A stretch of 64,000 nucleotides of DNA from a virus (Duplodnaviria; Caudoviricetes). Each line of letters starts with the position of its first letter. The stretch's first letter is position 1. The DNA is taken from IMG/VR virus record IMGVR_UViG_3300027730_000005. The stretch is one strand, 5' to 3'. The position numbers and the translations under genes were made by a program. The notes under the pieces are model-generated. The model made no database searches. It worked only from the letters and a program-made list of their open reading frames with translations, and was not told the DNA's origin. Positions 1-64,000 of this stretch are shown one piece after another.

Positions 1-120
1 ACATTCCTTCACAATCAACTCGGCGAACTTTTGATAAGAAAAATCATCATAATAAACCCAATGTGCTGTTTCAATCTTGGCACCTGCTTGAATGGCAAGT
101 TCATCAATTCGATTGTTCAT
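1..120 (-). CDS. FAELIV(R/K)EC-family small phage protein, truncated by window edge
   Basis: Manual translation MNNRIDELAIQAGAKIETAHWVYYDDFSYQKFAELIVKEC; same start and core motif as paralogs at 386, 806, 1036, 3006. Confidence 0.8.
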   Translation of the reverse strand, partial: MNNRIDELAIQAGAKIETAHWVYYDDFSYQKFAELIVKEC

Positions 121-212
121 TTGTCTAATCCTCGAACAAATAGACTGCCCACCATTGCCAGCAAGAATAACAATCCAAGACCGATAGCATAAACTATTAA
201 AAATTCAATCAT
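117..212 (-). CDS. 31-aa hydrophobic membrane peptide
   Basis: MIEFLIVYAIGLGLLFLLAMVGSLFVRGLDK; GGAG RBS upstream, ATGA overlap with the next gene. Confidence 0.6.
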   Translation of the reverse strand: MIEFLIVYAIGLGLLFLLAMVGSLFVRGLDK

Positions 213-240
213 TCTTCAACTCCGAAATGTTGTTTAATCT
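209..240 (-). repeat. Conserved gene-junction repeat (…CATTTCGGAGTTGAAGAATGA); copies at about 209, 386, 806, 1036, 1694, 3006
   Basis: 33 bp identical between 209-241 and 3006-3038; core GGAGTTGAA(G/C)AATGA in all six copies; contains GGAG and overlapping ATG/TGA. Confidence 0.9.
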
Positions 241-389
241 TCTAATTCAACATAGTAATAATCGTCGCCTTGAGTGCGGTTCAAGGTATCGGCATAATCT
301 TCTGCGTTTTTTCTTGATTCAAAAGACTGAACATATTCTGAGTATGTTTCATTATTTGAATCTACCGTATGTTTTACAATGTATTTCAT
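234..389 (-). CDS. 51-aa acidic hypothetical protein
   Basis: MKYIVKHTVDSNNETYSEY…YYYVELED; starts at a junction repeat. Confidence 0.6.
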   Translation of the reverse strand: MKYIVKHTVDSNNETYSEYVQSFESRKNAEDYADTLNRTQGDDYYYVELED

Positions 390-634
390 TGTTCAACTCC
401 GAAAAAGGTCTTGTGTAATGCTTCAAGATAATCGTCTGTGCCCATGTGTAGATTACCGTTGTCAATCTTGCTGTAGATGCCAGCACATTCCCGCACAATC
501 AACTCGGCGAACTTGTCCATGAAGTTTACCTGAGTTTCCCAAGAGTTATTCTGCCCACTTGGATATGCGGCTGAGGCAGTAGCAGCCTTTTCCCAAAGTT
601 CTTTAATTTTATCGTGCATCTGGATCTTTCTCAT
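386..634 (-). CDS. FAELIVREC-family small phage protein
   Basis: KFAELIVREC core, FFGVEQ end; true start may be MHDKIK. Confidence 0.8.
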   Translation of the reverse strand: MRKIQMHDKIKELWEKAATASAAYPSGQNNSWETQVNFMDKFAELIVRECAGIYSKIDNGNLHMGTDDYLEALHKTFFGVEQ

Positions 635-809
635 AACAAGTTAAACATACTGCATCATATCTCGGACCCATACAATGATAAATTGCACCATTGCAATACT
701 TGCAAAGAATAAATGCGTGAGTAACAATATAGCCTTCTCCGGGAGCATACATGGGATAGAATCCTTCTTCTCGTTCTGTATAACCGATTAGTTTTCGTTC
801 TTCGTTCAT
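609..809 (-). CDS. Small Cys-rich (CxxC…CxxC) hypothetical protein
   Basis: CKYC and CLTC pairs; starts at a junction repeat. Confidence 0.65.
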   Translation of the reverse strand: MNEERKLIGYTEREEGFYPMYAPGEGYIVTHAFILCKYCNGAIYHCMGPRYDAVCLTCYEKDPDAR

Positions 810-1039
810 TCTTCAACTCCAAAATGTTTTTTAATCGCTCTGGAACAATCGTGTGTGCCTCTTGACCATTCTGAACTAATCTTATGATCCAGTAGCAAAT
901 CACAATGATTGGCACATTCCCGAACAATCAACTCAACCAAGTCATACAATGCTCTACGATCAGTTTCAAACATTCCAGTGTTGGCATCATACTTTAAGTC
1001 TGGGATAGACTTGATAAGTTCATTTGCTCGTTCGTTCAT
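806..1039 (-). CDS. FAELIVREC-family small phage protein
   Basis: MNER start, ELIVREC core, HFGVEE end. Confidence 0.8.
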   Translation of the reverse strand: MNERANELIKSIPDLKYDANTGMFETDRRALYDLVELIVRECANHCDLLLDHKISSEWSRGTHDCSRAIKKHFGVEE

Positions 1040-1311
1040 TCTTCAACTCCGAAATGTTCTAACAAATCTGATCCATCGCACCAAGCCATACTAGCACCAT
1101 TAGGATTGGCCAACTTGTCATCCAATGTCTTGGCACATTCCCGAACAATCAACTCGGCGAATACTGTTTTTACTTTTTCTACTTGAGTCAAAGAAAGACT
1201 GGAATAAGTATCGGGTACTACACGATCCAATGCTTGACCCCAAAGTTTATCAATTGTAGACAACTTTGGAAAGTCAATAGGATTGTTTGTGTTTGAATAA
1301 TGCGTCATCAA
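1036..1311 (-). CDS. FAELIVREC-family small phage protein
   Basis: FAELIVREC core, HFGVEE end. Confidence 0.8.
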   Translation of the reverse strand: MMTHYSNTNNPIDFPKLSTIDKLWGQALDRVVPDTYSSLSLTQVEKVKTVFAELIVRECAKTLDDKLANPNGASMAWCDGSDLLEHFGVEE

Positions 1312-1554
1312 TCATTCTCCATTTCTTTTTTTAAGAAATTCATTATGTTTTTCCCATGTTCCTTCTTCATATCCGCCATCACCTGAGTTAATGTCTGCTC
1401 CGGCAAGAATCTGTTGATAGTCTAACCATTCACGGCAAATATTCATATGGTCATTGCGTTGCCACAGAACCTTGTCGTGACTGAGTTCTACATAGTCACG
1501 GGCAATGTATTCTATTAGTTGTTCGGCAGTAAGTTTTTTGGTATATTTGCTCAT
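1312..1554 (-). CDS. Hypothetical protein
   Basis: ORF track; start moved to MSKYTKK (ATGA overlap with the upstream stop). Confidence 0.65.
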   Translation of the reverse strand: MSKYTKKLTAEQLIEYIARDYVELSHDKVLWQRNDHMNICREWLDYQQILAGADINSGDGGYEEGTWEKHNEFLKKRNGE

Positions 1555-1697
1555 TCTTTCACCTTCTTGGAGCATTGAATGATACAGATACTCTTGGCTT
1601 TTTTAGCAGTAGTTGAATGCTGACAGCACCAATCTGCATATTTTGTTCCAGCCGCACCCACATTATGGTGTACACATCCCTTGCAGTGTTTACTCAT
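1551..1697 (-). CDS. 48-aa Cys-rich hypothetical protein
   Basis: MSKHCKGCVHH…WCCQH…CIIQCSKKVKE; first gene after a consensus promoter, GGAG RBS. Confidence 0.6.
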   Translation of the reverse strand: MSKHCKGCVHHNVGAAGTKYADWCCQHSTTAKKAKSICIIQCSKKVKE

Positions 1698-1731
1698 TCT
1701 TCAACTCCTGTTTGTTGTTGTCTATGTGTAT

Positions 1732-1760
1732 ATTATACTACCAGAATCATTTATTGTCAA
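1732..1760 (-). promoter_or_regulatory. Sigma70-type early promoter
   Basis: TTGACA-17 bp-TATAAT, perfect consensus. Confidence 0.85.
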
Positions 1761-1788
1761 GTAAGTAAAAAGTATTACATCTATACCG

Positions 1789-1857
1789 GGGCAATACCAA
1801 AATAAATTTTAGGACAATACCAAAGTAAATTTTAGGGCAATACCAAAGTAAATTTTT
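1789..1857. repeat. Three tandem 23-bp repeats GG(G/A)CAATACCAAA(A/G)TAAATTTT(A/T)
   Basis: Units at 1789, 1812, 1835; degenerate fourth unit follows. Confidence 0.9.
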
Positions 1858-2035
1858 AACTACCACCAAAATTATTACTGCTCTCAATGGTCAATCGTTT
1901 AGTCACCTTGCTATACCGTAGCCAAAAGATTTTTGATCCATAACGGAATCTAAATCCAAGGCTACTTTTATCATTGGGTGGATAAAAGTTAACGCCATTG
2001 CGGATCACTCCGCCTTCTTGTGTGATATGTATCAT
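1856..2035 (-). CDS. 59-aa hypothetical protein
   Basis: MIHITQEGGVIRNGVNFYPP…; ATGA overlap with the upstream gene. Confidence 0.55.
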   Translation of the reverse strand: MIHITQEGGVIRNGVNFYPPNDKSSLGFRFRYGSKIFWLRYSKVTKRLTIESSNNFGGS

Positions 2036-2259
2036 TCTATATCCTGATTAAAGTAGTGAGTGCGAATGGTTGAGTCATCTTCTCCACGCTGAAGTCTGCT
2101 GAGTGCATCAATCAGGGCGGGGATAGTTCGCCGATCAAAGGTAAACTTGACGGCTTCACCCAAAAAATCATAGTCGTGTATTTGCATACTCACCATCAAT
2201 CTATCATCACTCATTGTGATGTATGGTGTTCCGTCTGGCCGACAAATCTCAACTTTCAT
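2032..2259 (-). CDS. Hypothetical protein
   Basis: ORF track; GGAG RBS. Confidence 0.65.
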   Translation of the reverse strand: MKVEICRPDGTPYITMSDDRLMVSMQIHDYDFLGEAVKFTFDRRTIPALIDALSRLQRGEDDSTIRTHYFNQDIE

Positions 2260-2262
2260 AGA

Positions 2263-2445
2263 TCAACTCCATTTCAATATAAACCACATGGCGTCTTTGT
2301 CATCGCCAAAGAAATAATCAATCTTAGATTGATCGTAAGTATTATATCCATCACAATGTAAGTCGTTAGTAATGTAACTTGGGCAATATTTTTTAGCCCA
2401 CTCTAACGGAGTCCAAAGCGGGTCGTAAGGTAGGGTAACTGTCAT
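2263..2445 (-). CDS. Small protein ending WFxLxWS
   Basis: Start at MTVTLPYDP; ends AMWFILKWS. Confidence 0.65.
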   Translation of the reverse strand: MTVTLPYDPLWTPLEWAKKYCPSYITNDLHCDGYNTYDQSKIDYFFGDDKDAMWFILKWS

Positions 2446-2681
2446 GAACTCCACCTCAACGCAAACCAAGTTGCCAACTTGGGATCTTTGACTGTGATAG
2501 TAGGCACATATTCAAACGGATCATCGCCAAATGCCTCAGGGTGTACAGGCACTGTAATGCGCTCGTAGAACCAAGCACACGCGGCACTGTCTTTGATATT
2601 AGTCATATTTCCTCTGCCCACATTTTCGTATAACCATTCAACACATCCGTCGGGCACACCTTGACGAAACTCAACTTTCAT
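2442..2681 (-). CDS. Small protein ending WFxLxWS (paralog of the neighbour)
   Basis: Start at MKVEFRQG; ends ATWFALRWSS. Confidence 0.65.
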   Translation of the reverse strand: MKVEFRQGVPDGCVEWLYENVGRGNMTNIKDSAACAWFYERITVPVHPEAFGDDPFEYVPTITVKDPKLATWFALRWSS

Positions 2682-2836
2682 AGTCCTACCTGTTTGCCAA
2701 ACAAACAATAAACCTCAAACCATTTAGTAGAAGGATTCTCAATTAAGTATGGATTAACTCTAAAAGATATTTCCCAGTCTCTTGACCACTGAAAGTGTCG
2801 TGTGCCAAATCTAATATTAAACCAAAGATTACTCAT
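2678..2836 (-). CDS. 52-aa hypothetical protein
   Basis: MSNLWFNIRFGTRHFQW…; ATGA overlaps at both ends. Confidence 0.55.
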   Translation of the reverse strand: MSNLWFNIRFGTRHFQWSRDWEISFRVNPYLIENPSTKWFEVYCLFGKQVGL

Positions 2837-3009
2837 ACTTCCCCGCAATGCTTGTTGTCTAGTTGTTCAATACTGTAAAACCCTAGTTTCAGACCCAGTC
2901 TTTCCCATAGAGTTAACCAATGTATTCTACCATTGCGACAATATAATAGTGGACCATCGATGTGGTTCCATTTGATATGCGGTTCACTATAAGCAGGATA
3001 TTGTATCAT
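2833..3009 (-). CDS. 58-aa hypothetical protein
   Basis: MIQYPAYSEPHIKW…; starts at a junction repeat. Confidence 0.55.
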   Translation of the reverse strand: MIQYPAYSEPHIKWNHIDGPLLYCRNGRIHWLTLWERLGLKLGFYSIEQLDNKHCGEV

Positions 3010-3224
3010 TCTTCAACTCCGAAATGTTGTTTAATCTTGCTACCGATATTATAATCGGTCCCTTCGTTTAGTTCCATATGCTCACACGCAATATTAGCAC
3101 ATTCCCTAACAATCAACTCTGCGAACTTTTTACGGAAAATAAATTCCCATTCATCTAAGTCAGTTGTTTCTCGACTAGCATATTGACTAGCCTGGTCTTC
3201 AAGTTCTCGAATTCGTTCGTTCAT
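3006..3224 (-). CDS. FAELIVREC-family small phage protein
   Basis: MNERIREL start, KFAELIVREC core, HFGVEE end. Confidence 0.8.
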   Translation of the reverse strand: MNERIRELEDQASQYASRETTDLDEWEFIFRKKFAELIVRECANIACEHMELNEGTDYNIGSKIKQHFGVEE

Positions 3225-3436
3225 TTGTATTCCTTCACCAAGCGATCCATTTCGCGGTCAAACCCAACAATGGCCCAGGCCTTGGCCTTGAGGCTCTTAC
3301 GAAGAGCACGTTCACGTTCTGCTTCACCGTCTGCTGTACGGGCAAAGTCTGCCCAGGCATCACTGGCTCTGAAATCACCATCGACCCAACCCAGAGCAAT
3401 GGAGTACATTGATAGCAGTTTCATTTCTGGTTTCAT
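3221..3436 (-). CDS. Hypothetical protein
   Basis: ORF track, co-oriented, ATGA overlap. Confidence 0.6.
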   Translation of the reverse strand: MKPEMKLLSMYSIALGWVDGDFRASDAWADFARTADGEAERERALRKSLKAKAWAIVGFDREMDRLVKEYK

Positions 3437-3450
3437 TCTTGTTCCTTAAA

Positions 3451-3639
3451 TTAACGAACGGACAAACGCTTGAACACTGCCATGATCTCAGGCTTGTTCA
3501 TCAGCTTGTCGAATGCTTCCTGTGGGTTGTAGAACTCACCAGTCTTACGGTCCTGAACCATAGGTGCGTTGAGCTTGTGAATGTTATCGCTAACATACTG
3601 GTCAGTCCACTCTTTGAACGATTTAGTGTCTTTGCTCAT
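3451..3639 (-). CDS. Hypothetical protein
   Basis: AGGAG RBS directly downstream of a promoter. Confidence 0.7.
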   Translation of the reverse strand: MSKDTKSFKEWTDQYVSDNIHKLNAPMVQDRKTGEFYNPQEAFDKLMNKPEIMAVFKRLSVR

Positions 3640-3665
3640 TGTGTGCTCCTGTTCAACATGTATGT

Positions 3666-3694
3666 ATTATAACGCCGAATCAAAGACCTGTCAA
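3666..3694 (-). promoter_or_regulatory. Sigma70-type early promoter
   Basis: TTGACA-17 bp-TATAAT. Confidence 0.85.
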
Positions 3695-3921
3695 CCTCTA
3701 GGGTTATTCAGCTTGTTCAGTGCTTCGAGGTGCTCAGCCTTGCTCAGTTCCAACTCATAGATCATGTGGATCAAGTAGAGCATCATGATCACTGCGGCTC
3801 CGATGCCAATGTAGGGCAAGGGCACGAAGATCAATAAGGTGCTGGTTAGGGTACCAGCCAGTACAGCCACACCGAATACCTTGGCCATGTTGCGAATTGC
3901 GGTTTGTTTGGGAGTCATCAT
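3691..3921 (-). CDS. Small two-TM membrane protein
   Basis: Two hydrophobic segments; AAGGA RBS. Confidence 0.65.
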   Translation of the reverse strand: MMTPKQTAIRNMAKVFGVAVLAGTLTSTLLIFVPLPYIGIGAAVIMMLYLIHMIYELELSKAEHLEALNKLNNPRG

Positions 3922-3949
3922 ATTTCCTTTGTGTCTATGTATGTATTAT

Positions 3950-3974
3950 AGCAAAACGGTTTAACCGTTTTGCT
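3950..3974. repeat. Perfect inverted repeat AGCAAAACGGTT-T-AACCGTTTTGCT
   Basis: 12-bp arms, 1-nt spacer; abuts a minus-strand TATAAT at 3945-3950. Confidence 0.85.
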
Positions 3975-4305
3975 TGACCCGCACATCAGTATTCAGTGCA
4001 GGCATGTACTGAGCAATCAGCTGTCGTTCCAACTTATGTGCAACTTCTTTGCCACGCACAATGTCAACTATGGTTGACACTATGCTATCAGTACCGGCAT
4101 TACGAATTGCTTCGTACAAAGCCCAGCTCTTGTCTTCAGTGCGGCTGCGATAGATGTGCTTGTTTACACGGCTACGCAGGCTCATCAACACAGTACGCTG
4201 AGTCTTGGCAGTGATACCAATGTAAGTCTCGAACCCGATATGCAAAGCATATACAATATGAGTGCGATCAACACGCTTTTTACGAGTGGCTTTTTTTGCT
4301 TCCAT
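3961..4305 (-). CDS. Stand-alone GIY-YIG family nuclease
   Basis: IVY…YIGIT, then R…H, E and LN in GIY-YIG order. Confidence 0.6.
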
Positions 4306-4311
4306 ACATGT

Positions 4312-4340
4312 ATTATAGCCGATTTGACGATTTTGGTCAA
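4312..4340 (-). promoter_or_regulatory. Sigma70-type early promoter
   Basis: TTGACC-17 bp-TATAAT. Confidence 0.75.
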
Positions 4341-4431
4341 CCGTTTTGCCGGGTAAAAAAGCCTACTTTTTTGTGGCGTTTTTACAACAAATTTAGTGTG
4401 AGTTTCTCACAACATATAATATTATCAATTA

Positions 4432-4794
4432 TTATTGAGTATAATTCTCGAGAAACTGATTTAAATCCCCATAAAGATTAGCTAAAAATGCTTCTTTTGA
4501 TCCGTAGAATTTAATGCTGGGATTTTTTCTATCTATATTAAGATAATATGGATCTTGTAATCGTTGATCCAATTGTACTAATAGTTTGGGACGTATTTGT
4601 TCAGGTCGAATATCAAAATTATAATGCTCGATATTCATTCGTTGCATTGCAATATAACCATGAGCACTGAGACGCATACCTGCACCTTGACGAGAATTTC
4701 GCCACCATGTTTGCATGGCCCAATCTAATCCTGGACGCTGAGATTCAGGAAACTGCCTGATCAGTGCTTCAGTAATGGCTTGTTTATTTCGCAT
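4432..4794 (-). CDS. Hypothetical protein
   Basis: 120-aa ORF, co-oriented. Confidence 0.7.
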   Translation of the reverse strand: MRNKQAITEALIRQFPESQRPGLDWAMQTWWRNSRQGAGMRLSAHGYIAMQRMNIEHYNFDIRPEQIRPKLLVQLDQRLQDPYYLNIDRKNPSIKFYGSKEAFLANLYGDLNQFLENYTQ

Positions 4795-5080
4795 TGGGGT
4801 ATATTTTATCCCCTTGTTTGAGCAATACTACAGAAAACTTATCAGTGCGAAACTGAATGTTTAGTTTTCTAGCCAAATTGATTGCATGTCCTTTATTTGA
4901 AAAAGATACTTTTTTATACTTGGGACCTGGATACTGAGTGAGTAAATTTGAAGTCTTGAGATTGATTGGTCGATTATCAAAGAACACTGCCCAGATACCT
5001 TCGCTGGCCAATACCTGTTCAGTTTTATAGGTCTGCTTGTTGGTGTTCTCTATTAACACTGATGGTTTGGGGCGGCTCAT
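4784..5080 (-). CDS. Hypothetical protein
   Basis: AGGAG RBS, ATAAATA motif at 5099-5105. Confidence 0.75.
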   Translation of the reverse strand: MSRPKPSVLIENTNKQTYKTEQVLASEGIWAVFFDNRPINLKTSNLLTQYPGPKYKKVSFSNKGHAINLARKLNIQFRTDKFSVVLLKQGDKIYPNAK

Positions 5081-5123
5081 CCATTATACTCCTACATTTA
5101 TTTATGCAAAAATGTAGGAGTAT

Positions 5124-5333
5124 TTAGAAGTCTTTCCCGCCCAGTTCCACAGTAATAACTTGTTCTTTTTGTGCAGTCAACAGCTGAGTTTGCAGTTCTG
5201 TTATGGCCAACAACATCTTGGTTATGTCAGCATGCAAGTCCTTGGCATCTCGAATTGGCATCATGAATTCACGTTGTCCACGTGCTTCATGTGCCTTTAC
5301 TGAATCAATGAATCGATTAATGTGTATACTCAT
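5124..5333 (-). CDS. Hypothetical protein
   Basis: ORF track. Confidence 0.7.
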   Translation of the reverse strand: MSIHINRFIDSVKAHEARGQREFMMPIRDAKDLHADITKMLLAITELQTQLLTAQKEQVITVELGGKDF

Positions 5334-5869
5334 TTTTTAATACCATAAAAATATAAATCTTGAAGTTCCCAATTTACTGTTCTAAAATTCCATTCATTGA
5401 AATGAAGATTAAAATCAATCTTGCTGGTAAAATCTTCGGCAGTTAAATTTTTGTAGTATTCCCATCCGATACTGGTAGTTAACGAGTGCGTGGGCGATGT
5501 TCTTGATGTACCGTGTTCTTCACGGCCAGTAGTGGCACAAGTGAATATCACTATCCCATTATGTTTGCACATTCTTATCATGTTGATGAATGTTTCTAAC
5601 CAATAAGGATTGTGCTCAAAACATTCTGCAGAAATTACCACATCAAAATGATTTGATGGACCATCAAACTCCTGCCCGCCTACAACTATATCTACTCCGT
5701 TACCAGGAGCAACATCTAATCCAATGTGCTGCGATGTATTTTGAATTATAGATCGAATTGACCCATTTACATCATAGCTTCCTACTTCTAAAAGTTTTGG
5801 AAATTTAAAGAAATCAGGAAATCGATCTCTAATTTCCTCAACGAATTTTTGTTGTAATGAATGCGACAT
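5330..5869 (-). CDS. Class I SAM-dependent methyltransferase
   Basis: LLEVGS motif I, IGLD motif II, FDVVISAECFEH. Confidence 0.8.
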   Translation of the reverse strand: MSHSLQQKFVEEIRDRFPDFFKFPKLLEVGSYDVNGSIRSIIQNTSQHIGLDVAPGNGVDIVVGGQEFDGPSNHFDVVISAECFEHNPYWLETFINMIRMCKHNGIVIFTCATTGREEHGTSRTSPTHSLTTSIGWEYYKNLTAEDFTSKIDFNLHFNEWNFRTVNWELQDLYFYGIKK

Positions 5870-5874
5870 AATTA

Positions 5875-6255
5875 TCAGGAGAACTTGTTAAAAGCACCCT
5901 TCTTTTTCAAGAATGGTTTCAAGTTTGGTGGTTCCCATCCTTGTGGTTTGAGTACTTTACCATCTTCACGCTTGCGCACCTTGCCTGTTCCTTTATCGAT
6001 CTTGGCAAAGTTAGTAGCCATAACTTCTTTCCAAGCACCTTCGGCATCCCAACCTGCGCTGTGTATAGCACCAATTGTAACAACTAGGATATCAATAAGT
6101 GCATCTAGCGTTTCGATATCGTCGTCTGCATCTTTGAGCTCTTGGTATTCCTCATCGATTAGATCCATATACATATCGAACTGTGCTTGATCGCCTGTGA
6201 CATTTTGGTCACAGGCTTTCATAAATTTTTCTTGGTCACGGAAGAGGTTTGACAT
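5875..6255 (-). CDS. MazG-like / PRA-PH NTP pyrophosphohydrolase
   Basis: LIDEEYQEL…ETLDALIDILVV…NFAK…REDGKVLKP; start moved to MSNLFRD. Confidence 0.75.
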   Translation of the reverse strand: MSNLFRDQEKFMKACDQNVTGDQAQFDMYMDLIDEEYQELKDADDDIETLDALIDILVVTIGAIHSAGWDAEGAWKEVMATNFAKIDKGTGKVRKREDGKVLKPQGWEPPNLKPFLKKKGAFNKFS

Positions 6256-6694
6256 TGGCTTCTTCTTTGGTATAAAATGGACCTTGATACGGATAACGTT
6301 CCAAGGTAATGAGTTTAGGGCTTTGTACAATGCACCAAGTTCGGCGTTGTTTGACCTGATACCAGCCAGCTGCAAACCACGAACGTGACTTGCGATTCTT
6401 GGTATACAATGGCAATTTATGTTGCACATCCCAGATGGGATTGTACACTCGAGATCCAGACGGATATCCTTGTACTTGATAGCTAGCAGGTTCCTGGTTA
6501 GGTTTGTTTCCTACTGCTGGAAATTCAATATCGACCTGTTTGCGGATCATTGCAATGGTCTTAAATGGCATGACCTTGTCATTAATACGCACTGCAAAGC
6601 CATCTCCTGTGGCTTCAATATTACCAATTTTTTTATTATCCTGTGTAAGGATGTAAAACTGATCCTTGATCACGGGTTTAGCTATGATGCTCAT
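6236..6694 (-). CDS. Hypothetical protein
   Basis: 152-aa ORF, co-oriented. Confidence 0.7.
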   Translation of the reverse strand: MSIIAKPVIKDQFYILTQDNKKIGNIEATGDGFAVRINDKVMPFKTIAMIRKQVDIEFPAVGNKPNQEPASYQVQGYPSGSRVYNPIWDVQHKLPLYTKNRKSRSWFAAGWYQVKQRRTWCIVQSPKLITLERYPYQGPFYTKEEANVKPLP

Positions 6695-7688
6695 CTAGTG
6701 TTCCTTTATATGTTTCGTTGAGCCAACGAGCATATTGCTCTGCTGACTCGGATATCTTGTTGAGGTCGTATTTGCCACAGAACTTCATAAATCTCACACC
6801 AACTTGACCAATGTCTTTGTGGCTGATCTGTTCACGTATTGCACCGTCCACTTTGGCTTTGATATCTTCTGGCTGTGCAGTTAAATCAATCAACACACGA
6901 TTGCGTTCGTAGTCGTCCTTTACACGATGCTCCTCACCGTTGTGATCAGACCATCTTTGTAACATGAGATTATTCCACGAATAGCCTTTACTGTTACGAT
7001 CTTCAAATGCTTCTTGCAAGCCAACTTTGTTTTTGGTGCCTTTGGTTCGCACACCAGGATATGCACTAAAGACGTTGTCTGAGGTGTCGCCGCGCATACA
7101 TTTTTCAAACAGCAACCATTCGGGATCAGGAATAGTTTTGTCTGTCTTGGTCTTTTTATCTTGCACACGTCGGCCCTTGGCATCAAATATACCAGTGATT
7201 GTGTGAAGCTCGTCAGTGATGCCATTATATTGGCTAACGTTGGGTGCCAGCAATTGTATAAAATCAGTGTCTGATGAAATGATATAGTGCTCGTCTTGCG
7301 GGTGCAAAGCTATCCAGCGAGCAATAACGTCGTCGGCTTCGGCTTCTGGATGTCGGATAACGCTACAATTAGTACCGTCAGCCAAATATTTAGTGAGACT
7401 ATCGTAAGTCTCCCAAAACAATTTATCCTCTTCTTGTTCTGTGTCGGACAATGCGGCACGAGCCACAGCACGATTCTTCTTGTAAGGCGCATAAAAGTCC
7501 TTGCGCCATGAGCGACCTTCTAAACAGAACACCACGTGGTCTGCTTGAAATTGTTTGTGTACTTTGTTTACACTGCTCATCACAATATGTAAAGCATATC
7601 CTACTTTTTCCCATGCATCGGCAGCACGGAAAACAGAGTGTCGAGCACGAAAAAAAGTGTTAGCTGTATCAATCAAAAGATATCGCAT
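6678..7688 (-). CDS. rnh: T4 RNase H-like 5'-3' exonuclease (FEN/PIN fold)
   Basis: LLIDTAN, EADDVIA, SSDTDFIQL, GDTSDNV acidic motifs. Confidence 0.85.
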   Translation of the reverse strand: MRYLLIDTANTFFRARHSVFRAADAWEKVGYALHIVMSSVNKVHKQFQADHVVFCLEGRSWRKDFYAPYKKNRAVARAALSDTEQEEDKLFWETYDSLTKYLADGTNCSVIRHPEAEADDVIARWIALHPQDEHYIISSDTDFIQLLAPNVSQYNGITDELHTITGIFDAKGRRVQDKKTKTDKTIPDPEWLLFEKCMRGDTSDNVFSAYPGVRTKGTKNKVGLQEAFEDRNSKGYSWNNLMLQRWSDHNGEEHRVKDDYERNRVLIDLTAQPEDIKAKVDGAIREQISHKDIGQVGVRFMKFCGKYDLNKISESAEQYARWLNETYKGTLDEHHS

Positions 7689-8385
7689 TGGGATCCAATA
7701 TATTGTTTTCTATACAGTATTGTAACACAAATTCAGCCCAAAAGCAATGAGCGTCTTTACCAAAATGCCAAGAGCCGGCGCTGACAGGTTCAAATTGATC
7801 ACGCAGAATCTCATTGTAAGTGAATTCTGAATACGGTGCTATGTATGAATCTTTCCAATCCAGCTGGCGGGTAACACGGTCAAACGAATTGTTGCCGTTG
7901 AAAAACACATGTGGTATCTTCATAGCATCCAGTTCCTGATGCAGTTGCCAAATCTCTTGATGCCAGTATTGTTGACGCTGATTCCAATCCACATTAACTA
8001 CAAAATGTCGATACTGATCTTGCAACTGTTCAGGAACCCAATCTAGTCCTGAGCTACCTACTTGCAAGTATTTGCCATTATGCATCCACTCTTCTCGTTC
8101 CCACGTGCTCCACTGTATGATTGCCACAGCTGATTCCCAAGGATGCAAACTTTGCATCCAAGCTCGCGTGGTGCGTAGAATTCTGTAGTTAGAAGCAGCA
8201 GATTCAGCATCACAAATTAGTTCAACACCTAACTTGTTGGCCAATTGTTGCCCCCAGCTTACAGCTAAGTTAGCAGGATGTGGTCGGCGTCCTAGTTCAG
8301 GATAGCCGTCGTCCTCAGCAAATGCAGCAGGTGACACTGCTTCGGCACCTGCTGTATGGCTGTCACCGTTCACGTATAGTTTCAC
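7669..8385 (-). CDS. SGNH/GDSL-like hydrolase-fold protein
   Basis: N-terminal YVNGDSHTAG block; late WHFGKDAH. Confidence 0.45.
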   Translation of the reverse strand: MKLYVNGDSHTAGAEAVSPAAFAEDDGYPELGRRPHPANLAVSWGQQLANKLGVELICDAESAASNYRILRTTRAWMQSLHPWESAVAIIQWSTWEREEWMHNGKYLQVGSSGLDWVPEQLQDQYRHFVVNVDWNQRQQYWHQEIWQLHQELDAMKIPHVFFNGNNSFDRVTRQLDWKDSYIAPYSEFTYNEILRDQFEPVSAGSWHFGKDAHCFWAEFVLQYCIENNILDPNAISFD

Positions 8386-8813
8386 GATACTTCAGTTCGA
8401 CCGTTGCCAACATCGGTGCTGCGTACCCACATACCACTCTTGGCCATGGCTTCTTCTTGTTCCCAAGTTTCCATTACCACATGTCGACACACATTTTGAA
8501 ACCATCGATCCACTATTTCAGCATCGGTATCATCCTTCTTGATCATGTATCCAGCTTTGACCAGCCGCGCTACAAAAATCTCATTCCAGTCCAGTTCAAA
8601 TGCACCTTGATGCAAGTTGTCTAGATCCACATCCATGCTGAGAATGTTCACATAGGGCAAGTTATTCTCAGTGGCCTGTTGCTTGGCTGTTTTGGATTCT
8701 TCCTTAGCAGGGCCTGTTCGAGCTCGAGCCTTAGGCGGAGTCACTGCAGGCCCAGGCGGCTTGGGTTCTGCAACGGTGTTGGGTTTCTTTCGAAACATAT
8801 CAAAAAATGCCAT
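8382..8813 (-). CDS. Hypothetical protein
   Basis: 143-aa ORF with AGGA RBS. Confidence 0.7.
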   Translation of the reverse strand: MAFFDMFRKKPNTVAEPKPPGPAVTPPKARARTGPAKEESKTAKQQATENNLPYVNILSMDVDLDNLHQGAFELDWNEIFVARLVKAGYMIKKDDTDAEIVDRWFQNVCRHVVMETWEQEEAMAKSGMWVRSTDVGNGRTEVS

Positions 8814-8814
8814 A

Positions 8815-9282
8815 TTATTCCTCTTTTACTTCTACCCAGGTATAATCGCCCAGCCACTTGACTTGGGTAATATATTCGTAATTTTTAGGAGCACTGCTGC
8901 TCCAGTCATTGGGGCCTAATTTAGCCAAGATGGTTTTGTTTTTGTTAGTATCAAACGCCAACCAGTAGGTCTGACCGTGATAAGTCTGGAACTGATATTC
9001 GGCAGCATGAACTGCATCTGTTATTTCTAATCGACGTTTAATTTCTTGTGCTTGTGATTCTAACACTCGAACCAGATCCATGATGCGATTGTATTCTTGT
9101 TGAGAATGCATTCTGGCAACATTGAGCATGATGTCCTTTTGTTTTTCAACAGGCACAAGATCAAACTTAGGACCCAGGGTGGACGTGGCGTACGGCGTTA
9201 CATTTCTGTTGAGGAAATGTATCAGCGAACCAGTTGATTCACTATCAAAACTGCTGACACCATTGGCTGAATTCTTGGTCAT
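8815..9282 (-). CDS. Hypothetical protein (DUF2452-like)
   Basis: Coiled coil followed by AEYQFQTYHGQTYWL; recognised from memory only. Confidence 0.45.
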   Translation of the reverse strand: MTKNSANGVSSFDSESTGSLIHFLNRNVTPYATSTLGPKFDLVPVEKQKDIMLNVARMHSQQEYNRIMDLVRVLESQAQEIKRRLEITDAVHAAEYQFQTYHGQTYWLAFDTNKNKTILAKLGPNDWSSSAPKNYEYITQVKWLGDYTWVEVKEE

Positions 9283-9306
9283 TTTGATATATGTCCACTT
9301 TTTCTA

Positions 9307-9555
9307 TTATCGTTTTATTTGCCACAACAAATATTCAAATTTGCTTATGTAGTATACATCATCAATTGGGTCGCCGGGTCCTGAGATAATTCTAGATCCT
9401 TTGTAACACCAAGTAAGCCATAGTCGATCTCTAGAAAAGTAACAATTTCTTGGCCATAAACAAAAATTCAAACGCCAGTTGCGTATTTGATTTAGGCCCC
9501 ATTCTTGATATTGAAACTCTTGACTCACCGGGTGATCAAGCATTAAGTACCCCAC
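9307..9555 (-). CDS. Hypothetical protein
   Basis: ORF track. Confidence 0.55.
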   Translation of the reverse strand: MGYLMLDHPVSQEFQYQEWGLNQIRNWRLNFCLWPRNCYFSRDRLWLTWCYKGSRIISGPGDPIDDVYYISKFEYLLWQIKR

Positions 9556-10403
9556 TCGTTCTTGAACAATGGTACTTGCAATCGGTCACTGTAACGTAAA
9601 CCTGCGTTCATGGCCATAATAGCCACAGCCTTGTTATTCAATGAGTAAACACTTTCTACACCGCCCACTGGCATCAAGTACACATGTCCTTTGAATCCTG
9701 CAGAACGGAATGCAGCAATAGCACACTCAGCATCAGCAAAGTCTTGTTCGGTAGCAATAACAAATTTCAAATATGTTGTACCAACAGATTCATACTCACA
9801 CACAATTTCTGGGCAGATAGCATCTTCCCACTTCTCACCACTACAAGGAAGTTTAGCACTAACTGAGAATGTGATCTCACGAGATGTAAATGGAGGATTT
9901 GTACCCCACTGTTTTAGAAACTCTTTAAACTCCGGAGAGAGCTTTTGAGTACCATTTGTTTCAAAAGTAATTTCTTTCAGCTTCAACATCTTTTCGTGAT
10001 TCAACAAGTCTGGATAAGCACGTTGCCAACCTAGCAATGGCTCACCACCGGTGATAACAAGATGCTCATCCTTCCATTCCCCGTGCGGAATGATTTCCAC
10101 AATACGATCTACAATGGCTTCGCTGGTTAGCATGGGACTCAACTCTTTAAAGTCTGGATGCCAACTAGCATAACTGTCACATCCTGTGCTAACCAGCGGA
10201 AGTTCATTATACTCTTTAAATGGATGCATGGCATGCATGACTGCAATTTCTTCTGTTTCCTTGCTTAGTTTGCCTCGTGGCATACCAAATCCTGCACATT
10301 TGAAGTTGCATCCAAACACACGCAAGAACACACTGGGCACCCCCATATAACGCCCCTCACCTTGGATACTATAAAACAGTTCAGCTACTTTAAGTTTACT
10401 CAT
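9543..10403 (-). CDS. queE: 7-carboxy-7-deazaguanine synthase (radical SAM)
   Basis: ELFYSIQGEG…VFLRVFGCNFKC, CDS, LVITGGEPLL, ETNGT, RLQVPL. Confidence 0.9.
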   Translation of the reverse strand: MSKLKVAELFYSIQGEGRYMGVPSVFLRVFGCNFKCAGFGMPRGKLSKETEEIAVMHAMHPFKEYNELPLVSTGCDSYASWHPDFKELSPMLTSEAIVDRIVEIIPHGEWKDEHLVITGGEPLLGWQRAYPDLLNHEKMLKLKEITFETNGTQKLSPEFKEFLKQWGTNPPFTSREITFSVSAKLPCSGEKWEDAICPEIVCEYESVGTTYLKFVIATEQDFADAECAIAAFRSAGFKGHVYLMPVGGVESVYSLNNKAVAIMAMNAGLRYSDRLQVPLFKNEWGT

Positions 10404-11185
10404 ATTTTTTGTGCTTTAATTAACAAATGCCAACCCAGGTATTCTTTAACTGTTGCTCGCATCTCTTCTGACATCGCAGCAAACCAGGGCTCTAATTCAT
10501 ACTCGCCGTTGCGGTACTTAGGTACATTATACATGAAACAATGATCTTGCCTAATTCTCAGCACTCGAAATTTTTCCTCCAACAGGTCATAAATTTCTTC
10601 CTTGCTGTAGGCTTTGGCATACGGACAATCTGATTGTGCTTCGAATTGATCCAGGCCTTTTTGGATCATTGCATACTTCCAGGAGTTCTTTGCGTATACC
10701 AACATACGAAATTCCCCATTGGGCACCAGAGCATTATGGATATTATTCAAACATGCAGTCATGTCTGGATAGTGATGCAATACTCCGCAACTGTATACTA
10801 GATCAAATTTGCCCAAACAGTCCACTGCTGCACTGTCTGCGCCATCCATCACATGAAATTTGCCATTGAGTCCAAATAGATCAAATCGTTGTCGACTCAT
10901 GGCTACAGATTCTGCTGAAAGATCAATGCCCACATAGTCAGCACCATGACGTGCAAACTCCACAGCATCAGATCCAATACCGGATCCTATCTCTAATACA
11001 CGTTTGCCACGCCACAGATGAAAACTAGCAAAATCACGCAGGTGAGGTTCTACAAAGAATCTACGTTCGGTAACTTCGTTCCAATATTGTTCTGTGCCTG
11101 GCTCGCTAAGGCTGTGTTTGACATTACAAGGTTGTGTATTCCAGTAATGTTTAATTTTGTCTATAAGGTCAGTTGTCAAGGTCAA
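10400..11185 (-). CDS. Class I SAM-dependent methyltransferase
   Basis: VLEIGSGIG, GIDLS, FDLVYSCGVLHH, L.PNGEF. Confidence 0.85.
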   Translation of the reverse strand: MTLTTDLIDKIKHYWNTQPCNVKHSLSEPGTEQYWNEVTERRFFVEPHLRDFASFHLWRGKRVLEIGSGIGSDAVEFARHGADYVGIDLSAESVAMSRQRFDLFGLNGKFHVMDGADSAAVDCLGKFDLVYSCGVLHHYPDMTACLNNIHNALVPNGEFRMLVYAKNSWKYAMIQKGLDQFEAQSDCPYAKAYSKEEIYDLLEEKFRVLRIRQDHCFMYNVPKYRNGEYELEPWFAAMSEEMRATVKEYLGWHLLIKAQKI

Positions 11186-12011
11186 TACTACTCCATGATT
11201 TCATTAGACCTTTGGGATCTAATTTCAACATCTTATGCCAGATGTCAATTTTGTTTTCTATGCCCAATTTAAAATGTTCAAGATCGTACCCTAACGGTAT
11301 TAGATAGTTGGCAATTTTCATAGCCTCTTGCATACGGCGGGTGCGCCATGACACATGATTAAAATCTCTAGGGTGATTAGGATTGCCCTCTAGCATGGGG
11401 CGATTCCTAAACACATCATCGCCATTCTTACCTGTGAGGTCAAAACGTTCATGCTCAATCATTACAGGTATAGTAATTACAATATCCAACATCCAGCCAA
11501 TCTGACTGGTCCACGCATCATTGATCTGATGAGGTGATATGTTACCTGTAATTTCTACCCACTTGCGTGGCAAGATTGGAAAGATGGCATATGGATGTTC
11601 ATGATTGGTTTCAGCTCGCAACAACGCAAAACGATCATTATACTCACGAATAACATCGTCCCACCCAGTAGTGGTCATTACAGCATCATCGTTCCAGAAA
11701 AACAGCCATGAACCGGTGCTGTGATTGGCCAACTCATTGAGGTATTCATTGAGACGAAGGTAACCCAATCGTTTGAATTGCATAGCACTATAGGTTACAC
11801 CTTTGGAATCAAGATATGGTGCAATCACATCAATGAAATATTCTATAGTATCTGTATCATCATCATCAAATGCTATCAATACTTCGATACGTTCAGGACT
11901 AGTAGCAGTATCAATCAATGTGTGCAAACATTGATCCATTGGAATTGGCCTTGCACGTACCGGTAACAGTACACTGATATCAATATTGGGGTTTTGTACG
12001 GGTAAACTCAT
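11169..12011 (-). CDS. GT-A (family 2-like) glycosyltransferase
   Basis: ISVLLPVR, FDDDD, FFWNDDAVM. Confidence 0.75.
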   Translation of the reverse strand: MSLPVQNPNIDISVLLPVRARPIPMDQCLHTLIDTATSPERIEVLIAFDDDDTDTIEYFIDVIAPYLDSKGVTYSAMQFKRLGYLRLNEYLNELANHSTGSWLFFWNDDAVMTTTGWDDVIREYNDRFALLRAETNHEHPYAIFPILPRKWVEITGNISPHQINDAWTSQIGWMLDIVITIPVMIEHERFDLTGKNGDDVFRNRPMLEGNPNHPRDFNHVSWRTRRMQEAMKIANYLIPLGYDLEHFKLGIENKIDIWHKMLKLDPKGLMKSWSSIDLDN

Positions 12012-13933
12012 TGTGTTATACGTGTGATATTAGTTTTTCCAAAGTTGCGTTTTCTACCAAAATACATATTTTCCAGGAAACGGTCTTCACTCATGTTAGG
12101 ATCTTCAACAGTATCAAATTGATAAACTGTGGGGGTTTTCAATGCAGCATTGTCTTGGATGTAACCAAGAAAGTCATAATCAAATGATTGTGTGACTGGC
12201 AAGTTTCCTAAGTCTCTGTAGTCAATTACATAATTTCTTTGGAACTGTAACAGTTGATTTTTCACTTGCAAATCAATATTATAATGACTCTGCAAGAATT
12301 TGTCAAGTGAATCAAACACATAGTTGATCATTTGGTCTTTGACCATGTACAGTGTGGTTCTGTGCATAAGGTTCCACCCAAACACTTCAATGTTGCCGAT
12401 ACGGGGATGATCAATGCGCCCTTTGGTCATCCAGTTTTCAAAGTAACTACGAGTTTCTAAAAACTGCAAGCGGAACCAAGAATCTTTCTGTACCCATGCA
12501 TATAAATCTTCGTAGAACTTGCTGTAGTCAATATCTTGTTGTTTAGCTAGATATCTAGCTATGTACGTGCTGAGTCCGTTGATATGGAATGTTTGAATAA
12601 AACTACTCCATACCAGTGTATCCAACATAGTATCTCGCGGTATGGTCTTGGTACTTACAACTACATCAATGCTTTCGTTAAGATCTACATCGCCGTAACT
12701 ACCACTCATGTAGTCGTATACTGGTACAGACTCCAGTTTATACAAACGTTTTTGCAAAAGATTCATTTCAGCATTTTCCAGCAGCTGACATTGTAGGATG
12801 TTAATGCCGCCATGATTGCCTGCTCGAAAGATTTTCCAAAAAGCTTCTTTCCAAGATTCTACTGTTTCTCCAGGCAACCCCAAGATCAATTCCGTATATA
12901 CTGGAATATTATTTTTGTCGCACAAGGCAAAGATCTCATCAATTTTGTGTTGATCAAGATTACGACGTTTTATATTCTCTAGCACATCGTTGTCCATGCT
13001 TTGCACACTCACGGTAAGACCTTGACCAAAGTTGGGTGATTCGTCAATCAGTTTCTTAACAATATCTACAACTTCGTTCTTTTGATTCTTGGCCCAGGTC
13101 ATGGAAAAACTTTCCAGTTTGCCCCAACGCTTTTGTACTTGGATCAGTTTGTCTACAATCATGTTGTCACGTTCCACAAACATACCAAAGTTAGCATCGG
13201 TAATGGTAACAAATCCACAATGTTCTCCAATCCAGTCTAACTCGTCGTAAACACGTTGCAGTTCAAACTTCTTGACCTTGTTGTATGTTAGACTACCCCA
13301 ATCGCAAAATGTACATTGGTAAGGACAACCACGATTGGTTTCTAATGTGGCATTCCAAATCACTTTGGGATTTTCAGTCATAATACGATCAAAAATGCCT
13401 GTGAGATACGGACTTGGCACCTCGTCTAGATCATTGATACGTTTGGGATCTCCGGTGTTGATCAATCCTGTAGAACTGTTGATTAATAGTCCTGGAATAT
13501 GAGTGTAGTCAGATCCATGATCTTCGAGAATATTTCTAAAAGTCATTTCTCCTTCCATCTTGATCACTAGATCCATGAATGGTTCTTTTTCAAACAACTC
13601 GGGATCTTCAATAGCTGGTTCAGGTCCACCAAACACAATCAAGCAGTTGGGATTGAGTGTTTTTACAAGTCGAGCTAGTTTATAATTGTATCGATGATTC
13701 CACACATAGGTTGAGAATGCTACCACATCACTGGTGCTTAGTTTCAACGCCAGTGCTTCAATGGGTGCTCTACGCCATACCAAGTGATCAATTTCCCATG
13801 CTGCGTTGACTTTTTCTGAAGCAAGTGCATAACTCAGTATAACTCCTGCAGAATAAGGTAGGTAGTACGCATTAAATTCTTTAGGACCTTGTTGGAAGTT
13901 GGGCTGAACAAAGCTGATTTTCTTTTTTGTCAT
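12008..13933 (-). CDS. B12-binding domain radical SAM enzyme
   Basis: N-terminal cobalamin-binding-like domain (FSTYVWN…GGPE), RGCPYQCTFC, ILGLPGET. Confidence 0.85.
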   Translation of the reverse strand: MTKKKISFVQPNFQQGPKEFNAYYLPYSAGVILSYALASEKVNAAWEIDHLVWRRAPIEALALKLSTSDVVAFSTYVWNHRYNYKLARLVKTLNPNCLIVFGGPEPAIEDPELFEKEPFMDLVIKMEGEMTFRNILEDHGSDYTHIPGLLINSSTGLINTGDPKRINDLDEVPSPYLTGIFDRIMTENPKVIWNATLETNRGCPYQCTFCDWGSLTYNKVKKFELQRVYDELDWIGEHCGFVTITDANFGMFVERDNMIVDKLIQVQKRWGKLESFSMTWAKNQKNEVVDIVKKLIDESPNFGQGLTVSVQSMDNDVLENIKRRNLDQHKIDEIFALCDKNNIPVYTELILGLPGETVESWKEAFWKIFRAGNHGGINILQCQLLENAEMNLLQKRLYKLESVPVYDYMSGSYGDVDLNESIDVVVSTKTIPRDTMLDTLVWSSFIQTFHINGLSTYIARYLAKQQDIDYSKFYEDLYAWVQKDSWFRLQFLETRSYFENWMTKGRIDHPRIGNIEVFGWNLMHRTTLYMVKDQMINYVFDSLDKFLQSHYNIDLQVKNQLLQFQRNYVIDYRDLGNLPVTQSFDYDFLGYIQDNAALKTPTVYQFDTVEDPNMSEDRFLENMYFGRKRNFGKTNITRITQ

Positions 13934-14757
13934 TCAGTATTTACTTGTTTAACAGTGGCGTCAACTTGATTGTTGGTATCGTTGGCCCGCATCTTGATCC
14001 AAGGATCTTGTCGCCCTTCCCACGCATCAACAAAAAATGTTAGATCAAGTCCTTGATCCTGCATCCACGTGGCTAACTTGGCAACATCATCAGTACGTAT
14101 TTTGACCATGTCGGGGTGATTTAGGTCTCCAGGTTGGCTGGGATCACCTTCCATAATACGACGTTGCTGATAAGTTGCGTCATTGTTTATACCAGTGATG
14201 TCATATCGATTGTGATCACAATGTACATCAATACGTTCAAAAATATCCAGGTAATACGCCAGCTGACTTACATATGCATCATTGCTGCTGTGTTGACTGA
14301 TATGCCCTAGTATTTCAAACCATTGCCGTGGCAAAATAGGAAAGATGCTGTACGGATGATCGTTGTGCGTATACACACTCAGCAGTCGGAACTCACCTGT
14401 GCGCTCGCGTATACGTACATCCCATGCTGCGGTTTTCATCACAGCATCGTCGTTCCAGAAAAACAGCCAGGACCCTTGACTGTGTTCAGCTAGGCCATTT
14501 ACATAACGGTGCAAGTTATTGTAGCCTTGTGGATCAAACACCAAAATCTTGTGTTTGATATTGTTTTGTTCAATCCAGGGACAGACGTTGTGTAGTATGT
14601 TTTCCATACCCACCACGTCATCATTATCTACGCCAAACAATATTTCAATTGAGTCAAAATCCTCAGCCAGTGTATAGAGACTTTGTATGCTACTCATTAA
14701 CGCTTGTGCCCGACCACGAGTGGGCAGCAAGATACTGATATCAATTTTGTTGTTCAT
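13930..14757 (-). CDS. GT-A (family 2-like) glycosyltransferase, paralog of 11169-12011
   Basis: ISILLPTR, FFWNDDAVM, HPYSIFPILPR shared with the paralog. Confidence 0.75.
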   Translation of the reverse strand: MNNKIDISILLPTRGRAQALMSSIQSLYTLAEDFDSIEILFGVDNDDVVGMENILHNVCPWIEQNNIKHKILVFDPQGYNNLHRYVNGLAEHSQGSWLFFWNDDAVMKTAAWDVRIRERTGEFRLLSVYTHNDHPYSIFPILPRQWFEILGHISQHSSNDAYVSQLAYYLDIFERIDVHCDHNRYDITGINNDATYQQRRIMEGDPSQPGDLNHPDMVKIRTDDVAKLATWMQDQGLDLTFFVDAWEGRQDPWIKMRANDTNNQVDATVKQVNTE

Positions 14758-14763
14758 TTTAAT

Positions 14764-14913
14764 TTACCAGTGATGTATAACACCTGCCACAATAAAGCAG
14801 TTGGTCACAATATAACATAATATAATGCAAGTTCTAATGCAGGCAACACAATTTGCTTCTGCATCTGTGTTGCCTGATTTCTCGCCCAGGGCCTTGGCCC
14901 AAAGACGCCACAT
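14764..14913 (-). CDS. 49-aa membrane-anchored hypothetical protein
   Basis: MWRLWAKALGEK… with a hydrophobic C-terminal half. Confidence 0.55.
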   Translation of the reverse strand: MWRLWAKALGEKSGNTDAEANCVACIRTCIILCYIVTNCFIVAGVIHHW

Positions 14914-14917
14914 TTTA

Positions 14918-15394
14918 TTAAAACTCGTTGTCTTCACGATGACCTTGACGGCCAGCCATGTTTGAATCAGTCTCACGCACTTCTACCTTGCAACACCAAA
15001 CTCGTGCAGCTTCTTCACTACCGCAGTTGGGCAAGAAGATTGTGTTAACGTATTCGTACAAGAAGTCAGCAATACCTTCGCACCCGGTCTTTTCTACTTC
15101 TGTGATCTTGGCCAGTTTGAGTCTGCCCAATTCCAGCAAGTGTTCACGCATGGGATCATCTTGTGCAACCAGCAAAGTGTGATCAAACCAATCTTCTAGA
15201 TTTGCCTTGAGTGGTTTTAGGCCGCCAAAGTCTGTACACCAGTTACGTGCATCCAGGGTATCACATTCAAATTCAAAGTGAAAGCTCATTGCGTAACCGT
15301 GTATGAGATTGCAGTGACTCTGAGCACGCCACTGGCGATACGCTACAGGTCCAATTTGCTTGTAAGTTTTTGTTGAAAAGTATTTTTTTGCCAT
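14918..15394 (-). CDS. queD: 6-carboxy-5,6,7,8-tetrahydropterin synthase
   Basis: CNLIHGY, DFGGLK, FDHTLL, GCEGIA, VEVRET. Confidence 0.85.
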   Translation of the reverse strand: MAKKYFSTKTYKQIGPVAYRQWRAQSHCNLIHGYAMSFHFEFECDTLDARNWCTDFGGLKPLKANLEDWFDHTLLVAQDDPMREHLLELGRLKLAKITEVEKTGCEGIADFLYEYVNTIFLPNCGSEEAARVWCCKVEVRETDSNMAGRQGHREDNEF

Positions 15395-15402
15395 GATTTT
15401 CT

Positions 15403-15464
15403 CCTATGTTGATTATAGCATAGGCAGCAGAGTTTGTAAAGCGGGAATGACGCCCAAGACCGCT
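15403..15464 (-). ncRNA. Candidate preQ1-I-like riboswitch plus RBS-occluding hairpin upstream of queD
   Basis: AGCGG/CCGCU stem, loop starting U and ending C, UUACAAAC tail, then CCUAUG/CAUAGG hairpin covering the SD. Confidence 0.4.
15412..15440 (-). promoter_or_regulatory. Sigma70-type promoter inside the queD leader
   Basis: TTTACA-17 bp-TATAAT. Confidence 0.6.
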
Positions 15465-15472
15465 ATGAATAT

Positions 15473-15877
15473 TTATACTGGTAGTTGGTAGCCTGTGGCC
15501 TTATAGTCGGCTTGCCCAAATATAACTCCACGTACTCCGCCAATAGGATTAGCAGTGTCGTTCACTCGACGTGGAATCAAATGCACATGTGGATACATTA
15601 CCGTTTGTCCAGCAGCGGGTCCCATATTGATACCAATGTTGAATCCGTCACATTTGCCATCGGCTACCATGTGACGGCCATATCGCATAGCTGATTCCAT
15701 ACAGTCAATGATCACCGCATCAGTGTTGTAGTTAGGCACAAACAGCAAATGACCACGGGTCACTGGATAACGATCTTCAAACACAGTGACGTGAAAATCA
15801 CTTAACTCTTGTACTTTTAGATCCCACGGTGCTACACCGGCAGCATGGGCTTGATCTAATGTTTCGTAATTGATCAT
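15473..15877 (-). CDS. HIT family hydrolase
   Basis: FEDRYPVTRGHLLFVP, GFNIGINMGPAAGQTVMYPHVHLIPR. Confidence 0.85.
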   Translation of the reverse strand: MINYETLDQAHAAGVAPWDLKVQELSDFHVTVFEDRYPVTRGHLLFVPNYNTDAVIIDCMESAMRYGRHMVADGKCDGFNIGINMGPAAGQTVMYPHVHLIPRRVNDTANPIGGVRGVIFGQADYKATGYQLPV

Positions 15878-15979
15878 CTTGGTGCAAATTCCTGTTGTAG
15901 TTTGATACCACTATTTTTACAGCAACCAGTTTTAAGTTTTATCATAAATAAATTATACAGCAATTTTATAGGAAAGTCA

Positions 15980-16648
15980 ATGTTTTTAGATAACAGATAC
16001 ACCAAAGTTTATTACCAAATTATTAATAGAGCATTAACAAGGCCATACAAAAAAGTAAAAAATGATGGGTATCAAAAACATCATATTGTTCCAAAATGTA
16101 TTGGCGGCACCAATTCCACTGATAATCTTGTAATACTTAGTTATAAAGAACATAGAGTGTGCCATTGTTTATTAATCAAAATCCAACTTACAACATCAGC
16201 AGAAATCAAAATGCGACACGCCTATGGATTTTTTAATAAGAGTAGCAGATATAATGGCCCGCGATATAAAAGAGGAAAAGACAATGTATTCTCTACTCCA
16301 GAAATTATCGAACAAGTCCGCTGGCGTATGATTAATAATAATCCTATGAAGGACCCACTTTCTCAACAAAAAAGAGTCGATACCTGGCGAGCAAATAGAG
16401 CCGCGCAAAATTGCATTCCTCGGAGAATACTTAAGGATAAGTTTATCACACCATTGGGTATATTCAAAACTAAAAAAGAAATACAGAAAGTTCTAAACAT
16501 ACCCGAATGGACATTAAATACTATCTACAACGATTTAGATGCCCTTCCTACTCCTGACGGAAGGGGTAGTAAAAAGATCACTCATCTAAATATTGACATA
16601 AGCAAGACCTGGAGAGACAATGGATTTGACTTACTTGCCGTTTCTTGA
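15980..16648 (+). CDS. Free-standing HNH homing endonuclease
   Basis: KHHIVPKCIGG…NLVILSYKEHRVCH; opposite strand; start moved to MFLDNRY. Confidence 0.75.
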   Translation: MFLDNRYTKVYYQIINRALTRPYKKVKNDGYQKHHIVPKCIGGTNSTDNLVILSYKEHRVCHCLLIKIQLTTSAEIKMRHAYGFFNKSSRYNGPRYKRGKDNVFSTPEIIEQVRWRMINNNPMKDPLSQQKRVDTWRANRAAQNCIPRRILKDKFITPLGIFKTKKEIQKVLNIPEWTLNTIYNDLDALPTPDGRGSKKITHLNIDISKTWRDNGFDLLAVS

Positions 16649-17419
16649 CTGAAGTAGGATATTATCAAAGAATTCTTTCTTAGTACCCATGTCAGTGTTA
16701 AATGCACCTTTAAGCACTGTTGTCTGTGTTAAACTACTATGTGCCATTATGCCCCTATTGGTACAACACCCATGTTCCGCTTCAAGGTAGACCCCAACAT
16801 TCTCACTACCAGTGGCCTTCATGATTTCTCTTGCAATGTCGTTACAGAGTTCTTCTTGCAAAGTACCTCGACGGGCACACCACTGTGCAATACGAGTATA
16901 CTTACTGAGACCAATCAGTTTCTCTGCCGCAATAATGCCAATATAAGCAACCCCAGTAACGGGTTGGTGATGATGACTACACATACTACGAAGTTCACTG
17001 CGAACCACGAGCATGCCTTCATAACGGTCTGCTGAATCATTTGGGAACGCTGTTGCGTCTGGTGCTGGTTCATATCGCCCTTCCATTATCTCGTTAAAGT
17101 ACATCTTGGCCAAACGTCTTGCTGTGCCTTTGCTATTGGGATCATTCTCACGATCGATTAGCAAAGTATCTAATACTTGTTCAAATGCTTGTGTTGCTTC
17201 GTTGATCAAATGTTCTTTATCACTATCATGTAGATAGTCACTGATGTTGTCGCCTGCCCAAAATCTCTTACCATCTGCTCGCATACGCTCGCGAATTGCT
17301 GTGCTTAGATACTTGCCTTGATCTACGTCTTGTTTTTTAACATACAAGTTTTTCCCCTCCAACGAAACAAATTCTTCTGATTGTGGGTGTATGATTGGGT
17401 CTGGTTTAAATTTTAACAT
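16631..17419 (-). CDS. folE: GTP cyclohydrolase I
   Basis: SMCSHHHQP, IGLSKYTR, LQEEL, EAEHGCCTNRG. Confidence 0.92.
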   Translation of the reverse strand: MLKFKPDPIIHPQSEEFVSLEGKNLYVKKQDVDQGKYLSTAIRERMRADGKRFWAGDNISDYLHDSDKEHLINEATQAFEQVLDTLLIDRENDPNSKGTARRLAKMYFNEIMEGRYEPAPDATAFPNDSADRYEGMLVVRSELRSMCSHHHQPVTGVAYIGIIAAEKLIGLSKYTRIAQWCARRGTLQEELCNDIAREIMKATGSENVGVYLEAEHGCCTNRGIMAHSSLTQTTVLKGAFNTDMGTKKEFFDNILLQSRNGK

Positions 17420-17420
17420 G

Positions 17421-18017
17421 TTATTCCTTAATGGTTATGTTTCGCAAATCTGGATACTGTACAAACTTGGGTTCTTGAGGTGCAGACTTGTACTGCTCCA
17501 ACAACTCTAACCCACGTTCAGCATCTTCTATTGCAGGCCTGTAGTGATATCCCAACTGGAATGTTTTCTGTGTGTTCCAGGGTGAGATATTTAGGTCGCG
17601 ACCATCATATCGTTGTTTTATCATCACTTCATAGGCTTGCTTGTTATCTAACAGTATAGCACCACCATGCCCTATTTGTAAAGGCTTGTCATGCCCAAAA
17701 CTCAAACACTGCATCTGCCCTGTACGATACATGCCGGGTTCTAATCTTCTAGCACTGTCCCAAACTCTGGTATACACAAAATTGTATTCCCCAGACCATG
17801 TTTGTTCACGCTCATCCAAGTACACATAGTCGATGCCCAACTTGTGCATGGTCATAGGAACACTCAAGTAAGTGTAAGGAGTCATCTTGAGACCCTTTAC
17901 TCGCTCATACCTCAAGCACATCTCTATAGCATGTGTACAGCAATCGGTCATGATTGCAGCAGGAGCACCAGTGAACTCGGCCAGTGCCTGTTCAAACTCA
18001 AGAATTTTTTTGAACAT
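17421..18017 (-). CDS. Minimal DegT/DnrJ/EryC1/StrS-like PLP aminotransferase
   Basis: LAEFTGAPAAIMTDCCTHA, WDSA, LSFGHDKPL..GHGGAIL; only 198 aa. Confidence 0.65.
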   Translation of the reverse strand: MFKKILEFEQALAEFTGAPAAIMTDCCTHAIEMCLRYERVKGLKMTPYTYLSVPMTMHKLGIDYVYLDEREQTWSGEYNFVYTRVWDSARRLEPGMYRTGQMQCLSFGHDKPLQIGHGGAILLDNKQAYEVMIKQRYDGRDLNISPWNTQKTFQLGYHYRPAIEDAERGLELLEQYKSAPQEPKFVQYPDLRNITIKE

Positions 18018-18951
18018 ACCAAGCCCATGCGTGTTGAATCATATCATCTAGTGTGTATTGACGCCAGTTCGGCATCAATTTATTAAACTTTGTTGCACTG
18101 GCAGTGAGCACAGCAGGATCACCGGTCCGTCGGGGCTCTAGCAATACAGATACAGAACCTGCAATTGCAGCAGCATGGGTTAAGATCTCTTTCACACTGG
18201 TACCAGTATTTGATCCTAGATTGTAAACACCTGATAGCACAGCAGTATCCAACGCACACACATGAGCATGAGCAATGTCTTCCACATGCACATAGTCACG
18301 TACACAAGTTCCGTCGGGTGTTTCGTAATCATCACCATACAAGGAAAACTGTTTGTTATCACGAGTGGCTTCTAAGATTCTAGCAATCACATGAGAGGCC
18401 CCGGGTGCCTGTCCATGTCGCCCCTGACGATCTGCACCACATGCATTGAAGTAACGGAACGCTACATAGTCAAGATTGTATGCTCGATGATAGCTGGCTA
18501 ACACTTGTTCAATCATGCGTTTGCTTTCGCCATATGGGCTTATTGGCTCACATGGATCAACTTCTGAACATGAATCTAGTATCGGCTCGCCATACACAGA
18601 TGCACTTGAACTAAAAATAACTCTAGTTTTAGGCAGGGCATGAACCACAAGATCCAGCATATATATGGTCTTGATCACATTGTTGTGGTAGTAGTCTGAA
18701 GGATATTTAACGCTGGGTCCTACCAAACTGGTACCAGCACAATGAATGATGGCGCCGGGTTGTACCTGTATCAATTTTATTTTGGCTTGATCGCTATCAA
18801 AGTCCGCCTGTACAAACTGATCGAACACATCTTTTAAACGTGCAGCACACGGTCTACGGTCAATGCCAATCACTCTGTGTCCAGCATCACACAAAGCCAA
18901 TGCCACTTGTCCACCAATATATCCTGAAGCTCCAGTTACTACCACATCCAT
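17998..18951 (-). CDS. galE: UDP-glucose 4-epimerase-like SDR
   Basis: VTGASGYIG, SSSASVYG, YGESK, RYFNACGAD, DGTCVRDYVHVED. Confidence 0.88.
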   Translation of the reverse strand: MDVVVTGASGYIGGQVALALCDAGHRVIGIDRRPCAARLKDVFDQFVQADFDSDQAKIKLIQVQPGAIIHCAGTSLVGPSVKYPSDYYHNNVIKTIYMLDLVVHALPKTRVIFSSSASVYGEPILDSCSEVDPCEPISPYGESKRMIEQVLASYHRAYNLDYVAFRYFNACGADRQGRHGQAPGASHVIARILEATRDNKQFSLYGDDYETPDGTCVRDYVHVEDIAHAHVCALDTAVLSGVYNLGSNTGTSVKEILTHAAAIAGSVSVLLEPRRTGDPAVLTASATKFNKLMPNWRQYTLDDMIQHAWAWYVQKNS

Positions 18952-18952
18952 T

Positions 18953-20128
18953 TTAGAATTTTCCTTCTCGGGTATGTTTCCTATAATCCACACCCATACG
19001 CAACATATCCTCGCCATTGCCTTGCATGATATCTAACACACGATCAATTGTGCCGTCGTTGCGATTGCTAATTTGTCCCATGCGTGGATGTTGCCAAGTT
19101 AGTAGTATTTCTAACTTGTTTAGGGCATCTTCTATTGACCAAGGAACATAAAGTCTGGAATGGTCATTAGAAAAAGTTTCAGGGAAAGACCTATAAGCAG
19201 GGTATAGAACATTACACCCAAGAGCATCTGCTTCACTGACTGTGTTGGAAACCCAATCTTGAAGGGCGCAATTAAACACAACACGACTATCATTAACGAT
19301 ATTATAGTAATCATTCTTTTCCAAATCTTCGTAGATCACCAGTTTGCCTGCTGCTTGTAGATCACGGGTACGTTGCATGTAGCTTTCGCTATTTGATTTC
19401 AACTTGCCGCCACTGCAAACTGCAAACTCCACAGCTATTTTAGGATGATGTTTGTACCATGATTCAATCAGATCCATGTAGAAATCAGGTTGCTTTTCTT
19501 GATCCCACCGTGCTGAGAATACCACACGCGATTTACGCTCTCTCCAGGGTTTAATACCAGGAACACGTGATTGTACTTCTGCTTTGCCAAATGCCAGGCC
19601 AGAGATATTGTAGATTGGAGCTTTCCAACCTGCAATCTTCATATGCATTACCATTTCCTCATTGGTGGCCAATACACCATCCACAAATGAATCCACCATG
19701 CGTTCATAGTGACCCATAAAATCGCCCATGCCCCATACATGTACAAAATCATCAGGATCAATTGACTGAGCAAGACAGCGAACAAAGATCTTTGGGCGCA
19801 ATGACTCCGGAATTTGTTTAAGGATGTAAGGTAAAGATTCAATGCCTGGTTGAAACATGTCTTCGAAGTAGATAATGTCTTCGTTGGAACATTCTCCTGC
19901 TTTCATCATCCGTATTAGATTCATCAGCTGGCTCATACCAAAGTATGTGCGGCCATGTGCATCTAGAACTTGTCCAGTTACAATAGCTTGATCATTGCTG
20001 AGTGTTTCGCCGGGTACTACTACATAGTCAATACCACGGCGATCAAACACCGCAGTGTTCCAATCTTGCAATTGTAGCGTGTAACGTGCTTTATAGGGCT
20101 CTAGGCCCATGTAAAACAACTTTCTCAT
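18953..20128 (-). CDS. GT-B fold glycosyltransferase
   Basis: VVFSARWDQEKQP, SRVVFNCALQDWVSNTVSEA..LGC; start at MRKLFY. Confidence 0.65.
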   Translation of the reverse strand: MRKLFYMGLEPYKARYTLQLQDWNTAVFDRRGIDYVVVPGETLSNDQAIVTGQVLDAHGRTYFGMSQLMNLIRMMKAGECSNEDIIYFEDMFQPGIESLPYILKQIPESLRPKIFVRCLAQSIDPDDFVHVWGMGDFMGHYERMVDSFVDGVLATNEEMVMHMKIAGWKAPIYNISGLAFGKAEVQSRVPGIKPWRERKSRVVFSARWDQEKQPDFYMDLIESWYKHHPKIAVEFAVCSGGKLKSNSESYMQRTRDLQAAGKLVIYEDLEKNDYYNIVNDSRVVFNCALQDWVSNTVSEADALGCNVLYPAYRSFPETFSNDHSRLYVPWSIEDALNKLEILLTWQHPRMGQISNRNDGTIDRVLDIMQGNGEDMLRMGVDYRKHTREGKF

Positions 20129-20349
20129 GCACGGTATCCAGCCAGTCGACGAGTGTCTTCGTCCCACATGTTCTTGGCCGGCTTGCCCTGGCTGTGTTTG
20201 TTGAATTGTTGGAATGCATAACTGCGGAAGTTATACAGATCCGACTCGTTGAATTTGTATCCGTAATCGACACAGAACTCACGATATTGGTCCAGATCCT
20301 CCCAAGTTTGTTCAGTGCGGGGGTTGTGTTTGATGATGACTTTGGCCAT
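20125..20349 (-). CDS. Hypothetical protein
   Basis: AAGGA RBS, ATGA overlap. Confidence 0.7.
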   Translation of the reverse strand: MAKVIIKHNPRTEQTWEDLDQYREFCVDYGYKFNESDLYNFRSYAFQQFNKHSQGKPAKNMWDEDTRRLAGYRA

Positions 20350-20358
20350 GGTGTTTCC

Positions 20359-20592
20359 TTATTTGTTATCTTCAATATAAACTAACGTGTTGTTGGGCAT
20401 ACCAAGAAAGGTGCCACAACTAACAACTTCTCCTTGCTCATCAATCTGAACGTCTCGACGCCCAATATTGATACTCAATACTTTGGTGCCGTCATCGTCT
20501 ATGATTTCGGCCAATACTCCATCTTTTGCCAAATAAGGTTCACCAAAATTTTCATTGATGACCCCACATAATTTTTCTAAAGAGAGACTCAT
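20359..20592 (-). CDS. Hypothetical protein
   Basis: ORF track, AGGA RBS. Confidence 0.6.
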   Translation of the reverse strand: MSLSLEKLCGVINENFGEPYLAKDGVLAEIIDDDGTKVLSINIGRRDVQIDEQGEVVSCGTFLGMPNNTLVYIEDNK

Positions 20593-20634
20593 TTTGTTTC
20601 CTATGCTAAATAAATGATGATAGAGAGATAAGTT

Positions 20635-21219
20635 ATGCCTAAGTTAACCAACCCTACCACTAATGATACTTGTTTTTTGTGCGGATGTCAAGCACATTGG
20701 ATAAGTTTCAATTCTAAACAGATGCGATGTGTTGAGAAGATTACTCGATGTATTGGCTTTGTCAAAAAAGCTGAGGCAGCCCGGCAACAAAATATGTCTA
20801 AAGAGTTGCGCAGGAATCATATGAAGCAAATGAGCATTAGTGGTAATAAGCGACTTGCTGAACTTCACACTGATGAGCAATGGCGCCGCAGCAAGGGCAA
20901 TAATATTTCTAAGGCTAAATCCACTATTTCTGTTGAACAACAGTCTGATTGGGGTATTTACGAAAGCATAGTTGATCGTATTACACGAGAAAGTTGGTTG
21001 TATCATAATGATAAAATCAATCCTGAAAACTTACCAAGAGGCCATGAGTATGAGTTGGATCACAAGTATAGTAAACATCAAGGTTTTTTAAATAATGTTC
21101 CGCCAGAAGTAATAGGGCATTACTTAAACTTGCAAATGCTTCCGCGGCACTCTAATCGTAAAAAATACAACAAGTGTTCTATATCCATTGATGAACTGTA
21201 CGAGAGCATCAATATTTAA
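20635..21219 (+). CDS. Putative HNH-type homing endonuclease
   Basis: N-terminal CxxC; C-terminal ELDHKYS…NLQMLPRHSNRKK; opposite strand. Confidence 0.5.
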   Translation: MPKLTNPTTNDTCFLCGCQAHWISFNSKQMRCVEKITRCIGFVKKAEAARQQNMSKELRRNHMKQMSISGNKRLAELHTDEQWRRSKGNNISKAKSTISVEQQSDWGIYESIVDRITRESWLYHNDKINPENLPRGHEYELDHKYSKHQGFLNNVPPEVIGHYLNLQMLPRHSNRKKYNKCSISIDELYESINI

Positions 21220-21661
21220 TTGACTGTGCCGAGTAAGTTAGTTTAAATTTTATTAAACAACCATTCTCGCCATCTTCACTAACTTCAATCCATATTTCTT
21301 TGTCTGGATATTTTGCAGCGATTTGATCGTAAAGATCCTCGGCCATCATTTCACAACTTTTGTAGTCAAGTTGCAAGGTTCCGTCTTGATATAGATTCTC
21401 AAGCCAGCGTTTGAATTGAATGAACTCTATGGCCCTATCTGAATGTTCGACATCAATCCACACCCTGAAATGAAAGATGTGACGGTGAGCAGTAGCAAGA
21501 AACGATACATCATATTCATCTCCAGTGGCCAATGCAGGATCTGTGGCAGCAGCTGGATATTTATGGATGCCTTCTTTGCGGAATGTGACCCAGATCTTGC
21601 GATCTGCACGAGAGCGAACTCGCTCTCGTTGTTCTAGCAATGCTTGTTCGCGTTCGTTCAT
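21209..21661 (-). CDS. QueD-like T-fold protein (DpdL-like candidate)
   Basis: LATAHRHIF replaces QueD CxxxHGH; SCEMMA and IEVSEDGENG match QueD C-terminal motifs. Confidence 0.6.
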   Translation of the reverse strand: MNEREQALLEQRERVRSRADRKIWVTFRKEGIHKYPAAATDPALATGDEYDVSFLATAHRHIFHFRVWIDVEHSDRAIEFIQFKRWLENLYQDGTLQLDYKSCEMMAEDLYDQIAAKYPDKEIWIEVSEDGENGCLIKFKLTYSAQSIKY

Positions 21662-21665
21662 AACA

Positions 21666-22223
21666 TTATTCCAAAGTAAAAAGTTTGTGGAAAGTAGATT
21701 GAGACATAGCCTCAAGTTTCTTCATAGCACCATCTGTAAATCTAAACTGATATGATCTAGGACCGTTGGCCTGTCTCTCAAAAAACCCATAGTAGCCTCC
21801 TAGGATATAATCACTTTGATCACCTTGGATGATTTTCTGTCTAGCTGCTTCGTAACACTTTTCAATTTTTTCTTGTATGTGTAGTATTGAAAAATTATAC
21901 ACTTCTGCTGAGACTATGACTTGATCTTTGGTCTTGACTCGATATTGTCGCTGTAATTTGCCATAGATCACAGATTCTCTGTACGGAGTCAATTTAATAT
22001 CCTCGGGAGTCATCCTACCAACTGTGTGTGCTGAAACAGCATCAAGATCTCTTGATTTGACTTCTGTTTCGATCTCCGGTATATCTGGCCCGGGCGCATT
22101 AGACATAGGATAGCCTTGCTCGCCAAGTTCCTTTTCAATATATCGACCAGCGGCGCCACCAAAATTTGATGGGACCAATTTACCAACCATGTTTGCTTTG
22201 AGTCTAACAACTTTAGCTTTCAT
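21666..22223 (-). CDS. MutH/Sau3AI-like PD-(D/E)XK nuclease
   Basis: GGAAGRYIEKELG…PGPDIPEIETEVKSR parallels the MutH G..G..LE..LG…QDF..GVELK layout. Confidence 0.5.
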   Translation of the reverse strand: MKAKVVRLKANMVGKLVPSNFGGAAGRYIEKELGEQGYPMSNAPGPDIPEIETEVKSRDLDAVSAHTVGRMTPEDIKLTPYRESVIYGKLQRQYRVKTKDQVIVSAEVYNFSILHIQEKIEKCYEAARQKIIQGDQSDYILGGYYGFFERQANGPRSYQFRFTDGAMKKLEAMSQSTFHKLFTLE

Positions 22224-22726
22224 AATGTTTCGTCCTTGGTATATTTAGACCAGTCAGTAAAGTGGTCTCGATTTTGTAGTTCATGTATGCTATGACACCA
22301 AACACCAGGATTGGTAGCAGCAAAGTCCTTGTCGTCTATTTTGAGTGTGGCATTATAGCCTAACAGTTTGATATATGGTAGTTTGACTGAGATCATTGGA
22401 ATAAAATTATGATCTTCAGTTAGGCTAGATTCCAATAATCCTTCCACACACTTGACATCAATATCAAGTGTACACAGGTACCCTTTTTGCAAAAAGTATA
22501 GAATCATATTTTCCCACTGCGACCACTTTACGTAGTCGTTGGTATCAATATTTGGAAAACTTTGATTGGCACCAAAATAGATATGCTCACATCCTTGTAT
22601 ATTGGCGGCAATATCATCTGCTGATTGTACCCCAACTACAAATAATGTCTTTTTACCAAATGCAGGTGTGTGTTCTACTTCAGTTCCATAAAAGAACTTG
22701 ATGTTCTCGTGGCCTTCTCGATTCAT
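22220..22726 (-). CDS. Uncharacterised protein translationally coupled to dpdA
   Basis: 168 aa; ATGA overlap with the dpdA stop. Confidence 0.7.
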   Translation of the reverse strand: MNREGHENIKFFYGTEVEHTPAFGKKTLFVVGVQSADDIAANIQGCEHIYFGANQSFPNIDTNDYVKWSQWENMILYFLQKGYLCTLDIDVKCVEGLLESSLTEDHNFIPMISVKLPYIKLLGYNATLKIDDKDFAATNPGVWCHSIHELQNRDHFTDWSKYTKDETL

Positions 22727-24267
22727 ACTTGATCCTGTTCGAGTTGTTGTAATGCTTCAAAGTTTAACAGATCTTCGGGCTCAGAGTCAACCTCTACCAC
22801 ATCAAATAATGCCGAAAACTGTGTATTGGCATTCTTGGTCTTTTTGCCCTTGAATCCTCGAGTACCAATAATATCCATCCAGTATCGGTCATACTTTTCA
22901 ATAATAGCTTCAGACTCTGCACGATTGGATGTTGCAAATATAGCCTCTACAATATCTGCAAAGTGAGTGTGATCACCATTCTCATGCCACATCATGTAAG
23001 GCCACGACCCTGAATCAAATGTTCTATTGGCACGTTGCACCGCTTCCAAATGCATCCAAACATTGTGCCCCATCAGCAATGCATATGAGAATGAATCCCA
23101 AGATGTCTTGCCTTCTTTGCCAATCTTGTTCAAGTCGCCAGGCTTGTAGATGCACACATCCTTCATAGTCAGCAATCGACTGAGCGGGCTTTCATCAAAG
23201 TGATCCACCAATCCGTCGGCTACCACAGCCGACCCATAAGGTCTAGTGTCTGTGCTGTATTTCTTGTCATCGGCAATGGGACTCATTCTATAGCACCATT
23301 TTTCGTTGTGTGCCAAATCTATATGATGATATACTTGCCCATTAGCAGTGGCCAGGAATGGACTTGCACAATCAAACGAAATAGTAAAATCAGGGTTAAC
23401 ATACTTTCTAACAGCACGTTGAATCACAGTAAGCAATACTGCCCATTCTAGTTTTGATGTACCCAAAAAGTGCATCCAATCATGCTTGCCCTGTTGTAGC
23501 AAGTTATCATGTCGCAATGCCACTAGGCGTTTAAGCACCAAATGTACGTCGCACATGTTCTGACCACCCATACTCCATCCATCAAAATGTGTGGTAGGGT
23601 ACTTGACAGGGTCACAAAAGTCTTTCATTTCCTGATACCATTGTTCAGCACTGGTGTGATTGTCACCTTGCAACACGTTTAAGAACTTGGCACCACCATT
23701 TTCTTTGCCCTTGCGATGAGCCATGAAATATTCATTGTTGAACTTAGTAGCATCTACTGCCTCTTGTAGTGTGGTAATCTGACAGGCTTTGCTTGCTTTC
23801 TTGTCGTGGATCACCCAAGTAGGAATATCCAAGATCATGCCGTAGTCACTCACACTGTCCAACCATGCAAGCACTGCTGAACGTTTTTTCTGTGCTTTGG
23901 CACAACCTGAGTTGGCCTTCCAATCGCCTTCCCACAGTCCTTTGGCAATTTGGAATCCGCCTGAGTCACCAAGTATAAAGCTACCTGGTTCTCTATTGCG
24001 AACCATATCCTCAGACCAGTCTTGTTTGTTGAGATCCAAGTTGGCATGTCCACCTGAATACAAACTCCACCGATACGGAAACAATGCTTTTTGACTGTTA
24101 AGCCAATTCATCATCTCCATATCAGTAAGTCCGGCAGGCATACGTCCAGGATCTACATATGGTTCGTTACGTTGTTTGCCCACGAACGTAGCATAAAATC
24201 CCGAGATGGCTGGAAGGAACACAGCATAGTCGTTCTGCTTGGCTGTGAGATTGTCTTGATTGATCAC
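22723..24267 (-). CDS. dpdA: TGT-fold guanine transglycosylase (phage DpdA-like)
   Basis: GDSGGFQI, MILDIP, LNVLQG, DGWSMGG, HFLGTS, SFDCASP; clustered with folE/queD/queE. Confidence 0.8.
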   Translation of the reverse strand: MINQDNLTAKQNDYAVFLPAISGFYATFVGKQRNEPYVDPGRMPAGLTDMEMMNWLNSQKALFPYRWSLYSGGHANLDLNKQDWSEDMVRNREPGSFILGDSGGFQIAKGLWEGDWKANSGCAKAQKKRSAVLAWLDSVSDYGMILDIPTWVIHDKKASKACQITTLQEAVDATKFNNEYFMAHRKGKENGGAKFLNVLQGDNHTSAEQWYQEMKDFCDPVKYPTTHFDGWSMGGQNMCDVHLVLKRLVALRHDNLLQQGKHDWMHFLGTSKLEWAVLLTVIQRAVRKYVNPDFTISFDCASPFLATANGQVYHHIDLAHNEKWCYRMSPIADDKKYSTDTRPYGSAVVADGLVDHFDESPLSRLLTMKDVCIYKPGDLNKIGKEGKTSWDSFSYALLMGHNVWMHLEAVQRANRTFDSGSWPYMMWHENGDHTHFADIVEAIFATSNRAESEAIIEKYDRYWMDIIGTRGFKGKKTKNANTQFSALFDVVEVDSEPEDLLNFEALQQLEQDQV

Positions 24268-24986
24268 TTGGTTTGTGCAGGTAAAATGTAATTGTAAACA
24301 GCCATACCGGAGTCCACAGTGATCTGCATACAGCCATCATCACTGATCTTCATGGTCTTGTCACCTACCAAGCACAGTATACTGATCACTTGCGAAATAG
24401 GCCATGACCAGGTGCGTTTGAGACTGCCAGTTACATCATGTTGAAACACAAAGTTACCGCTGTGTGTAGAATGATCTCCAAAGAAAAACTTTAGATGCTT
24501 GTCTTCAACTTTGACTTGAAAGTTAGTTTCTTCTGAGTTGGCCTGCCACTGCATTTTCAAACGCTGAATAGCTGCCACTGTGGGTTCAAATGTGATATGC
24601 CAGTTTACACCTTTGAATTTCAAAGTCTTGAGTTTGTCATTCACAACTTCACTGGCCATGAACCTGTAGTTGTTGCGAAAGTCTCCTGCTTTGTTTTCGA
24701 AGTTGATGCCATCTGGTTCGCCAGTGCTTCTACGTGTGATAGTCAACTTGGCATCTTCACGATATTCTTGCAAGTTAATCAAAGTCTTGAGTTTGCCAAG
24801 ATTAGGCATACCAAACGTGCCGATAAAATCAGCAACAGGGTTGGCAAACTGTGCTTCCACAATAACTGAATTGTCAGCGGCCAGTCCGTTTACTGCTGTG
24901 GCTGCATCTGTGCCGGTGACTTTGATCAAGTCGATACAGCCAAGATCAAATGTGTGTTGCACTAGGTCTAAGAGATTGTCTTTCAT
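24264..24986 (-). CDS. Sliding clamp-like protein (gp45-like)
   Basis: 240 aa, near polB, GTFGMPNL…NYRFM pattern; clamp loader also in window. Confidence 0.6.
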   Translation of the reverse strand: MKDNLLDLVQHTFDLGCIDLIKVTGTDAATAVNGLAADNSVIVEAQFANPVADFIGTFGMPNLGKLKTLINLQEYREDAKLTITRRSTGEPDGINFENKAGDFRNNYRFMASEVVNDKLKTLKFKGVNWHITFEPTVAAIQRLKMQWQANSEETNFQVKVEDKHLKFFFGDHSTHSGNFVFQHDVTGSLKRTWSWPISQVISILCLVGDKTMKISDDGCMQITVDSGMAVYNYILPAQTK

Positions 24987-26176
24987 TTTTGGGTCCTTTT
25001 AAATAATTTTCTCAATTGGTCTTCTGAAAAGTTTTGCTGTTCCAGAAATGCTTCTATAGTTCTTCGAACTTTTTTGATATTGTACATGCGTTTGGTAGTG
25101 GCATTTGAAATATCCACACCCAACATTTCAGCCAGTTTAATCAATTGGTCTAAGTCTAAACTATTATAGAGTTGTTTGATAGGAATGTCAACTACTTCTG
25201 GTGGAATTTCTTTTATCGTCACTGGGTCAGGTAGTACTGGCACAGATTTTCTATAAATCCCAGCCAAACATTGTCCACCTCGAATGCTAGTCAACTGCCC
25301 AGGCTTTTTTAATTCTACCCAGGTGCTTGCACTATTAATAATCTCTTTACGAACAATTTCATATCCTACTTCAACTGCATGTTCATATATTAATCTTGCT
25401 GGTGTGTAGCAGCAAAAATGATTTTCAGTCAATTCTACTCCACCTTGCCGATCACAATCATTGAAGTTGAAAAAGAACGTACCACCACCACGCAGTAATC
25501 TAAATACTTCCAACAGATATTTTTTTATAACTTCCAAGGGGCGGAAATTAAAATAGTCAAAGCTGTAAACAAATCCAAACTGCTGTTGCGGTAATGCTTC
25601 AAATATAGGTTGGTTATTGAATTCATCAATCACATAACATCGTAATCTACGTTGATATTCGGGAGGAAATTGACTAGTAACAGGAGCCATCAGGTCTTTA
25701 TGAGTATCTATAAAATACATGGGATCCAGTGCTACTAAATCCTCCACCCAGGGACTGTGCGAAGGCCTTATTACTAATCCAGGATATTTCCAATCAGTGT
25801 AGGTTTGCAATCTACCACGCAACTGCAATTTCTTAGCAGGATCTATAGGTCGAATTCTTTGCAGAATGTATTCAACAGTTTCATGTTGCATAGACTGATA
25901 CAGTTTGGTACTGTGGTCAAAATATACAGATTCATTATGTTTGATTAGGTCCTGAACATGTTGGCGTATGTTATGCAAAGTTTGATCATACTGCTGTAAG
26001 TACAGTTTGACTTGATCCTGAGTTGCGAGTAATCGATCTGTCAACTGTGGAAATTGTATCTGACTGTTTTGTATTACATAACTGATACCAGCCAATTCTG
26101 CGTTGACACTCACAGCTGATTCTACACCAAGTGTATCTAAATGATTTAGGTATCCAACTAAGTCACTAAGTATCAT
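24983..26176 (-). CDS. Protein with C-terminal class I methyltransferase-like domain
   Basis: FGFVYSFDYFNF…VFRLLRGGGTFFF; SAM motif I degenerate. Confidence 0.5.
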   Translation of the reverse strand: MILSDLVGYLNHLDTLGVESAVSVNAELAGISYVIQNSQIQFPQLTDRLLATQDQVKLYLQQYDQTLHNIRQHVQDLIKHNESVYFDHSTKLYQSMQHETVEYILQRIRPIDPAKKLQLRGRLQTYTDWKYPGLVIRPSHSPWVEDLVALDPMYFIDTHKDLMAPVTSQFPPEYQRRLRCYVIDEFNNQPIFEALPQQQFGFVYSFDYFNFRPLEVIKKYLLEVFRLLRGGGTFFFNFNDCDRQGGVELTENHFCCYTPARLIYEHAVEVGYEIVRKEIINSASTWVELKKPGQLTSIRGGQCLAGIYRKSVPVLPDPVTIKEIPPEVVDIPIKQLYNSLDLDQLIKLAEMLGVDISNATTKRMYNIKKVRRTIEAFLEQQNFSEDQLRKLFKRTQK

Positions 26177-28839
26177 TCAAATGAAAATAAGCTAGTAAAT
26201 GTATTTGCTGTGTTGGTACTTGATTGCAAGTTCCACGACAACACACCCAAAAGATTGTCAATTTTTTGATCCACCACAGTGGCTTCCATGTTGGCATCGT
26301 CAAACGGCAGTTCTTTAAACCATGTTGGCAAATGATGTTCGTCTGTGGGATATCCAATACTGGTCCACCCTAGCGCATTGCTTTTGAGCTTGCACACAAT
26401 GGTCTTCATACCATCCACAATTTGCATCGAGTAATTGTCCGAGTTCATGCGTCGCAATGTATTCCAGTTCAATGCAGCTCGCACATGCCCAGGCATGTTG
26501 GACTTGCCGTTCTTCTCTTCTAAATTGCCATATTTGGTCAAGTTATTCACACGCTTGGGTGAGCCTTTTTCCCAACCTGGGCGTTCAATAAATTTGTATT
26601 TGAATTCTCTAATACATTCTACAATTTCTTCTCTCTGTGTTCCTGTTAGGACCTTATTTAGAAGATCGCTAAGGAACTCTTGAATAACCACTGGAGTATC
26701 ACTGCGCTTCAAATCCAGGCCCATGGCCTTTACCTTGCCTGGTTTGCCATTCACATCCACACGTTTGTTTTCTTTGTCAATGTACAGCACAGCATACCGC
26801 TTCTTGGTAATAAACAAGCCAGTACGTGCCACAATTTCTCGACCACCACGAATCACAGATCCCATATCTCGTGGACAATGAAATGCCTGTTCCATGAATC
26901 CAGGAAACGAATCATTTACTTGATCAGCTATGGAGTTATACAATGCAATACAAGTTTCGGCAGACCACTCCATTCTGCCATCTTCGACTTCAGCTTGAAC
27001 CATGGGCCATGCTGAGAAGTAACAAGAGTCAGTGTCACCATAGATAATGCTTTTGCCACTGTGATCATATTCGCCAGTGATGCATTCATTCACATATGCA
27101 TCCATGTGTTTGGCAATACTGCGACCCACAAGGGTAGTTGATTGTCCAATACGTTTATCAAAAAATCTACAACCTGGATTCAAGATAGCACCATACAAGC
27201 TGTTTAGATTAATCTTCTTGACCAATTGACGTTTATCCCAGTATTCAAACTGCACATCGTCTTTGCCTTCAAACTCTCGTGCTTTCTTCTGCATGTCTTT
27301 ACGTTCGGCATACCAGCGTTTGAGCAAGCCTGGAATCACACCTTCTTTTTCATAGGTGAATATAGTGCCATTGGCACTGAGAATCCACGGTTGATTAGAA
27401 TCAAACAGCATTTTCCAAATCTCAGCAGCTGAGTGAACAGTTTCCTCACCATCTTGCCAGTCTATTGTGATCTCTGTACCACGTTGCTGTTCCATCACGG
27501 CTGTGTATTCCAAGCTGGCAAACAATCCTTCCCATGCAGCAGCAAAGCTATCTCCACCAGCTATTTTGTCTTGGATCAACCGATCAGTCATTGTGGGTCT
27601 GAGTTGACCAACAATGGTTTCTGGGCCCATGTTAAGGGCCCGAATAGCACTGGGATAGAGCGAGTTGATGTCGATGCTACCAATCCAGTCGTGGATTCCT
27701 TTTTTGGGATAAGCAACATAGGCACCTGCGGCTTGCGTGTCTTCATCTGTGAATCTTTCTTTACGGTTAGGAACTACCATACCACGTTCGTGAGCTTCAA
27801 TAATAATAGCTTGCTCAGTCACGGCCACTGCACCCATTGTGGTTTGCAACAGCACGGTATTTTCATGTGCTAGTGTATTGGCCAAGCTGAGAAATTTAAG
27901 TTTCTTATCCAGCTTGCCAATTAGCATTGTGTCTTGACGGTTGTAATCAATAAAGATTTTGAAGTTCTGGTTGTATAGTTGATCCAGTGTGCCTTCGAAT
28001 GCAGTCTTGCGACCAATTTCTTCGTATTCGCCAATGGCGTCTAACGCATAGCTATGACGTTCTTCATAAGTGTATTTGCGGTACAATTGCATATAGTCCA
28101 TATGCACTCGTCCTACCAAATCATAAGTTTGATTCTCTGCACCAAAGCGTTCAAACACACGTGGTTTGGGAAACTGGTTCCACAAACACATGCGTCTGGT
28201 ATCATCTTTGCTGAGCACTCTGGTGATTCGATTCACTGTGTACGGAATGTCATAGCCTTCTGAATTCCATCCAGTGAGAATGTCTGCATCTTCAATCAAG
28301 TCTAGGAATGTGTTCAGCATGTCTGCTTCTTTTTCAAACATAAAGCAGTTGTCAAATTCAGCAGCAATTTCTCTAGCTGTGTCCATGCTCATGTGGCGTG
28401 GCGGCACTGCCAGCGTCACAATCTGATCCAGCCAATCCATGTATACAGATATGGCTGTGATTGGATTAAACGGATCAGTCACCGGTGAGAAACCACGATT
28501 TGGATCAAAGTCTACTTCGATGTCATAGAATGCTGTGTGCAGTTGAGGGCCGTCTTTGCCTTTGTAGTTGTCTTCTAAACAACGAAAGATAGGATTGATA
28601 TCACTTTCGTAGAGTTTCTTACTGGAGTGCATACGCACTTCTTTTCGAAACTCTTTGTTGTTGCGTGAGGAAAATCTACTTACCGGTGTGTCGTATATGC
28701 TACGAAACTTGCCTTTAGGGTCGTCATAGTAAAGCACATAGTTGACCGGATACTCTTGGTATACCCGCTGACCATTTCGGCGTTCTACCACGTGAATTCG
28801 ATCGTGTGCTCGGTCATATAACGCATCAACATATGACAT
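26173..28839 (-). CDS. Family B DNA polymerase (gp43-like)
   Basis: YDIEV, GWNSEGYDIPY, DINSLYPS, KINLNSLYG, YGDTDS, KKRY. Confidence 0.95.
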   Translation of the reverse strand: MSYVDALYDRAHDRIHVVERRNGQRVYQEYPVNYVLYYDDPKGKFRSIYDTPVSRFSSRNNKEFRKEVRMHSSKKLYESDINPIFRCLEDNYKGKDGPQLHTAFYDIEVDFDPNRGFSPVTDPFNPITAISVYMDWLDQIVTLAVPPRHMSMDTAREIAAEFDNCFMFEKEADMLNTFLDLIEDADILTGWNSEGYDIPYTVNRITRVLSKDDTRRMCLWNQFPKPRVFERFGAENQTYDLVGRVHMDYMQLYRKYTYEERHSYALDAIGEYEEIGRKTAFEGTLDQLYNQNFKIFIDYNRQDTMLIGKLDKKLKFLSLANTLAHENTVLLQTTMGAVAVTEQAIIIEAHERGMVVPNRKERFTDEDTQAAGAYVAYPKKGIHDWIGSIDINSLYPSAIRALNMGPETIVGQLRPTMTDRLIQDKIAGGDSFAAAWEGLFASLEYTAVMEQQRGTEITIDWQDGEETVHSAAEIWKMLFDSNQPWILSANGTIFTYEKEGVIPGLLKRWYAERKDMQKKAREFEGKDDVQFEYWDKRQLVKKINLNSLYGAILNPGCRFFDKRIGQSTTLVGRSIAKHMDAYVNECITGEYDHSGKSIIYGDTDSCYFSAWPMVQAEVEDGRMEWSAETCIALYNSIADQVNDSFPGFMEQAFHCPRDMGSVIRGGREIVARTGLFITKKRYAVLYIDKENKRVDVNGKPGKVKAMGLDLKRSDTPVVIQEFLSDLLNKVLTGTQREEIVECIREFKYKFIERPGWEKGSPKRVNNLTKYGNLEEKNGKSNMPGHVRAALNWNTLRRMNSDNYSMQIVDGMKTIVCKLKSNALGWTSIGYPTDEHHLPTWFKELPFDDANMEATVVDQKIDNLLGVLSWNLQSSTNTANTFTSLFSFE

Positions 28840-28899
28840 GAAAATTTTCCTTTTTAAGTATCAGCTTATTACTCGCTGGGTTCGAGGCGTCAAAGTAAC

Positions 28900-29475
28900 T
28901 CATTGATCTCCAATATTATTAATAACTTTATTGTACAATACTTGATCATCGTCGAGCATAAAAAATAGCCCAGTTGACATGTAGTGATGTTTTTCGCAAA
29001 TTTTTCTAATACGATCTAATATATTTTTTTTATCTGGCGGGCTAATGTTCATATTTGGTATTTGATCTTCTGTTATTACAATTCCATGTTTACGCAAAAA
29101 AGAACATGTTATTGTGTTACTTTGAATAGTTGGATGATCCAATGGCAACCATTTTATTTTTTTAATATTATCACCAAACATTAGAGTCAGCGGATACGAA
29201 TGATGATCAAAATATCCCGACGACAAGAATTTTTCAAATCTTGGATCGTTGATGACTGACGTCAACTGATTTTGATATAAAAATTGTGTTGTCCCACGTA
29301 GGTGTCTTTCATAAGGATTGGATATGTGAGCAAATACAGTATCGTTTGACCAGTCAATATCCTCTGATAAGAAGGTGGGCCAATTCAGTGTGTTGCCAAA
29401 CAGCACTTCATAAGAAGTTGCGGCATTCTTATAAATTGGTATATAGACCAGGTGCTTAAAACGATATGCTCTCAT
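28900..29475 (-). CDS. Sulfotransferase family 2-like protein
   Basis: YIPIYKNAATS (5'-PSB-like) and FAHISNPYER (3'-PB-like). Confidence 0.45.
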   Translation of the reverse strand: MRAYRFKHLVYIPIYKNAATSYEVLFGNTLNWPTFLSEDIDWSNDTVFAHISNPYERHLRGTTQFLYQNQLTSVINDPRFEKFLSSGYFDHHSYPLTLMFGDNIKKIKWLPLDHPTIQSNTITCSFLRKHGIVITEDQIPNMNISPPDKKNILDRIRKICEKHHYMSTGLFFMLDDDQVLYNKVINNIGDQ

Positions 29476-29530
29476 TATTTTCCATTTGTGGCTGGTTAAC
29501 CATGATTCATGTTCTTAAAGTGAACGACTC

Positions 29531-29839
29531 TCAATTGCCTTGTATCAGCAATTTTATCAGCCCTGCGCTGTCAATAATACTTAGTATCAAATAATTACCT
29601 AGGATGCCAAAGCTACCACGAGTGTATGAACACCAGGCCATGATCAAACAACCCGTGATAAATGCCATATACAAAGGGATAAATGGCAAGTTAGGCACAG
29701 TGATAGCATAGGTTAGACTACAACCCAGCGATATCACCCACCCTAGCATTTCCAAACAAAAACGCAGTGGGTGGGCATTGAAATCAGATTGAATGTAGTG
29801 GACTATATTGCTGCGCCACTCTTGAAATCTAGTGGTCAA
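29531..29839 (-). CDS. Small three-TM membrane protein
   Basis: Three hydrophobic segments. Confidence 0.65.
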   Translation of the reverse strand: MTTRFQEWRSNIVHYIQSDFNAHPLRFCLEMLGWVISLGCSLTYAITVPNLPFIPLYMAFITGCLIMAWCSYTRGSFGILGNYLILSIIDSAGLIKLLIQGN

Positions 29840-30099
29840 AGTGTTTTGCCTACAGTTTCCAGAATAGTTTCCAGCAATTCGTGATCTTGTTTGGCTTTAC
29901 CAAACTCGGCTTTGTGTGCTAGCTTGATAGCTTTTTTCAGCACACCGGGTTTGATTTCTAATTCTTCGGCAATGGCCTTGATGGTATCATTGAGTCCGCC
30001 AGTGAGTGTTTCAATCTCTTGTGTGACCTGCATACCTTCCGTGATGATCTGAATCAGTTTGATCTTTTGGTCGCCGTTGAATGTTTTTTGATTGTTCAT
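29836..30099 (-). CDS. T4 DsbA/GapR-like dsDNA-binding protein
   Basis: IKAIAEELEIKPGVLKKAIKLAHK pattern, 87 aa. Confidence 0.6.
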   Translation of the reverse strand: MNNQKTFNGDQKIKLIQIITEGMQVTQEIETLTGGLNDTIKAIAEELEIKPGVLKKAIKLAHKAEFGKAKQDHELLETILETVGKTL

Positions 30100-30120
30100 A
30101 GAGTTCTCCAGTAAAAATAC

Positions 30121-30149
30121 ATTATAGCAACTGTGTTGACTATATGCAA
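30121..30149 (-). promoter_or_regulatory. Sigma70-type promoter for the replication operon
   Basis: TTGCAT-17 bp-TATAAT. Confidence 0.65.
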
Positions 30150-30164
30150 GTAGTTTTGGTTAAC

Positions 30165-32183
30165 TCAACGGCTGTTTAGCATCTGTGCCATCAGTGCTCG
30201 ACGTTTCACACGACTTTCACTTACGGTCTTTGGTCCAGTGTCCGTTTTTTTAGGTTCAGGAGTAGACTTAGGAATTGAGCTAGGAGTTCTACGCAAACTG
30301 GCATCACTTTTAGCACGTTGTTTGTCCCAGGCCATGCTCAATCGTTGTGCAGCACTCATACGTGCCTCCGCTACACTTTCGTTCTTGCCTGATAGTCCTG
30401 CACGAGCTTCGGCTTTTGTCATTTTATATTGTGCTTGAAATTCAGCATCAGTTAGCTCTCGTAAATCCGTTATTAATTCTTTAACACGGCCTTCTGAAAT
30501 ACCTTTTTTCTTGGCTTCTTCTACATCATACTTGGGCATGGGTCTTTGACCAGCTCGACCTTTGACTCCACGCTTCTCTGTGCTTGGTGGTTTTGTTGGT
30601 GGAACGATATCACCTTGGTATCTAACCTTAGTTGGTTCTGGCTTCTTTAGTCTGTCGGCTCTGGGCATTACTACAATAGGAGCACCTTCCGCCACACCTT
30701 GCTCACCAACTAAATGTTTGGCGTCTTTGCCCCATTTCTTCCACATCCGTTTACCCCAGGTACTTTGATGGGGACTTGGTTTAACATCGTTGCCTAAACT
30801 TTTAGCAAAAGCATACATCATGGCAGCAACGCCTCGGCTCATATAATCGTCATCCACTTCGGTCCATTCACTTTCCAACCATTGATTACCTTTTTCATCA
30901 GATTTCACAACGAAGTGTGCCCAACCAATTACATTTTGACGATCATGTGCTGTTATAGATAATCCTATATCATTCAGATTACCATGTCCAAGAATTCTAC
31001 CCCTAAATGGACGGGCTTTGAACTCAAAGTCATCCATGCGGACTTTCTCAGTTGGTTCGTTCGAAATGTGTTTGTCGAAAATATCTGGGTGTACTACTTC
31101 TTTTATAGCCTTCTTCATATATTTCTTACGCAATTCTGAGCCTTCCACCACACCTTGCTCTTTCATATACTTCTTACGTAATTTTAAGTCTGATGGCGTT
31201 GCTTTTCTGATTAAATTCAAATATTTGTTTACTGGAATTTCTTTTATCTCAATGGGTTTGATTCCTTCTACTCCAGGAATAGAATGAAACTCTCTGCTAT
31301 TGCCACCTTGAACAAACTGTGGTTTTTCATCTGGACCATTGAATGGTAATTTATGTAGATACACATATTCACCTTTTCTAATCTTGCCACTGAACAAAAC
31401 CATTTGTGGATCATTGGGGAACATACCTGTGTCTGACCCAGCAGTAGTTAGACCCATTGCTATAGCAACTTTAGGGTCGGAGGTAGCATAGATAGCATTT
31501 TGATTACTACCAGCCGCACCACCTGTATCTACCGATTGTCTTGGCTCTAGCATAGGAATCTTTTGTCTTGACCCATGCCAAAGATAGGTATTAATAACTT
31601 TGCCTTCCGCCACACCTTCGTTAAACTCACCATCATCGCCCCATGGTTCTCCATAGATTTTTCCCCAGTCTTGGTTAAGTGGTAAATCATTTTCTATCCA
31701 GTATGCACCTAACTGATCTTTTAACTGTGTGTCGCCCTGAAGGTATGCGTCGAATCCTGGTTTTAGTCCTTTTAAGAAACTATCACGGACTTGTTCGAAA
31801 TGTACTATGTCTGCCGCAGCAACTTCCTGTGTACCGGCTTGTGCTAAGTCTTTTTTGGTCCACCCAGCATCTATTAGATCCTGTATTTCTTCTTGTTTTT
31901 GCTGAGCGAACTCATTAACAAAGTTTTCGGTAACAGCGTAATAGCTTGAAGCAGAATTGCCACCAGGGGCAAATTCATTTAATCGACTTCCTGCTACGCC
32001 TTGATCAACTTTTTTCTCTCGTGCCCTACGTTTGGAATAGTCAGTGTCGGCTGGGTTGTTTTTGTTCTTGGCAGGTGGTCGAGTACCTGCAATTCGTTCT
32101 TCTTCACTCTTGCGACGAGTAAAATAATCATTGGCAGCAGAGCCTTCAACGACTGTGGGCTTGAAAAGATTCTCAATAATCAT
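30165..32183 (-). CDS. Modular polyprotein (ART-like HGS module, GNAT module, basic peptides) with GVAE/G linkers
   Basis: LWHGS…IYATSD; YMSRGVAAMMY; repeated (E/K)QGV(A/V)EG. Confidence 0.7.
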   Translation of the reverse strand: MIIENLFKPTVVEGSAANDYFTRRKSEEERIAGTRPPAKNKNNPADTDYSKRRAREKKVDQGVAGSRLNEFAPGGNSASSYYAVTENFVNEFAQQKQEEIQDLIDAGWTKKDLAQAGTQEVAAADIVHFEQVRDSFLKGLKPGFDAYLQGDTQLKDQLGAYWIENDLPLNQDWGKIYGEPWGDDGEFNEGVAEGKVINTYLWHGSRQKIPMLEPRQSVDTGGAAGSNQNAIYATSDPKVAIAMGLTTAGSDTGMFPNDPQMVLFSGKIRKGEYVYLHKLPFNGPDEKPQFVQGGNSREFHSIPGVEGIKPIEIKEIPVNKYLNLIRKATPSDLKLRKKYMKEQGVVEGSELRKKYMKKAIKEVVHPDIFDKHISNEPTEKVRMDDFEFKARPFRGRILGHGNLNDIGLSITAHDRQNVIGWAHFVVKSDEKGNQWLESEWTEVDDDYMSRGVAAMMYAFAKSLGNDVKPSPHQSTWGKRMWKKWGKDAKHLVGEQGVAEGAPIVVMPRADRLKKPEPTKVRYQGDIVPPTKPPSTEKRGVKGRAGQRPMPKYDVEEAKKKGISEGRVKELITDLRELTDAEFQAQYKMTKAEARAGLSGKNESVAEARMSAAQRLSMAWDKQRAKSDASLRRTPSSIPKSTPEPKKTDTGPKTVSESRVKRRALMAQMLNSR

Positions 32184-32184
32184 A

Positions 32185-32847
32185 TTATGCTTCTTCTAAG
32201 TAATCTTGGCTGGGATCTTGCAACTGTGAACGACGATGTGCTCGAAACATCTCTACTGCCATTTCAGCTTCATCTAAGTCTCTAAACTTGCTGGGCAATA
32301 TACGGCCTTGATGGCGAATTTCAAATCCGCGACGTTGATCTCCCCAACACTCTAGACATGTGCCATCTTCTAATGTGATTGTTTTTACAGGACCAGATTC
32401 GCCTACACTAACTGGACTCATCATGGCAGTACCTGACATCATTGGCTCTTGGGATTCTTCCTGTGACTGTTCGTCGTATTCGTCTTGATCGTCGGCCTTG
32501 GCAGGATTCTTATCTTGAATTTCTTGTTTGGCTTTTTGTTCCAGCTGGTCAAGATATTGTGTGAGATCCTTCTTGACTCGGCTTAACATGTCTTCGTCGA
32601 TCTCAGACATGCGTTCAGCCAATGCACTCCGAACAGGCTGAACACTATCGCCAACCATGTTTTTGCCTAATGGTTTCTTTTGATTATCACTGCCCAATAC
32701 TGGTGATACGTTTTCTGGCTTGAACAATGCAGGCAGTTGCGGCACTGACTTTTGTTGCTTGTTCAGCCCTTTTTTTACCGAGACGGGAGTAATGTCTGAT
32801 TCAATTACGGCCAGACGTTTTAGTATGTTTGCAATATCATAGCTCAT
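32185..32847 (-). CDS. Hypothetical acidic protein, possibly head-associated
   Basis: 220-aa ORF inside the array; VIE/S, VGE/S motifs. Confidence 0.6.
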   Translation of the reverse strand: MSYDIANILKRLAVIESDITPVSVKKGLNKQQKSVPQLPALFKPENVSPVLGSDNQKKPLGKNMVGDSVQPVRSALAERMSEIDEDMLSRVKKDLTQYLDQLEQKAKQEIQDKNPAKADDQDEYDEQSQEESQEPMMSGTAMMSPVSVGESGPVKTITLEDGTCLECWGDQRRGFEIRHQGRILPSKFRDLDEAEMAVEMFRAHRRSQLQDPSQDYLEEA

Positions 32848-33284
32848 GCTCGTTCAACCTTCAAATAACTGTTCAGTTGCCAACGATACTTGCCATGAGC
32901 ACTAAGTCGTTCTGCAATAAAATTAGCAATACCTTGTTGATTTTCTTCGTTGGCTACCGCAAAGCAAGCGTTCAGTACATCTAGCATTTGATTGTTGTTG
33001 GCGTACAATTCTTCCAACATTAATCGAGCACGTGGAATTTTGGTCTGTCCAGAAATCTCTGTGAGTTCACTATAACGTTCTAAACTTCCCGGAGCATACT
33101 CACCTAGATAGCGAATGTATTCTGCTGTGGGATCTAGTGCTGAGTAAGCATCTTCGTAAATGTTTTGAAAGAAATCATGCAATTCTCCAAAGTCGGGACC
33201 TTCTACATTCCAGTGAAATTGATGTGCTTTTAAGTAGTAGGCAAAATTAGTTGCCAGGAGTGTTTTTAAATTGTCCGCGAGCAT
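32844..33284 (-). CDS. dps: Dps ferritin-like DNA protection protein
   Basis: KAHQFHWNVEGPDFGELHDFF…AEYIR…HGKYRWQL; start at MLADNLK. Confidence 0.88.
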   Translation of the reverse strand: MLADNLKTLLATNFAYYLKAHQFHWNVEGPDFGELHDFFQNIYEDAYSALDPTAEYIRYLGEYAPGSLERYSELTEISGQTKIPRARLMLEELYANNNQMLDVLNACFAVANEENQQGIANFIAERLSAHGKYRWQLNSYLKVERA

Positions 33285-33459
33285 GCTTGTTCCTTTTGTA
33301 TTCCTTGGGCGTGTTAGGCGTCGGGTCCGTTGTGTATTTACCACTCAGCATAGAACCGCCTTGTCTTGTTTGTATACCCATTGGTTGAACTAACACTGCC
33401 ATAGAGCCAGTGCTGGAGCTGCCTGCGCTTGCGTCTTCCATTATTTCATGTGCTCTCAT
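33247..33459 (-). CDS. Small protein with CTS-like start (MRAHEIME)
   Basis: Start codons ATGAGAGCA shared with array members. Confidence 0.6.
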   Translation of the reverse strand: MRAHEIMEDASAGSSSTGSMAVLVQPMGIQTRQGGSMLSGKYTTDPTPNTPKEYKRNKHARGQFKNTPGN

Positions 33460-33748
33460 GTTCAATCCTTAACAATGTGTGGTTCACCATGTGTGCGCCC
33501 GGCGGTCCATCTTTGATGCATGTATTGCTCACTTGAATGCGCCCTTGTGCCGGCGGAACCAATTCTCGGCGTAATTCATATTCGCCCGGCGGTGCATAAA
33601 TCTGTATTAGTTCTTCTAGATACTCTTCTCGCCAGACCCATGTACGTTCTGAAAACAATTCTCCGCCTACATATAGTCTATAATTAGGTGACGGTCCGTC
33701 CCAGTCGACTGAAACATCAGCATTGATCAACACAAACTGTGCAGTCAT
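33446..33748 (-). CDS. Hypothetical protein
   Basis: ORF track. Confidence 0.65.
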   Translation of the reverse strand: MTAQFVLINADVSVDWDGPSPNYRLYVGGELFSERTWVWREEYLEELIQIYAPPGEYELRRELVPPAQGRIQVSNTCIKDGPPGAHMVNHTLLRIEHEST

Positions 33749-34038
33749 GTGTCGGATATGTCAGGAGTAACTGCTCGGTGCAGACGATGTCTTGATGCAG
33801 AACTTAAAAGATGATCATCGTCAGAGTCTGGTTCATATCCACCATAACGACTCGGGTCGGCACGATGTTTAATTCCAGTTTTGAGTTTTTCTATTTTGCC
33901 CATTTTAACTGGGGTTTTGTCTGGTGGAGAATTTGGACCACGGCGACCACTGTTAGAATTACCAGCTTCCTCAACATTCTTTTCGCCTAGGAATCCCATA
34001 CCTTCACGTGGGTGATTAAATAGTTCGTATATCAACAT
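33745..34038 (-). CDS. Hypothetical protein (MLIYELF start, VEE/A linker)
   Basis: ORF track. Confidence 0.6.
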   Translation of the reverse strand: MLIYELFNHPREGMGFLGEKNVEEAGNSNSGRRGPNSPPDKTPVKMGKIEKLKTGIKHRADPSRYGGYEPDSDDDHLLSSASRHRLHRAVTPDISDT

Positions 34039-34040
34039 GA

Positions 34041-34367
34041 TTATTCAGTCCAGGGCAGTGGAAGTATTACCACTGGAGGGATAATCTGCAAGTCAATTTG
34101 ATCTTGTACTTGTAACTCTACAGCGTTTTTATCGACACCATTGGTCCAGATCCAGTCAAGCACTTGTTGTTGTGTTAGATCAACGTAAGGTGTAAAAGAT
34201 GCAGAAGCCAACGGAATCTCGCAGGCGGCGAGTGCTGATACCCGGGCGCTGTAGCCGTCTTGTACACCACTGCATGCCCAATAAACTCCAAATACCACAT
34301 CCGGATAACCGTCTGCTTCGGGATAGCATGTCATCTCAGTCACGGTCCAATTGATTGTTGCGGCCAT
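34041..34367 (-). CDS. Small tail fibre-associated-like protein
   Basis: INWTVTEM…DVVFGVYW…FTPYVDLTQQQVLDWI…LPLPW resembles common phage tail accessory proteins. Confidence 0.45.
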   Translation of the reverse strand: MAATINWTVTEMTCYPEADGYPDVVFGVYWACSGVQDGYSARVSALAACEIPLASASFTPYVDLTQQQVLDWIWTNGVDKNAVELQVQDQIDLQIIPPVVILPLPWTE

Positions 34368-34390
34368 TGTAATTTACTTTCTAAAATCTG

Positions 34391-35035
34391 TTATGCCATC
34401 TGCGTGGAAGGAGACAATGCTGCGGCCAGGGCCATACGTTTTTGTCTATGTGCGCCCGAACTTCGTTCATAGTATTGATCTACAATAGCAGCAGCATCTT
34501 CTGCTGTTTTTGCACTCTTCAATCTTTGCCCTGCGTTTGCTTCCTTGTTGTTCAATTCGTACTGTACAAACTCTAATTGGTCTTGTAAGCTAGAATCTTG
34601 TAATGGTTTACGCATTGCATTAGCAAAATCTTGTTGTCGTGATCCGCGCCATTGTGCAATACCATATGCTTTCTCGCCGGGATTCCATGCAGCAGGATTG
34701 AGATTTTGACCTGATTCTGCTTGTAGGTTGGCCACTAGTCCAGCAGCTTGTTCAGGTGACCATCCTTGTTGCATAAAGTAGTCTAGAGCAATTTTTGCAT
34801 TGCCTGCTGTGCCACCACCTGCTCTATTAGATGGTCCAGACATACCAGATCCAGGCAAACGTATTCGAGATCCAGGCTGAATATCATTAGCACTAGCAAA
34901 CTGTGGATTTTGCCACATGATGCCATCTACTGTGGTATCGTAGGACTTTGCTATGTTCGGCAAGGAATCTCCAGATCTCACAGTATAGATATTGTTAGAG
35001 CTAGTGGCTTCAGACAAGAAATCAAATAACTTCAT
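34391..35035 (-). CDS. LysM plus phage tail lysozyme-like muralytic protein with CTS-like start
   Basis: YTVRSGDSL LysM; AAGLVANLQAESG…YGIAQWRGSR. Confidence 0.8.
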   Translation of the reverse strand: MKLFDFLSEATSSNNIYTVRSGDSLPNIAKSYDTTVDGIMWQNPQFASANDIQPGSRIRLPGSGMSGPSNRAGGGTAGNAKIALDYFMQQGWSPEQAAGLVANLQAESGQNLNPAAWNPGEKAYGIAQWRGSRQQDFANAMRKPLQDSSLQDQLEFVQYELNNKEANAGQRLKSAKTAEDAAAIVDQYYERSSGAHRQKRMALAAALSPSTQMA

Positions 35036-35036
35036 A

Positions 35037-35999
35037 TTACCCTTTTAACATGGTAGACATGCGACGCATTTGATCCACGCTGTATTCAAAATTTGATTGT
35101 TTACTAGTGCTTTCTTGAAGTTTTGCCGGTGCTGTGCCGCCTGCTGGTATACCTAATTTTGCTCTACCTTGATCAATTACAGAAGGCTGTGTTGCTATTC
35201 TTTGACTAACTGACTGATTAGTTGGATTTGCTGGTGCCGCTGGTTTTGTTGGAGTAGCAGCCTGACCCGTCATATTAGCGGGCGGCGCCTTGGCGTAGCT
35301 GCTACGCTCTTGAGCCGAGGCTGGTCCTCTGAGGTTAGCTGCAGGGCCGCCAGGTTTTTGTGCAGACAAAATAGCGCCTGCTGTGGTAGGCCCAATAATA
35401 CCGTCAGCCGTTAAACCGTTAGCTGTTTGAAATTTCTTAATAGCATCAACATTTGGTTTATTATTCGTTAATAGTCCCATTCTAGATGCATACGCAGCGA
35501 TTGCAGGGGACATTGATTTATTAGCAGCTGGCTTAGCTGGACTTGCTGCTTGTGTAGGTGCTGCTGGTGTAGATGCGGCAGCATTGACTGCCGCTGCTTG
35601 TCCCATACTCATATCTGTAGCACTTGCAGCAGTATCGGCAGCATTGACTGCCGCTGCTTGTCCCATACTCATATCTGTAGCACTTGCAGCAGTATCGGCA
35701 GCATTGACTGCACCTGCTTGTCCCATACTCATATCTGTAGCACCTGCAACAGCGTCAGCCTTGTCAGCGGCAGCCTGTGCTGCTGCCTCTTCACCGGGAT
35801 TACCTACTCCAGTTGCAGAACTTGTTGCTGCTGGTTTACCTTTATTTGGTGCTCGCATGGCAATGTAAGGGTCATTGATGTCGGGTTTGCCGCCACCGCG
35901 GGTGTACCATGCTTGATCTTCTGGACTCATGGCTGCAAATTTGGCAGCATCGGCACCTTGGTACGGATTTGCTTCTCTTAAAAATTCTATTGATCTCAT
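35037..35999 (-). CDS. Ala-rich repeat protein with peptidoglycan-binding domain and CTS-like start
   Basis: MRSIEFLRE; AIKKFQTANGLTADGIIGPTT. Confidence 0.75.
   Translation of the reverse strand: MRSIEFLREANPYQGADAAKFAAMSPEDQAWYTRGGGKPDINDPYIAMRAPNKGKPAATSSATGVGNPGEEAAAQAAADKADAVAGATDMSMGQAGAVNAADTAASATDMSMGQAAAVNAADTAASATDMSMGQAAAVNAAASTPAAPTQAASPAKPAANKSMSPAIAAYASRMGLLTNNKPNVDAIKKFQTANGLTADGIIGPTTAGAILSAQKPGGPAANLRGPASAQERSSYAKAPPANMTGQAATPTKPAAPANPTNQSVSQRIATQPSVIDQGRAKLGIPAGGTAPAKLQESTSKQSNFEYSVDQMRRMSTMLKG
35581..35760. repeat. Three tandem 60-bp (20-aa) coding repeats
   Basis: Two identical copies plus one diverged copy (ATDMSMGQAxAVNAADTAAS). Confidence 0.92.
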
Positions 36000-36037
36000 G
36001 TGATATTCCTTTATGAATGACCTATGCTTTATTTATT

Positions 36038-36679
36038 CTATTTGCCCTGTGCTGCCAATCTTGCACCATTGTTAAAACTGTTGCTGTGACTGGCAGCATT
36101 TCTGTTGCCACGTGCTTTTGACCATGCATAACCAGCTCTGTGCCCAGAACAATCTTTGGTGCAAGGCGACCCCAAAAATGATAATTCATCCAACTCTTGT
36201 TTTCCAGTGTATCGTTTAATTATGGACATTGATTCCTGATCATTCAACAGAGATGCTAATCCAGGATGTAGTGGGCGTGGCCAGTCGCCAAACTCTACCC
36301 ATTCAGATCCTTGAGTTTCCCAATTTAACATTGGTTTAAATTCGTGAGCTACTATGGCTAAAAAATTGTAGTATCTAAATCCCGACGGATGCCTGAACAC
36401 ATACAACGGGATCAGTTTAAGTGGGCCGTTATACCCTGCTTCTTCTTTGACTTCTCGTTTGACAGCATGTGCTGGATTTTCACCAGCGTCGATTGCACCG
36501 CCCCATGTTCCCCAGGTGTTAGGTTGCTCCACTTGTGATGATCTATGAGCTATACAAATCCGATTGGTATCGGCTGCCAGGAACAAACAACCAGCAGCTT
36601 GCTTGCCCCAGAATCCTGTTTTCTCCAAAGCATCACGATGTTCTTTATCTGACTCAGTCACAAATTCGGTTGCTCTCAT
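36038..36679 (-). CDS. NUDIX hydrolase with CTS-like start and small C-terminal module
   Basis: GGAIDAGENPAHAVKREVKEEAG Nudix box; MRATEFVTE; LDE/LSFLGSPC…. Confidence 0.8.
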   Translation of the reverse strand: MRATEFVTESDKEHRDALEKTGFWGKQAAGCLFLAADTNRICIAHRSSQVEQPNTWGTWGGAIDAGENPAHAVKREVKEEAGYNGPLKLIPLYVFRHPSGFRYYNFLAIVAHEFKPMLNWETQGSEWVEFGDWPRPLHPGLASLLNDQESMSIIKRYTGKQELDELSFLGSPCTKDCSGHRAGYAWSKARGNRNAASHSNSFNNGARLAAQGK

Positions 36680-37155
36680 TTGGCATCTCCAAAGATTGGT
36701 CCACCGACATACTGACCATTCTGACTTAACACACCATTGCGTAGATTGTTGATAATGTTATCAGTGATGTTTCTGCGACGGAAATGCGGCAAAAAAATAT
36801 GTGTTTCTACAGGACGATCGCCCTGCTCTGCTTGGATAGCATACATCCTGTGACGCCCGTCATGATCACGCACCTTGGCTTCTAAATTGAAATCATCGTT
36901 CTCCCAAGCTTCAGGAACTGCTATGGTTAAAAACGGTGCTCCAAACCCTTTATCATTGATCTGTCGGCGTAGATATTGTATAGTTTCTTTTTCGTCAGGA
37001 GAGTTAACATCCAAGGGCAAGCTGAGTTTGAGGAATGTGCTGGGTCGCATGACTGTGCGTAGACCAAAGTAATCTACATCAGCATTGTGCGGAACAGCAC
37101 CGAGACCTTGCCGATTGTCTATCTTTAGTTCCGTTATGAATTCCTTTGATCTCAT
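36676..37155 (-). CDS. ParB/Srx-like domain protein with CTS-like start
   Basis: MRSKEFITE; HDGRHRMYA. Confidence 0.55.
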   Translation of the reverse strand: MRSKEFITELKIDNRQGLGAVPHNADVDYFGLRTVMRPSTFLKLSLPLDVNSPDEKETIQYLRRQINDKGFGAPFLTIAVPEAWENDDFNLEAKVRDHDGRHRMYAIQAEQGDRPVETHIFLPHFRRRNITDNIINNLRNGVLSQNGQYVGGPIFGDAK

Positions 37156-37355
37156 GTGTCTATCCTGTGTACATTGGTCACTATGCTGTCTTTGCCGTAT
37201 TGAGCTTGCAGTAATAATCGAGCCATGGCAGGTGACTTGGCAAATATAGCCACATCTATACTGGTAGTATACGAAGGATTTTTGACCCGCACAGACGCAC
37301 TATACACATGAAATCCCGGAAGCAAGTCTTCACAGAGAAATTCTGTTGCTCTCAT
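37152..37355 (-). CDS. Small protein with CTS-like start
   Basis: MRATEFLCE. Confidence 0.65.
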   Translation of the reverse strand: MRATEFLCEDLLPGFHVYSASVRVKNPSYTTSIDVAIFAKSPAMARLLLQAQYGKDSIVTNVHRIDT

Positions 37356-39064
37356 CAGCAGTTCCACTTTCTCAACGCTAATGCTTTGCGTGTGGGTTTG
37401 CCATTGGGTTTTTTCATTGGCCCTTTGACTCCGCCCATCCTGGCACAGAATGATTTACGACGCTTGGCTGCTTTTGATCCTGGCTTGAGTTTGCTGGGCT
37501 TGGTAGTAACTGCCATTTGTAATTTTGAGCCTGGATTCTCTCTACGATAGCTAGCAACACCTTTGGCATTGAGACCGCCCTTTTTGCTCTTACCTGCGCT
37601 TCTACGCCAAGCTGCTGTTTCAAGAATGATTTCTTCATCGGTGAAGAAGTTGAATATGTCTTCAGTAAGACCACGATCAGCCATGGCCTGTTCAAAGTCA
37701 TCAAATATTGCATGGGCTTGTTCTAGGCTGTATACGCTTTCTGTTACACCTTCCTCTACACCCGACTGCATCTGTTGTTTGACTGCACGAGCAACATCTC
37801 CCGCCAATGCGCCAGGGTCATTATCGCCACCGTAGTTGAGCACACTCATGATTGCATTGTGAATCACACGGTCATCTGCACGACGAGCCATATTGGGATA
37901 CATGCGCTCAAACTCAGCATACACTTGATCAGCTAGGTCATCGTATTCACCGTTGAAGCCTTCATCCAGGCCATCTGCTTGTACAGCCCCTTCGCCGTCG
38001 GCATCAAAAGCTACCATTTCTACTTTGGGCCACATACGTGCAGGCACATACAGAATACCCGAAGTTTCGTCATGATCGATCTGGTCGCCAAAGCGAGCCA
38101 TTACTGCATTATATGCCCGTTCACTGTTAACGCTAAAACCCACAGTGTCCGTATCGTCAATACCGCTGTATCCGCCTTCCGCCACACCTTGCTTCTTGAG
38201 AATATCCAGTGCGTGTTTTTCCATCTGTTTTTTGGTAATAGGTTTACCGGGTGCTTCCTTACCTTTGAAATAATCAGAACCTTTTTTATCTCTTGAACCA
38301 TAGGTGCTGTGACTTACTTTGCCATCACGACCGGGTTGTGGTGCTGATTTGTCCATTTCATTCAAGCCTTCCGCCACACCTTGCTCACTTGCTTTGGCTT
38401 TGGCTTCGGCCCTGGTACGACTGTATCCCCGTGCTGTTGCTTCTCGTTCTTGGTTAGGATATATAGATATTGCAAACATTTTTCCATCTTTAACAAAGTA
38501 CCAATCTGTTGGATCTAGATCGTGTCTTTCGTCATCACCGCGATTGAACGCTCCCCTTACTCCGCGGAAAGGCCTGCCTCTGCCTTCCGCCACACTTTCT
38601 TTTTTGGCAGTCTTTGCAGCATCTTTCCAGGCCTGTGCTGTGGGGGCCTTGGGGCTGTCGGCATCTCTACTGGTACCGGCCTTCTTGCGCTTGTTTACAT
38701 TGTAGTATAACCCTTTGTTCTCCTCTGAGATACTTTCGTTAGGCACACAGTTTCTTACCTGCTTGCCAGTCACAGCTGACTTTTTTGTGCCTTCTGCATG
38801 TTTTCCTGGCCAGCACTTGGTGTAACCATTGCTATCTTTCTGACCCTTTTTGATCTCCATGATATTGCCGTGTGTTTTGCACATACCACAGTCTTCACAC
38901 ACCATTTCCATCACAACACTTTCGTTGTGTTTCTTCTTGCCAGCACAATGAGCACGTTGCGAAAAGCCTTTTGGATGAGAGCAATTGATACTGCTTTTGT
39001 ATTTTTGACTCCAGCCTTCATCTAATTTTTTGATTTTTCCAGTTATAAATTCATTTGATTTCAT
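37355..39064 (-). CDS. Polyprotein of short modules separated by GVAE/G, LDE/G, ILE/T linkers; C-terminal DUF6321-like module
   Basis: Three nucleotide-level copies of the GVAEG repeat; C-terminal GGLNAKG…RRKSFCARM…WNC. Confidence 0.7.
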   Translation of the reverse strand: MKSNEFITGKIKKLDEGWSQKYKSSINCSHPKGFSQRAHCAGKKKHNESVVMEMVCEDCGMCKTHGNIMEIKKGQKDSNGYTKCWPGKHAEGTKKSAVTGKQVRNCVPNESISEENKGLYYNVNKRKKAGTSRDADSPKAPTAQAWKDAAKTAKKESVAEGRGRPFRGVRGAFNRGDDERHDLDPTDWYFVKDGKMFAISIYPNQEREATARGYSRTRAEAKAKASEQGVAEGLNEMDKSAPQPGRDGKVSHSTYGSRDKKGSDYFKGKEAPGKPITKKQMEKHALDILKKQGVAEGGYSGIDDTDTVGFSVNSERAYNAVMARFGDQIDHDETSGILYVPARMWPKVEMVAFDADGEGAVQADGLDEGFNGEYDDLADQVYAEFERMYPNMARRADDRVIHNAIMSVLNYGGDNDPGALAGDVARAVKQQMQSGVEEGVTESVYSLEQAHAIFDDFEQAMADRGLTEDIFNFFTDEEIILETAAWRRSAGKSKKGGLNAKGVASYRRENPGSKLQMAVTTKPSKLKPGSKAAKRRKSFCARMGGVKGPMKKPNGKPTRKALALRKWNC

Positions 39065-39088
39065 TTAGTTCACCTTTTTCTAACAGTT

Positions 39089-40174
39089 TCATTTGTTTTT
39101 TGCTCTTCCAGCTTTCATATTGGCCAACCAGTGTGCCATGCGTTGTTTTTCACCAGAACTGTTCTTGGCAGTTTTTCTCAAACTACTTACACTGGCTTTG
39201 GTATTTACTCCCACACGTTTGGCCAGACCCTTGCGTCCAGGATTACGGCCGTCAGCAAAGTTTTCGTCAACCGAAGACTCATTGGATGTTGCAACAGGTT
39301 GTTTGGCCTTGTAGATATCTTCCCATTTGTCTGAAATAGCATTCTTTAATTCCAGCGTGGATTTAAAATTATTGTCTTGCATATACTTAATTATCCACAC
39401 AGCACTAGCACGGTCTCCTGAATCAGGCTTGCGAGCATTGCTTAGATCCACGCTGAGATTTTGATCTTCTGATGGATTACCATAGTACCGCATGGTCTTT
39501 AACGCACGTTTTGCTCTATCACTTAGATGTGCTTCGTCGCTCTTGGTAATTAACTCAATCCAGGGCTTTACAAAGTCTGTGGGCTTGCGGGACGATCCAG
39601 CTGGTGTTGGTCCACGTAATACATCACGGGATTGGCCTGGTATCTGTGCTCGACGTTTGTTCAGCAATCGCCATGCTGCTTCGTCTGTGTAGAAAAACAC
39701 AGGTAAGCCTTGTTGCTTGGCTGTGATCAGGATCTGTCGTGTTTCTGGACTGCGATATTCATCTTGTTCTTTGAGCAACACATGAACTTCAGTCACAGGA
39801 GTGATTGGAATAGTGGGCTCTTTGCTAAACACACGGTCTTCTGCTTCTCTGGTTCTTGTACCATTGCTGTGTAACCATGCACGGTCCCAGTAGTCAATGG
39901 GTTTCACAATGTATCGAGAGTTAAACCAGTCACCATTGAGTTTGAACATCACAGCGCCTGATCCCACCCAGCGATGATAATCGCCAGTTATTGTTCGTGT
40001 CAAACTAAGAAAGTATGGATATCCAGCAGGAGCATACTGTTCTTCGCTGCGATTGCCGGTCACGCTGGCCAATTCAAAGTTGCCGGATTGCAGTATTCTT
40101 AACCCAGCTCTGATACTGGTGTAATGAAACAATACATCAGTTGCTCGTTCAATTAAAAATTCCGTTGCTCTCAT
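39089..40174 (-). CDS. ADP-ribosyltransferase-fold candidate with CTS-like start and basic C-terminal module
   Basis: MRATEFLIE; LFHYTS…YFLSLTR; VDE/NFADG…. Confidence 0.5.
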   Translation of the reverse strand: MRATEFLIERATDVLFHYTSIRAGLRILQSGNFELASVTGNRSEEQYAPAGYPYFLSLTRTITGDYHRWVGSGAVMFKLNGDWFNSRYIVKPIDYWDRAWLHSNGTRTREAEDRVFSKEPTIPITPVTEVHVLLKEQDEYRSPETRQILITAKQQGLPVFFYTDEAAWRLLNKRRAQIPGQSRDVLRGPTPAGSSRKPTDFVKPWIELITKSDEAHLSDRAKRALKTMRYYGNPSEDQNLSVDLSNARKPDSGDRASAVWIIKYMQDNNFKSTLELKNAISDKWEDIYKAKQPVATSNESSVDENFADGRNPGRKGLAKRVGVNTKASVSSLRKTAKNSSGEKQRMAHWLANMKAGRAKNK

Positions 40175-40539
40175 TATACATACCTTGCTAGTTCATCTTC
40201 ACCTAAATCTTGTATGCGATTGGGCGGGATTTTAGTTGTGGAGAAGTACCATCCGTGGTCATATGTCAATGGAATACCCGTCACATCAATTTGCAACAAT
40301 GTCAATGGATCATCGCTACCCTCTGACTTGGCGTACATCCATCCACCGACCATACTTAGTTCTCTTTGTAACTTGACCTTATCACCTTCGTCTACAACCA
40401 TAAATGCTTTGCCATCATACGGATCTAGCCCAGCATATAGAATTTCTTCTGCGTTTTCAGTACTGGTAATATGGTACGCAGTTTTAAACTCATGGTCATG
40501 ATGTGTCCTTGATTCAGTGACAAATTCAGTTGCTCTCAT
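40174..40539 (-). CDS. Small ADP-ribosyltransferase-fold candidate with CTS-like start
   Basis: MRATEFVTE; YHITSTEN..EIL..GLDP…LLQID…IPP..I. Confidence 0.5.
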   Translation of the reverse strand: MRATEFVTESRTHHDHEFKTAYHITSTENAEEILYAGLDPYDGKAFMVVDEGDKVKLQRELSMVGGWMYAKSEGSDDPLTLLQIDVTGIPLTYDHGWYFSTTKIPPNRIQDLGEDELARYV

Positions 40540-43500
40540 TTGGGTTCCCATTGCATACTTTTACTACCTTTAACAGTAGGAGTAAACCCTTGACCTCTGT
40601 AGAACTTGGTTAATTTACTTTGACTCACTTGTCCTTTGTCCCAAGGAAACAGTGTCAAGCTGATGCCATCTTCTCTTGCCATGGCTTGTAGTTCTTGCAT
40701 GGCACGTGACCCAACACCTTGACGTAGCGGATATGCTTGAATCCATTTGACTTCAACTGCGCCGCGCTTGCTAAAGCTAGGAACAAGTTCAAACATAGCA
40801 AACTGTTGGTCATCGCCTTTGCCCCAGACCATAACGTGATTGTTCTGCATGGTGTATGGATACTTTGCGTAGACTCGTTCAATCCATGCCTGTGCAGCAT
40901 CATTGTTGCCTAGTTTGATTCTTATTGGCTCTTCTTCTTCGGCTACATCTTTCATTAGATGTTTAGCATCGCCGGACTTCTTCCAAGCATCCCACATGGC
41001 CTTGCCAGGCGGCAATTGATTTCTACTTGGTACAATAGTGTTACCCAACATTCTCACATACGCATAGATGTTACGTGCTATACCGCGGCCTTGATATTCA
41101 AGTTTCAAGCTGGTAACTGCTGACACTAGACCATTTTTGCTGGGTCTAAATTTTGCAAGACCTATCTGTTGATAATTGTCGTCTAGCACTTTGACTTGAA
41201 AATATTCTTTACCATTTATTTCAATCCCAGTGGCACGATATGTCAGCCCATCAAAAATTTGGGTGTCGTTGAACGCTGGATTGAAAACATCTGGATTGAT
41301 AGTTTCATTTAAGTTGTTGGCCATTACTTGTGGTAAGAAACTGGCGGCAATGTGTTGGCAAGTGTTAAAAATGTCAGCATTATCAGTGACCTGCAGATTG
41401 AATGGATAGTCTGTGGTAGGATGCTGTGTGGGGTCTTGCCACCCAGCATAACATTTTTCAATACCAAAGTCAGCTAACAAATCAGTGCAACTCTCTCCAT
41501 ACCTCTCATCCATGTCATGCACACAAGGACTCAATGTAGTGACCATGATGGCATTGGGACCAATACGACCGTGACGTTTGAGATGCTGGTCTATGGCCAC
41601 TCGTTCAGCATGGCGTCGTGTTCCGTTGAGCCCAGGCAAGTTGATAGCATAAGTGTGATTGTTTTTGTTATCAATCAAACAAGCAGCCACACGTCCATAC
41701 TTTTCTGGATCAGTCTCATGACCACGATGTATCATGTTGATGCACTTTTTCAGCACATTATCTAGTTTACCAAGTTTTGTGATCTCTTGGCTTTCATCCA
41801 TATCTTCTTCACCAGGCTCGTCTAGGTCGTGTATGGGCAAGCCAAGGCGTTTGAGCTTGTGACTGTACATGTTTTCTAGCTCTTCGCTGCCAAACGCCAA
41901 CACAGTATGCGGCGGGCCTTGATTGTAATGAGACTTGTCGGCTTGATCAAGATCGCTAATGTCTTGTCCCAACTGATACCAATCTTGGGTGTCGCTCACA
42001 TCCACTTTGATTGTGCCAGCGGGCATTTTGGGAGGTGTTTCAGGACCAGTTGGTTTTTGATTGCCTAGAGCATCCAGGTCACGACGTAATCGTTGTTCTA
42101 ACACTGTGATGTTTTCTGACACTGATTGAGAACGTAGTCTCACTGAGAAGTTACTGGCATCCACTTCTGGATTTGCCTGCATTGCAGTAGCCACCCATTC
42201 TTGACCTCGACGCCAGGCTTCTGTTTGATTTGCTGCCTGTATTACAAATACTGGTTGATTGGAAGATCTATTGTATACTTCCCACTGTGTTTGTGCCATT
42301 GGGATATCTAATTCAACGTCTTCTACTCCTGGAATTGGGGTGGATGTGTATTGGTATTGTTGTTGGCTTGCTGCAACACCCATCTCTGGTACTACTGTAA
42401 CTCCAGCCTGCATACGCCCAGGATTACTACGCATCCAGTTTATGGCCACACGGTTGGCATCACTCTGTACATTGCCTACTCCCGAGAAGCGATGTATTTC
42501 TTGACCGTCCGGATTCAAGATCAACCAGTTGCCAGTGAATGTTTGCTGACCTTGACCCGGACGAGTTAAAGTTTGCGGTATGCCAACGTCAACAATGCCA
42601 CCTTGTGCTGCATCTGAATTATTGCCCTGGCGGGTACGAACACCGTACAATTCAGGAGCTTCGCCACGCATGCCTAACGCCAAACGTGCTTCTTGTTCAG
42701 CTTCGGGTCTACTGGTATTGCTCAACTCTCTCACAGTAGAGTTGTCGCTGATTCTATAGATTTCCCATGGACCTGGGCCAGTGGGCACCAAGTTGCGTGG
42801 CTGTCCTTCGCGTGGTACATTTTGTGTGCTAACGAATGCATTTGATGATCGCGCTGGCACTGTCGACGCCCGGAACAGGTGAGAACGGCCAGCGGTGTTG
42901 CCAAATATATCTGGTCTTGCTTCTCCAGCAGCTCTTATAGCGTTTAGCTCAGATGACGCACGAATTTGTATTTCTTGCCCAGGATTACCTTGTGGGCTTA
43001 CATACCAGATTGGTTGTTCAGTCTGTTGTGGTTCAATTTCACGCACTTCAATGTCAGTTATCATACGAGAATTTTGTTCACGACCTTGAGTTATGAACTG
43101 TTCAGCAGCCTCACGACTTGGGAATCTACGCAACACATTGTTGTCAGACTGGCCAGGAGCTCTAGCAAAGCGGTTCATGTCATTCATCCAAATGCCCCAG
43201 TTGCCTGTACTTGGTTGTGCGGCAGATTGTGGGCCAGGTTGTTGCTGATCACCACCACGGGCAACCACAGTGCCAGCACGATCAACTAAACTAAAGTCAT
43301 GTGGATTATTTTCCCCTGAAACAAACTGTCTAAACTTTTGTACAGCGTCTTCTTGACTTGATGCTGTGATCGATGATCTATTGTAACCGGCTCGAGCATC
43401 ATAAACGCTATAGGACAATGATGGCTTCGGATCCTGATATGGTCGTAGCGGTTTTGCCTGTAGAGTGTTCCGTGCGCTGGCCCAGTCTGGGTAGTTGCCT

Positions 43501-46500
43501 GGTTCTATAGCCTTGGCGATGGCTTCTTCCTTGCTAGAAGCAACAATTTCAATGCTGGCAAAATATCCAGGACGACTCACATCCCACCAATATTTTTGTC
43601 CCTTTGGTGTCTTGCCTTTGGCAAGATTACGGGCGAGATTCTGTTGCTCTAGTTCTTGAAAAGTTGCTTTTCTAAAGTCTTTGATGGCCTGTTGCGTTTC
43701 TTTGCTTAGTTTGTCGCCGACTTCTTTGCTATTGCCCTGCAACGATACCATGTACTTGGCAAACTCTTGAATCATATCACCATATTCGTCCTTGGTACCG
43801 TTAGGATTCAACAGTTTGTACAGCTTCTTGAGATATTCTTGGCGATACTTTTCAGGATCCATCGCAGCGTCCAGGGCCACAGTAAATCGTAATAGGGTAT
43901 CTTCAATCTTGCTGAAGTTTGAATCCAACCAGTCGCCACCCGGACTCCGGAATTCAATGTATCCTGTCTTGGTATTGATACTGGTATATTTTTCTGTAGT
44001 GCCTGTGTGAATGGCCTTGGTGGCAATGTCTTCCATGTGCTCACGCATCTTGTCCATGACCTGCGGAGCAATATCAGGATTGCGTTTCAGCATGGTTTTA
44101 ATTTTGCCAATTGCTGACTTGGCATAGTTATTGCCTGAACGTCCAAACAGTTCTAGCACATATTCATCGCCCATGAGCAGGGCCAGTTTGACATAGTCCA
44201 GTTTGTCAAGACTGTAGTTGGGTACTGAAATGTTGATATGCAAGCCAGTGCTGTCATTGGTATAGCAACCAGACTTGTCTGCCCAAGCCTTGACCTTGTT
44301 TAGATCTGAAATCATTTCATCTATGGGCATAGGCGGACTAACAAATTCTAAACCTTCGTCGCCAGGGTTGTCGCCTTCTAAACTGCCGTCAGGTTCCACA
44401 ACATAGGTACCTGCTTCACGACGGCCGCCATGGTAATTTCTACTGGCGTTCACAGGTTTACCCATGTAACTGGAGAATTCATCAGCCACTTGATCTATAT
44501 CCATGTCACCGTCGTTGCCCTCATTAGCGTCAGTGTAATAGGGCCATTCAATATCAAAGTTGCTTTCGATGTCACTCATGGTTTGATATTTGTCATCCAA
44601 GAAACTGCCTTCATCGTACTCGTCTCGTTGTTCTTCTGCAAACGCTTCAAATGCATCATTGAAGACACGGCCTTGATCTTCAAAAGCTTCCAGCACAAAC
44701 TGTTCTTGTAATTCATCAAGTCTGGCACTCAGCAGTTGAGAGAAGTCTTCGCTCTCTTGTGGCAAGTCAGGATTGGCATCCATGATTTCGTCACGAGCTT
44801 GTAGCATGGCTTCATCACGATCAAACAAGTCATTAACGTTGACAAAGTCACGCATGTAATCTACTCCATCGCGTGTCCAAGCTTCAGCAGTTTGTTCCTG
44901 CTGCCATTCCTCGTACTCGTTTTGTATTTCTTCCATTAGGTCATCTACTGCACGGCGTCCATTGTGGTCACCGTCATGGAAAAAGTCTCGAATGTCACTG
45001 AAGCTTCTGGTACGTTGATCCTGATCGTAGTCTGGTTCCCAGTCAGGTTCTTGTTCATCGACCCCAACATCGGGCACAATCATTTCAAATTCCATGCCTG
45101 CCTGTGCGCCTGTTTGTGCTGCTAACTGACGCAGATTGGTGCTGGTCATCTTGATTTCAAACAGATCTTTCTCTTTGAACTCTCGCAACATCTTGTTTAA
45201 ACCGGCTGTGAGTAATGCAGGATGACCTTGTGAATCTGTTTGTAATCCAAGTTTGTTGGCTTCCTTGCCCACAGCACCTGGACGCACATCTCGGGTCAAG
45301 GCCATGACAAATCTTGGATCGCGTGCCTGTGCCTTTGTGGGTATGTATCCTGACGCTTCTTCCAGTGTGACCCCATCAAACATTTCAGGCTGTTCTTCAG
45401 CCCACTGTCGCATGATACGGCCAGCCATGGCGTTGGCTTGGTCTTCCCAAGGGCTACCAGTTTCACCAGCATCTATAGGCAGGGGATTTCTTTCATCCTG
45501 CTGACGATGTGTCATCTCATGGGCCATGGTGCGAAGTATATCCAACACATGGCGTCCCGCGGTGGCCAAGATCAGTGTGTTGCTTTCTGGTTCGTATTGA
45601 CCAAAGCTACCGTTCTCTTGACTCCATTCTGGTGTTGTTTCCAAACGCAATCTAGGTGGATTCTCTAATTTAAGTTTATCTACACAACTGGCATAGAAAC
45701 GATGTAGGATCTTTTTCAAATGGTCAAGTTCTACACTTTCATCCACTTGTTCTGATTCAGTACCAGCAGGGTGATCTTGGCCAGCATACGCAGTACCTGG
45801 ATACCAGTAATCACGCATGCCGTAATTGACTTTCTTTCTGGCAGCAGGCTTACGATTTAAACTCAACTCACGATCTTGTATTGCTGTCTTGGCATCTTTT
45901 AATTTGCCAATGCAACCCATATTTCTCAACAATTTAAATGCAATGTTCTCGCAGCCAAACTCACCATTCTTTTCCAGGCCAGTTTGGCGCATTGTTTTGA
46001 TCTTGTCCCACAGCTGATTCACAGCATCTGCATTGCCGGACTTGATAGCTGAATGTATTCTGGCATCAAGATCAGCTGTTTTGTGTTGTACACAAGAGTC
46101 ATCTATGCTAGCACGACGGCGCTGTGGAACTTGTACCCAGTCACCATTCTTTACGCTGTAAATGCCTTGACTCACATGCTTTTGATCACTGGGCTGCACA
46201 TACAGTTCCACTGGAACGCCAGCAATCTTTATGTCATGCTCGGCATTATACTGATATTTTTTTGCATTGAACAGTTCTTGATACACAGGATCGTCAGGCA
46301 TGTCCACCACAAGGTGTAGATCAATGTCTGAATGGCGAGTATAAGAATAGGCAGCATTGCTACCTGATATGGTAATGTCCTGAATGTTGAGATCATCAAC
46401 ACCCAGGAATTCTTGAAAATTTGACGCAATTGCCAGCAACTTGTCACGCACATCAGGTAACAAGTGCTCGTCTGACCCCCACAAACGGGGGTTCAAACGT

Positions 46501-46556
46501 TGATGGAATTTTACAGCATCGGCGAGATTAAAGTTGTCAAGATCATGGAAATTCAT
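40536..46556 (-). CDS. 2006-aa polyvalent protein (Pol-beta NTase, zincin, amidoligase, repeats, deaminase, two GNATs)
   Basis: GSNA…SDIDLH; AHEMTH; EFEM/EPDGSL/LEFVSP/TGLH; HAE…LSPC…C; YQGRGIA; RQGVGS. Confidence 0.8.
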   Translation of the reverse strand: MNFHDLDNFNLADAVKFHQRLNPRLWGSDEHLLPDVRDKLLAIASNFQEFLGVDDLNIQDITISGSNAAYSYTRHSDIDLHLVVDMPDDPVYQELFNAKKYQYNAEHDIKIAGVPVELYVQPSDQKHVSQGIYSVKNGDWVQVPQRRRASIDDSCVQHKTADLDARIHSAIKSGNADAVNQLWDKIKTMRQTGLEKNGEFGCENIAFKLLRNMGCIGKLKDAKTAIQDRELSLNRKPAARKKVNYGMRDYWYPGTAYAGQDHPAGTESEQVDESVELDHLKKILHRFYASCVDKLKLENPPRLRLETTPEWSQENGSFGQYEPESNTLILATAGRHVLDILRTMAHEMTHRQQDERNPLPIDAGETGSPWEDQANAMAGRIMRQWAEEQPEMFDGVTLEEASGYIPTKAQARDPRFVMALTRDVRPGAVGKEANKLGLQTDSQGHPALLTAGLNKMLREFKEKDLFEIKMTSTNLRQLAAQTGAQAGMEFEMIVPDVGVDEQEPDWEPDYDQDQRTRSFSDIRDFFHDGDHNGRRAVDDLMEEIQNEYEEWQQEQTAEAWTRDGVDYMRDFVNVNDLFDRDEAMLQARDEIMDANPDLPQESEDFSQLLSARLDELQEQFVLEAFEDQGRVFNDAFEAFAEEQRDEYDEGSFLDDKYQTMSDIESNFDIEWPYYTDANEGNDGDMDIDQVADEFSSYMGKPVNASRNYHGGRREAGTYVVEPDGSLEGDNPGDEGLEFVSPPMPIDEMISDLNKVKAWADKSGCYTNDSTGLHINISVPNYSLDKLDYVKLALLMGDEYVLELFGRSGNNYAKSAIGKIKTMLKRNPDIAPQVMDKMREHMEDIATKAIHTGTTEKYTSINTKTGYIEFRSPGGDWLDSNFSKIEDTLLRFTVALDAAMDPEKYRQEYLKKLYKLLNPNGTKDEYGDMIQEFAKYMVSLQGNSKEVGDKLSKETQQAIKDFRKATFQELEQQNLARNLAKGKTPKGQKYWWDVSRPGYFASIEIVASSKEEAIAKAIEPGNYPDWASARNTLQAKPLRPYQDPKPSLSYSVYDARAGYNRSSITASSQEDAVQKFRQFVSGENNPHDFSLVDRAGTVVARGGDQQQPGPQSAAQPSTGNWGIWMNDMNRFARAPGQSDNNVLRRFPSREAAEQFITQGREQNSRMITDIEVREIEPQQTEQPIWYVSPQGNPGQEIQIRASSELNAIRAAGEARPDIFGNTAGRSHLFRASTVPARSSNAFVSTQNVPREGQPRNLVPTGPGPWEIYRISDNSTVRELSNTSRPEAEQEARLALGMRGEAPELYGVRTRQGNNSDAAQGGIVDVGIPQTLTRPGQGQQTFTGNWLILNPDGQEIHRFSGVGNVQSDANRVAINWMRSNPGRMQAGVTVVPEMGVAASQQQYQYTSTPIPGVEDVELDIPMAQTQWEVYNRSSNQPVFVIQAANQTEAWRRGQEWVATAMQANPEVDASNFSVRLRSQSVSENITVLEQRLRRDLDALGNQKPTGPETPPKMPAGTIKVDVSDTQDWYQLGQDISDLDQADKSHYNQGPPHTVLAFGSEELENMYSHKLKRLGLPIHDLDEPGEEDMDESQEITKLGKLDNVLKKCINMIHRGHETDPEKYGRVAACLIDNKNNHTYAINLPGLNGTRRHAERVAIDQHLKRHGRIGPNAIMVTTLSPCVHDMDERYGESCTDLLADFGIEKCYAGWQDPTQHPTTDYPFNLQVTDNADIFNTCQHIAASFLPQVMANNLNETINPDVFNPAFNDTQIFDGLTYRATGIEINGKEYFQVKVLDDNYQQIGLAKFRPSKNGLVSAVTSLKLEYQGRGIARNIYAYVRMLGNTIVPSRNQLPPGKAMWDAWKKSGDAKHLMKDVAEEEEPIRIKLGNNDAAQAWIERVYAKYPYTMQNNHVMVWGKGDDQQFAMFELVPSFSKRGAVEVKWIQAYPLRQGVGSRAMQELQAMAREDGISLTLFPWDKGQVSQSKLTKFYRGQGFTPTVKGSKSMQWEPK

Positions 46557-46569
46557 GATCTATTTATCG

Positions 46570-47496
46570 CTATTCAGCAGTAGTGGTTTCCTCTGACACC
46601 TGTTTGTTGGTAGCAATCACTGTGGCTTCAACTGGTGTAGCGGCTGCTGTTAACTCACTTTCCGTGGGCTGTTGTTGGATCACGATCTGTGGCTGATTGG
46701 CTTGATTGGTCAGGGCAATTTGATGCAGATCTGCATACAGCTTGTCCTGGGTTTGGTAATCAAACACATAAGTTCCAGTATGTTTCAACAGCACACGTTT
46801 GTCCACAAATACTTGTCCGCCGATATCACGCCAGTTTTCGCAAAATGTCCAGTCTTCACTGTAGTAACGATTTTCACGCACAGCAGTGTCAAAGTATGTT
46901 TTCATGTAAGGGTTTAATGCTGGATCAAGTCCAATGTCGTTGATAAACGGCTTCACCGCAGGATGTGCATTGAGTTTTTCAAACACATCACGTTTGATCA
47001 ACAAGAAACCAGTACCAGTCTTGGTGACTTCAATCAAGCCAGATGGATCATTTTGATCTGCACCGGGAATACCGTTGACACACCATTTGACTGGTAGTGA
47101 TTTCATTGGATACAATCCGCCTACTACATCTTTGTCATGATTCAACATGACCAGCAAGTGCCAGGGCTCCCAACCAATGTCAGCATCAATGAACATCAAG
47201 TGTGTTGATCCTTCTGTGTTTAAGAATTTAGCAGTAAGAGTGTTTCTAGCACGAGAAATCAATGATTCATTGGTCATTGTTTCCACGGTCCAGTCCAAGC
47301 CCAATTGACGTGCTATGTTGGCCCACTTGATATAACTCATGAATGTGCTTTCAGTGAGTTGTCCACCATAACAAGGCATAGAAATATGCACTCTTGTGGT
47401 TTTTAAGTAGTCAATGTTAACTTGGATGCTTTGTTGCCCACCAGTTTGATCCACTGGGGATGCATTCTGGTAAGGTAATTGTTGTTCGTCTGCCAT
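46570..47496 (-). CDS. GT-A fold glycosyltransferase-like protein
   Basis: ISMPCYGG, ESLISRARN, LMFIDADIGW, YSEDWTFC. Confidence 0.7.
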   Translation of the reverse strand: MADEQQLPYQNASPVDQTGGQQSIQVNIDYLKTTRVHISMPCYGGQLTESTFMSYIKWANIARQLGLDWTVETMTNESLISRARNTLTAKFLNTEGSTHLMFIDADIGWEPWHLLVMLNHDKDVVGGLYPMKSLPVKWCVNGIPGADQNDPSGLIEVTKTGTGFLLIKRDVFEKLNAHPAVKPFINDIGLDPALNPYMKTYFDTAVRENRYYSEDWTFCENWRDIGGQVFVDKRVLLKHTGTYVFDYQTQDKLYADLHQIALTNQANQPQIVIQQQPTESELTAAATPVEATVIATNKQVSEETTTAE

Positions 47497-47552
47497 AAGG
47501 CCCTTTCAATGTTGTGGAATATTTAACGGAGTATAGCAGGTTGGTAGAATTT

Positions 47553-48245
47553 CTACGACCTAGCTTCGTCCAAATAATCTTCAACCATGGGCTGATTGTA
47601 CTTGCTTTGATAGCTGGCCCGCATGCCGCCTTGGCTCATTTGACGTGTGACTTGTTCTGCAACTTCAGTGCCCATAACAGTATCCAACATCCGGACCACT
47701 GTGTTGGCCAGCTGGGGATTGCCTTGTGTTGTGGGATAAAGGCTCATGACCAATGCAGTTCGTTGGCGTTGATTTAAATCAGGCCATGCTGTGCGTATTT
47801 GTGTGGCCGATGTCATACCTGGACCAAACTCCACAACGGGCAAGTAGGTCATGTATGCGTGTTGAGTCATGGGCGCCATGTTGTCACTGATGGGTTGCAG
47901 ATATGCCGGTGTACCGTCACGTTTCACACCACCCGGCTGCGGAGGCTTGTTGGCGTCTTTTTCACTGCGCACAAAGATCAACTGTGTGTCTGCAGGGTTA
48001 TAGTTTTTTGTTATTTCTTCTGCACGAAATGGACTCTTCACTTGATAGAAATCACCTGGAGAAACTCCAGCCAATTGTGCTAGTTTTTCTTTTAATTTAA
48101 AAGGAAACGGGCGTGTTGAAGTGTCGTTGGTTGCAGCCACTTTGACATCAGCATTGGGAAATGCTCGTTGAGCAGATTTGTACAGTTCTAAATGGCCGGG
48201 GTGAAAAGGGTGTGCGCCCATTGGTAATACTACTAAAGTTTTCAT
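47553..48245 (-). CDS. HIGH-family nucleotidyltransferase (cytidylyltransferase-like)
   Basis: GAHPFHPGH, MTSATQIR. Confidence 0.65.
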   Translation of the reverse strand: MKTLVVLPMGAHPFHPGHLELYKSAQRAFPNADVKVAATNDTSTRPFPFKLKEKLAQLAGVSPGDFYQVKSPFRAEEITKNYNPADTQLIFVRSEKDANKPPQPGGVKRDGTPAYLQPISDNMAPMTQHAYMTYLPVVEFGPGMTSATQIRTAWPDLNQRQRTALVMSLYPTTQGNPQLANTVVRMLDTVMGTEVAEQVTRQMSQGGMRASYQSKYNQPMVEDYLDEARS

Positions 48246-48250
48246 GCACG

Positions 48251-48262
48251 TATTTATAAATA
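48251..48262. promoter_or_regulatory. Palindrome TATTTATAAATA giving back-to-back T4-like late promoters
   Basis: TATAAATA on both strands between divergent genes. Confidence 0.7.
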
Positions 48263-48324
48263 AAGGTGTAGTTCGCGATACTGCAAATATCCAACTACTC
48301 TAACGCTTAGAAGGAGCATCAGCC

Positions 48325-49014
48325 ATGTATTTACAAAACAAATATACCCGTTGTTATTATAATATTATTCAACGAGCCAACATCAGAATTCTTAAACCCC
48401 CATACGAACATCATCATATAATTCCCCGGAGCCTAGGCGGAAATAATTTTAAAAAAAACATAGTCAAATTAACAGCACATGAACATTTTGTGTGCCACCT
48501 TTTGTTAACAAAAATGGTCGAAGGTAAGAATAGAGAAAAGATGGTTTATGCAGCCTGGGCAATGGCAAATCAAGAAAATCAAAATCAACAACGACACAAG
48601 GTTACTGGAAAAATTTATTCTATTCTAAAACAAGAATATTGTAAGGTTAAATCATTGCATACTAAACTTAACAATCCCATGCATGACCCTGAAATTCGAT
48701 TACGGCATCAAGAAGCAATTACTAAACGAGGGAAAACTTTAGGGAACACTGGACATAAACGTGGTGCAATGTCAGAAGAATTAAAAGCAATTCTTCGTCA
48801 AAAAACAATAGACTCAATGACCAGCGAAAGACGAGAACAGATTAAACAACAACAGTTAAACAGGACACCGGAACAGAAAGAAAAATATGCATTTGCTCAT
48901 TCTAAAAGAATATCATGCATATATTGTCGTTGTGTATGTGCTCCTGGAAACTTTGCCCGTTATCACGGTAATAACTGTAAATTAAATAATCTACAAGTGG
49001 CGGGCATTCAATAG
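48325..49014 (+). CDS. Free-standing HNH homing endonuclease
   Basis: HHHIIPRSLGG…LTAHEHFVCH; C-terminal CIYC…HGNNC; AAGGAG RBS. Confidence 0.78.
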   Translation: MYLQNKYTRCYYNIIQRANIRILKPPYEHHHIIPRSLGGNNFKKNIVKLTAHEHFVCHLLLTKMVEGKNREKMVYAAWAMANQENQNQQRHKVTGKIYSILKQEYCKVKSLHTKLNNPMHDPEIRLRHQEAITKRGKTLGNTGHKRGAMSEELKAILRQKTIDSMTSERREQIKQQQLNRTPEQKEKYAFAHSKRISCIYCRCVCAPGNFARYHGNNCKLNNLQVAGIQ

Positions 49015-49385
49015 GTAGCTTGTACCGTTTCAATTACACCGTCTTTGAAATTGGTGACCACTGCTCGCAACCATGTGAAGTTGCCTACTACTGCTTGTAT
49101 GTAAGTATCTGTAATAGTGCTAGAATCAGCTGAACTACCATCACCATATGCAGCTATGTCAAACCAACGTGAGTCAACAGGATCATTGTCCAGTGTGGCC
49201 TGGATTGAAACTTCACCTTGCACACCACGAAATACCCAACGTAGTGTTTGGATACCTCCACGTCCAAGATAGTAGTTAGCAGCTTTTTGTGGGTCGCCTA
49301 TAAAGTCCTCACTAGAACCGTCATAGTTACCCGATGGCACACCATACTCTGTATAGGGCACTAGTGTGACGGTGGTAATGGCCAT
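49008..49385 (-). CDS. Hypothetical protein, possibly structural
   Basis: 125-aa beta-rich ORF in a late unit. Confidence 0.6.
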   Translation of the reverse strand: MAITTVTLVPYTEYGVPSGNYDGSSEDFIGDPQKAANYYLGRGGIQTLRWVFRGVQGEVSIQATLDNDPVDSRWFDIAAYGDGSSADSSTITDTYIQAVVGNFTWLRAVVTNFKDGVIETVQATY

Positions 49386-49549
49386 TATGCTCGTTCCACT
49401 TCCACAACAACACCGGGACCAGCCAGTTCTTCAGCAACTGATGCCAGTGCAGACAGCACATCGTCAGTGGCCACTGTATCTGGAGTGGTATCGTCTTTGA
49501 CCAATTTTGATAGCTTGATCACAACTATTTCTTCGTAAATTTTTGCCAT
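49385..49549 (-). CDS. 54-aa hypothetical protein
   Basis: MAKIYEEIVVIKLSKLVKD…; ATG 4 nt after ATAAATA. Confidence 0.6.
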   Translation of the reverse strand: MAKIYEEIVVIKLSKLVKDDTTPDTVATDDVLSALASVAEELAGPGVVVEVERA

Positions 49550-49556
49550 ACTGTAT

Positions 49557-50249
49557 TTATGGTCGTTTTTGCACTTGTACGGTTTTACGAGTTAGCCCAG
49601 GGCATAGCATTGCCAGCATGGTAATATGCTTGAGATCATTGTGTTCTACAAAATAATGTTCCCGGCTCCATGATGAATGCGGTTTTGTTCTACCCCATCG
49701 GTAACCTTGTAGTATAGTATCAGTGAACCATTTTTCAGTAACAGGACTGGCCACGAGATCTGGAGCCTGATGGCTGATCCAATTCCACACTGCTTGTTTT
49801 TTATCTGTGGACAGCTTCTTTTCTTTAAGATAAGTTCTGTAAGGATATTTGGGTTGATTGTTTAACATGACAACATCCCTGGAATACGCAAGTACTGCTT
49901 GTTTCATAGTGGATTTTGTTGGATAATTCCTGTACATTGTCTCAACGTCTTTGATGTCATTGGTGTACACATGAAATCTATTTTGCCCATAGGTGCGATG
50001 AATGTATGCACTGCGAAGATTTTCTAATACGTCCACTGCATGCATTATGTTTTGTTTGGTCAATTCGTCAGTCACTGGGTGTCCAACTGACAAATTATAT
50101 TGATCACGTCTATGTAACCGTTCCAGGATCTTTGTGAGAGAAAGATTGTTCAACAGCCACGCACCATCAATATCAAAACTTATTGCATATTCATACTTTC
50201 CAAAATAAAGTGATCCGCGTGGGTCACACTGTAAATAGGGTAGTGACAT
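49557..50249 (-). CDS. Hypothetical protein
   Basis: 230-aa ORF. Confidence 0.7.
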   Translation of the reverse strand: MSLPYLQCDPRGSLYFGKYEYAISFDIDGAWLLNNLSLTKILERLHRRDQYNLSVGHPVTDELTKQNIMHAVDVLENLRSAYIHRTYGQNRFHVYTNDIKDVETMYRNYPTKSTMKQAVLAYSRDVVMLNNQPKYPYRTYLKEKKLSTDKKQAVWNWISHQAPDLVASPVTEKWFTDTILQGYRWGRTKPHSSWSREHYFVEHNDLKHITMLAMLCPGLTRKTVQVQKRP

Positions 50250-52491
50250 GCTGTGGTTCCTTTAGTTCAAATACAATCTTGTTGTCTTGCAATTCTACAT
50301 TCAATGAACAGTCAGTCAATTGTTCAAACAAAATGCGTCGACTCAATGGTACACGAATCAATTCATCAATTTTGCGATTCAACGGACGAGCACCCATTTT
50401 GCTGTCGTAGCCTTTTTCTGCCAACAACTCAATCACTTCTTCAGAGAAAAACAACCGGATATTCTTTTCTGCTACACTTGATTTAAGCTGATCCAAGAAC
50501 TTCACAACAATCTTCTTGATAGCCAGGGTATCCAACTTGGTAAACTTGCAAATTTTATCAATACGATTGCGTAGCTCTGGGCGGAAGAACTCTTTCATTG
50601 CACGATCTTCTTCTCCAGATTTTTCCAAATCAGTACTGAATCCAATGTTGTTGGTTTCATTGTCTCTGGCACCTAAGTTAGATGTCATGATGATAATGGT
50701 ATTTTTGCAGTCTACCCGTTTGCCGTTTGCACCTGTTACATGTCCTTCGTCTAGCATTTGCAGCAGGATATTAGTAACATCCGAATGTGCTTTTTCAATT
50801 TCATCAAACAAGATCACAGAGAATGGATGTTTACTCAGATCTGAAATTAGTTTACCACCGCCTACATTACCATCTTCAAATCCCACATAGCCTGGAGGTG
50901 CACCAATCAAACTGCTGACAGAGAACTTCTCTTGAAACTCACTCATGTCATAACGTAACAAGTGCATGTCCAAGTTTTCACTCAATAGCTTGGCCAATTC
51001 AGTTTTGCCTGTACCAGTTGGACCCAAGAACAAGAAACTTGCCATGGGCTTGCCTTGTGTGCCAATTCCTGAGAAGTTGATATACACACGTTCTAGTACT
51101 GAATCCACAGCTTCTTCTTGTCCGTAGAGTTTTTGTTTGATGTTACTTTCTAAATCCACAATCTTCAAACTGCGTTCATTTTGCAGTCTATCAGTGGGTA
51201 CACCAGTCACTCTTGCCACTTGTTCTTCGATCATGCTTTTATTAACAGTGACCTGGCCTGCATCCCGAACACGTTCTCTAGCACAGGCAGCATCCAGCAA
51301 ATCGATACTTTTGTCTGGATTCTTCTTGTCATGAATATAACGAGCAGCAAGATCCACAGCAGCAGTCATGGCTTCTGTGTCAATCAGTACATTGTGGAAT
51401 GTTTCCAAACGTGGGCTCAGTCCAATTAGAATTTTTTCTGTAGTGTCACGATCAGGTTCATCAATGCTGAGACGATAGAACCGACGCATGAGTGCTCGAT
51501 CTTTCTCAAATGATTCGTAGTATTCTTCCCAAGTTGTGCTGGCAATAACTTTCAAATGCCCTTTGGTAATTGCTGGTTTCAACATGTTGGCAAAGTCCAA
51601 GCTGCCCGAACTGCCTGCTCCTGCACCTTTCATGGTATGTGCTTCGTCCACGAACAAAATACACTTCTTCTTGGCTTCCAGTGCAGCAATCACTGCTTTA
51701 AACTTTTCTTCAAAGTCCCCGCGATATTTGGATCCTGCTACCAAACTGCCAATTTCAAGACTCCACACTTCGTGATCTTTGAGGAACTTGGGCACACGAT
51801 TTTGTGCAATTTCCTGCGCAAGTCCTTCGATGATGGCAGTTTTGCCCACACCTGGATCACCTACCATGAGTACATTGGCTTTGAAACGACGTGCTAGTAC
51901 AGCAATCATTTCGTCCAGTTCTGTCGAGCGGCCAATTAACGGCTCTAATTGATCAGCAGCAGCCATGGCACTCAGACTGGTACAATATTCTTCCAGCACT
52001 TCAGTAGCTTGTTGACTATTCATACCTGCGGCTGCACGTTCTGACTTGTAGTTCTTGGTCCAAAAATCCACAAATTCAGCTTTGTGTACGCCGTATTTCA
52101 GCAAGAAGTAGTGTGCATTGCTGTTGGTCTCGCCCATGATGGCCAAGTACAAGTCCACAGTGACCACTTGTCTACGTCCTGTAAACAACACCTGTGTTAG
52201 AGCACGATTAAACACTCGTTCTAATGAAGCGGTTTTGCGTGGAGTCAAATCTTCCCCAGCACGAATCAGACTTTGTAGGCTTTCTAAATAGCCACACAGT
52301 TCAGTTTCCAACATGACCACGTCACAGCCATATTTGGATAAAGTTTTTCTAAATGGATCATGTCTTACGAGACTCAACAGTAAATGTTCTGTTAGCACAT
52401 ATTCGTGTTGCCATGTACGTGCGATTTGCACTGCGCCTTCGATGATAGCGTCAATTTCGGGATTGTCTTGGATTTGATTTGAATTGCTCAT
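50224..52491 (-). CDS. clpA: ClpA-like Hsp100 AAA+ ATPase
   Basis: Clp N-domain, GDPGVGKT, FVDEAH, GPTGTGKT, FDEIEKAH, IGF loop; no ClpB middle domain. Confidence 0.88.
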   Translation of the reverse strand: MSNSNQIQDNPEIDAIIEGAVQIARTWQHEYVLTEHLLLSLVRHDPFRKTLSKYGCDVVMLETELCGYLESLQSLIRAGEDLTPRKTASLERVFNRALTQVLFTGRRQVVTVDLYLAIMGETNSNAHYFLLKYGVHKAEFVDFWTKNYKSERAAAGMNSQQATEVLEEYCTSLSAMAAADQLEPLIGRSTELDEMIAVLARRFKANVLMVGDPGVGKTAIIEGLAQEIAQNRVPKFLKDHEVWSLEIGSLVAGSKYRGDFEEKFKAVIAALEAKKKCILFVDEAHTMKGAGAGSSGSLDFANMLKPAITKGHLKVIASTTWEEYYESFEKDRALMRRFYRLSIDEPDRDTTEKILIGLSPRLETFHNVLIDTEAMTAAVDLAARYIHDKKNPDKSIDLLDAACARERVRDAGQVTVNKSMIEEQVARVTGVPTDRLQNERSLKIVDLESNIKQKLYGQEEAVDSVLERVYINFSGIGTQGKPMASFLFLGPTGTGKTELAKLLSENLDMHLLRYDMSEFQEKFSVSSLIGAPPGYVGFEDGNVGGGKLISDLSKHPFSVILFDEIEKAHSDVTNILLQMLDEGHVTGANGKRVDCKNTIIIMTSNLGARDNETNNIGFSTDLEKSGEEDRAMKEFFRPELRNRIDKICKFTKLDTLAIKKIVVKFLDQLKSSVAEKNIRLFFSEEVIELLAEKGYDSKMGARPLNRKIDELIRVPLSRRILFEQLTDCSLNVELQDNKIVFELKEPQHVTTLFTV

Positions 52492-52497
52492 GTGGAC

Positions 52498-52526
52498 AGT
52501 ATACTATAGATCTCAATAGAGATCAA
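52498..52526 (-). promoter_or_regulatory. Sigma70-like promoter for clpA
   Basis: TTGATC-17 bp-TATACT. Confidence 0.5.
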
Positions 52527-52538
52527 CCTTTCACGTAC

Positions 52539-53321
52539 TTATTCGGCAGATTCCTGCTGTATAGCAGCCATTAATCCTGGAGAGATTCTGGCAGGCAATC
52601 TAGCTTGCACCCGGACCAACATATCTCCCAGCTGCCCATTACGATCTGGTAATCCACGACCTCTGGCACGCAACATGCTGTTGGGTTGTGTGTTGGGTGG
52701 TATGCTGAGTTCAATTCGATTGCCACGTATGTCCAACATGGGAATATCACCCCCGGTTATTAGTTTCCAAATAGACACAGTGGTTTCAGTATGTACATTG
52801 TTGTTGACTCGTTGCCATGTTTTATCTGGATGTACCCGGAATGTGATCACAAGATCCTGCCCATTAGGACCAATATTAGGGTATTGCACATTGTCTCCAT
52901 CTGCGATGCCGTTGGGTATGTTGATTTCAACATTGTGTGTGCCGGTGTGTGTGCCCATAGAAACCACTCTAGACCCTGGAGCAGCTACATCTTGTATGGT
53001 CACCCACAAGGTCATTCTGGCATGTCCACGCTGTTGCGGCTGCTGGAATTTGGCTCCAAACATGTTGAAGATTTCGTTGAAATCAAAGTTATGATGGAAC
53101 CCCCCACCTCCAACTGGATGTTGTGGCTGCGGGTTATTATAAGCTGCTCGTTTTTGTTCGTCGCCAAGAGTTTCGTAAGCTGCTTGAATCTCTTGGAATT
53201 TTGTTGTGGAACCACCTGCTCTATCTGGGTGATATGTACTTGCTAATTTTCTATATGCTTTTTTTATTTCATCAGCAGAAGCTGTGCGGGCAACGCCTAG
53301 GGTAGAATAGTGATCAGTCAT
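52539..53321 (-). CDS. dnaJ: DnaJ-class co-chaperone without zinc finger
   Basis: DHYSTLGV…IKKAYRKL…YHPD; G/F region; GRGLP…GDMLV. Confidence 0.88.
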   Translation of the reverse strand: MTDHYSTLGVARTASADEIKKAYRKLASTYHPDRAGGSTTKFQEIQAAYETLGDEQKRAAYNNPQPQHPVGGGGFHHNFDFNEIFNMFGAKFQQPQQRGHARMTLWVTIQDVAAPGSRVVSMGTHTGTHNVEINIPNGIADGDNVQYPNIGPNGQDLVITFRVHPDKTWQRVNNNVHTETTVSIWKLITGGDIPMLDIRGNRIELSIPPNTQPNSMLRARGRGLPDRNGQLGDMLVRVQARLPARISPGLMAAIQQESAE

Positions 53322-53349
53322 TGTGTGTAGTTATACACACAGCAATGGA

Positions 53350-53559
53350 TCATTTCTTTTCAGGAACCTTAGTACCTTCTAGTTTTTCATGTTTCTTCAT
53401 GTTTTTGCAATTTTGTTTCACTTTGCCGTTGGCATCCTTGACTGGTTTTCCATTGCGGTCTTTAACATCCACGCAAACCCTTACAGTTTCTTTGGCCGCT
53501 TCGGCAATTACAAATTGACTACCCAGAGCCAGTGAGAGTGCGATCAACAGTTTTTTCAT
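53350..53559 (-). CDS. Small secreted hypothetical protein
   Basis: Signal peptide MKKLLIALSLALG. Confidence 0.65.
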   Translation of the reverse strand: MKKLLIALSLALGSQFVIAEAAKETVRVCVDVKDRNGKPVKDANGKVKQNCKNMKKHEKLEGTKVPEKK

Positions 53560-53629
53560 ATTACTTTCCTATTTTTTGATTAAGTTCTTTTATTCAATAA
53601 ATGCGCCTTTAGCGGATTCTTCTGCCATG

Positions 53630-54196
53630 TTATCTTTCTGGGAATGGTGGGATCACAGGAGCTGGTCTACCACCCCATCCTGTGACAACTTCTGCGTTAA
53701 CAGGTGCCATGGTTCCAAATCCTGTATTTCCGCCAAAGCTTGTTGCCGAAGGTGCACCTCCAAAGCCACTTCCTCCGCCCAGGGACGGTGAGCCCCAGGA
53801 CTGATTAACGGGTGTTGATGTACCAAACGCACCAGGGACGGACGGTCTCACAGACCCAGGCGGCATGTATGTTGTTCCAACATTTGGTGGTAAGGCAATT
53901 CCTCCATTGTTAGCTCCTCCGAGTTTTTCTTGTGTGCGACCGTAGGCTGCAATACCCAACACAGCGCCCATTGCTATGTGATATAGCCCAGCACCTTGTA
54001 GAGTCAACGGTTGCCATTGTGTTTGTACACTGCCATGAAATAAACTCTGTGTCAAACTCCAAAGAACTGGTGCTAACACAAAATCAAATATGCAGGTAAT
54101 CATATAGGTCCATCCCATCATCGGACGCCATTTTGAATTCATCCAGTCTTCTTTGGCTTTTTCGCTAGAACTTGTTTGATGATTTTTTTTTGTCAT
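53630..54196 (-). CDS. Holin-like membrane protein (3TM type)
   Basis: KWRPMMGW…VLAPVL…LGIAAYGRTQEK; adjacent to endolysin. Confidence 0.6.
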   Translation of the reverse strand: MTKKNHQTSSSEKAKEDWMNSKWRPMMGWTYMITCIFDFVLAPVLWSLTQSLFHGSVQTQWQPLTLQGAGLYHIAMGAVLGIAAYGRTQEKLGGANNGGIALPPNVGTTYMPPGSVRPSVPGAFGTSTPVNQSWGSPSLGGGSGFGGAPSATSFGGNTGFGTMAPVNAEVVTGWGGRPAPVIPPFPER

Positions 54197-54197
54197 T

Positions 54198-54818
54198 TTA
54201 TACTCCCATCACATGTAATGCATGTTCATAATGTCGGATACGATCTTCTAATCCAATATAACCGCCATTGATGGCTCTGGTAAGCCCTTTTATATCTCCT
54301 GCGTCGGCAAATCTATTCAAGTTGTTGGTTTCCCAAAACCAGCAAGCTGATTGCGCAGCACCTTCAAATGTGGCCAAATATTCACTGGCTTCTTCTACTG
54401 GAATCTCCAAACTGCCAGCAAAGAATGTGTAGTTGTCACGACCGGTAAGCTGTATCAACCCACGACCACAGAACCGATATCCATCGCCGCTGGCTTCATC
54501 GCCGTTGCCCATGCGATTAGCATAAACTCTGTTGGCAATTTTTTCAGGCCGATTTGCATAAGCTGCTGCAATAGTATCATCAGTGAAATATTTGGCAAAT
54601 GTTTTTCTTAGACTAGCAGCACGATAGTTAAGATTTTCTTTAACAAAAACAAAATTTCCTGACTCATGAGCGCATTGTGCAATAAAGGCCGACACTCTGG
54701 CAGGTGTGTTGATATCATAATCGGGCAACAGTTGATCAATAGCTTGGTACCAATGATCAATGTAGGGATTTTTAACCATTTGTTTAAGTTGACTTAGTGA
54801 CAATATTGAGTTGCTCAT
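54198..54818 (-). CDS. Glycoside hydrolase family 19 endolysin
   Basis: AFIAQCAHESG, GRGLIQLTGRDNY, INGGYIGLEDR. Confidence 0.88.
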   Translation of the reverse strand: MSNSILSLSQLKQMVKNPYIDHWYQAIDQLLPDYDINTPARVSAFIAQCAHESGNFVFVKENLNYRAASLRKTFAKYFTDDTIAAAYANRPEKIANRVYANRMGNGDEASGDGYRFCGRGLIQLTGRDNYTFFAGSLEIPVEEASEYLATFEGAAQSACWFWETNNLNRFADAGDIKGLTRAINGGYIGLEDRIRHYEHALHVMGV

Positions 54819-55078
54819 TTTGTGTTATCCCATATTTTTTTTTGTTTCACATACCATTCTTGCCAACCTGAGTTTTTGGCTGAACATTCGTGATATGTTG
54901 TGTAGTTTTCCGTGACTGTTTTTACAAAATCTACTATGCTGACCTGTTCTCCAGAAATGGTCTTTAGATCAGCACAGCGTTCCATTAACATTTCTGGTGC
55001 TGCCGGGAACTCAGCAACCACTGGTACAGATGTGCAAGCTGACAAACTCATGACTAGTGGAATTACAATATACTTCAT
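54815..55078 (-). CDS. o-spanin-like lipoprotein
   Basis: LSAC lipobox, Pro-rich region, next to i-spanin. Confidence 0.7.
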   Translation of the reverse strand: MKYIVIPLVMSLSACTSVPVVAEFPAAPEMLMERCADLKTISGEQVSIVDFVKTVTENYTTYHECSAKNSGWQEWYVKQKKIWDNTK

Positions 55079-55548
55079 TTGTTTTTCTCAACGGGTTGAT
55101 TTAGTGCTGCCGCATTGTGCGTGTCAATAACGACTGAAGGTATAGGACAAATTTCCACAAAGCGAATCACTTCTTGATTGCGAACCACTTCTCTGTCTAT
55201 GTAACTAACAATGTTCTGTCCTTTTTCTCGTATGACTTTGGTGTTGTTTACCAGTTTGGTTATTACTTGTGTATTGGTTTCTGCACTGAGTTTTTCTGCT
55301 GCTGCTACTTTTGCTTCTGCTTCACGCACACGTTCTCGCCAGGCCATTTCTGTTGAATATCCGCCTTTGAAATAAACACCCGTGGTCAACAGCACTATGC
55401 CCAGGACCTGCAGAGGTATTCTATAAGTGTTTACAAACGGAATAAAACGCACAAAAAAGCCGGCCACTGTGGTCAGTGCGCCGGCTATTAGAATGGTGTT
55501 GACGATCCATGAAATGAATGCGTCAGGAAGAAGATGTAAGATCCACAT
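55075..55548 (-). CDS. i-spanin-like protein
   Basis: N-terminal TM segments, coiled coil, C-terminal CPIP…HN.AA; start at MWILH. Confidence 0.65.
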   Translation of the reverse strand: MWILHLLPDAFISWIVNTILIAGALTTVAGFFVRFIPFVNTYRIPLQVLGIVLLTTGVYFKGGYSTEMAWRERVREAEAKVAAAEKLSAETNTQVITKLVNNTKVIREKGQNIVSYIDREVVRNQEVIRFVEICPIPSVVIDTHNAAALNQPVEKNK

Positions 55549-55572
55549 GCAGATATTTATCTGCAAATGGTA

Positions 55573-56430
55573 TTATAATCCCATGCTTTTTCTTATGTTT
55601 GTAGCTGATATACTTGTGATAGATTCATCAAACTTTTCTTCTTCTATTGTATATCCTACCCCACGACCGTAGCCAATGTGAGTGATATTAGGAACTACTA
55701 ATATTTCGTATTGCCCTTGATACAATGTATCAAGATCTCGTTTAATAGCTTGTTTGACCTGGTCGATAGCAAATGGATTACTGCCTTGCCAGCCCTGGCA
55801 GTCGCGAATCATGATGCATACTTGTCCTGTTCGTTGTATCAATCTATCAAACAATGCACGATGCCCGGCATGCCACGGTTGCCAGCGACCCAACATCTGT
55901 ATAGTTTCTTTCTTGAAATCAAACACAGGTCTACGGCGATTGTCTAGTATGTGTTGCCCAATGAATTCTACCCATTTTTCAGCGTTTTGTTCTGTGATTC
56001 TGAAATCATATACATTCGGAGGAATAAAGGCTCGGTTAGTATCATCATATCTACCAGCATCAATTGTGTCCATCCAGATGGTCCAATCTGCTTTAAAATT
56101 GTTTCTCATTTCGGGCAATGGTGCAACAAAGTCACAGATAACAAAGTCGCCCGAACATTTAACAGCGAACTCAAACATTCTTAAACTTTGTCGAATTCTA
56201 CCTTCTCTGCTGAAATCCCAATCATTAAATCGTTTGCGTATTTCATCTGCGTTAAACCAGTCTACTTTTACATTGTAAAAATCAGGTCCAGGAATACCCT
56301 CATAATCTAACACACGCCCTGGAGATATTTTCATAACATCTCCGTGTTGTTCTAGATATCTTTTTAATTTTTCGGCAAAGTATGTTTTGCCTGCACCTGG
56401 AAGACCCATTATCAATATTTTTTGTGTCAT
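55573..56430 (-). CDS. Adenylylsulfate kinase-like domain fused to HIGH nucleotidyltransferase
   Basis: GLPGAGKT, NADEIRK…DFSREGR, DFVAP; GRWQPWHAGH; ISATNIR. Confidence 0.75.
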   Translation of the reverse strand: MTQKILIMGLPGAGKTYFAEKLKRYLEQHGDVMKISPGRVLDYEGIPGPDFYNVKVDWFNADEIRKRFNDWDFSREGRIRQSLRMFEFAVKCSGDFVICDFVAPLPEMRNNFKADWTIWMDTIDAGRYDDTNRAFIPPNVYDFRITEQNAEKWVEFIGQHILDNRRRPVFDFKKETIQMLGRWQPWHAGHRALFDRLIQRTGQVCIMIRDCQGWQGSNPFAIDQVKQAIKRDLDTLYQGQYEILVVPNITHIGYGRGVGYTIEEEKFDESITSISATNIRKSMGL

Positions 56431-56600
56431 ATGTGTTTCTTTAATGAATAAATTGCAACATCATCTTTGTGATGATGTGCAACGTTACTAAAGTATTTAC
56501 TGCCAGCGTTTTGCCACAGAATTATTTCCCTAGACTTTTGGAGTGGTGAATCAGGTTGCAAAACATTTAACCGTTCTGCAAATGATAGATGGTGTTTTGT

Positions 56601-57179
56601 TTATAGTATACCTGCTGCGGCTTGCATGGCCTGCAAGTCTTTGCTGACCTTGGTGTAGATGGGTTTTACATCTAGGCCAGCTGCAATACGCATCTCATTG
56701 AGATCGCCTTCTGTGCGTGCTCTATACTCATTGGGTGTAAGTGGAACCAGTTTGGCAAATGTTTCAGGGCTCCACTCATGCTTTTTCTTTTTGTACACCA
56801 TGATCCAATCGTCGGGCTCATATTCTGTGAGTGTATTAAGATCTTTGAGAATCTCGTCAATTTGCCCAGGTGCAGCATTACGACGGCGCATTTCTAAGTA
56901 CACTAGATAACGATTGGGTTTGATTTCGCCAGGGCTTTGGTCAGCATCAAGAACAAAGTCATATCCTTTTTCAAACCAATTCATGAGATCTTTGGCAGCT
57001 TGTTTGTCGCGAACAAAAAAGCTCACCACAATTACATCTGCATCTTCGCCCATCTTGGAACTGAATTCGTCGATATGCACGGTGGGCTTCATCATGCCCT
57101 CCATGTCTTTATAGCCTAACCCTTCGTTAAGCTGCCGGCGGCGCTGCTGCGGGTTGTTGAAGTTGTTGTTGTGCTGCAT
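56601..57179 (-). CDS. Hypothetical protein, start uncertain
   Basis: Long ORF overlapping the upstream gene end. Confidence 0.65.
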   Translation of the reverse strand: MQHNNNFNNPQQRRRQLNEGLGYKDMEGMMKPTVHIDEFSSKMGEDADVIVVSFFVRDKQAAKDLMNWFEKGYDFVLDADQSPGEIKPNRYLVYLEMRRRNAAPGQIDEILKDLNTLTEYEPDDWIMVYKKKKHEWSPETFAKLVPLTPNEYRARTEGDLNEMRIAAGLDVKPIYTKVSKDLQAMQAAAGIL

Positions 57180-57711
57180 TTGCTTTCTCTTCATCTTTGT
57201 ATTGATCTTTGTCGATATCTTCTGCGTAAGCATCGTCAAGATCTTGTAAATCTATTTCTTCACCTTCTAAATCAATGCTGCCTGTGCGTATATCTGCAAT
57301 CAGATTCTTGGGCATGACGATCTCGACCAACCATACTTTTTTAGTTATTAATCTAGCAATATGTGTACCAGCTTCGTAGTCACTGGGTTCTGTGACCTTG
57401 ATAGGAATCTTCATGTCTACTTTTTTGAATTTTACTTCACAATCAAATGGCAGCAATCTACGTCCACCACGTGGGTCTGGCATGAGATTTTCAGGCCACA
57501 TGAATATACAGCTTATTTTGTATTTGCCAATATCAGGACCTTGCACTAGTTCTCCGCGATCCCAGTTACGAAATGCATAGATATCCAGTTCATCAAGAAC
57601 TCGTTCAAAATCCAACAACGTGAGCAAACTGCCCTCACTAAGGTAGATATCACGGATGTTGTCGGCGACCATCCAGTAGTCTGTGTGATCTTTAAAGATG
57701 TTTTCGTCCAT
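57127..57711 (-). CDS. Hypothetical acidic protein
   Basis: ATG 5 nt after ATAAATA. Confidence 0.7.
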   Translation of the reverse strand: MDENIFKDHTDYWMVADNIRDIYLSEGSLLTLLDFERVLDELDIYAFRNWDRGELVQGPDIGKYKISCIFMWPENLMPDPRGGRRLLPFDCEVKFKKVDMKIPIKVTEPSDYEAGTHIARLITKKVWLVEIVMPKNLIADIRTGSIDLEGEEIDLQDLDDAYAEDIDKDQYKDEEKANAAQQQLQQPAAAPPAA

Positions 57712-57876
57712 ACAGATATTTATGGCAAGAGACTAGAACCTGTGCGCTTTGATTTTTTCCGCACAGAGAAATACTTATGCCGCAAATCTCTGAAATCTCG
57801 GTACATAGATCTCACACTACAAACACCTAAATATTCGTGCTAAACACAATTAGCAAACACTTTAGGAGAACCACAC

Positions 57877-58620
57877 TTGAGTAGACAACGCGGGGCTAAA
57901 GCCCAAATCCAAAAACGCATCACAACACATATGGTAGAAAACACAATTCCATTTAATCCAGAACCCAGGCAGCGACAACGACCTATAGAACTCATCCCAA
58001 AATCACGCAATCAAGAAAATCTCATATTAAATCTACTCAACTCAGAACAATCAATTGTAGTAGCAGTTGGCCCTGCAGGTACTGGTAAAACTTACCTGGC
58101 TATGTTGGCTGCTGTAAAAGCATTTAGAACAGGCGAATGTAAACGAATCATCCTAACACGACCGGCCATTGGCGTAGAAGACGAACAGCACGGGTTCTTA
58201 CCCGGGAATCTCGTTGCCAAGATGGAACCGTGGACTCGTCCCTTGCTGGATGTATTACGCGAATACTATCGCCCGCCCGAAATTGCAGCTATGATTGACG
58301 ACGGCACTATAGAAATATCACCCTTGGCCTACATGCGTGGACGAACATTTAAACATGCATGGATCATTGCGGACGAGATGCAGAACGCCACGCCATCACA
58401 GATGAAAATGTTGTTGAGTCGCATAGGCACTGAATCACGCATTGTGGTCACCGGAGATGTAGAACAAGCTGACCGCGCCCGAGGCGAAAATGGTCTGTTA
58501 GATCTTTGTTCACGGTTAGAGCATTATCCAGTCAACGGAATGGCTGTTTGCAGGCTAACCGGGCGAGACATACAACGCCACCCAATTATAGGGAGTGTAC
58601 TTGCACTATACGACAAATAA
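57877..58620 (+). CDS. phoH: PhoH family ATPase
   Basis: GPAGTGKT, LTRPA, GFLPG, LAYMRGRTF, DEMQN, GDVEQAD; TTG start. Confidence 0.92.
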   Translation: MSRQRGAKAQIQKRITTHMVENTIPFNPEPRQRQRPIELIPKSRNQENLILNLLNSEQSIVVAVGPAGTGKTYLAMLAAVKAFRTGECKRIILTRPAIGVEDEQHGFLPGNLVAKMEPWTRPLLDVLREYYRPPEIAAMIDDGTIEISPLAYMRGRTFKHAWIIADEMQNATPSQMKMLLSRIGTESRIVVTGDVEQADRARGENGLLDLCSRLEHYPVNGMAVCRLTGRDIQRHPIIGSVLALYDK

Positions 58621-58649
58621 CTGATCCACAGTAATGGGCCTTGTGCCCA

Positions 58650-58934
58650 TTACTCTGTGACTGCTGGTGCGGCCTTTACCAATTCGTATCCGTTTTCTGC
58701 AAACAGTCGATTGATGATGTTTTCATAATGCTGAATGTAGTATTCTACGATCTTGTTAAAGTCCTTGGGCACATTTACCCCATTCATGTGGGCTTTAACT
58801 ACTTGAAGTTTTTTGAAATCTAAGATTACATTGCAGGTCTGAATATCTTTGGTTTTGAGATTTTTAGATATCTCGGCAATTTCGTCGATTTTACCATCAG
58901 ATTTTAGATAAAAGGTGATTAGAAAATATCTCAT
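58650..58934 (-). CDS. Hypothetical protein
   Basis: ATGA overlap with the clamp loader gene. Confidence 0.65.
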   Translation of the reverse strand: MRYFLITFYLKSDGKIDEIAEISKNLKTKDIQTCNVILDFKKLQVVKAHMNGVNVPKDFNKIVEYYIQHYENIINRLFAENGYELVKAAPAVTE

Positions 58935-59860
58935 TTTAGATTTGCCAATTCAATTATGGTAGCACTCAAGTTGATCTCAACATCAGCAACTGAGTTATGA
59001 TTTACAATACCATTGCGAATGATCACAACTGCTTGATCTTTTTGTTCGTCAGTGTCACCCCAAAGATCTAAATTATCATACATCCAACGGAATACATCTT
59101 CAGCTTCTTCTGGTGTGCTGCTTTGGCAAAGCAAAGTACGTGCTTGTCGAATTTGTCCACGCTTGAACATATCCACACAGTCCAGTTTCCAATCCTTGGC
59201 TGCTTTGTCTGTGGCACTGGGTGGTGCCAATGTGCCCGACTGTGAATTCATTTGTGTTAGATTCAGACACTTGCGTAGATCGGGATATGTGGCTTTGACG
59301 TATGTGTCTAACACATCCAAATCAAACTCCACACCTTCAGTTACTAGCACAGTAGCTACTCGTGCCGTGAACTCTGTGTGATCAGTCTTGGTAATATGAA
59401 ATCCTTGACAACGACTATGTATTGGATCAATAATCTTGTGAGGATAGTTACAAGTCATAATGAATCGCACTGTGCTGGAATAATCTTCCATCAGATTGCG
59501 CAATGCTGGCTGTACACTTTCCTTGTTCATGTAGTCAGCTTCATCAATCAGCACAACTTTGAACCGGCCAAATGGCATAGTTTGTACAAAGCTGATCAGC
59601 TTGTCTACCCATTCAATCTTGCGACCTTCCTTGGATCCATTTACATACATTACATCGTACTGATCTATTCCTAGTTCGTTGATCAGTACTTTGGCCAAAG
59701 TGGTCTTGCCCGTACCTGCTGCACCACTCAGCAACAGATGTGGAATTGTACCTTCTCGGATCCATGATTGCACTTGTTCTCGCTGAGAGTCATCCACAAA
59801 CACATATCCGTCAACTGTGCTTGGCCTGTGCGCCTCAACCCATAACTGTCGCATATTCAA
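58931..59860 (-). CDS. Clamp loader ATPase subunit (gp44/RFC-like)
   Basis: WVEAHRP, GAAGTGKT, IDEADY, SRC. Confidence 0.88.
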   Translation of the reverse strand: MNMRQLWVEAHRPSTVDGYVFVDDSQREQVQSWIREGTIPHLLLSGAAGTGKTTLAKVLINELGIDQYDVMYVNGSKEGRKIEWVDKLISFVQTMPFGRFKVVLIDEADYMNKESVQPALRNLMEDYSSTVRFIMTCNYPHKIIDPIHSRCQGFHITKTDHTEFTARVATVLVTEGVEFDLDVLDTYVKATYPDLRKCLNLTQMNSQSGTLAPPSATDKAAKDWKLDCVDMFKRGQIRQARTLLCQSSTPEEAEDVFRWMYDNLDLWGDTDEQKDQAVVIIRNGIVNHNSVADVEINLSATIIELANLK

Positions 59861-59888
59861 TCCTTTGTTGATTTAAAACTAATATCAC

Positions 59889-59918
59889 ATTATACCCTTG
59901 TTTGACGCAGGTTGTCAA
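59889..59918 (-). promoter_or_regulatory. Sigma70-type promoter
   Basis: TTGACA-18 bp-TATAAT. Confidence 0.7.
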
Positions 59919-59962
59919 CTTTGCTTTGTTCTTTTCCTCTAACACTGTATGGGCGTCGCCCA

Positions 59963-60151
59963 TTATGTGCGCCCAAGTGGAATGTTTTTGCCAAGCTGTT
60001 GTTCGTGCGAAGATTGTGTTTGCAATTCAGCGGGCAGTGGTGGTGGAACATAACGTTCTTTTGGTAGTTTCTTGCCAAATATTGATTCGTGCCGATTGGC
60101 CAATTCTTCTTGATCCACCGTGGATTTTCTTGGTCTTGATCCTCTACTCAT
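59963..60151 (-). CDS. Hypothetical protein
   Basis: ATGA overlap with the upstream gene. Confidence 0.5.
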   Translation of the reverse strand: MSRGSRPRKSTVDQEELANRHESIFGKKLPKERYVPPPLPAELQTQSSHEQQLGKNIPLGRT

Positions 60152-60396
60152 ACCAGTTCCTCAACAATGCCCAACATTTCGGCTGCAATGAGTAATGCTC
60201 CGCCAATCACAAGTGATCCTTGAATAAATGCAATACCTGCAACTATTCTAAGTGCGCTTTTGACCAGACTTACATAAAAGTGTCCGCGGCTGGTATCTTT
60301 GGGTTGAATTTCTATCATGGATTTCCTATGTGGGCAACGCCCCTGTTTATAATCACAGTCTGGTTGAATCAGACTGTGACAAATTTTACATTTCAT
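60148..60396 (-). CDS. Small protein with CxxC and membrane segment
   Basis: CKIC…C…C; hydrophobic C-terminus. Confidence 0.55.
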   Translation of the reverse strand: MKCKICHSLIQPDCDYKQGRCPHRKSMIEIQPKDTSRGHFYVSLVKSALRIVAGIAFIQGSLVIGGALLIAAEMLGIVEELV

Positions 60397-60884
60397 TGTT
60401 GTGTCAAACCACGTTCTACTTCAGCTTTGGCCACACGTCGACGTAGACTTGAACTGGAAAAAGAATGATCTCTTTTGTTGAATACTAGTTCGATGCCTCG
60501 TCGACTACCTTCGTCTCGACCAGTAAAATCTTTGTCGCAGTATTCCACGCCCAAGATACGTACATCCACGGGCAGGATCAATAACAGATCAATGAGATCT
60601 TGTTCAGTTTGATACACCACAACTTCGTCCACATAGCGGCAAGCAGCCAATTGTATTTGACGTTCTACTATGCTTTGTACTGGTGAGTTTTTGGTATCTG
60701 GTCGATCTATTGTGGGATCAGTTTGTAGCCCGGCAATGAGATAATCACAGTGGTTCTTGGCTTCACTTAACATGGCAATATGGCCTGCATGAAACATGTC
60801 AAATGCCGAAAAAACAATCCCAATTTTCTTGCCATCCTTCTTGAGCTGTTTGATGTGATTGAAAATCAATTGTGTTGCATCCAC
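60393..60884 (-). CDS. Glycerol-3-phosphate cytidylyltransferase-like (TagD family)
   Basis: SAFDMFHAGH, GLQTDP, ER.IQL.ACRYVDEV, FSSSSLR. Confidence 0.82.
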   Translation of the reverse strand: MDATQLIFNHIKQLKKDGKKIGIVFSAFDMFHAGHIAMLSEAKNHCDYLIAGLQTDPTIDRPDTKNSPVQSIVERQIQLAACRYVDEVVVYQTEQDLIDLLLILPVDVRILGVEYCDKDFTGRDEGSRRGIELVFNKRDHSFSSSSLRRRVAKAEVERGLTQQ

Positions 60885-61267
60885 TCAGGTTTGGCTTCCA
60901 CATGGATTGCTGTGGAGAAAGTGTCATCGTTGGGCTGTTCGTCTGATACCATCATGATATCTTTGGGATCCACACGACGTAGAGTTACCTTGCCGTTTTC
61001 ATCTTCAATATCAATACCTCGAGTCCAACGCCCATGTTCAACACAGATCCATTGCCCAGGAACAACATCTTGTTGCTCAGGGCCCACTGCATACACTTGG
61101 CCCCAGCGCGGGCGAATGCCAGTGCTTTTGCCATTGTCGTTAGGGATAATAATACCACTTGTGGTAATACGTGAATCAAAAACCATGTCACTCACAATCA
61201 CTGAATTTTTCAGTGGTACAATTTGTTGACGTTTTAGTTGGTGTGGCTGAAAAGCAAATTTACTCAT
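60866..61267 (-). CDS. groES: GroES-like co-chaperonin
   Basis: PLKNSVIV, TTSGIIIP, GQVYAVGP. Confidence 0.75.
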   Translation of the reverse strand: MSKFAFQPHQLKRQQIVPLKNSVIVSDMVFDSRITTSGIIIPNDNGKSTGIRPRWGQVYAVGPEQQDVVPGQWICVEHGRWTRGIDIEDENGKVTLRRVDPKDIMMVSDEQPNDDTFSTAIHVEAKPEWMQHN

Positions 61268-61669
61268 TTATTCCTCGTTAGGGTGTGTTGCTGCACGAGC
61301 CATGGCAGCAGCCAGGCCTGTTACGGGTTGTTCAACTGGCGGCACTGCACCCTGAGCTCGCAAGGCCTGGCGGTGCAATCTTGCTTGCTCTAGTTTTTCC
61401 TGATCAGCTGCTCGAATGGCTGCAACATCTGCATCTTTTTGTGCTTGTGTGCTGGTAGGAATTGGTTCAGGTGCTGCATTGGTAGTACGATTTAGATTGC
61501 GATTGACCTGTTGTGCTCTAGTAGAGATAATGTTTCCATCAGCATCTAGTTTATCGCCTCGGGCGTTCACTTGCATATTGCCCACCGCTCGCACTTGTTC
61601 ATTTTGTGCTTGTAATGCACCAAAGTCAACAACTCGACCTTGCGCTGTTCTGTAAATTTTCTTTGACAT
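61268..61669 (-). CDS. Hypothetical protein
   Basis: AAGGAG RBS, TAAATA motif upstream. Confidence 0.7.
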   Translation of the reverse strand: MSKKIYRTAQGRVVDFGALQAQNEQVRAVGNMQVNARGDKLDADGNIISTRAQQVNRNLNRTTNAAPEPIPTSTQAQKDADVAAIRAADQEKLEQARLHRQALRAQGAVPPVEQPVTGLAAAMARAATHPNEE

Positions 61670-61688
61670 AATTGTCTCCTTGAGATAT

Positions 61689-62207
61689 TTAACGCAGGAA
61701 CTCTGCGATATCTAAATTGTAGTGCAGGCTGTCTATTCTATGTACCCCCAATAGATACAACACATAGCTGGCCACTGAGCTCCCACGTCCTACACCCCAA
61801 ATTAGATTGTTTTGTTTCATGATATCTACTAGAAATTTTAGATATTGTAATAGACTAAACAAGTCACGTTCTTGATACAGTAATAGTTCTTCTCCTACAC
61901 GCTGTAATGCTGCTTCAGATTGGCATAGGTTTAACACATGTTCTGCAATGTCTAAGTTTTTGTATTGGTCAGGCATGAGCCAATTGCGTTGGTTTGTATG
62001 ATCAAATTCTTCTACTGTTACATCCTGCAATGCTAGTTTGTTGTATTTTACAAAAGCAGGAATATTTTCCAAAATTACAGCAGATGTTTCTAAATTCACA
62101 GTGGCATCCACCAGCATGCCATCTACTTGCATACTATGCCCACGCATGAGCATGTTTACACAGTCGTCTTCGTTGTAGATCAGTTGACCTAGATGATCAG
62201 TTCTCAT
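61689..62207 (-). CDS. Stand-alone fragment of DNA polymerase III alpha (DnaE) ending after the RGS motif
   Basis: RVGEELLLY…WGVGRGSSVASYVLYLLGVHRIDSL…EFLR; start at MRTDH. Confidence 0.7.
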   Translation of the reverse strand: MRTDHLGQLIYNEDDCVNMLMRGHSMQVDGMLVDATVNLETSAVILENIPAFVKYNKLALQDVTVEEFDHTNQRNWLMPDQYKNLDIAEHVLNLCQSEAALQRVGEELLLYQERDLFSLLQYLKFLVDIMKQNNLIWGVGRGSSVASYVLYLLGVHRIDSLHYNLDIAEFLR

Positions 62208-62811
62208 CGCTAGGAAACTTAGCAAATACCACGGTATTGGTAGTAGAGTCAGTAATGGGTGTTGATGTTCCGCTCCACTCAAGATCTAAATCACGCCAAG
62301 CTGGTGTACGATTTAGTTTGACCACTTGTTTTTTGTTGCCTATGGCAGGTTTGAAATTGTTATGGATAGGACCAGCATCAACCCACCAACCTGGCTCATC
62401 ACACGGCCCTAAACTTTCTTGATCGCTGTGCAAGTATCGAACATTGTCTCCAAGGTTACTTTGTATGGTTATGTCTGTTATTATCATTCGTTGTTCTAAA
62501 ATTGCGTTGAGTTTACAGTATAACATAATACCTATCACCTGGTCAATGGGCTCTTCGGGCAATGGAGTAATATTAATACCTGCTGTGGTCAGCGCTTGCA
62601 TCTGTTCTTGATTATCTTGTTTGATAAACACAGTGTTGGTAAGTTCGTTATATACAAAATGATTCAACCGTTCCAAACTGGTCACATGATCGTCTTGATT
62701 GGTGGTGTTGGTATAGATAGACAATTCGGCTGTGTAATCATTGATTTGTAGGCGACCGTCAAACCATATGGCAGCACTCCATGCCATGTCATATTCTAAT
62801 CTTACGTTCAT
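62197..62811 (-). CDS. Hypothetical protein
   Basis: 204-aa ORF. Confidence 0.7.
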   Translation of the reverse strand: MNVRLEYDMAWSAAIWFDGRLQINDYTAELSIYTNTTNQDDHVTSLERLNHFVYNELTNTVFIKQDNQEQMQALTTAGINITPLPEEPIDQVIGIMLYCKLNAILEQRMIITDITIQSNLGDNVRYLHSDQESLGPCDEPGWWVDAGPIHNNFKPAIGNKKQVVKLNRTPAWRDLDLEWSGTSTPITDSTTNTVVFAKFPSDEN

Positions 62812-63047
62812 GATATATCAATCTTGTTGTTAAATGAGTTGTTTTCGCCTGGTGGCGGTGAGTTCAGCGCCATCATTTTTTGTTGATGTTTACCAGTATA
62901 GCTTGCCAATGCCATGCGAATTTGGTCACAGAGATAGCTATTGCCCATCCTATGCGCTATGCTGAGTTTTTTATGTAGTTCAGAAATTTTTGACCCTAGT
63001 TGTTCTAAGGTCAAATCTTCTAAATTGTTGATAAACGGGTGTTCCAT
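62808..63047 (-). CDS. Hypothetical coiled-coil protein
   Basis: AAGGAG RBS. Confidence 0.7.
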   Translation of the reverse strand: MEHPFINNLEDLTLEQLGSKISELHKKLSIAHRMGNSYLCDQIRMALASYTGKHQQKMMALNSPPPGENNSFNNKIDIS

Positions 63048-63099
63048 TTGACTCCTTGCTGATTAAGTTTACAGCAACAGTCGGCTAAAGTCAACGCAT

Positions 63100-63996
63100 T
63101 TAGGCAAATACAGTTCCGTTGTTGCCAATACAGAACCATTTGTTGTTGATGTATTGCAATGTTACTGCACTACCAATGGTGTTGAATGTGATAGTCCCTG
63201 TACCAGAAGTTTTCCATCCAGCATTGGTTACGGTGACCACCATGTCCCCTGCATTGGCCAACATCATGATAGTTTTGATTTGACCGTTATAGCCAGCTGC
63301 TAACGTGGCAGTTGCAGCACCTCCACTAGTGGCAAAATATGTAGCTGTGGTAGTGATATTAATGGCACCTAATGCTCCACTACCTGTGCCAAGATTTTGA
63401 GTGCTGGGTAGATAAATTGGATCCTGGTTCTGACTAGAATCAAATACCGAAATAGTAGTACCGCCATTGCTGGTAGTGAAATCGTATGTGTATGTTCCTG
63501 TCTTATTATAAGTGATCACTCCGGCGTTATACCCTTGTAGATTACTGGTTCCCACGCTGACAGTATTGGGTAACGTAACAGTATAACCAATATTAGTTAC
63601 TGTGATTTCCACACGAACTATACCAAAATTACCAGCTGCTGGAAAGTTGGTAAATGCCAAAGATATTGATCCACTGGTGGTCACAGTTTGATAGTGCCCG
63701 TCAACATAATCAATGGTCACTGAGCCTGATTGATTGCCTAGCTGGGCTACTATTGCACTGAAATCAGAAATGTTGGCATTACTTAATGGGCTGCCAGCCA
63801 TGTCGTTGTCCAATACAGTGCCTACTAATGCTGCTTTAAGCACTGCTTTGCTTTGAAGATCAGTAATTTCATTGGCTGCATACTGAAAGTTAGTTTTGGT
63901 ATTGGTGAAGTTGTCACGAAAACCTTGACTGTTGTTATCTTGTCCGGCTACTGGATAGGTGCCGTCGATGTCGTTTGGGTTAATTGCACTGGTCAT
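63100..63996 (-). CDS. Probable virion structural (tail/baseplate-associated) protein
   Basis: Thr/Gly/Asn-rich beta-strand composition; YPVAGQDNNSQGFRDNF N-terminus. Confidence 0.5.
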   Translation of the reverse strand: MTSAINPNDIDGTYPVAGQDNNSQGFRDNFTNTKTNFQYAANEITDLQSKAVLKAALVGTVLDNDMAGSPLSNANISDFSAIVAQLGNQSGSVTIDYVDGHYQTVTTSGSISLAFTNFPAAGNFGIVRVEITVTNIGYTVTLPNTVSVGTSNLQGYNAGVITYNKTGTYTYDFTTSNGGTTISVFDSSQNQDPIYLPSTQNLGTGSGALGAINITTTATYFATSGGAATATLAAGYNGQIKTIMMLANAGDMVVTVTNAGWKTSGTGTITFNTIGSAVTLQYINNKWFCIGNNGTVFA

Positions 63997-64000
63997 ATGT

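Follow-up and report, generated by a model that had tools for sequence, protein, structure and literature searches.

A nine-module multi-enzyme protein of a T4-like jumbo phage as a candidate capsid-cargo polyprotein with head-protease-type junctions

The polyprotein described here can be compared with two known kinds of protein, the internal proteins of phage T4 and the polyvalent proteins. In T4, IPI–III and Alt are cargo of the prohead core that is freed by cleavage after Leu/Ile-x-Glu and ejected with the DNA, Alt being trimmed at both ends. The head protease gp21 cuts after L/I-x-E (PMC9026906), and the T4 CTS reads MKTYQEFIAE (PMC8442874). Such cargo consists of single proteins with one N-terminal leader, whereas the polyprotein has up to nine modules, internal sites and no cleavable leader. 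Polyvalent proteins carry 2–15 domains of disparate activity per chain, and their delivery with the DNA has been predicted (Iyer, Burroughs, Anand, de Souza and Aravind 2017, PMC5512222). They share with the polyprotein the presence of many unrelated enzyme domains, including a zincin and GNATs; an amidoligase is not mentioned in the 2017 account, and a deaminase appears there only as a fold comparison (PMC5512222). The same authors propose self-processing by the zincin, whereas the boundaries in the polyprotein carry a head-protease motif and interchange with capsid-targeting leaders. In phiKZ, 201phi2-1 and SPN3US, many packed proteins are cut after Glu in a short motif by the gp21-related gp175/gp245. 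These substrates differ from the polyprotein in that they belong to another lineage and are for the most part paralogous structural proteins with one or a few cuts, not strings of enzymes.

The polyprotein is encoded by an uncultured T4-like jumbo phage from a lake, in a window of 64,000 nucleotides (the whole stretch of DNA analysed) whose PHROG hits include a phage family B DNA polymerase, among others, marking the gene as phage-encoded. Deazaguanine genes are also present in the window. The open reading frame (40536–46556, minus strand) starts with ATG and encodes 2006 aa. A preliminary description had read from it at least six enzyme domains in a set order, from an NTase to a second GNAT, and both the domains and their order were borne out by HMMs and two AlphaFold models; the count is six enzyme folds and three non-enzyme modules in one chain, as in polyvalent proteins. 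The ATAAATA described 4 nt ahead of the ATG was likewise confirmed as a late-promoter-like element (46561–46567, minus strand). The arrangement ATAAATA-N4–5-ATG occurs at five minus-strand genes of the window, and a TAAATA core lies 4–9 nt 5' of the ATG in the relatives whose upstream region was read (n = 7), with the exception of L009. Downstream, gene calls and reading of N-termini revealed an array of genes with MRAxEFxxE-type leaders (34391–40551, minus strand), the first start of which overlaps the stop of the polyprotein gene (ATGA), and this pairing of polyprotein gene and leader-gene array is shared by six related loci. The wider family comprises more than 1100 relatives on contigs of up to 364 kb; the IMG/VR contigs of relatives reach 262 kb, and gp21 and gp23 are carried among them.

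Module 1 (aa 1–273; 45738–46556, minus strand) is a Pol-beta nucleotidyltransferase (PHROG 36119, 3.6e-44), with a folded part at residues 10–231 (pLDDT 80–94) and a disordered tail at 232–274 (pLDDT <50) that ends in VDE273. Both the motif and the fold are those of the Pol-beta superfamily: G65-S66, D77xD79 and E117 are invariant in the alignment of relatives, Foldseek matched AadA/ANT(9) with probability 0.95, and VIA returned a minimal NTase (Z 7.2), while Pfam NTP_transf_2 scored below its threshold (16.4 vs a cut-off of 21). Module 2 (aa 274–400; 45357–45737, minus strand), which ends in LEE400, is an HExxH+E zincin metallopeptidase by motif and fold, with its domain at residues 275–393. 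H346ExxH350 and E371 are invariant, and the module is present in 119 of 119 close relatives. The VIA matches over 274–403 were AQ_1354, SPRTN, Wss1 and selecase (Z 8.2–9.2), the Foldseek probability for abylysin was 0.99, and Pfam DUF6782 remained below its cut-off. Stand-alone, leaderless homologues of the NTase and the zincin occur among replication genes in cyanophages. Module 3 (aa 401–467; 45156–45356, minus strand) is a basic peptide of 67 aa (pI 9.6) ending in LFE467, with many invariant residues including SGYxP, yet it is predicted to be disordered (pLDDT 34–46).

Module 4 (aa 468–985; 43602–45155, minus strand) is a glutamine-synthetase-like amidoligase by Pfam and fold. The score for Amidoligase_2 (PF12224) was 26.6 bits vs a cut-off of 22, the domain runs from 468 to about 915 with a helical acidic insert at 534–666, and E489xE491, H773xN775 and E868xR870 are invariant; VIA matched glutamine synthetases (Z 10–11.6) and PafA/Dop (Z 7–8). 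The module has a homologue in gp196 of the cultured Agrobacterium phage Atu_ph07 (AUZ94978.1; computed mass 57.93 kDa), with 30% identity (E 2e-30), encoded two genes ahead of the portal gene gp198; MS of virions recovered 14 of its peptides, a coverage of 30.2% (PMC6102473, Table S5). Like module 4, gp196 has a helical insert. The starts of the two align, and in gp196 a leader ending in L-T-E stands ahead of the start: the leader and start MRWQDISSKKLTE/LKMNSSTL align with KEKDLFE/IKMTSTNL of the polyprotein. It differs in being a stand-alone protein of 500 aa, unannotated in its record, and its detection in the virion leaves the termini unmapped.

Module 5 (aa 986–1481; 42114–43601, minus strand), delimited by repeat alignment and ending in VSE1481, consists of seven W-containing beta-beta-alpha-beta repeats of about 50 aa each, spanning 987–1476. 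The seventh was modelled as beta-beta-alpha-beta with pLDDT >90, and a search for a family match to the repeats in Pfam, PDB profiles and Atlas found none. Module 6 (aa 1482–1588; 41793–42113, minus strand) is a small alpha/beta module (pLDDT 64–84) with the endings LDE1580 and MDE1588, flanked by linkers at 1478–1482 and 1581–1588 (pLDDT <50). It is mobile within the family: other relatives carry it between modules 3 and 4.

The C-terminal part is made up of a deaminase and two GNAT folds. Module 7 (aa 1589–1751; 41304–41792, minus strand) is a zinc deaminase of the CDA fold that ends in LNE1751, with its domain at 1589–1745 (Pfam PF00383, 5.7e-10, 39.4 bits vs a cut-off of 25). H1649-A-E1651 and the PC...C motif with C1678 and C1690 are kept in 47 relatives, the Cys–Cys spacing of 11 residues is unusual, and TadA, guanosine deaminase and RibD were matched by VIA (Z 14–15). 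Module 8 (aa 1752–1873; 40938–41303, minus strand), ending in VAE1873, is GNAT-fold acetyltransferase-like: the fold spans 1755–1868, motif A is present (QGRGIA), and VIA matched ESCO1, the ICL2 C-domain and Rv1916 over 1761–1873 (Z 9.2–9.7), while Pfam gave no match at E up to 1. Module 9 (aa 1874–2006; 40539–40937, minus strand) is a probable small GNAT acetyltransferase with a fold spanning 1884–2006 and the acetyl-CoA motif A, and its Pfam GNAT scores of 17–18 bits lie below the cut-off. Among structures it is closest to AcrVA5 (6iuf; Z 10.4, rmsd 2.5 Å, 92/95 aligned, 21% identity), an anti-CRISPR GNAT that acetylates Cas12a and is likewise a minimal GNAT of a mobile element; the likeness is at the fold level only, and other GNATs reach Z of about 8. 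The module is widely reused behind CTS-like leaders.

The preliminary description had named seven x-x-E sites as separators of these domains, and all are present (residues 273, 400, 467, 1481, 1588, 1751 and 1873). The whole protein contains 46 copies of [LIVMFA]-x-E, no more than chance; it is the placement of the junctions and their conservation across module swaps that exceed chance, not the tripeptide by itself. Every junction is bracketed by residues with pLDDT <50 (232–274, 394–467, 1478–1482, 1581–1588, 1746–1750 and 1869–1883), and when the models were checked for linkers lying inside folded domains, all seven sites were located in or beside such segments, each preceding the next confidently folded domain by no more than about 11 residues. 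BLAST breakpoints in 119 relatives fell at 273–275, 398–402, 459–467, 1481, 1579–1588, 1745–1756 and 1873. Among the more than 1100 relatives, modules are inserted, swapped or ended at the junctions with Glu at P1 and Leu/Ile/Val at P3 kept and P2 free. When the left-hand module is a different one, P1 is still Glu in 45/46 distinct contexts at 400, 43/43 at 467 and 22/24 at 1588. Of the 3114 alignment ends across the family, 1041 are placed within −1 to +3 of the Glu of a Phi-x-E, vs 254 expected, and about half of the breakpoints are away from any motif. At site 400, E400 is found in 109 of 111 relatives and Leu/Val/Ile at 398 in 102 of 111; at site 467, all 111 have E467 together with Leu/Ile/Val at 465 and a variable P2, and the 1751 junction of some relatives shows D, Q or another residue. 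The DNA of junctions 273 and 1588 matches at 15 of 18 nt. Since P1 and P3 are near-invariant and P2 is variable, protease specificity fits the pattern, rather than DNA microhomology. As judged from sequence, the Leu/Ile-x-Glu that marks the boundaries of mature products in T4 cargo is matched at seven junctions.

The same boundaries are found when modules occur on their own. Modules 7, 8 and 9 are elsewhere positioned directly behind MRAxEF[VIL]xE or MLIRDLIE leaders, and as separate genes they start at the very residue that follows the internal junction in the polyprotein. For module 8, a leader ending in the motif was present in 8/8 N-terminal cases and the motif stood ahead in 20/23 internal cases; the corresponding figures for module 9 were 25/35 and 36/48. 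In the relative L008, module 9 has a gene of its own, with a leader, shortly downstream of the polyprotein gene. The MRAxEFxxE leaders of the neighbouring genes resemble the T4 CTS MKTYQEFIAE. A cleavable N-terminal CTS was sought in the polyprotein itself and not found: its start, MNFHDLDNFNLAD, is without an x-x-E cut site, and the beginning MNFHDLDN is conserved in relatives as that of the NTase module. This missing CTS counts against the capsid-cargo reading, for which another route into the prohead core would be needed. A T4-type head protease is encoded in the close, syntenic relative G003, where a Peptidase_S77 (9e-26) is accompanied by a scaffold like gp22 and a capsid protein like gp23 (2.8e-99); the Peptidase_S77 search in two further partial related records gave no match. 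The coincidence of domain boundaries with protease-like sites, as originally proposed, is thus supported by the pLDDT profile, the module swaps and the stand-alone genes with the same start. The reading of the chain as a processed polyprotein also gains support, from the linkers, swaps, leaders and virion homologue of the amidoligase, from which we infer proteolysis and packaging.

The sequence patterns and models suggest that the protein is probably a late-expressed capsid-cargo polyprotein, cut by a gp21-type head protease at the inter-module junctions and injected. In such a process, the 226-kDa precursor would be built into the prohead core and cut at 273, 400, 467, 1481, 1580/1588, 1751 and 1873. 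The N-side products would be a 31-kDa nucleotidyltransferase, a 15-kDa zincin and a 7-kDa basic peptide, followed by a 114-kDa amidoligase with the repeat array and a 12-kDa module in the middle, and by an 18-kDa deaminase and two acetyltransferase-fold proteins of 14–15 kDa on the C-side. Ejected together with the DNA, the freed enzymes would work on targets in the host during the first minutes of infection, in takeover or anti-defence. Cleavage, packaging of the polyprotein, ejection and all substrates are what we infer in this scheme. We also regard as possible, and put forward only tentatively, a combinatorial system of cargo cassettes in this lineage of T4-like jumbo phages, in which any module with an MRAxEFxxE leader or an internal Phi-x-E junction at its boundary would be packaged and later released by the head protease, with free fusion and splitting of genes at the sites. 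The leaderless polyprotein would in that case enter the capsid by an internal element, for which module 3, with its 67 invariant but disordered residues, and the repeat array are candidates. The effector repertoire that uncultured phages inject would then be legible from sequence alone.

Other explanations for the junctions were considered. The tripeptides could be remnants of fusion linkers or leaders, or tolerated recombination points, in an intact multi-enzyme protein that is packaged or not. The fusion and splitting of modules is clear in evolution, the acidic linkers make x-x-E frequent, and the DNA match between junctions 273 and 1588 would also fit; we nevertheless find an uncleaved chain rather unlikely, as the near-invariant Glu at P1 and Leu/Ile/Val at P3 stand beside a freely varying P2 and flanks, which argues for selection on the junction motif. 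Moreover, the motif stays with the module that it closes, also where that module is the last of a protein, as in DVAE followed by four residues and a stop; T4 Alt has a comparable gp21 site at its C-terminus.

Cleavage could also be brought about by the protein's own zincin (274–400), in cis or trans and before or after delivery, with no head protease involved. Self-processing by zincins is listed as a theme of polyvalent proteins (Iyer 2017, PMC5512222), the module with its HExxH and E371 is invariably retained in the 119 close relatives, and proteases of similar fold include Wss1, SPRTN and the minigluzincins. However, its protease activity is uncertain because the nuclease YbeY is also among its best fold matches, the junction boundary is the documented motif of T4 gp21, and the Phi-x-E boundary is likewise found after the leaders of zincin-less single-module proteins and neighbouring genes, making this an unlikely explanation. 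A cytoplasmic multi-enzyme that acts on phage DNA precursors in nucleotide or DNA-modification metabolism and is never packaged appears very improbable. It would agree with the leaderless cyanophage homologues amid replication genes, with a deaminase that is nearest to nucleotide and base deaminases, and with the adjoining deazaguanine genes, but against it stand the position of the gene at the head of a conserved array of cargo genes with leaders, the interchange of its modules with genes of that type, and the presence in virions of its amidoligase homologue, whose gene adjoins that of the portal.

If the junctions are indeed head-protease sites, as in the favoured capsid-cargo reading, T4-like jumbo phages would deliver enzyme toolkits from one precursor, with nucleotidylation, deamination, amide ligation, acetylation and proteolysis among the activities, and the cassettes would have been shuffled in evolution between polyproteins and single leader-bearing genes. 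This would join two ideas that have been kept separately, the polyvalent proteins of Aravind and the T4 capsid-targeting/gp21 system of Black, and would offer the engineering of T4 capsids natural examples of large cargo made up of several enzymes. The leader or Phi-x-E boundary would then serve as a simple sequence rule for cataloguing what uncultured phages inject as early effectors, and candidate anti-defence enzymes, such as the AcrVA5-like GNAT, would be plentiful in such a catalogue.

The polyprotein gene is an uninterrupted open reading frame on the minus strand (window 40536-46556), which starts with ATG and encodes 2006 residues, and the window sequence does carry the ATAAATA that the preliminary description had placed 4 nt ahead of this ATG. 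No DNA-level match was found among GenBank phage records when the gene and its 20 kb flank were searched by megablast, and tblastn returned single-module matches only and no full-length relative among phages, while an NCBIfam search gave nothing useful. A word-index search recovered a metagenome family of 1119 proteins of 1100-3500 aa (E ≤0.001) on contigs of up to 364 kb. Conservation among these relatives covers the N-terminal half (approximately 935 residues), which is followed by variable C-terminal modules including deaminase, GNATs, M23 peptidase, a PG-binding domain, SET and ParB.

The domains proposed in the preliminary description were all recovered by HMMs, conserved residues and structural matches. 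The chain opens with a Pol-beta nucleotidyltransferase (NTase) carrying a helical second domain (residues 10-231; PHROG 36119, 3.6e-44), in which G65-S66, D77xD79 and E117 are invariant among 111 sequences and whose nearest folds, ranked above CD-NTases, are the aminoglycoside/lincosamide adenylyltransferases AadA, ANT(9) and LinB. It is followed by a zincin (residues 275-393) with invariant H346ExxH350 and E371 and a fold like those of Wss1, SPRTN, minigluzincins and YbeY, and by module 3, a basic 67-aa peptide (residues 401-467, window 45156-45356; pI 9.6) with a junction on either side. This peptide displays strong sequence conservation, its invariant residues including SGYxP, D413, R415 and P426-G427, yet is predicted to be fully disordered (pLDDT 34-46). 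It always occurs after the zincin, also in short relatives (450-1000 aa) consisting of just NTase, zincin and module 3, and could serve for targeting or as a ligase substrate. The next module, an Amidoligase_2/glutamine-synthetase-fold ligase (residues 468 to ~915), scored above the Pfam cut-off and matched glutamine synthetases with Z 10-11.6; its acidic insert (residues 534-666) was confidently helical in the AlphaFold model.

Module 5 (residues 986-1481, window 42114-43601) contains seven divergent repeats of approximately 50 residues each (residues 987-1476), which self-BLAST of 986-1481 did not pair up and which emerged only once manually excised units were aligned with MAFFT. The repeat layout is a W-x-hydrophobic strand, a second strand, an S-x-x-E-A helix and a last strand, with the signature W...ASSxEEA, and repeat 7 was modelled as beta-beta-alpha-beta with pLDDT >90. 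A repeat profile yielded chance matches only against PDB sequences (E 0.6 or worse), and the repeats had neither a Pfam family nor a usable ESM Atlas match; they may bear some resemblance to HicB-N-like domains. Since many family members end two residues past the sixth repeat (...VVPEMG), the part of the polyprotein beyond it looks like a later fusion. This part continues with a small alpha/beta module 6 (residues 1482-1588), which gave no usable ESM Atlas match and lies between modules 3 and 4 in other relatives, and a zinc deaminase (residues 1589-1745; Pfam 5.7e-10) with conserved H1649-A-E, C1678 and C1690 and Z 14-15 to TadA, guanosine deaminase and RibD. The spacing of its zinc cysteines (residues 1678-1690, in window 41304-41792) is PC-x11-C as opposed to the usual PCxxC, and is kept in 47 relatives. 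Two GNAT-fold modules (residues 1755-1868 and 1884-2006) complete the chain, the last being nearest to the anti-CRISPR acetyltransferase AcrVA5 (Z 10.4, rmsd 2.5 Å, 92 of 95 residues aligned).

The tripeptide [LIVMFA]-x-E occurs 46 times in the polyprotein, alone no more than expected by chance, but the seven Phi-x-E sites ending at residues 273, 400, 467, 1481, 1588, 1751 and 1873 stand out beyond chance on four independent grounds, namely structure, module exchange, equivalence to leader cleavage sites and gene context. In two AlphaFold models, pLDDT fell below 50 at residues 232-274, 394-467, 1478-1482, 1581-1588, 1746-1750 and 1869-1883. Because each of the seven sites lies in or beside one of these segments, at most ~11 residues upstream of the next confident fold, the junctions fall between and not inside folded domains, as had been proposed from the sequence. 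BLAST segments against 119 relatives broke at the same positions, where extra modules of 100-250 aa were inserted, and when the preceding module differed the boundary was still Leu/Ile/Val/Met/Phe-x-Glu. Glutamate was kept at P1 in nearly all distinct swapped contexts (45/46 at site 400, 43/43 at site 467 and 22/24 at site 1588). The N-terminal alignment had E467 together with Leu/Ile/Val465 in all 111 sequences, with Phe, Ser, Gly, Leu or Pro at P2, and E400 in 109 of them. Family-wide, 1041 of 3114 alignment ends fell within -1 to +3 of a Phi-x-E glutamate, peaking sharply at 0 to +2, compared to 254 expected, though relatedness among the sequences means that the counts lack independence. 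FKE462 was considered as an additional site and dropped, relatives having either Asp or Glu at 462. At the DNA level, MDE1588/S (41791-41808) and VDE273/S (45736-45753) match at 15 of 18 nt (E-D/Q-M/V-D-E-S); no other direct repeat of the gene joins two junctions, and the match may be coincidental or a microhomology serving module exchange.

The strongest of these four results is the equivalence, read from aligned sequences, of the junctions to the cleavage sites of short N-terminal leaders. With residues 986-2006 as query, exhaustive searching by HMMER gave 1309 proteins, and modules 7, 8 and 9 occurred in many smaller ones, either internally after Phi-x-E or straight behind an MRAxEF[VIL]xE or MLIRDLIE leader. 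The first residue of these modules was identical behind the leader and behind the internal junction of the window polyprotein, as exemplified (slash marking the boundary) by MRAQEFVTE/DDSPTRLKLGNNNA and ...KDVAE/EEEPIRIKLGNNDA, by MKAKEFVTE/TINPDCFNPAFNDT and ...NNLNE/TINPDVFNPAFNDT, and by MRATEFITE/SQEIHN and ...EDMDE/SQEITK. For module 8, a leader ending in the motif was present in 8/8 N-terminal cases and the motif lay ahead in 20/23 internal cases; the corresponding counts were 25/35 and 36/48 for module 9, and 5/11 and 18/22 for module 7. In one related locus (L008, 16113-16517), module 9 has its own 134-aa gene, which starts MRANEFLIE/ENKNDAAQAWIEK and follows shortly after a 1753-aa polyprotein gene; by its sequence, this arrangement represents a natural split or joining at the junction. 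No leader precedes the stand-alone zincin of cyanophage S-SRM01, and modules 1 and 2 are therefore not always cargo.

The gene context connects the polyprotein to leader-bearing genes. Five gene starts on the minus strand (57711-57723, 55548-55560, 49549-49560, 48245-48257 and 46556-46567) consist of ATAAATA, 4-5 nt and ATG, leaving no room for a Shine-Dalgarno sequence, which suggests late-type promoters and leaderless or near-leaderless mRNAs. The TAAATA core is retained 4-9 nt ahead of the polyprotein ATG in relatives, whereas the head genes of one relative, G003, have ordinary AGGAG sites, unlike the ATAAATA starts of the window. The exact T4 late promoter TATAAATA was not enriched (3 copies compared to 2.6 expected). 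The polyprotein stop and the start of the next gene (N-terminus MRATEFVTE) overlap, and six more downstream genes begin MRATEFLIE, MKSNEFITG, MRSKEFITE, MRATEFVTE, MRSIEFLRE and MKLFDFLSE; the domains encoded by these leader-bearing genes are unrelated, and include NUDIX, PG-binding and LysM-lysozyme. The order of HxGH nucleotidyltransferase gene, PHROG 1574 gene, polyprotein and leader-bearing genes recurs in six related loci. In relatives, the polyprotein gene is always preceded by two genes (window 46570-47496 and 47553-48245, minus strand), one for the PHROG 1574 protein, which has a weak match of Anp1 glycosyltransferase type, and one for the HxGH cytidylyltransferase-like protein, the length of which ranges from 230 to 540 aa among relatives. 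Further upstream, every relative examined retains the pair formed in the window by a two-AAA+ chaperone like ClpB/ClpA (755 aa, PHROG 4871; 50224-52491, minus strand) and an adjoining DnaJ homologue (260 aa; 52539-53321, minus strand).

The leaders of the neighbouring genes resemble the T4 capsid-targeting sequence (CTS) MKTYQEFIAE (PMC8442874), and in T4 the prohead protease gp21, which cleaves after L/I-x-E, takes off such leaders and shortens Alt from both termini (PMC9026906). Head genes in T4 order, for a Peptidase_S77 protease (9e-26), a gp22-like scaffold and a gp23-like capsid protein (2.8e-99), are present in the closely syntenic G003, which has the same flanking genes and a polyprotein 69% identical over the N-terminal half. 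Searches for Peptidase_S77 and Gp23 were negative in three other related records (G001, G002 and G004), which are partial, so that this is no evidence of absence. The amidoligase module shares 30% identity (E 2e-30) with AUZ94978.1 of Agrobacterium phage Atu_ph07, the first 13 residues of which, MRWQDISSKKLTE, a leader ending in L-T-E, align with the pre-junction ...REFKEKDLFE, after which LKMNSSTL aligns with IKMTSTNL. AUZ94978.1 is gp196 (Atu_ph07 locus, 1120-2622), given its position two genes ahead of the portal gene (gp198 = AUZ94980) and its computed mass of 57.93 kDa, and gp196 was among the virion proteins detected by mass spectrometry, with 14 unique peptides and 30.2% coverage (Attai et al. 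2018, Table S5, PMC6102473). It is an unannotated 'hypothetical protein' of this cultured 490-kb phage, and is not named in that study (PMC6102473).

The processed polyprotein proposed in the preliminary description is thus supported by structure prediction, by strong comparative evidence and by one experimental anchor in a homologue. The evidence leans towards a capsid-cargo precursor that would be cut by a gp21-type protease. The polyprotein would be co-expressed with the leader-bearing genes from a late-type promoter and built into the prohead, where cleavage at the junctions would give approximately eight products of 31, 15, 7, 114, 12, 18, 14 and 15 kDa, which would then be ejected along with the DNA. 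The main weakness of this cargo reading is that a cleavable leader is missing from the N-terminus of the polyprotein: MNFHDLDN, with which it starts, is the conserved beginning of the NTase module, and is likewise conserved in the shorter NTase-zincin-peptide relatives. An internal targeting element would consequently be needed, and module 3 or the repeat array could, speculatively, fill this role.

A polyprotein that stays uncleaved, with the motif as a fusion relic, appears unlikely when set beside the glutamate kept at P1 across swapped contexts. Processing of the junctions by the resident zincin, for which self-processing has been proposed in polyvalent proteins (Iyer et al. 2017), has its invariant HExxH site on one side and, on the other, the identical boundaries behind leaders of single-module proteins and neighbouring genes that lack a zincin; we consider it slightly less likely still. 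As for the catalytic modules, the modelled folds suggest nucleotidylation of a hydroxyl acceptor for the ANT-like NTase, ATP-dependent amide ligation for the amidoligase (a relative of GS, GCS2 and PafA), deamination of bases or nucleotides for the deaminase, and protein or small-molecule acetylation for the GNATs. Such activities could also be combined in a cytoplasmic metabolic multi-enzyme, a reading that, next to the virion location of gp196, seems very improbable.

The polyprotein falls within the definition of polyvalent proteins (Iyer et al. 2017), a description in which the amidoligase is unmentioned and the deaminase appears only as a fold comparison. A 2021 jumbo-phage survey contained nothing on the polyprotein family, and literature searches recovered no account of T4-like phages with enzyme polyproteins delimited by head-protease sites. 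As a putative capsid-cargo precursor, the polyprotein is comparable to the IP and Alt cargo of T4, from which it differs in lacking the N-terminal CTS, one of the traits that define this cargo, and in its multi-module chain, and the finding is of clear interest for phage biologists.
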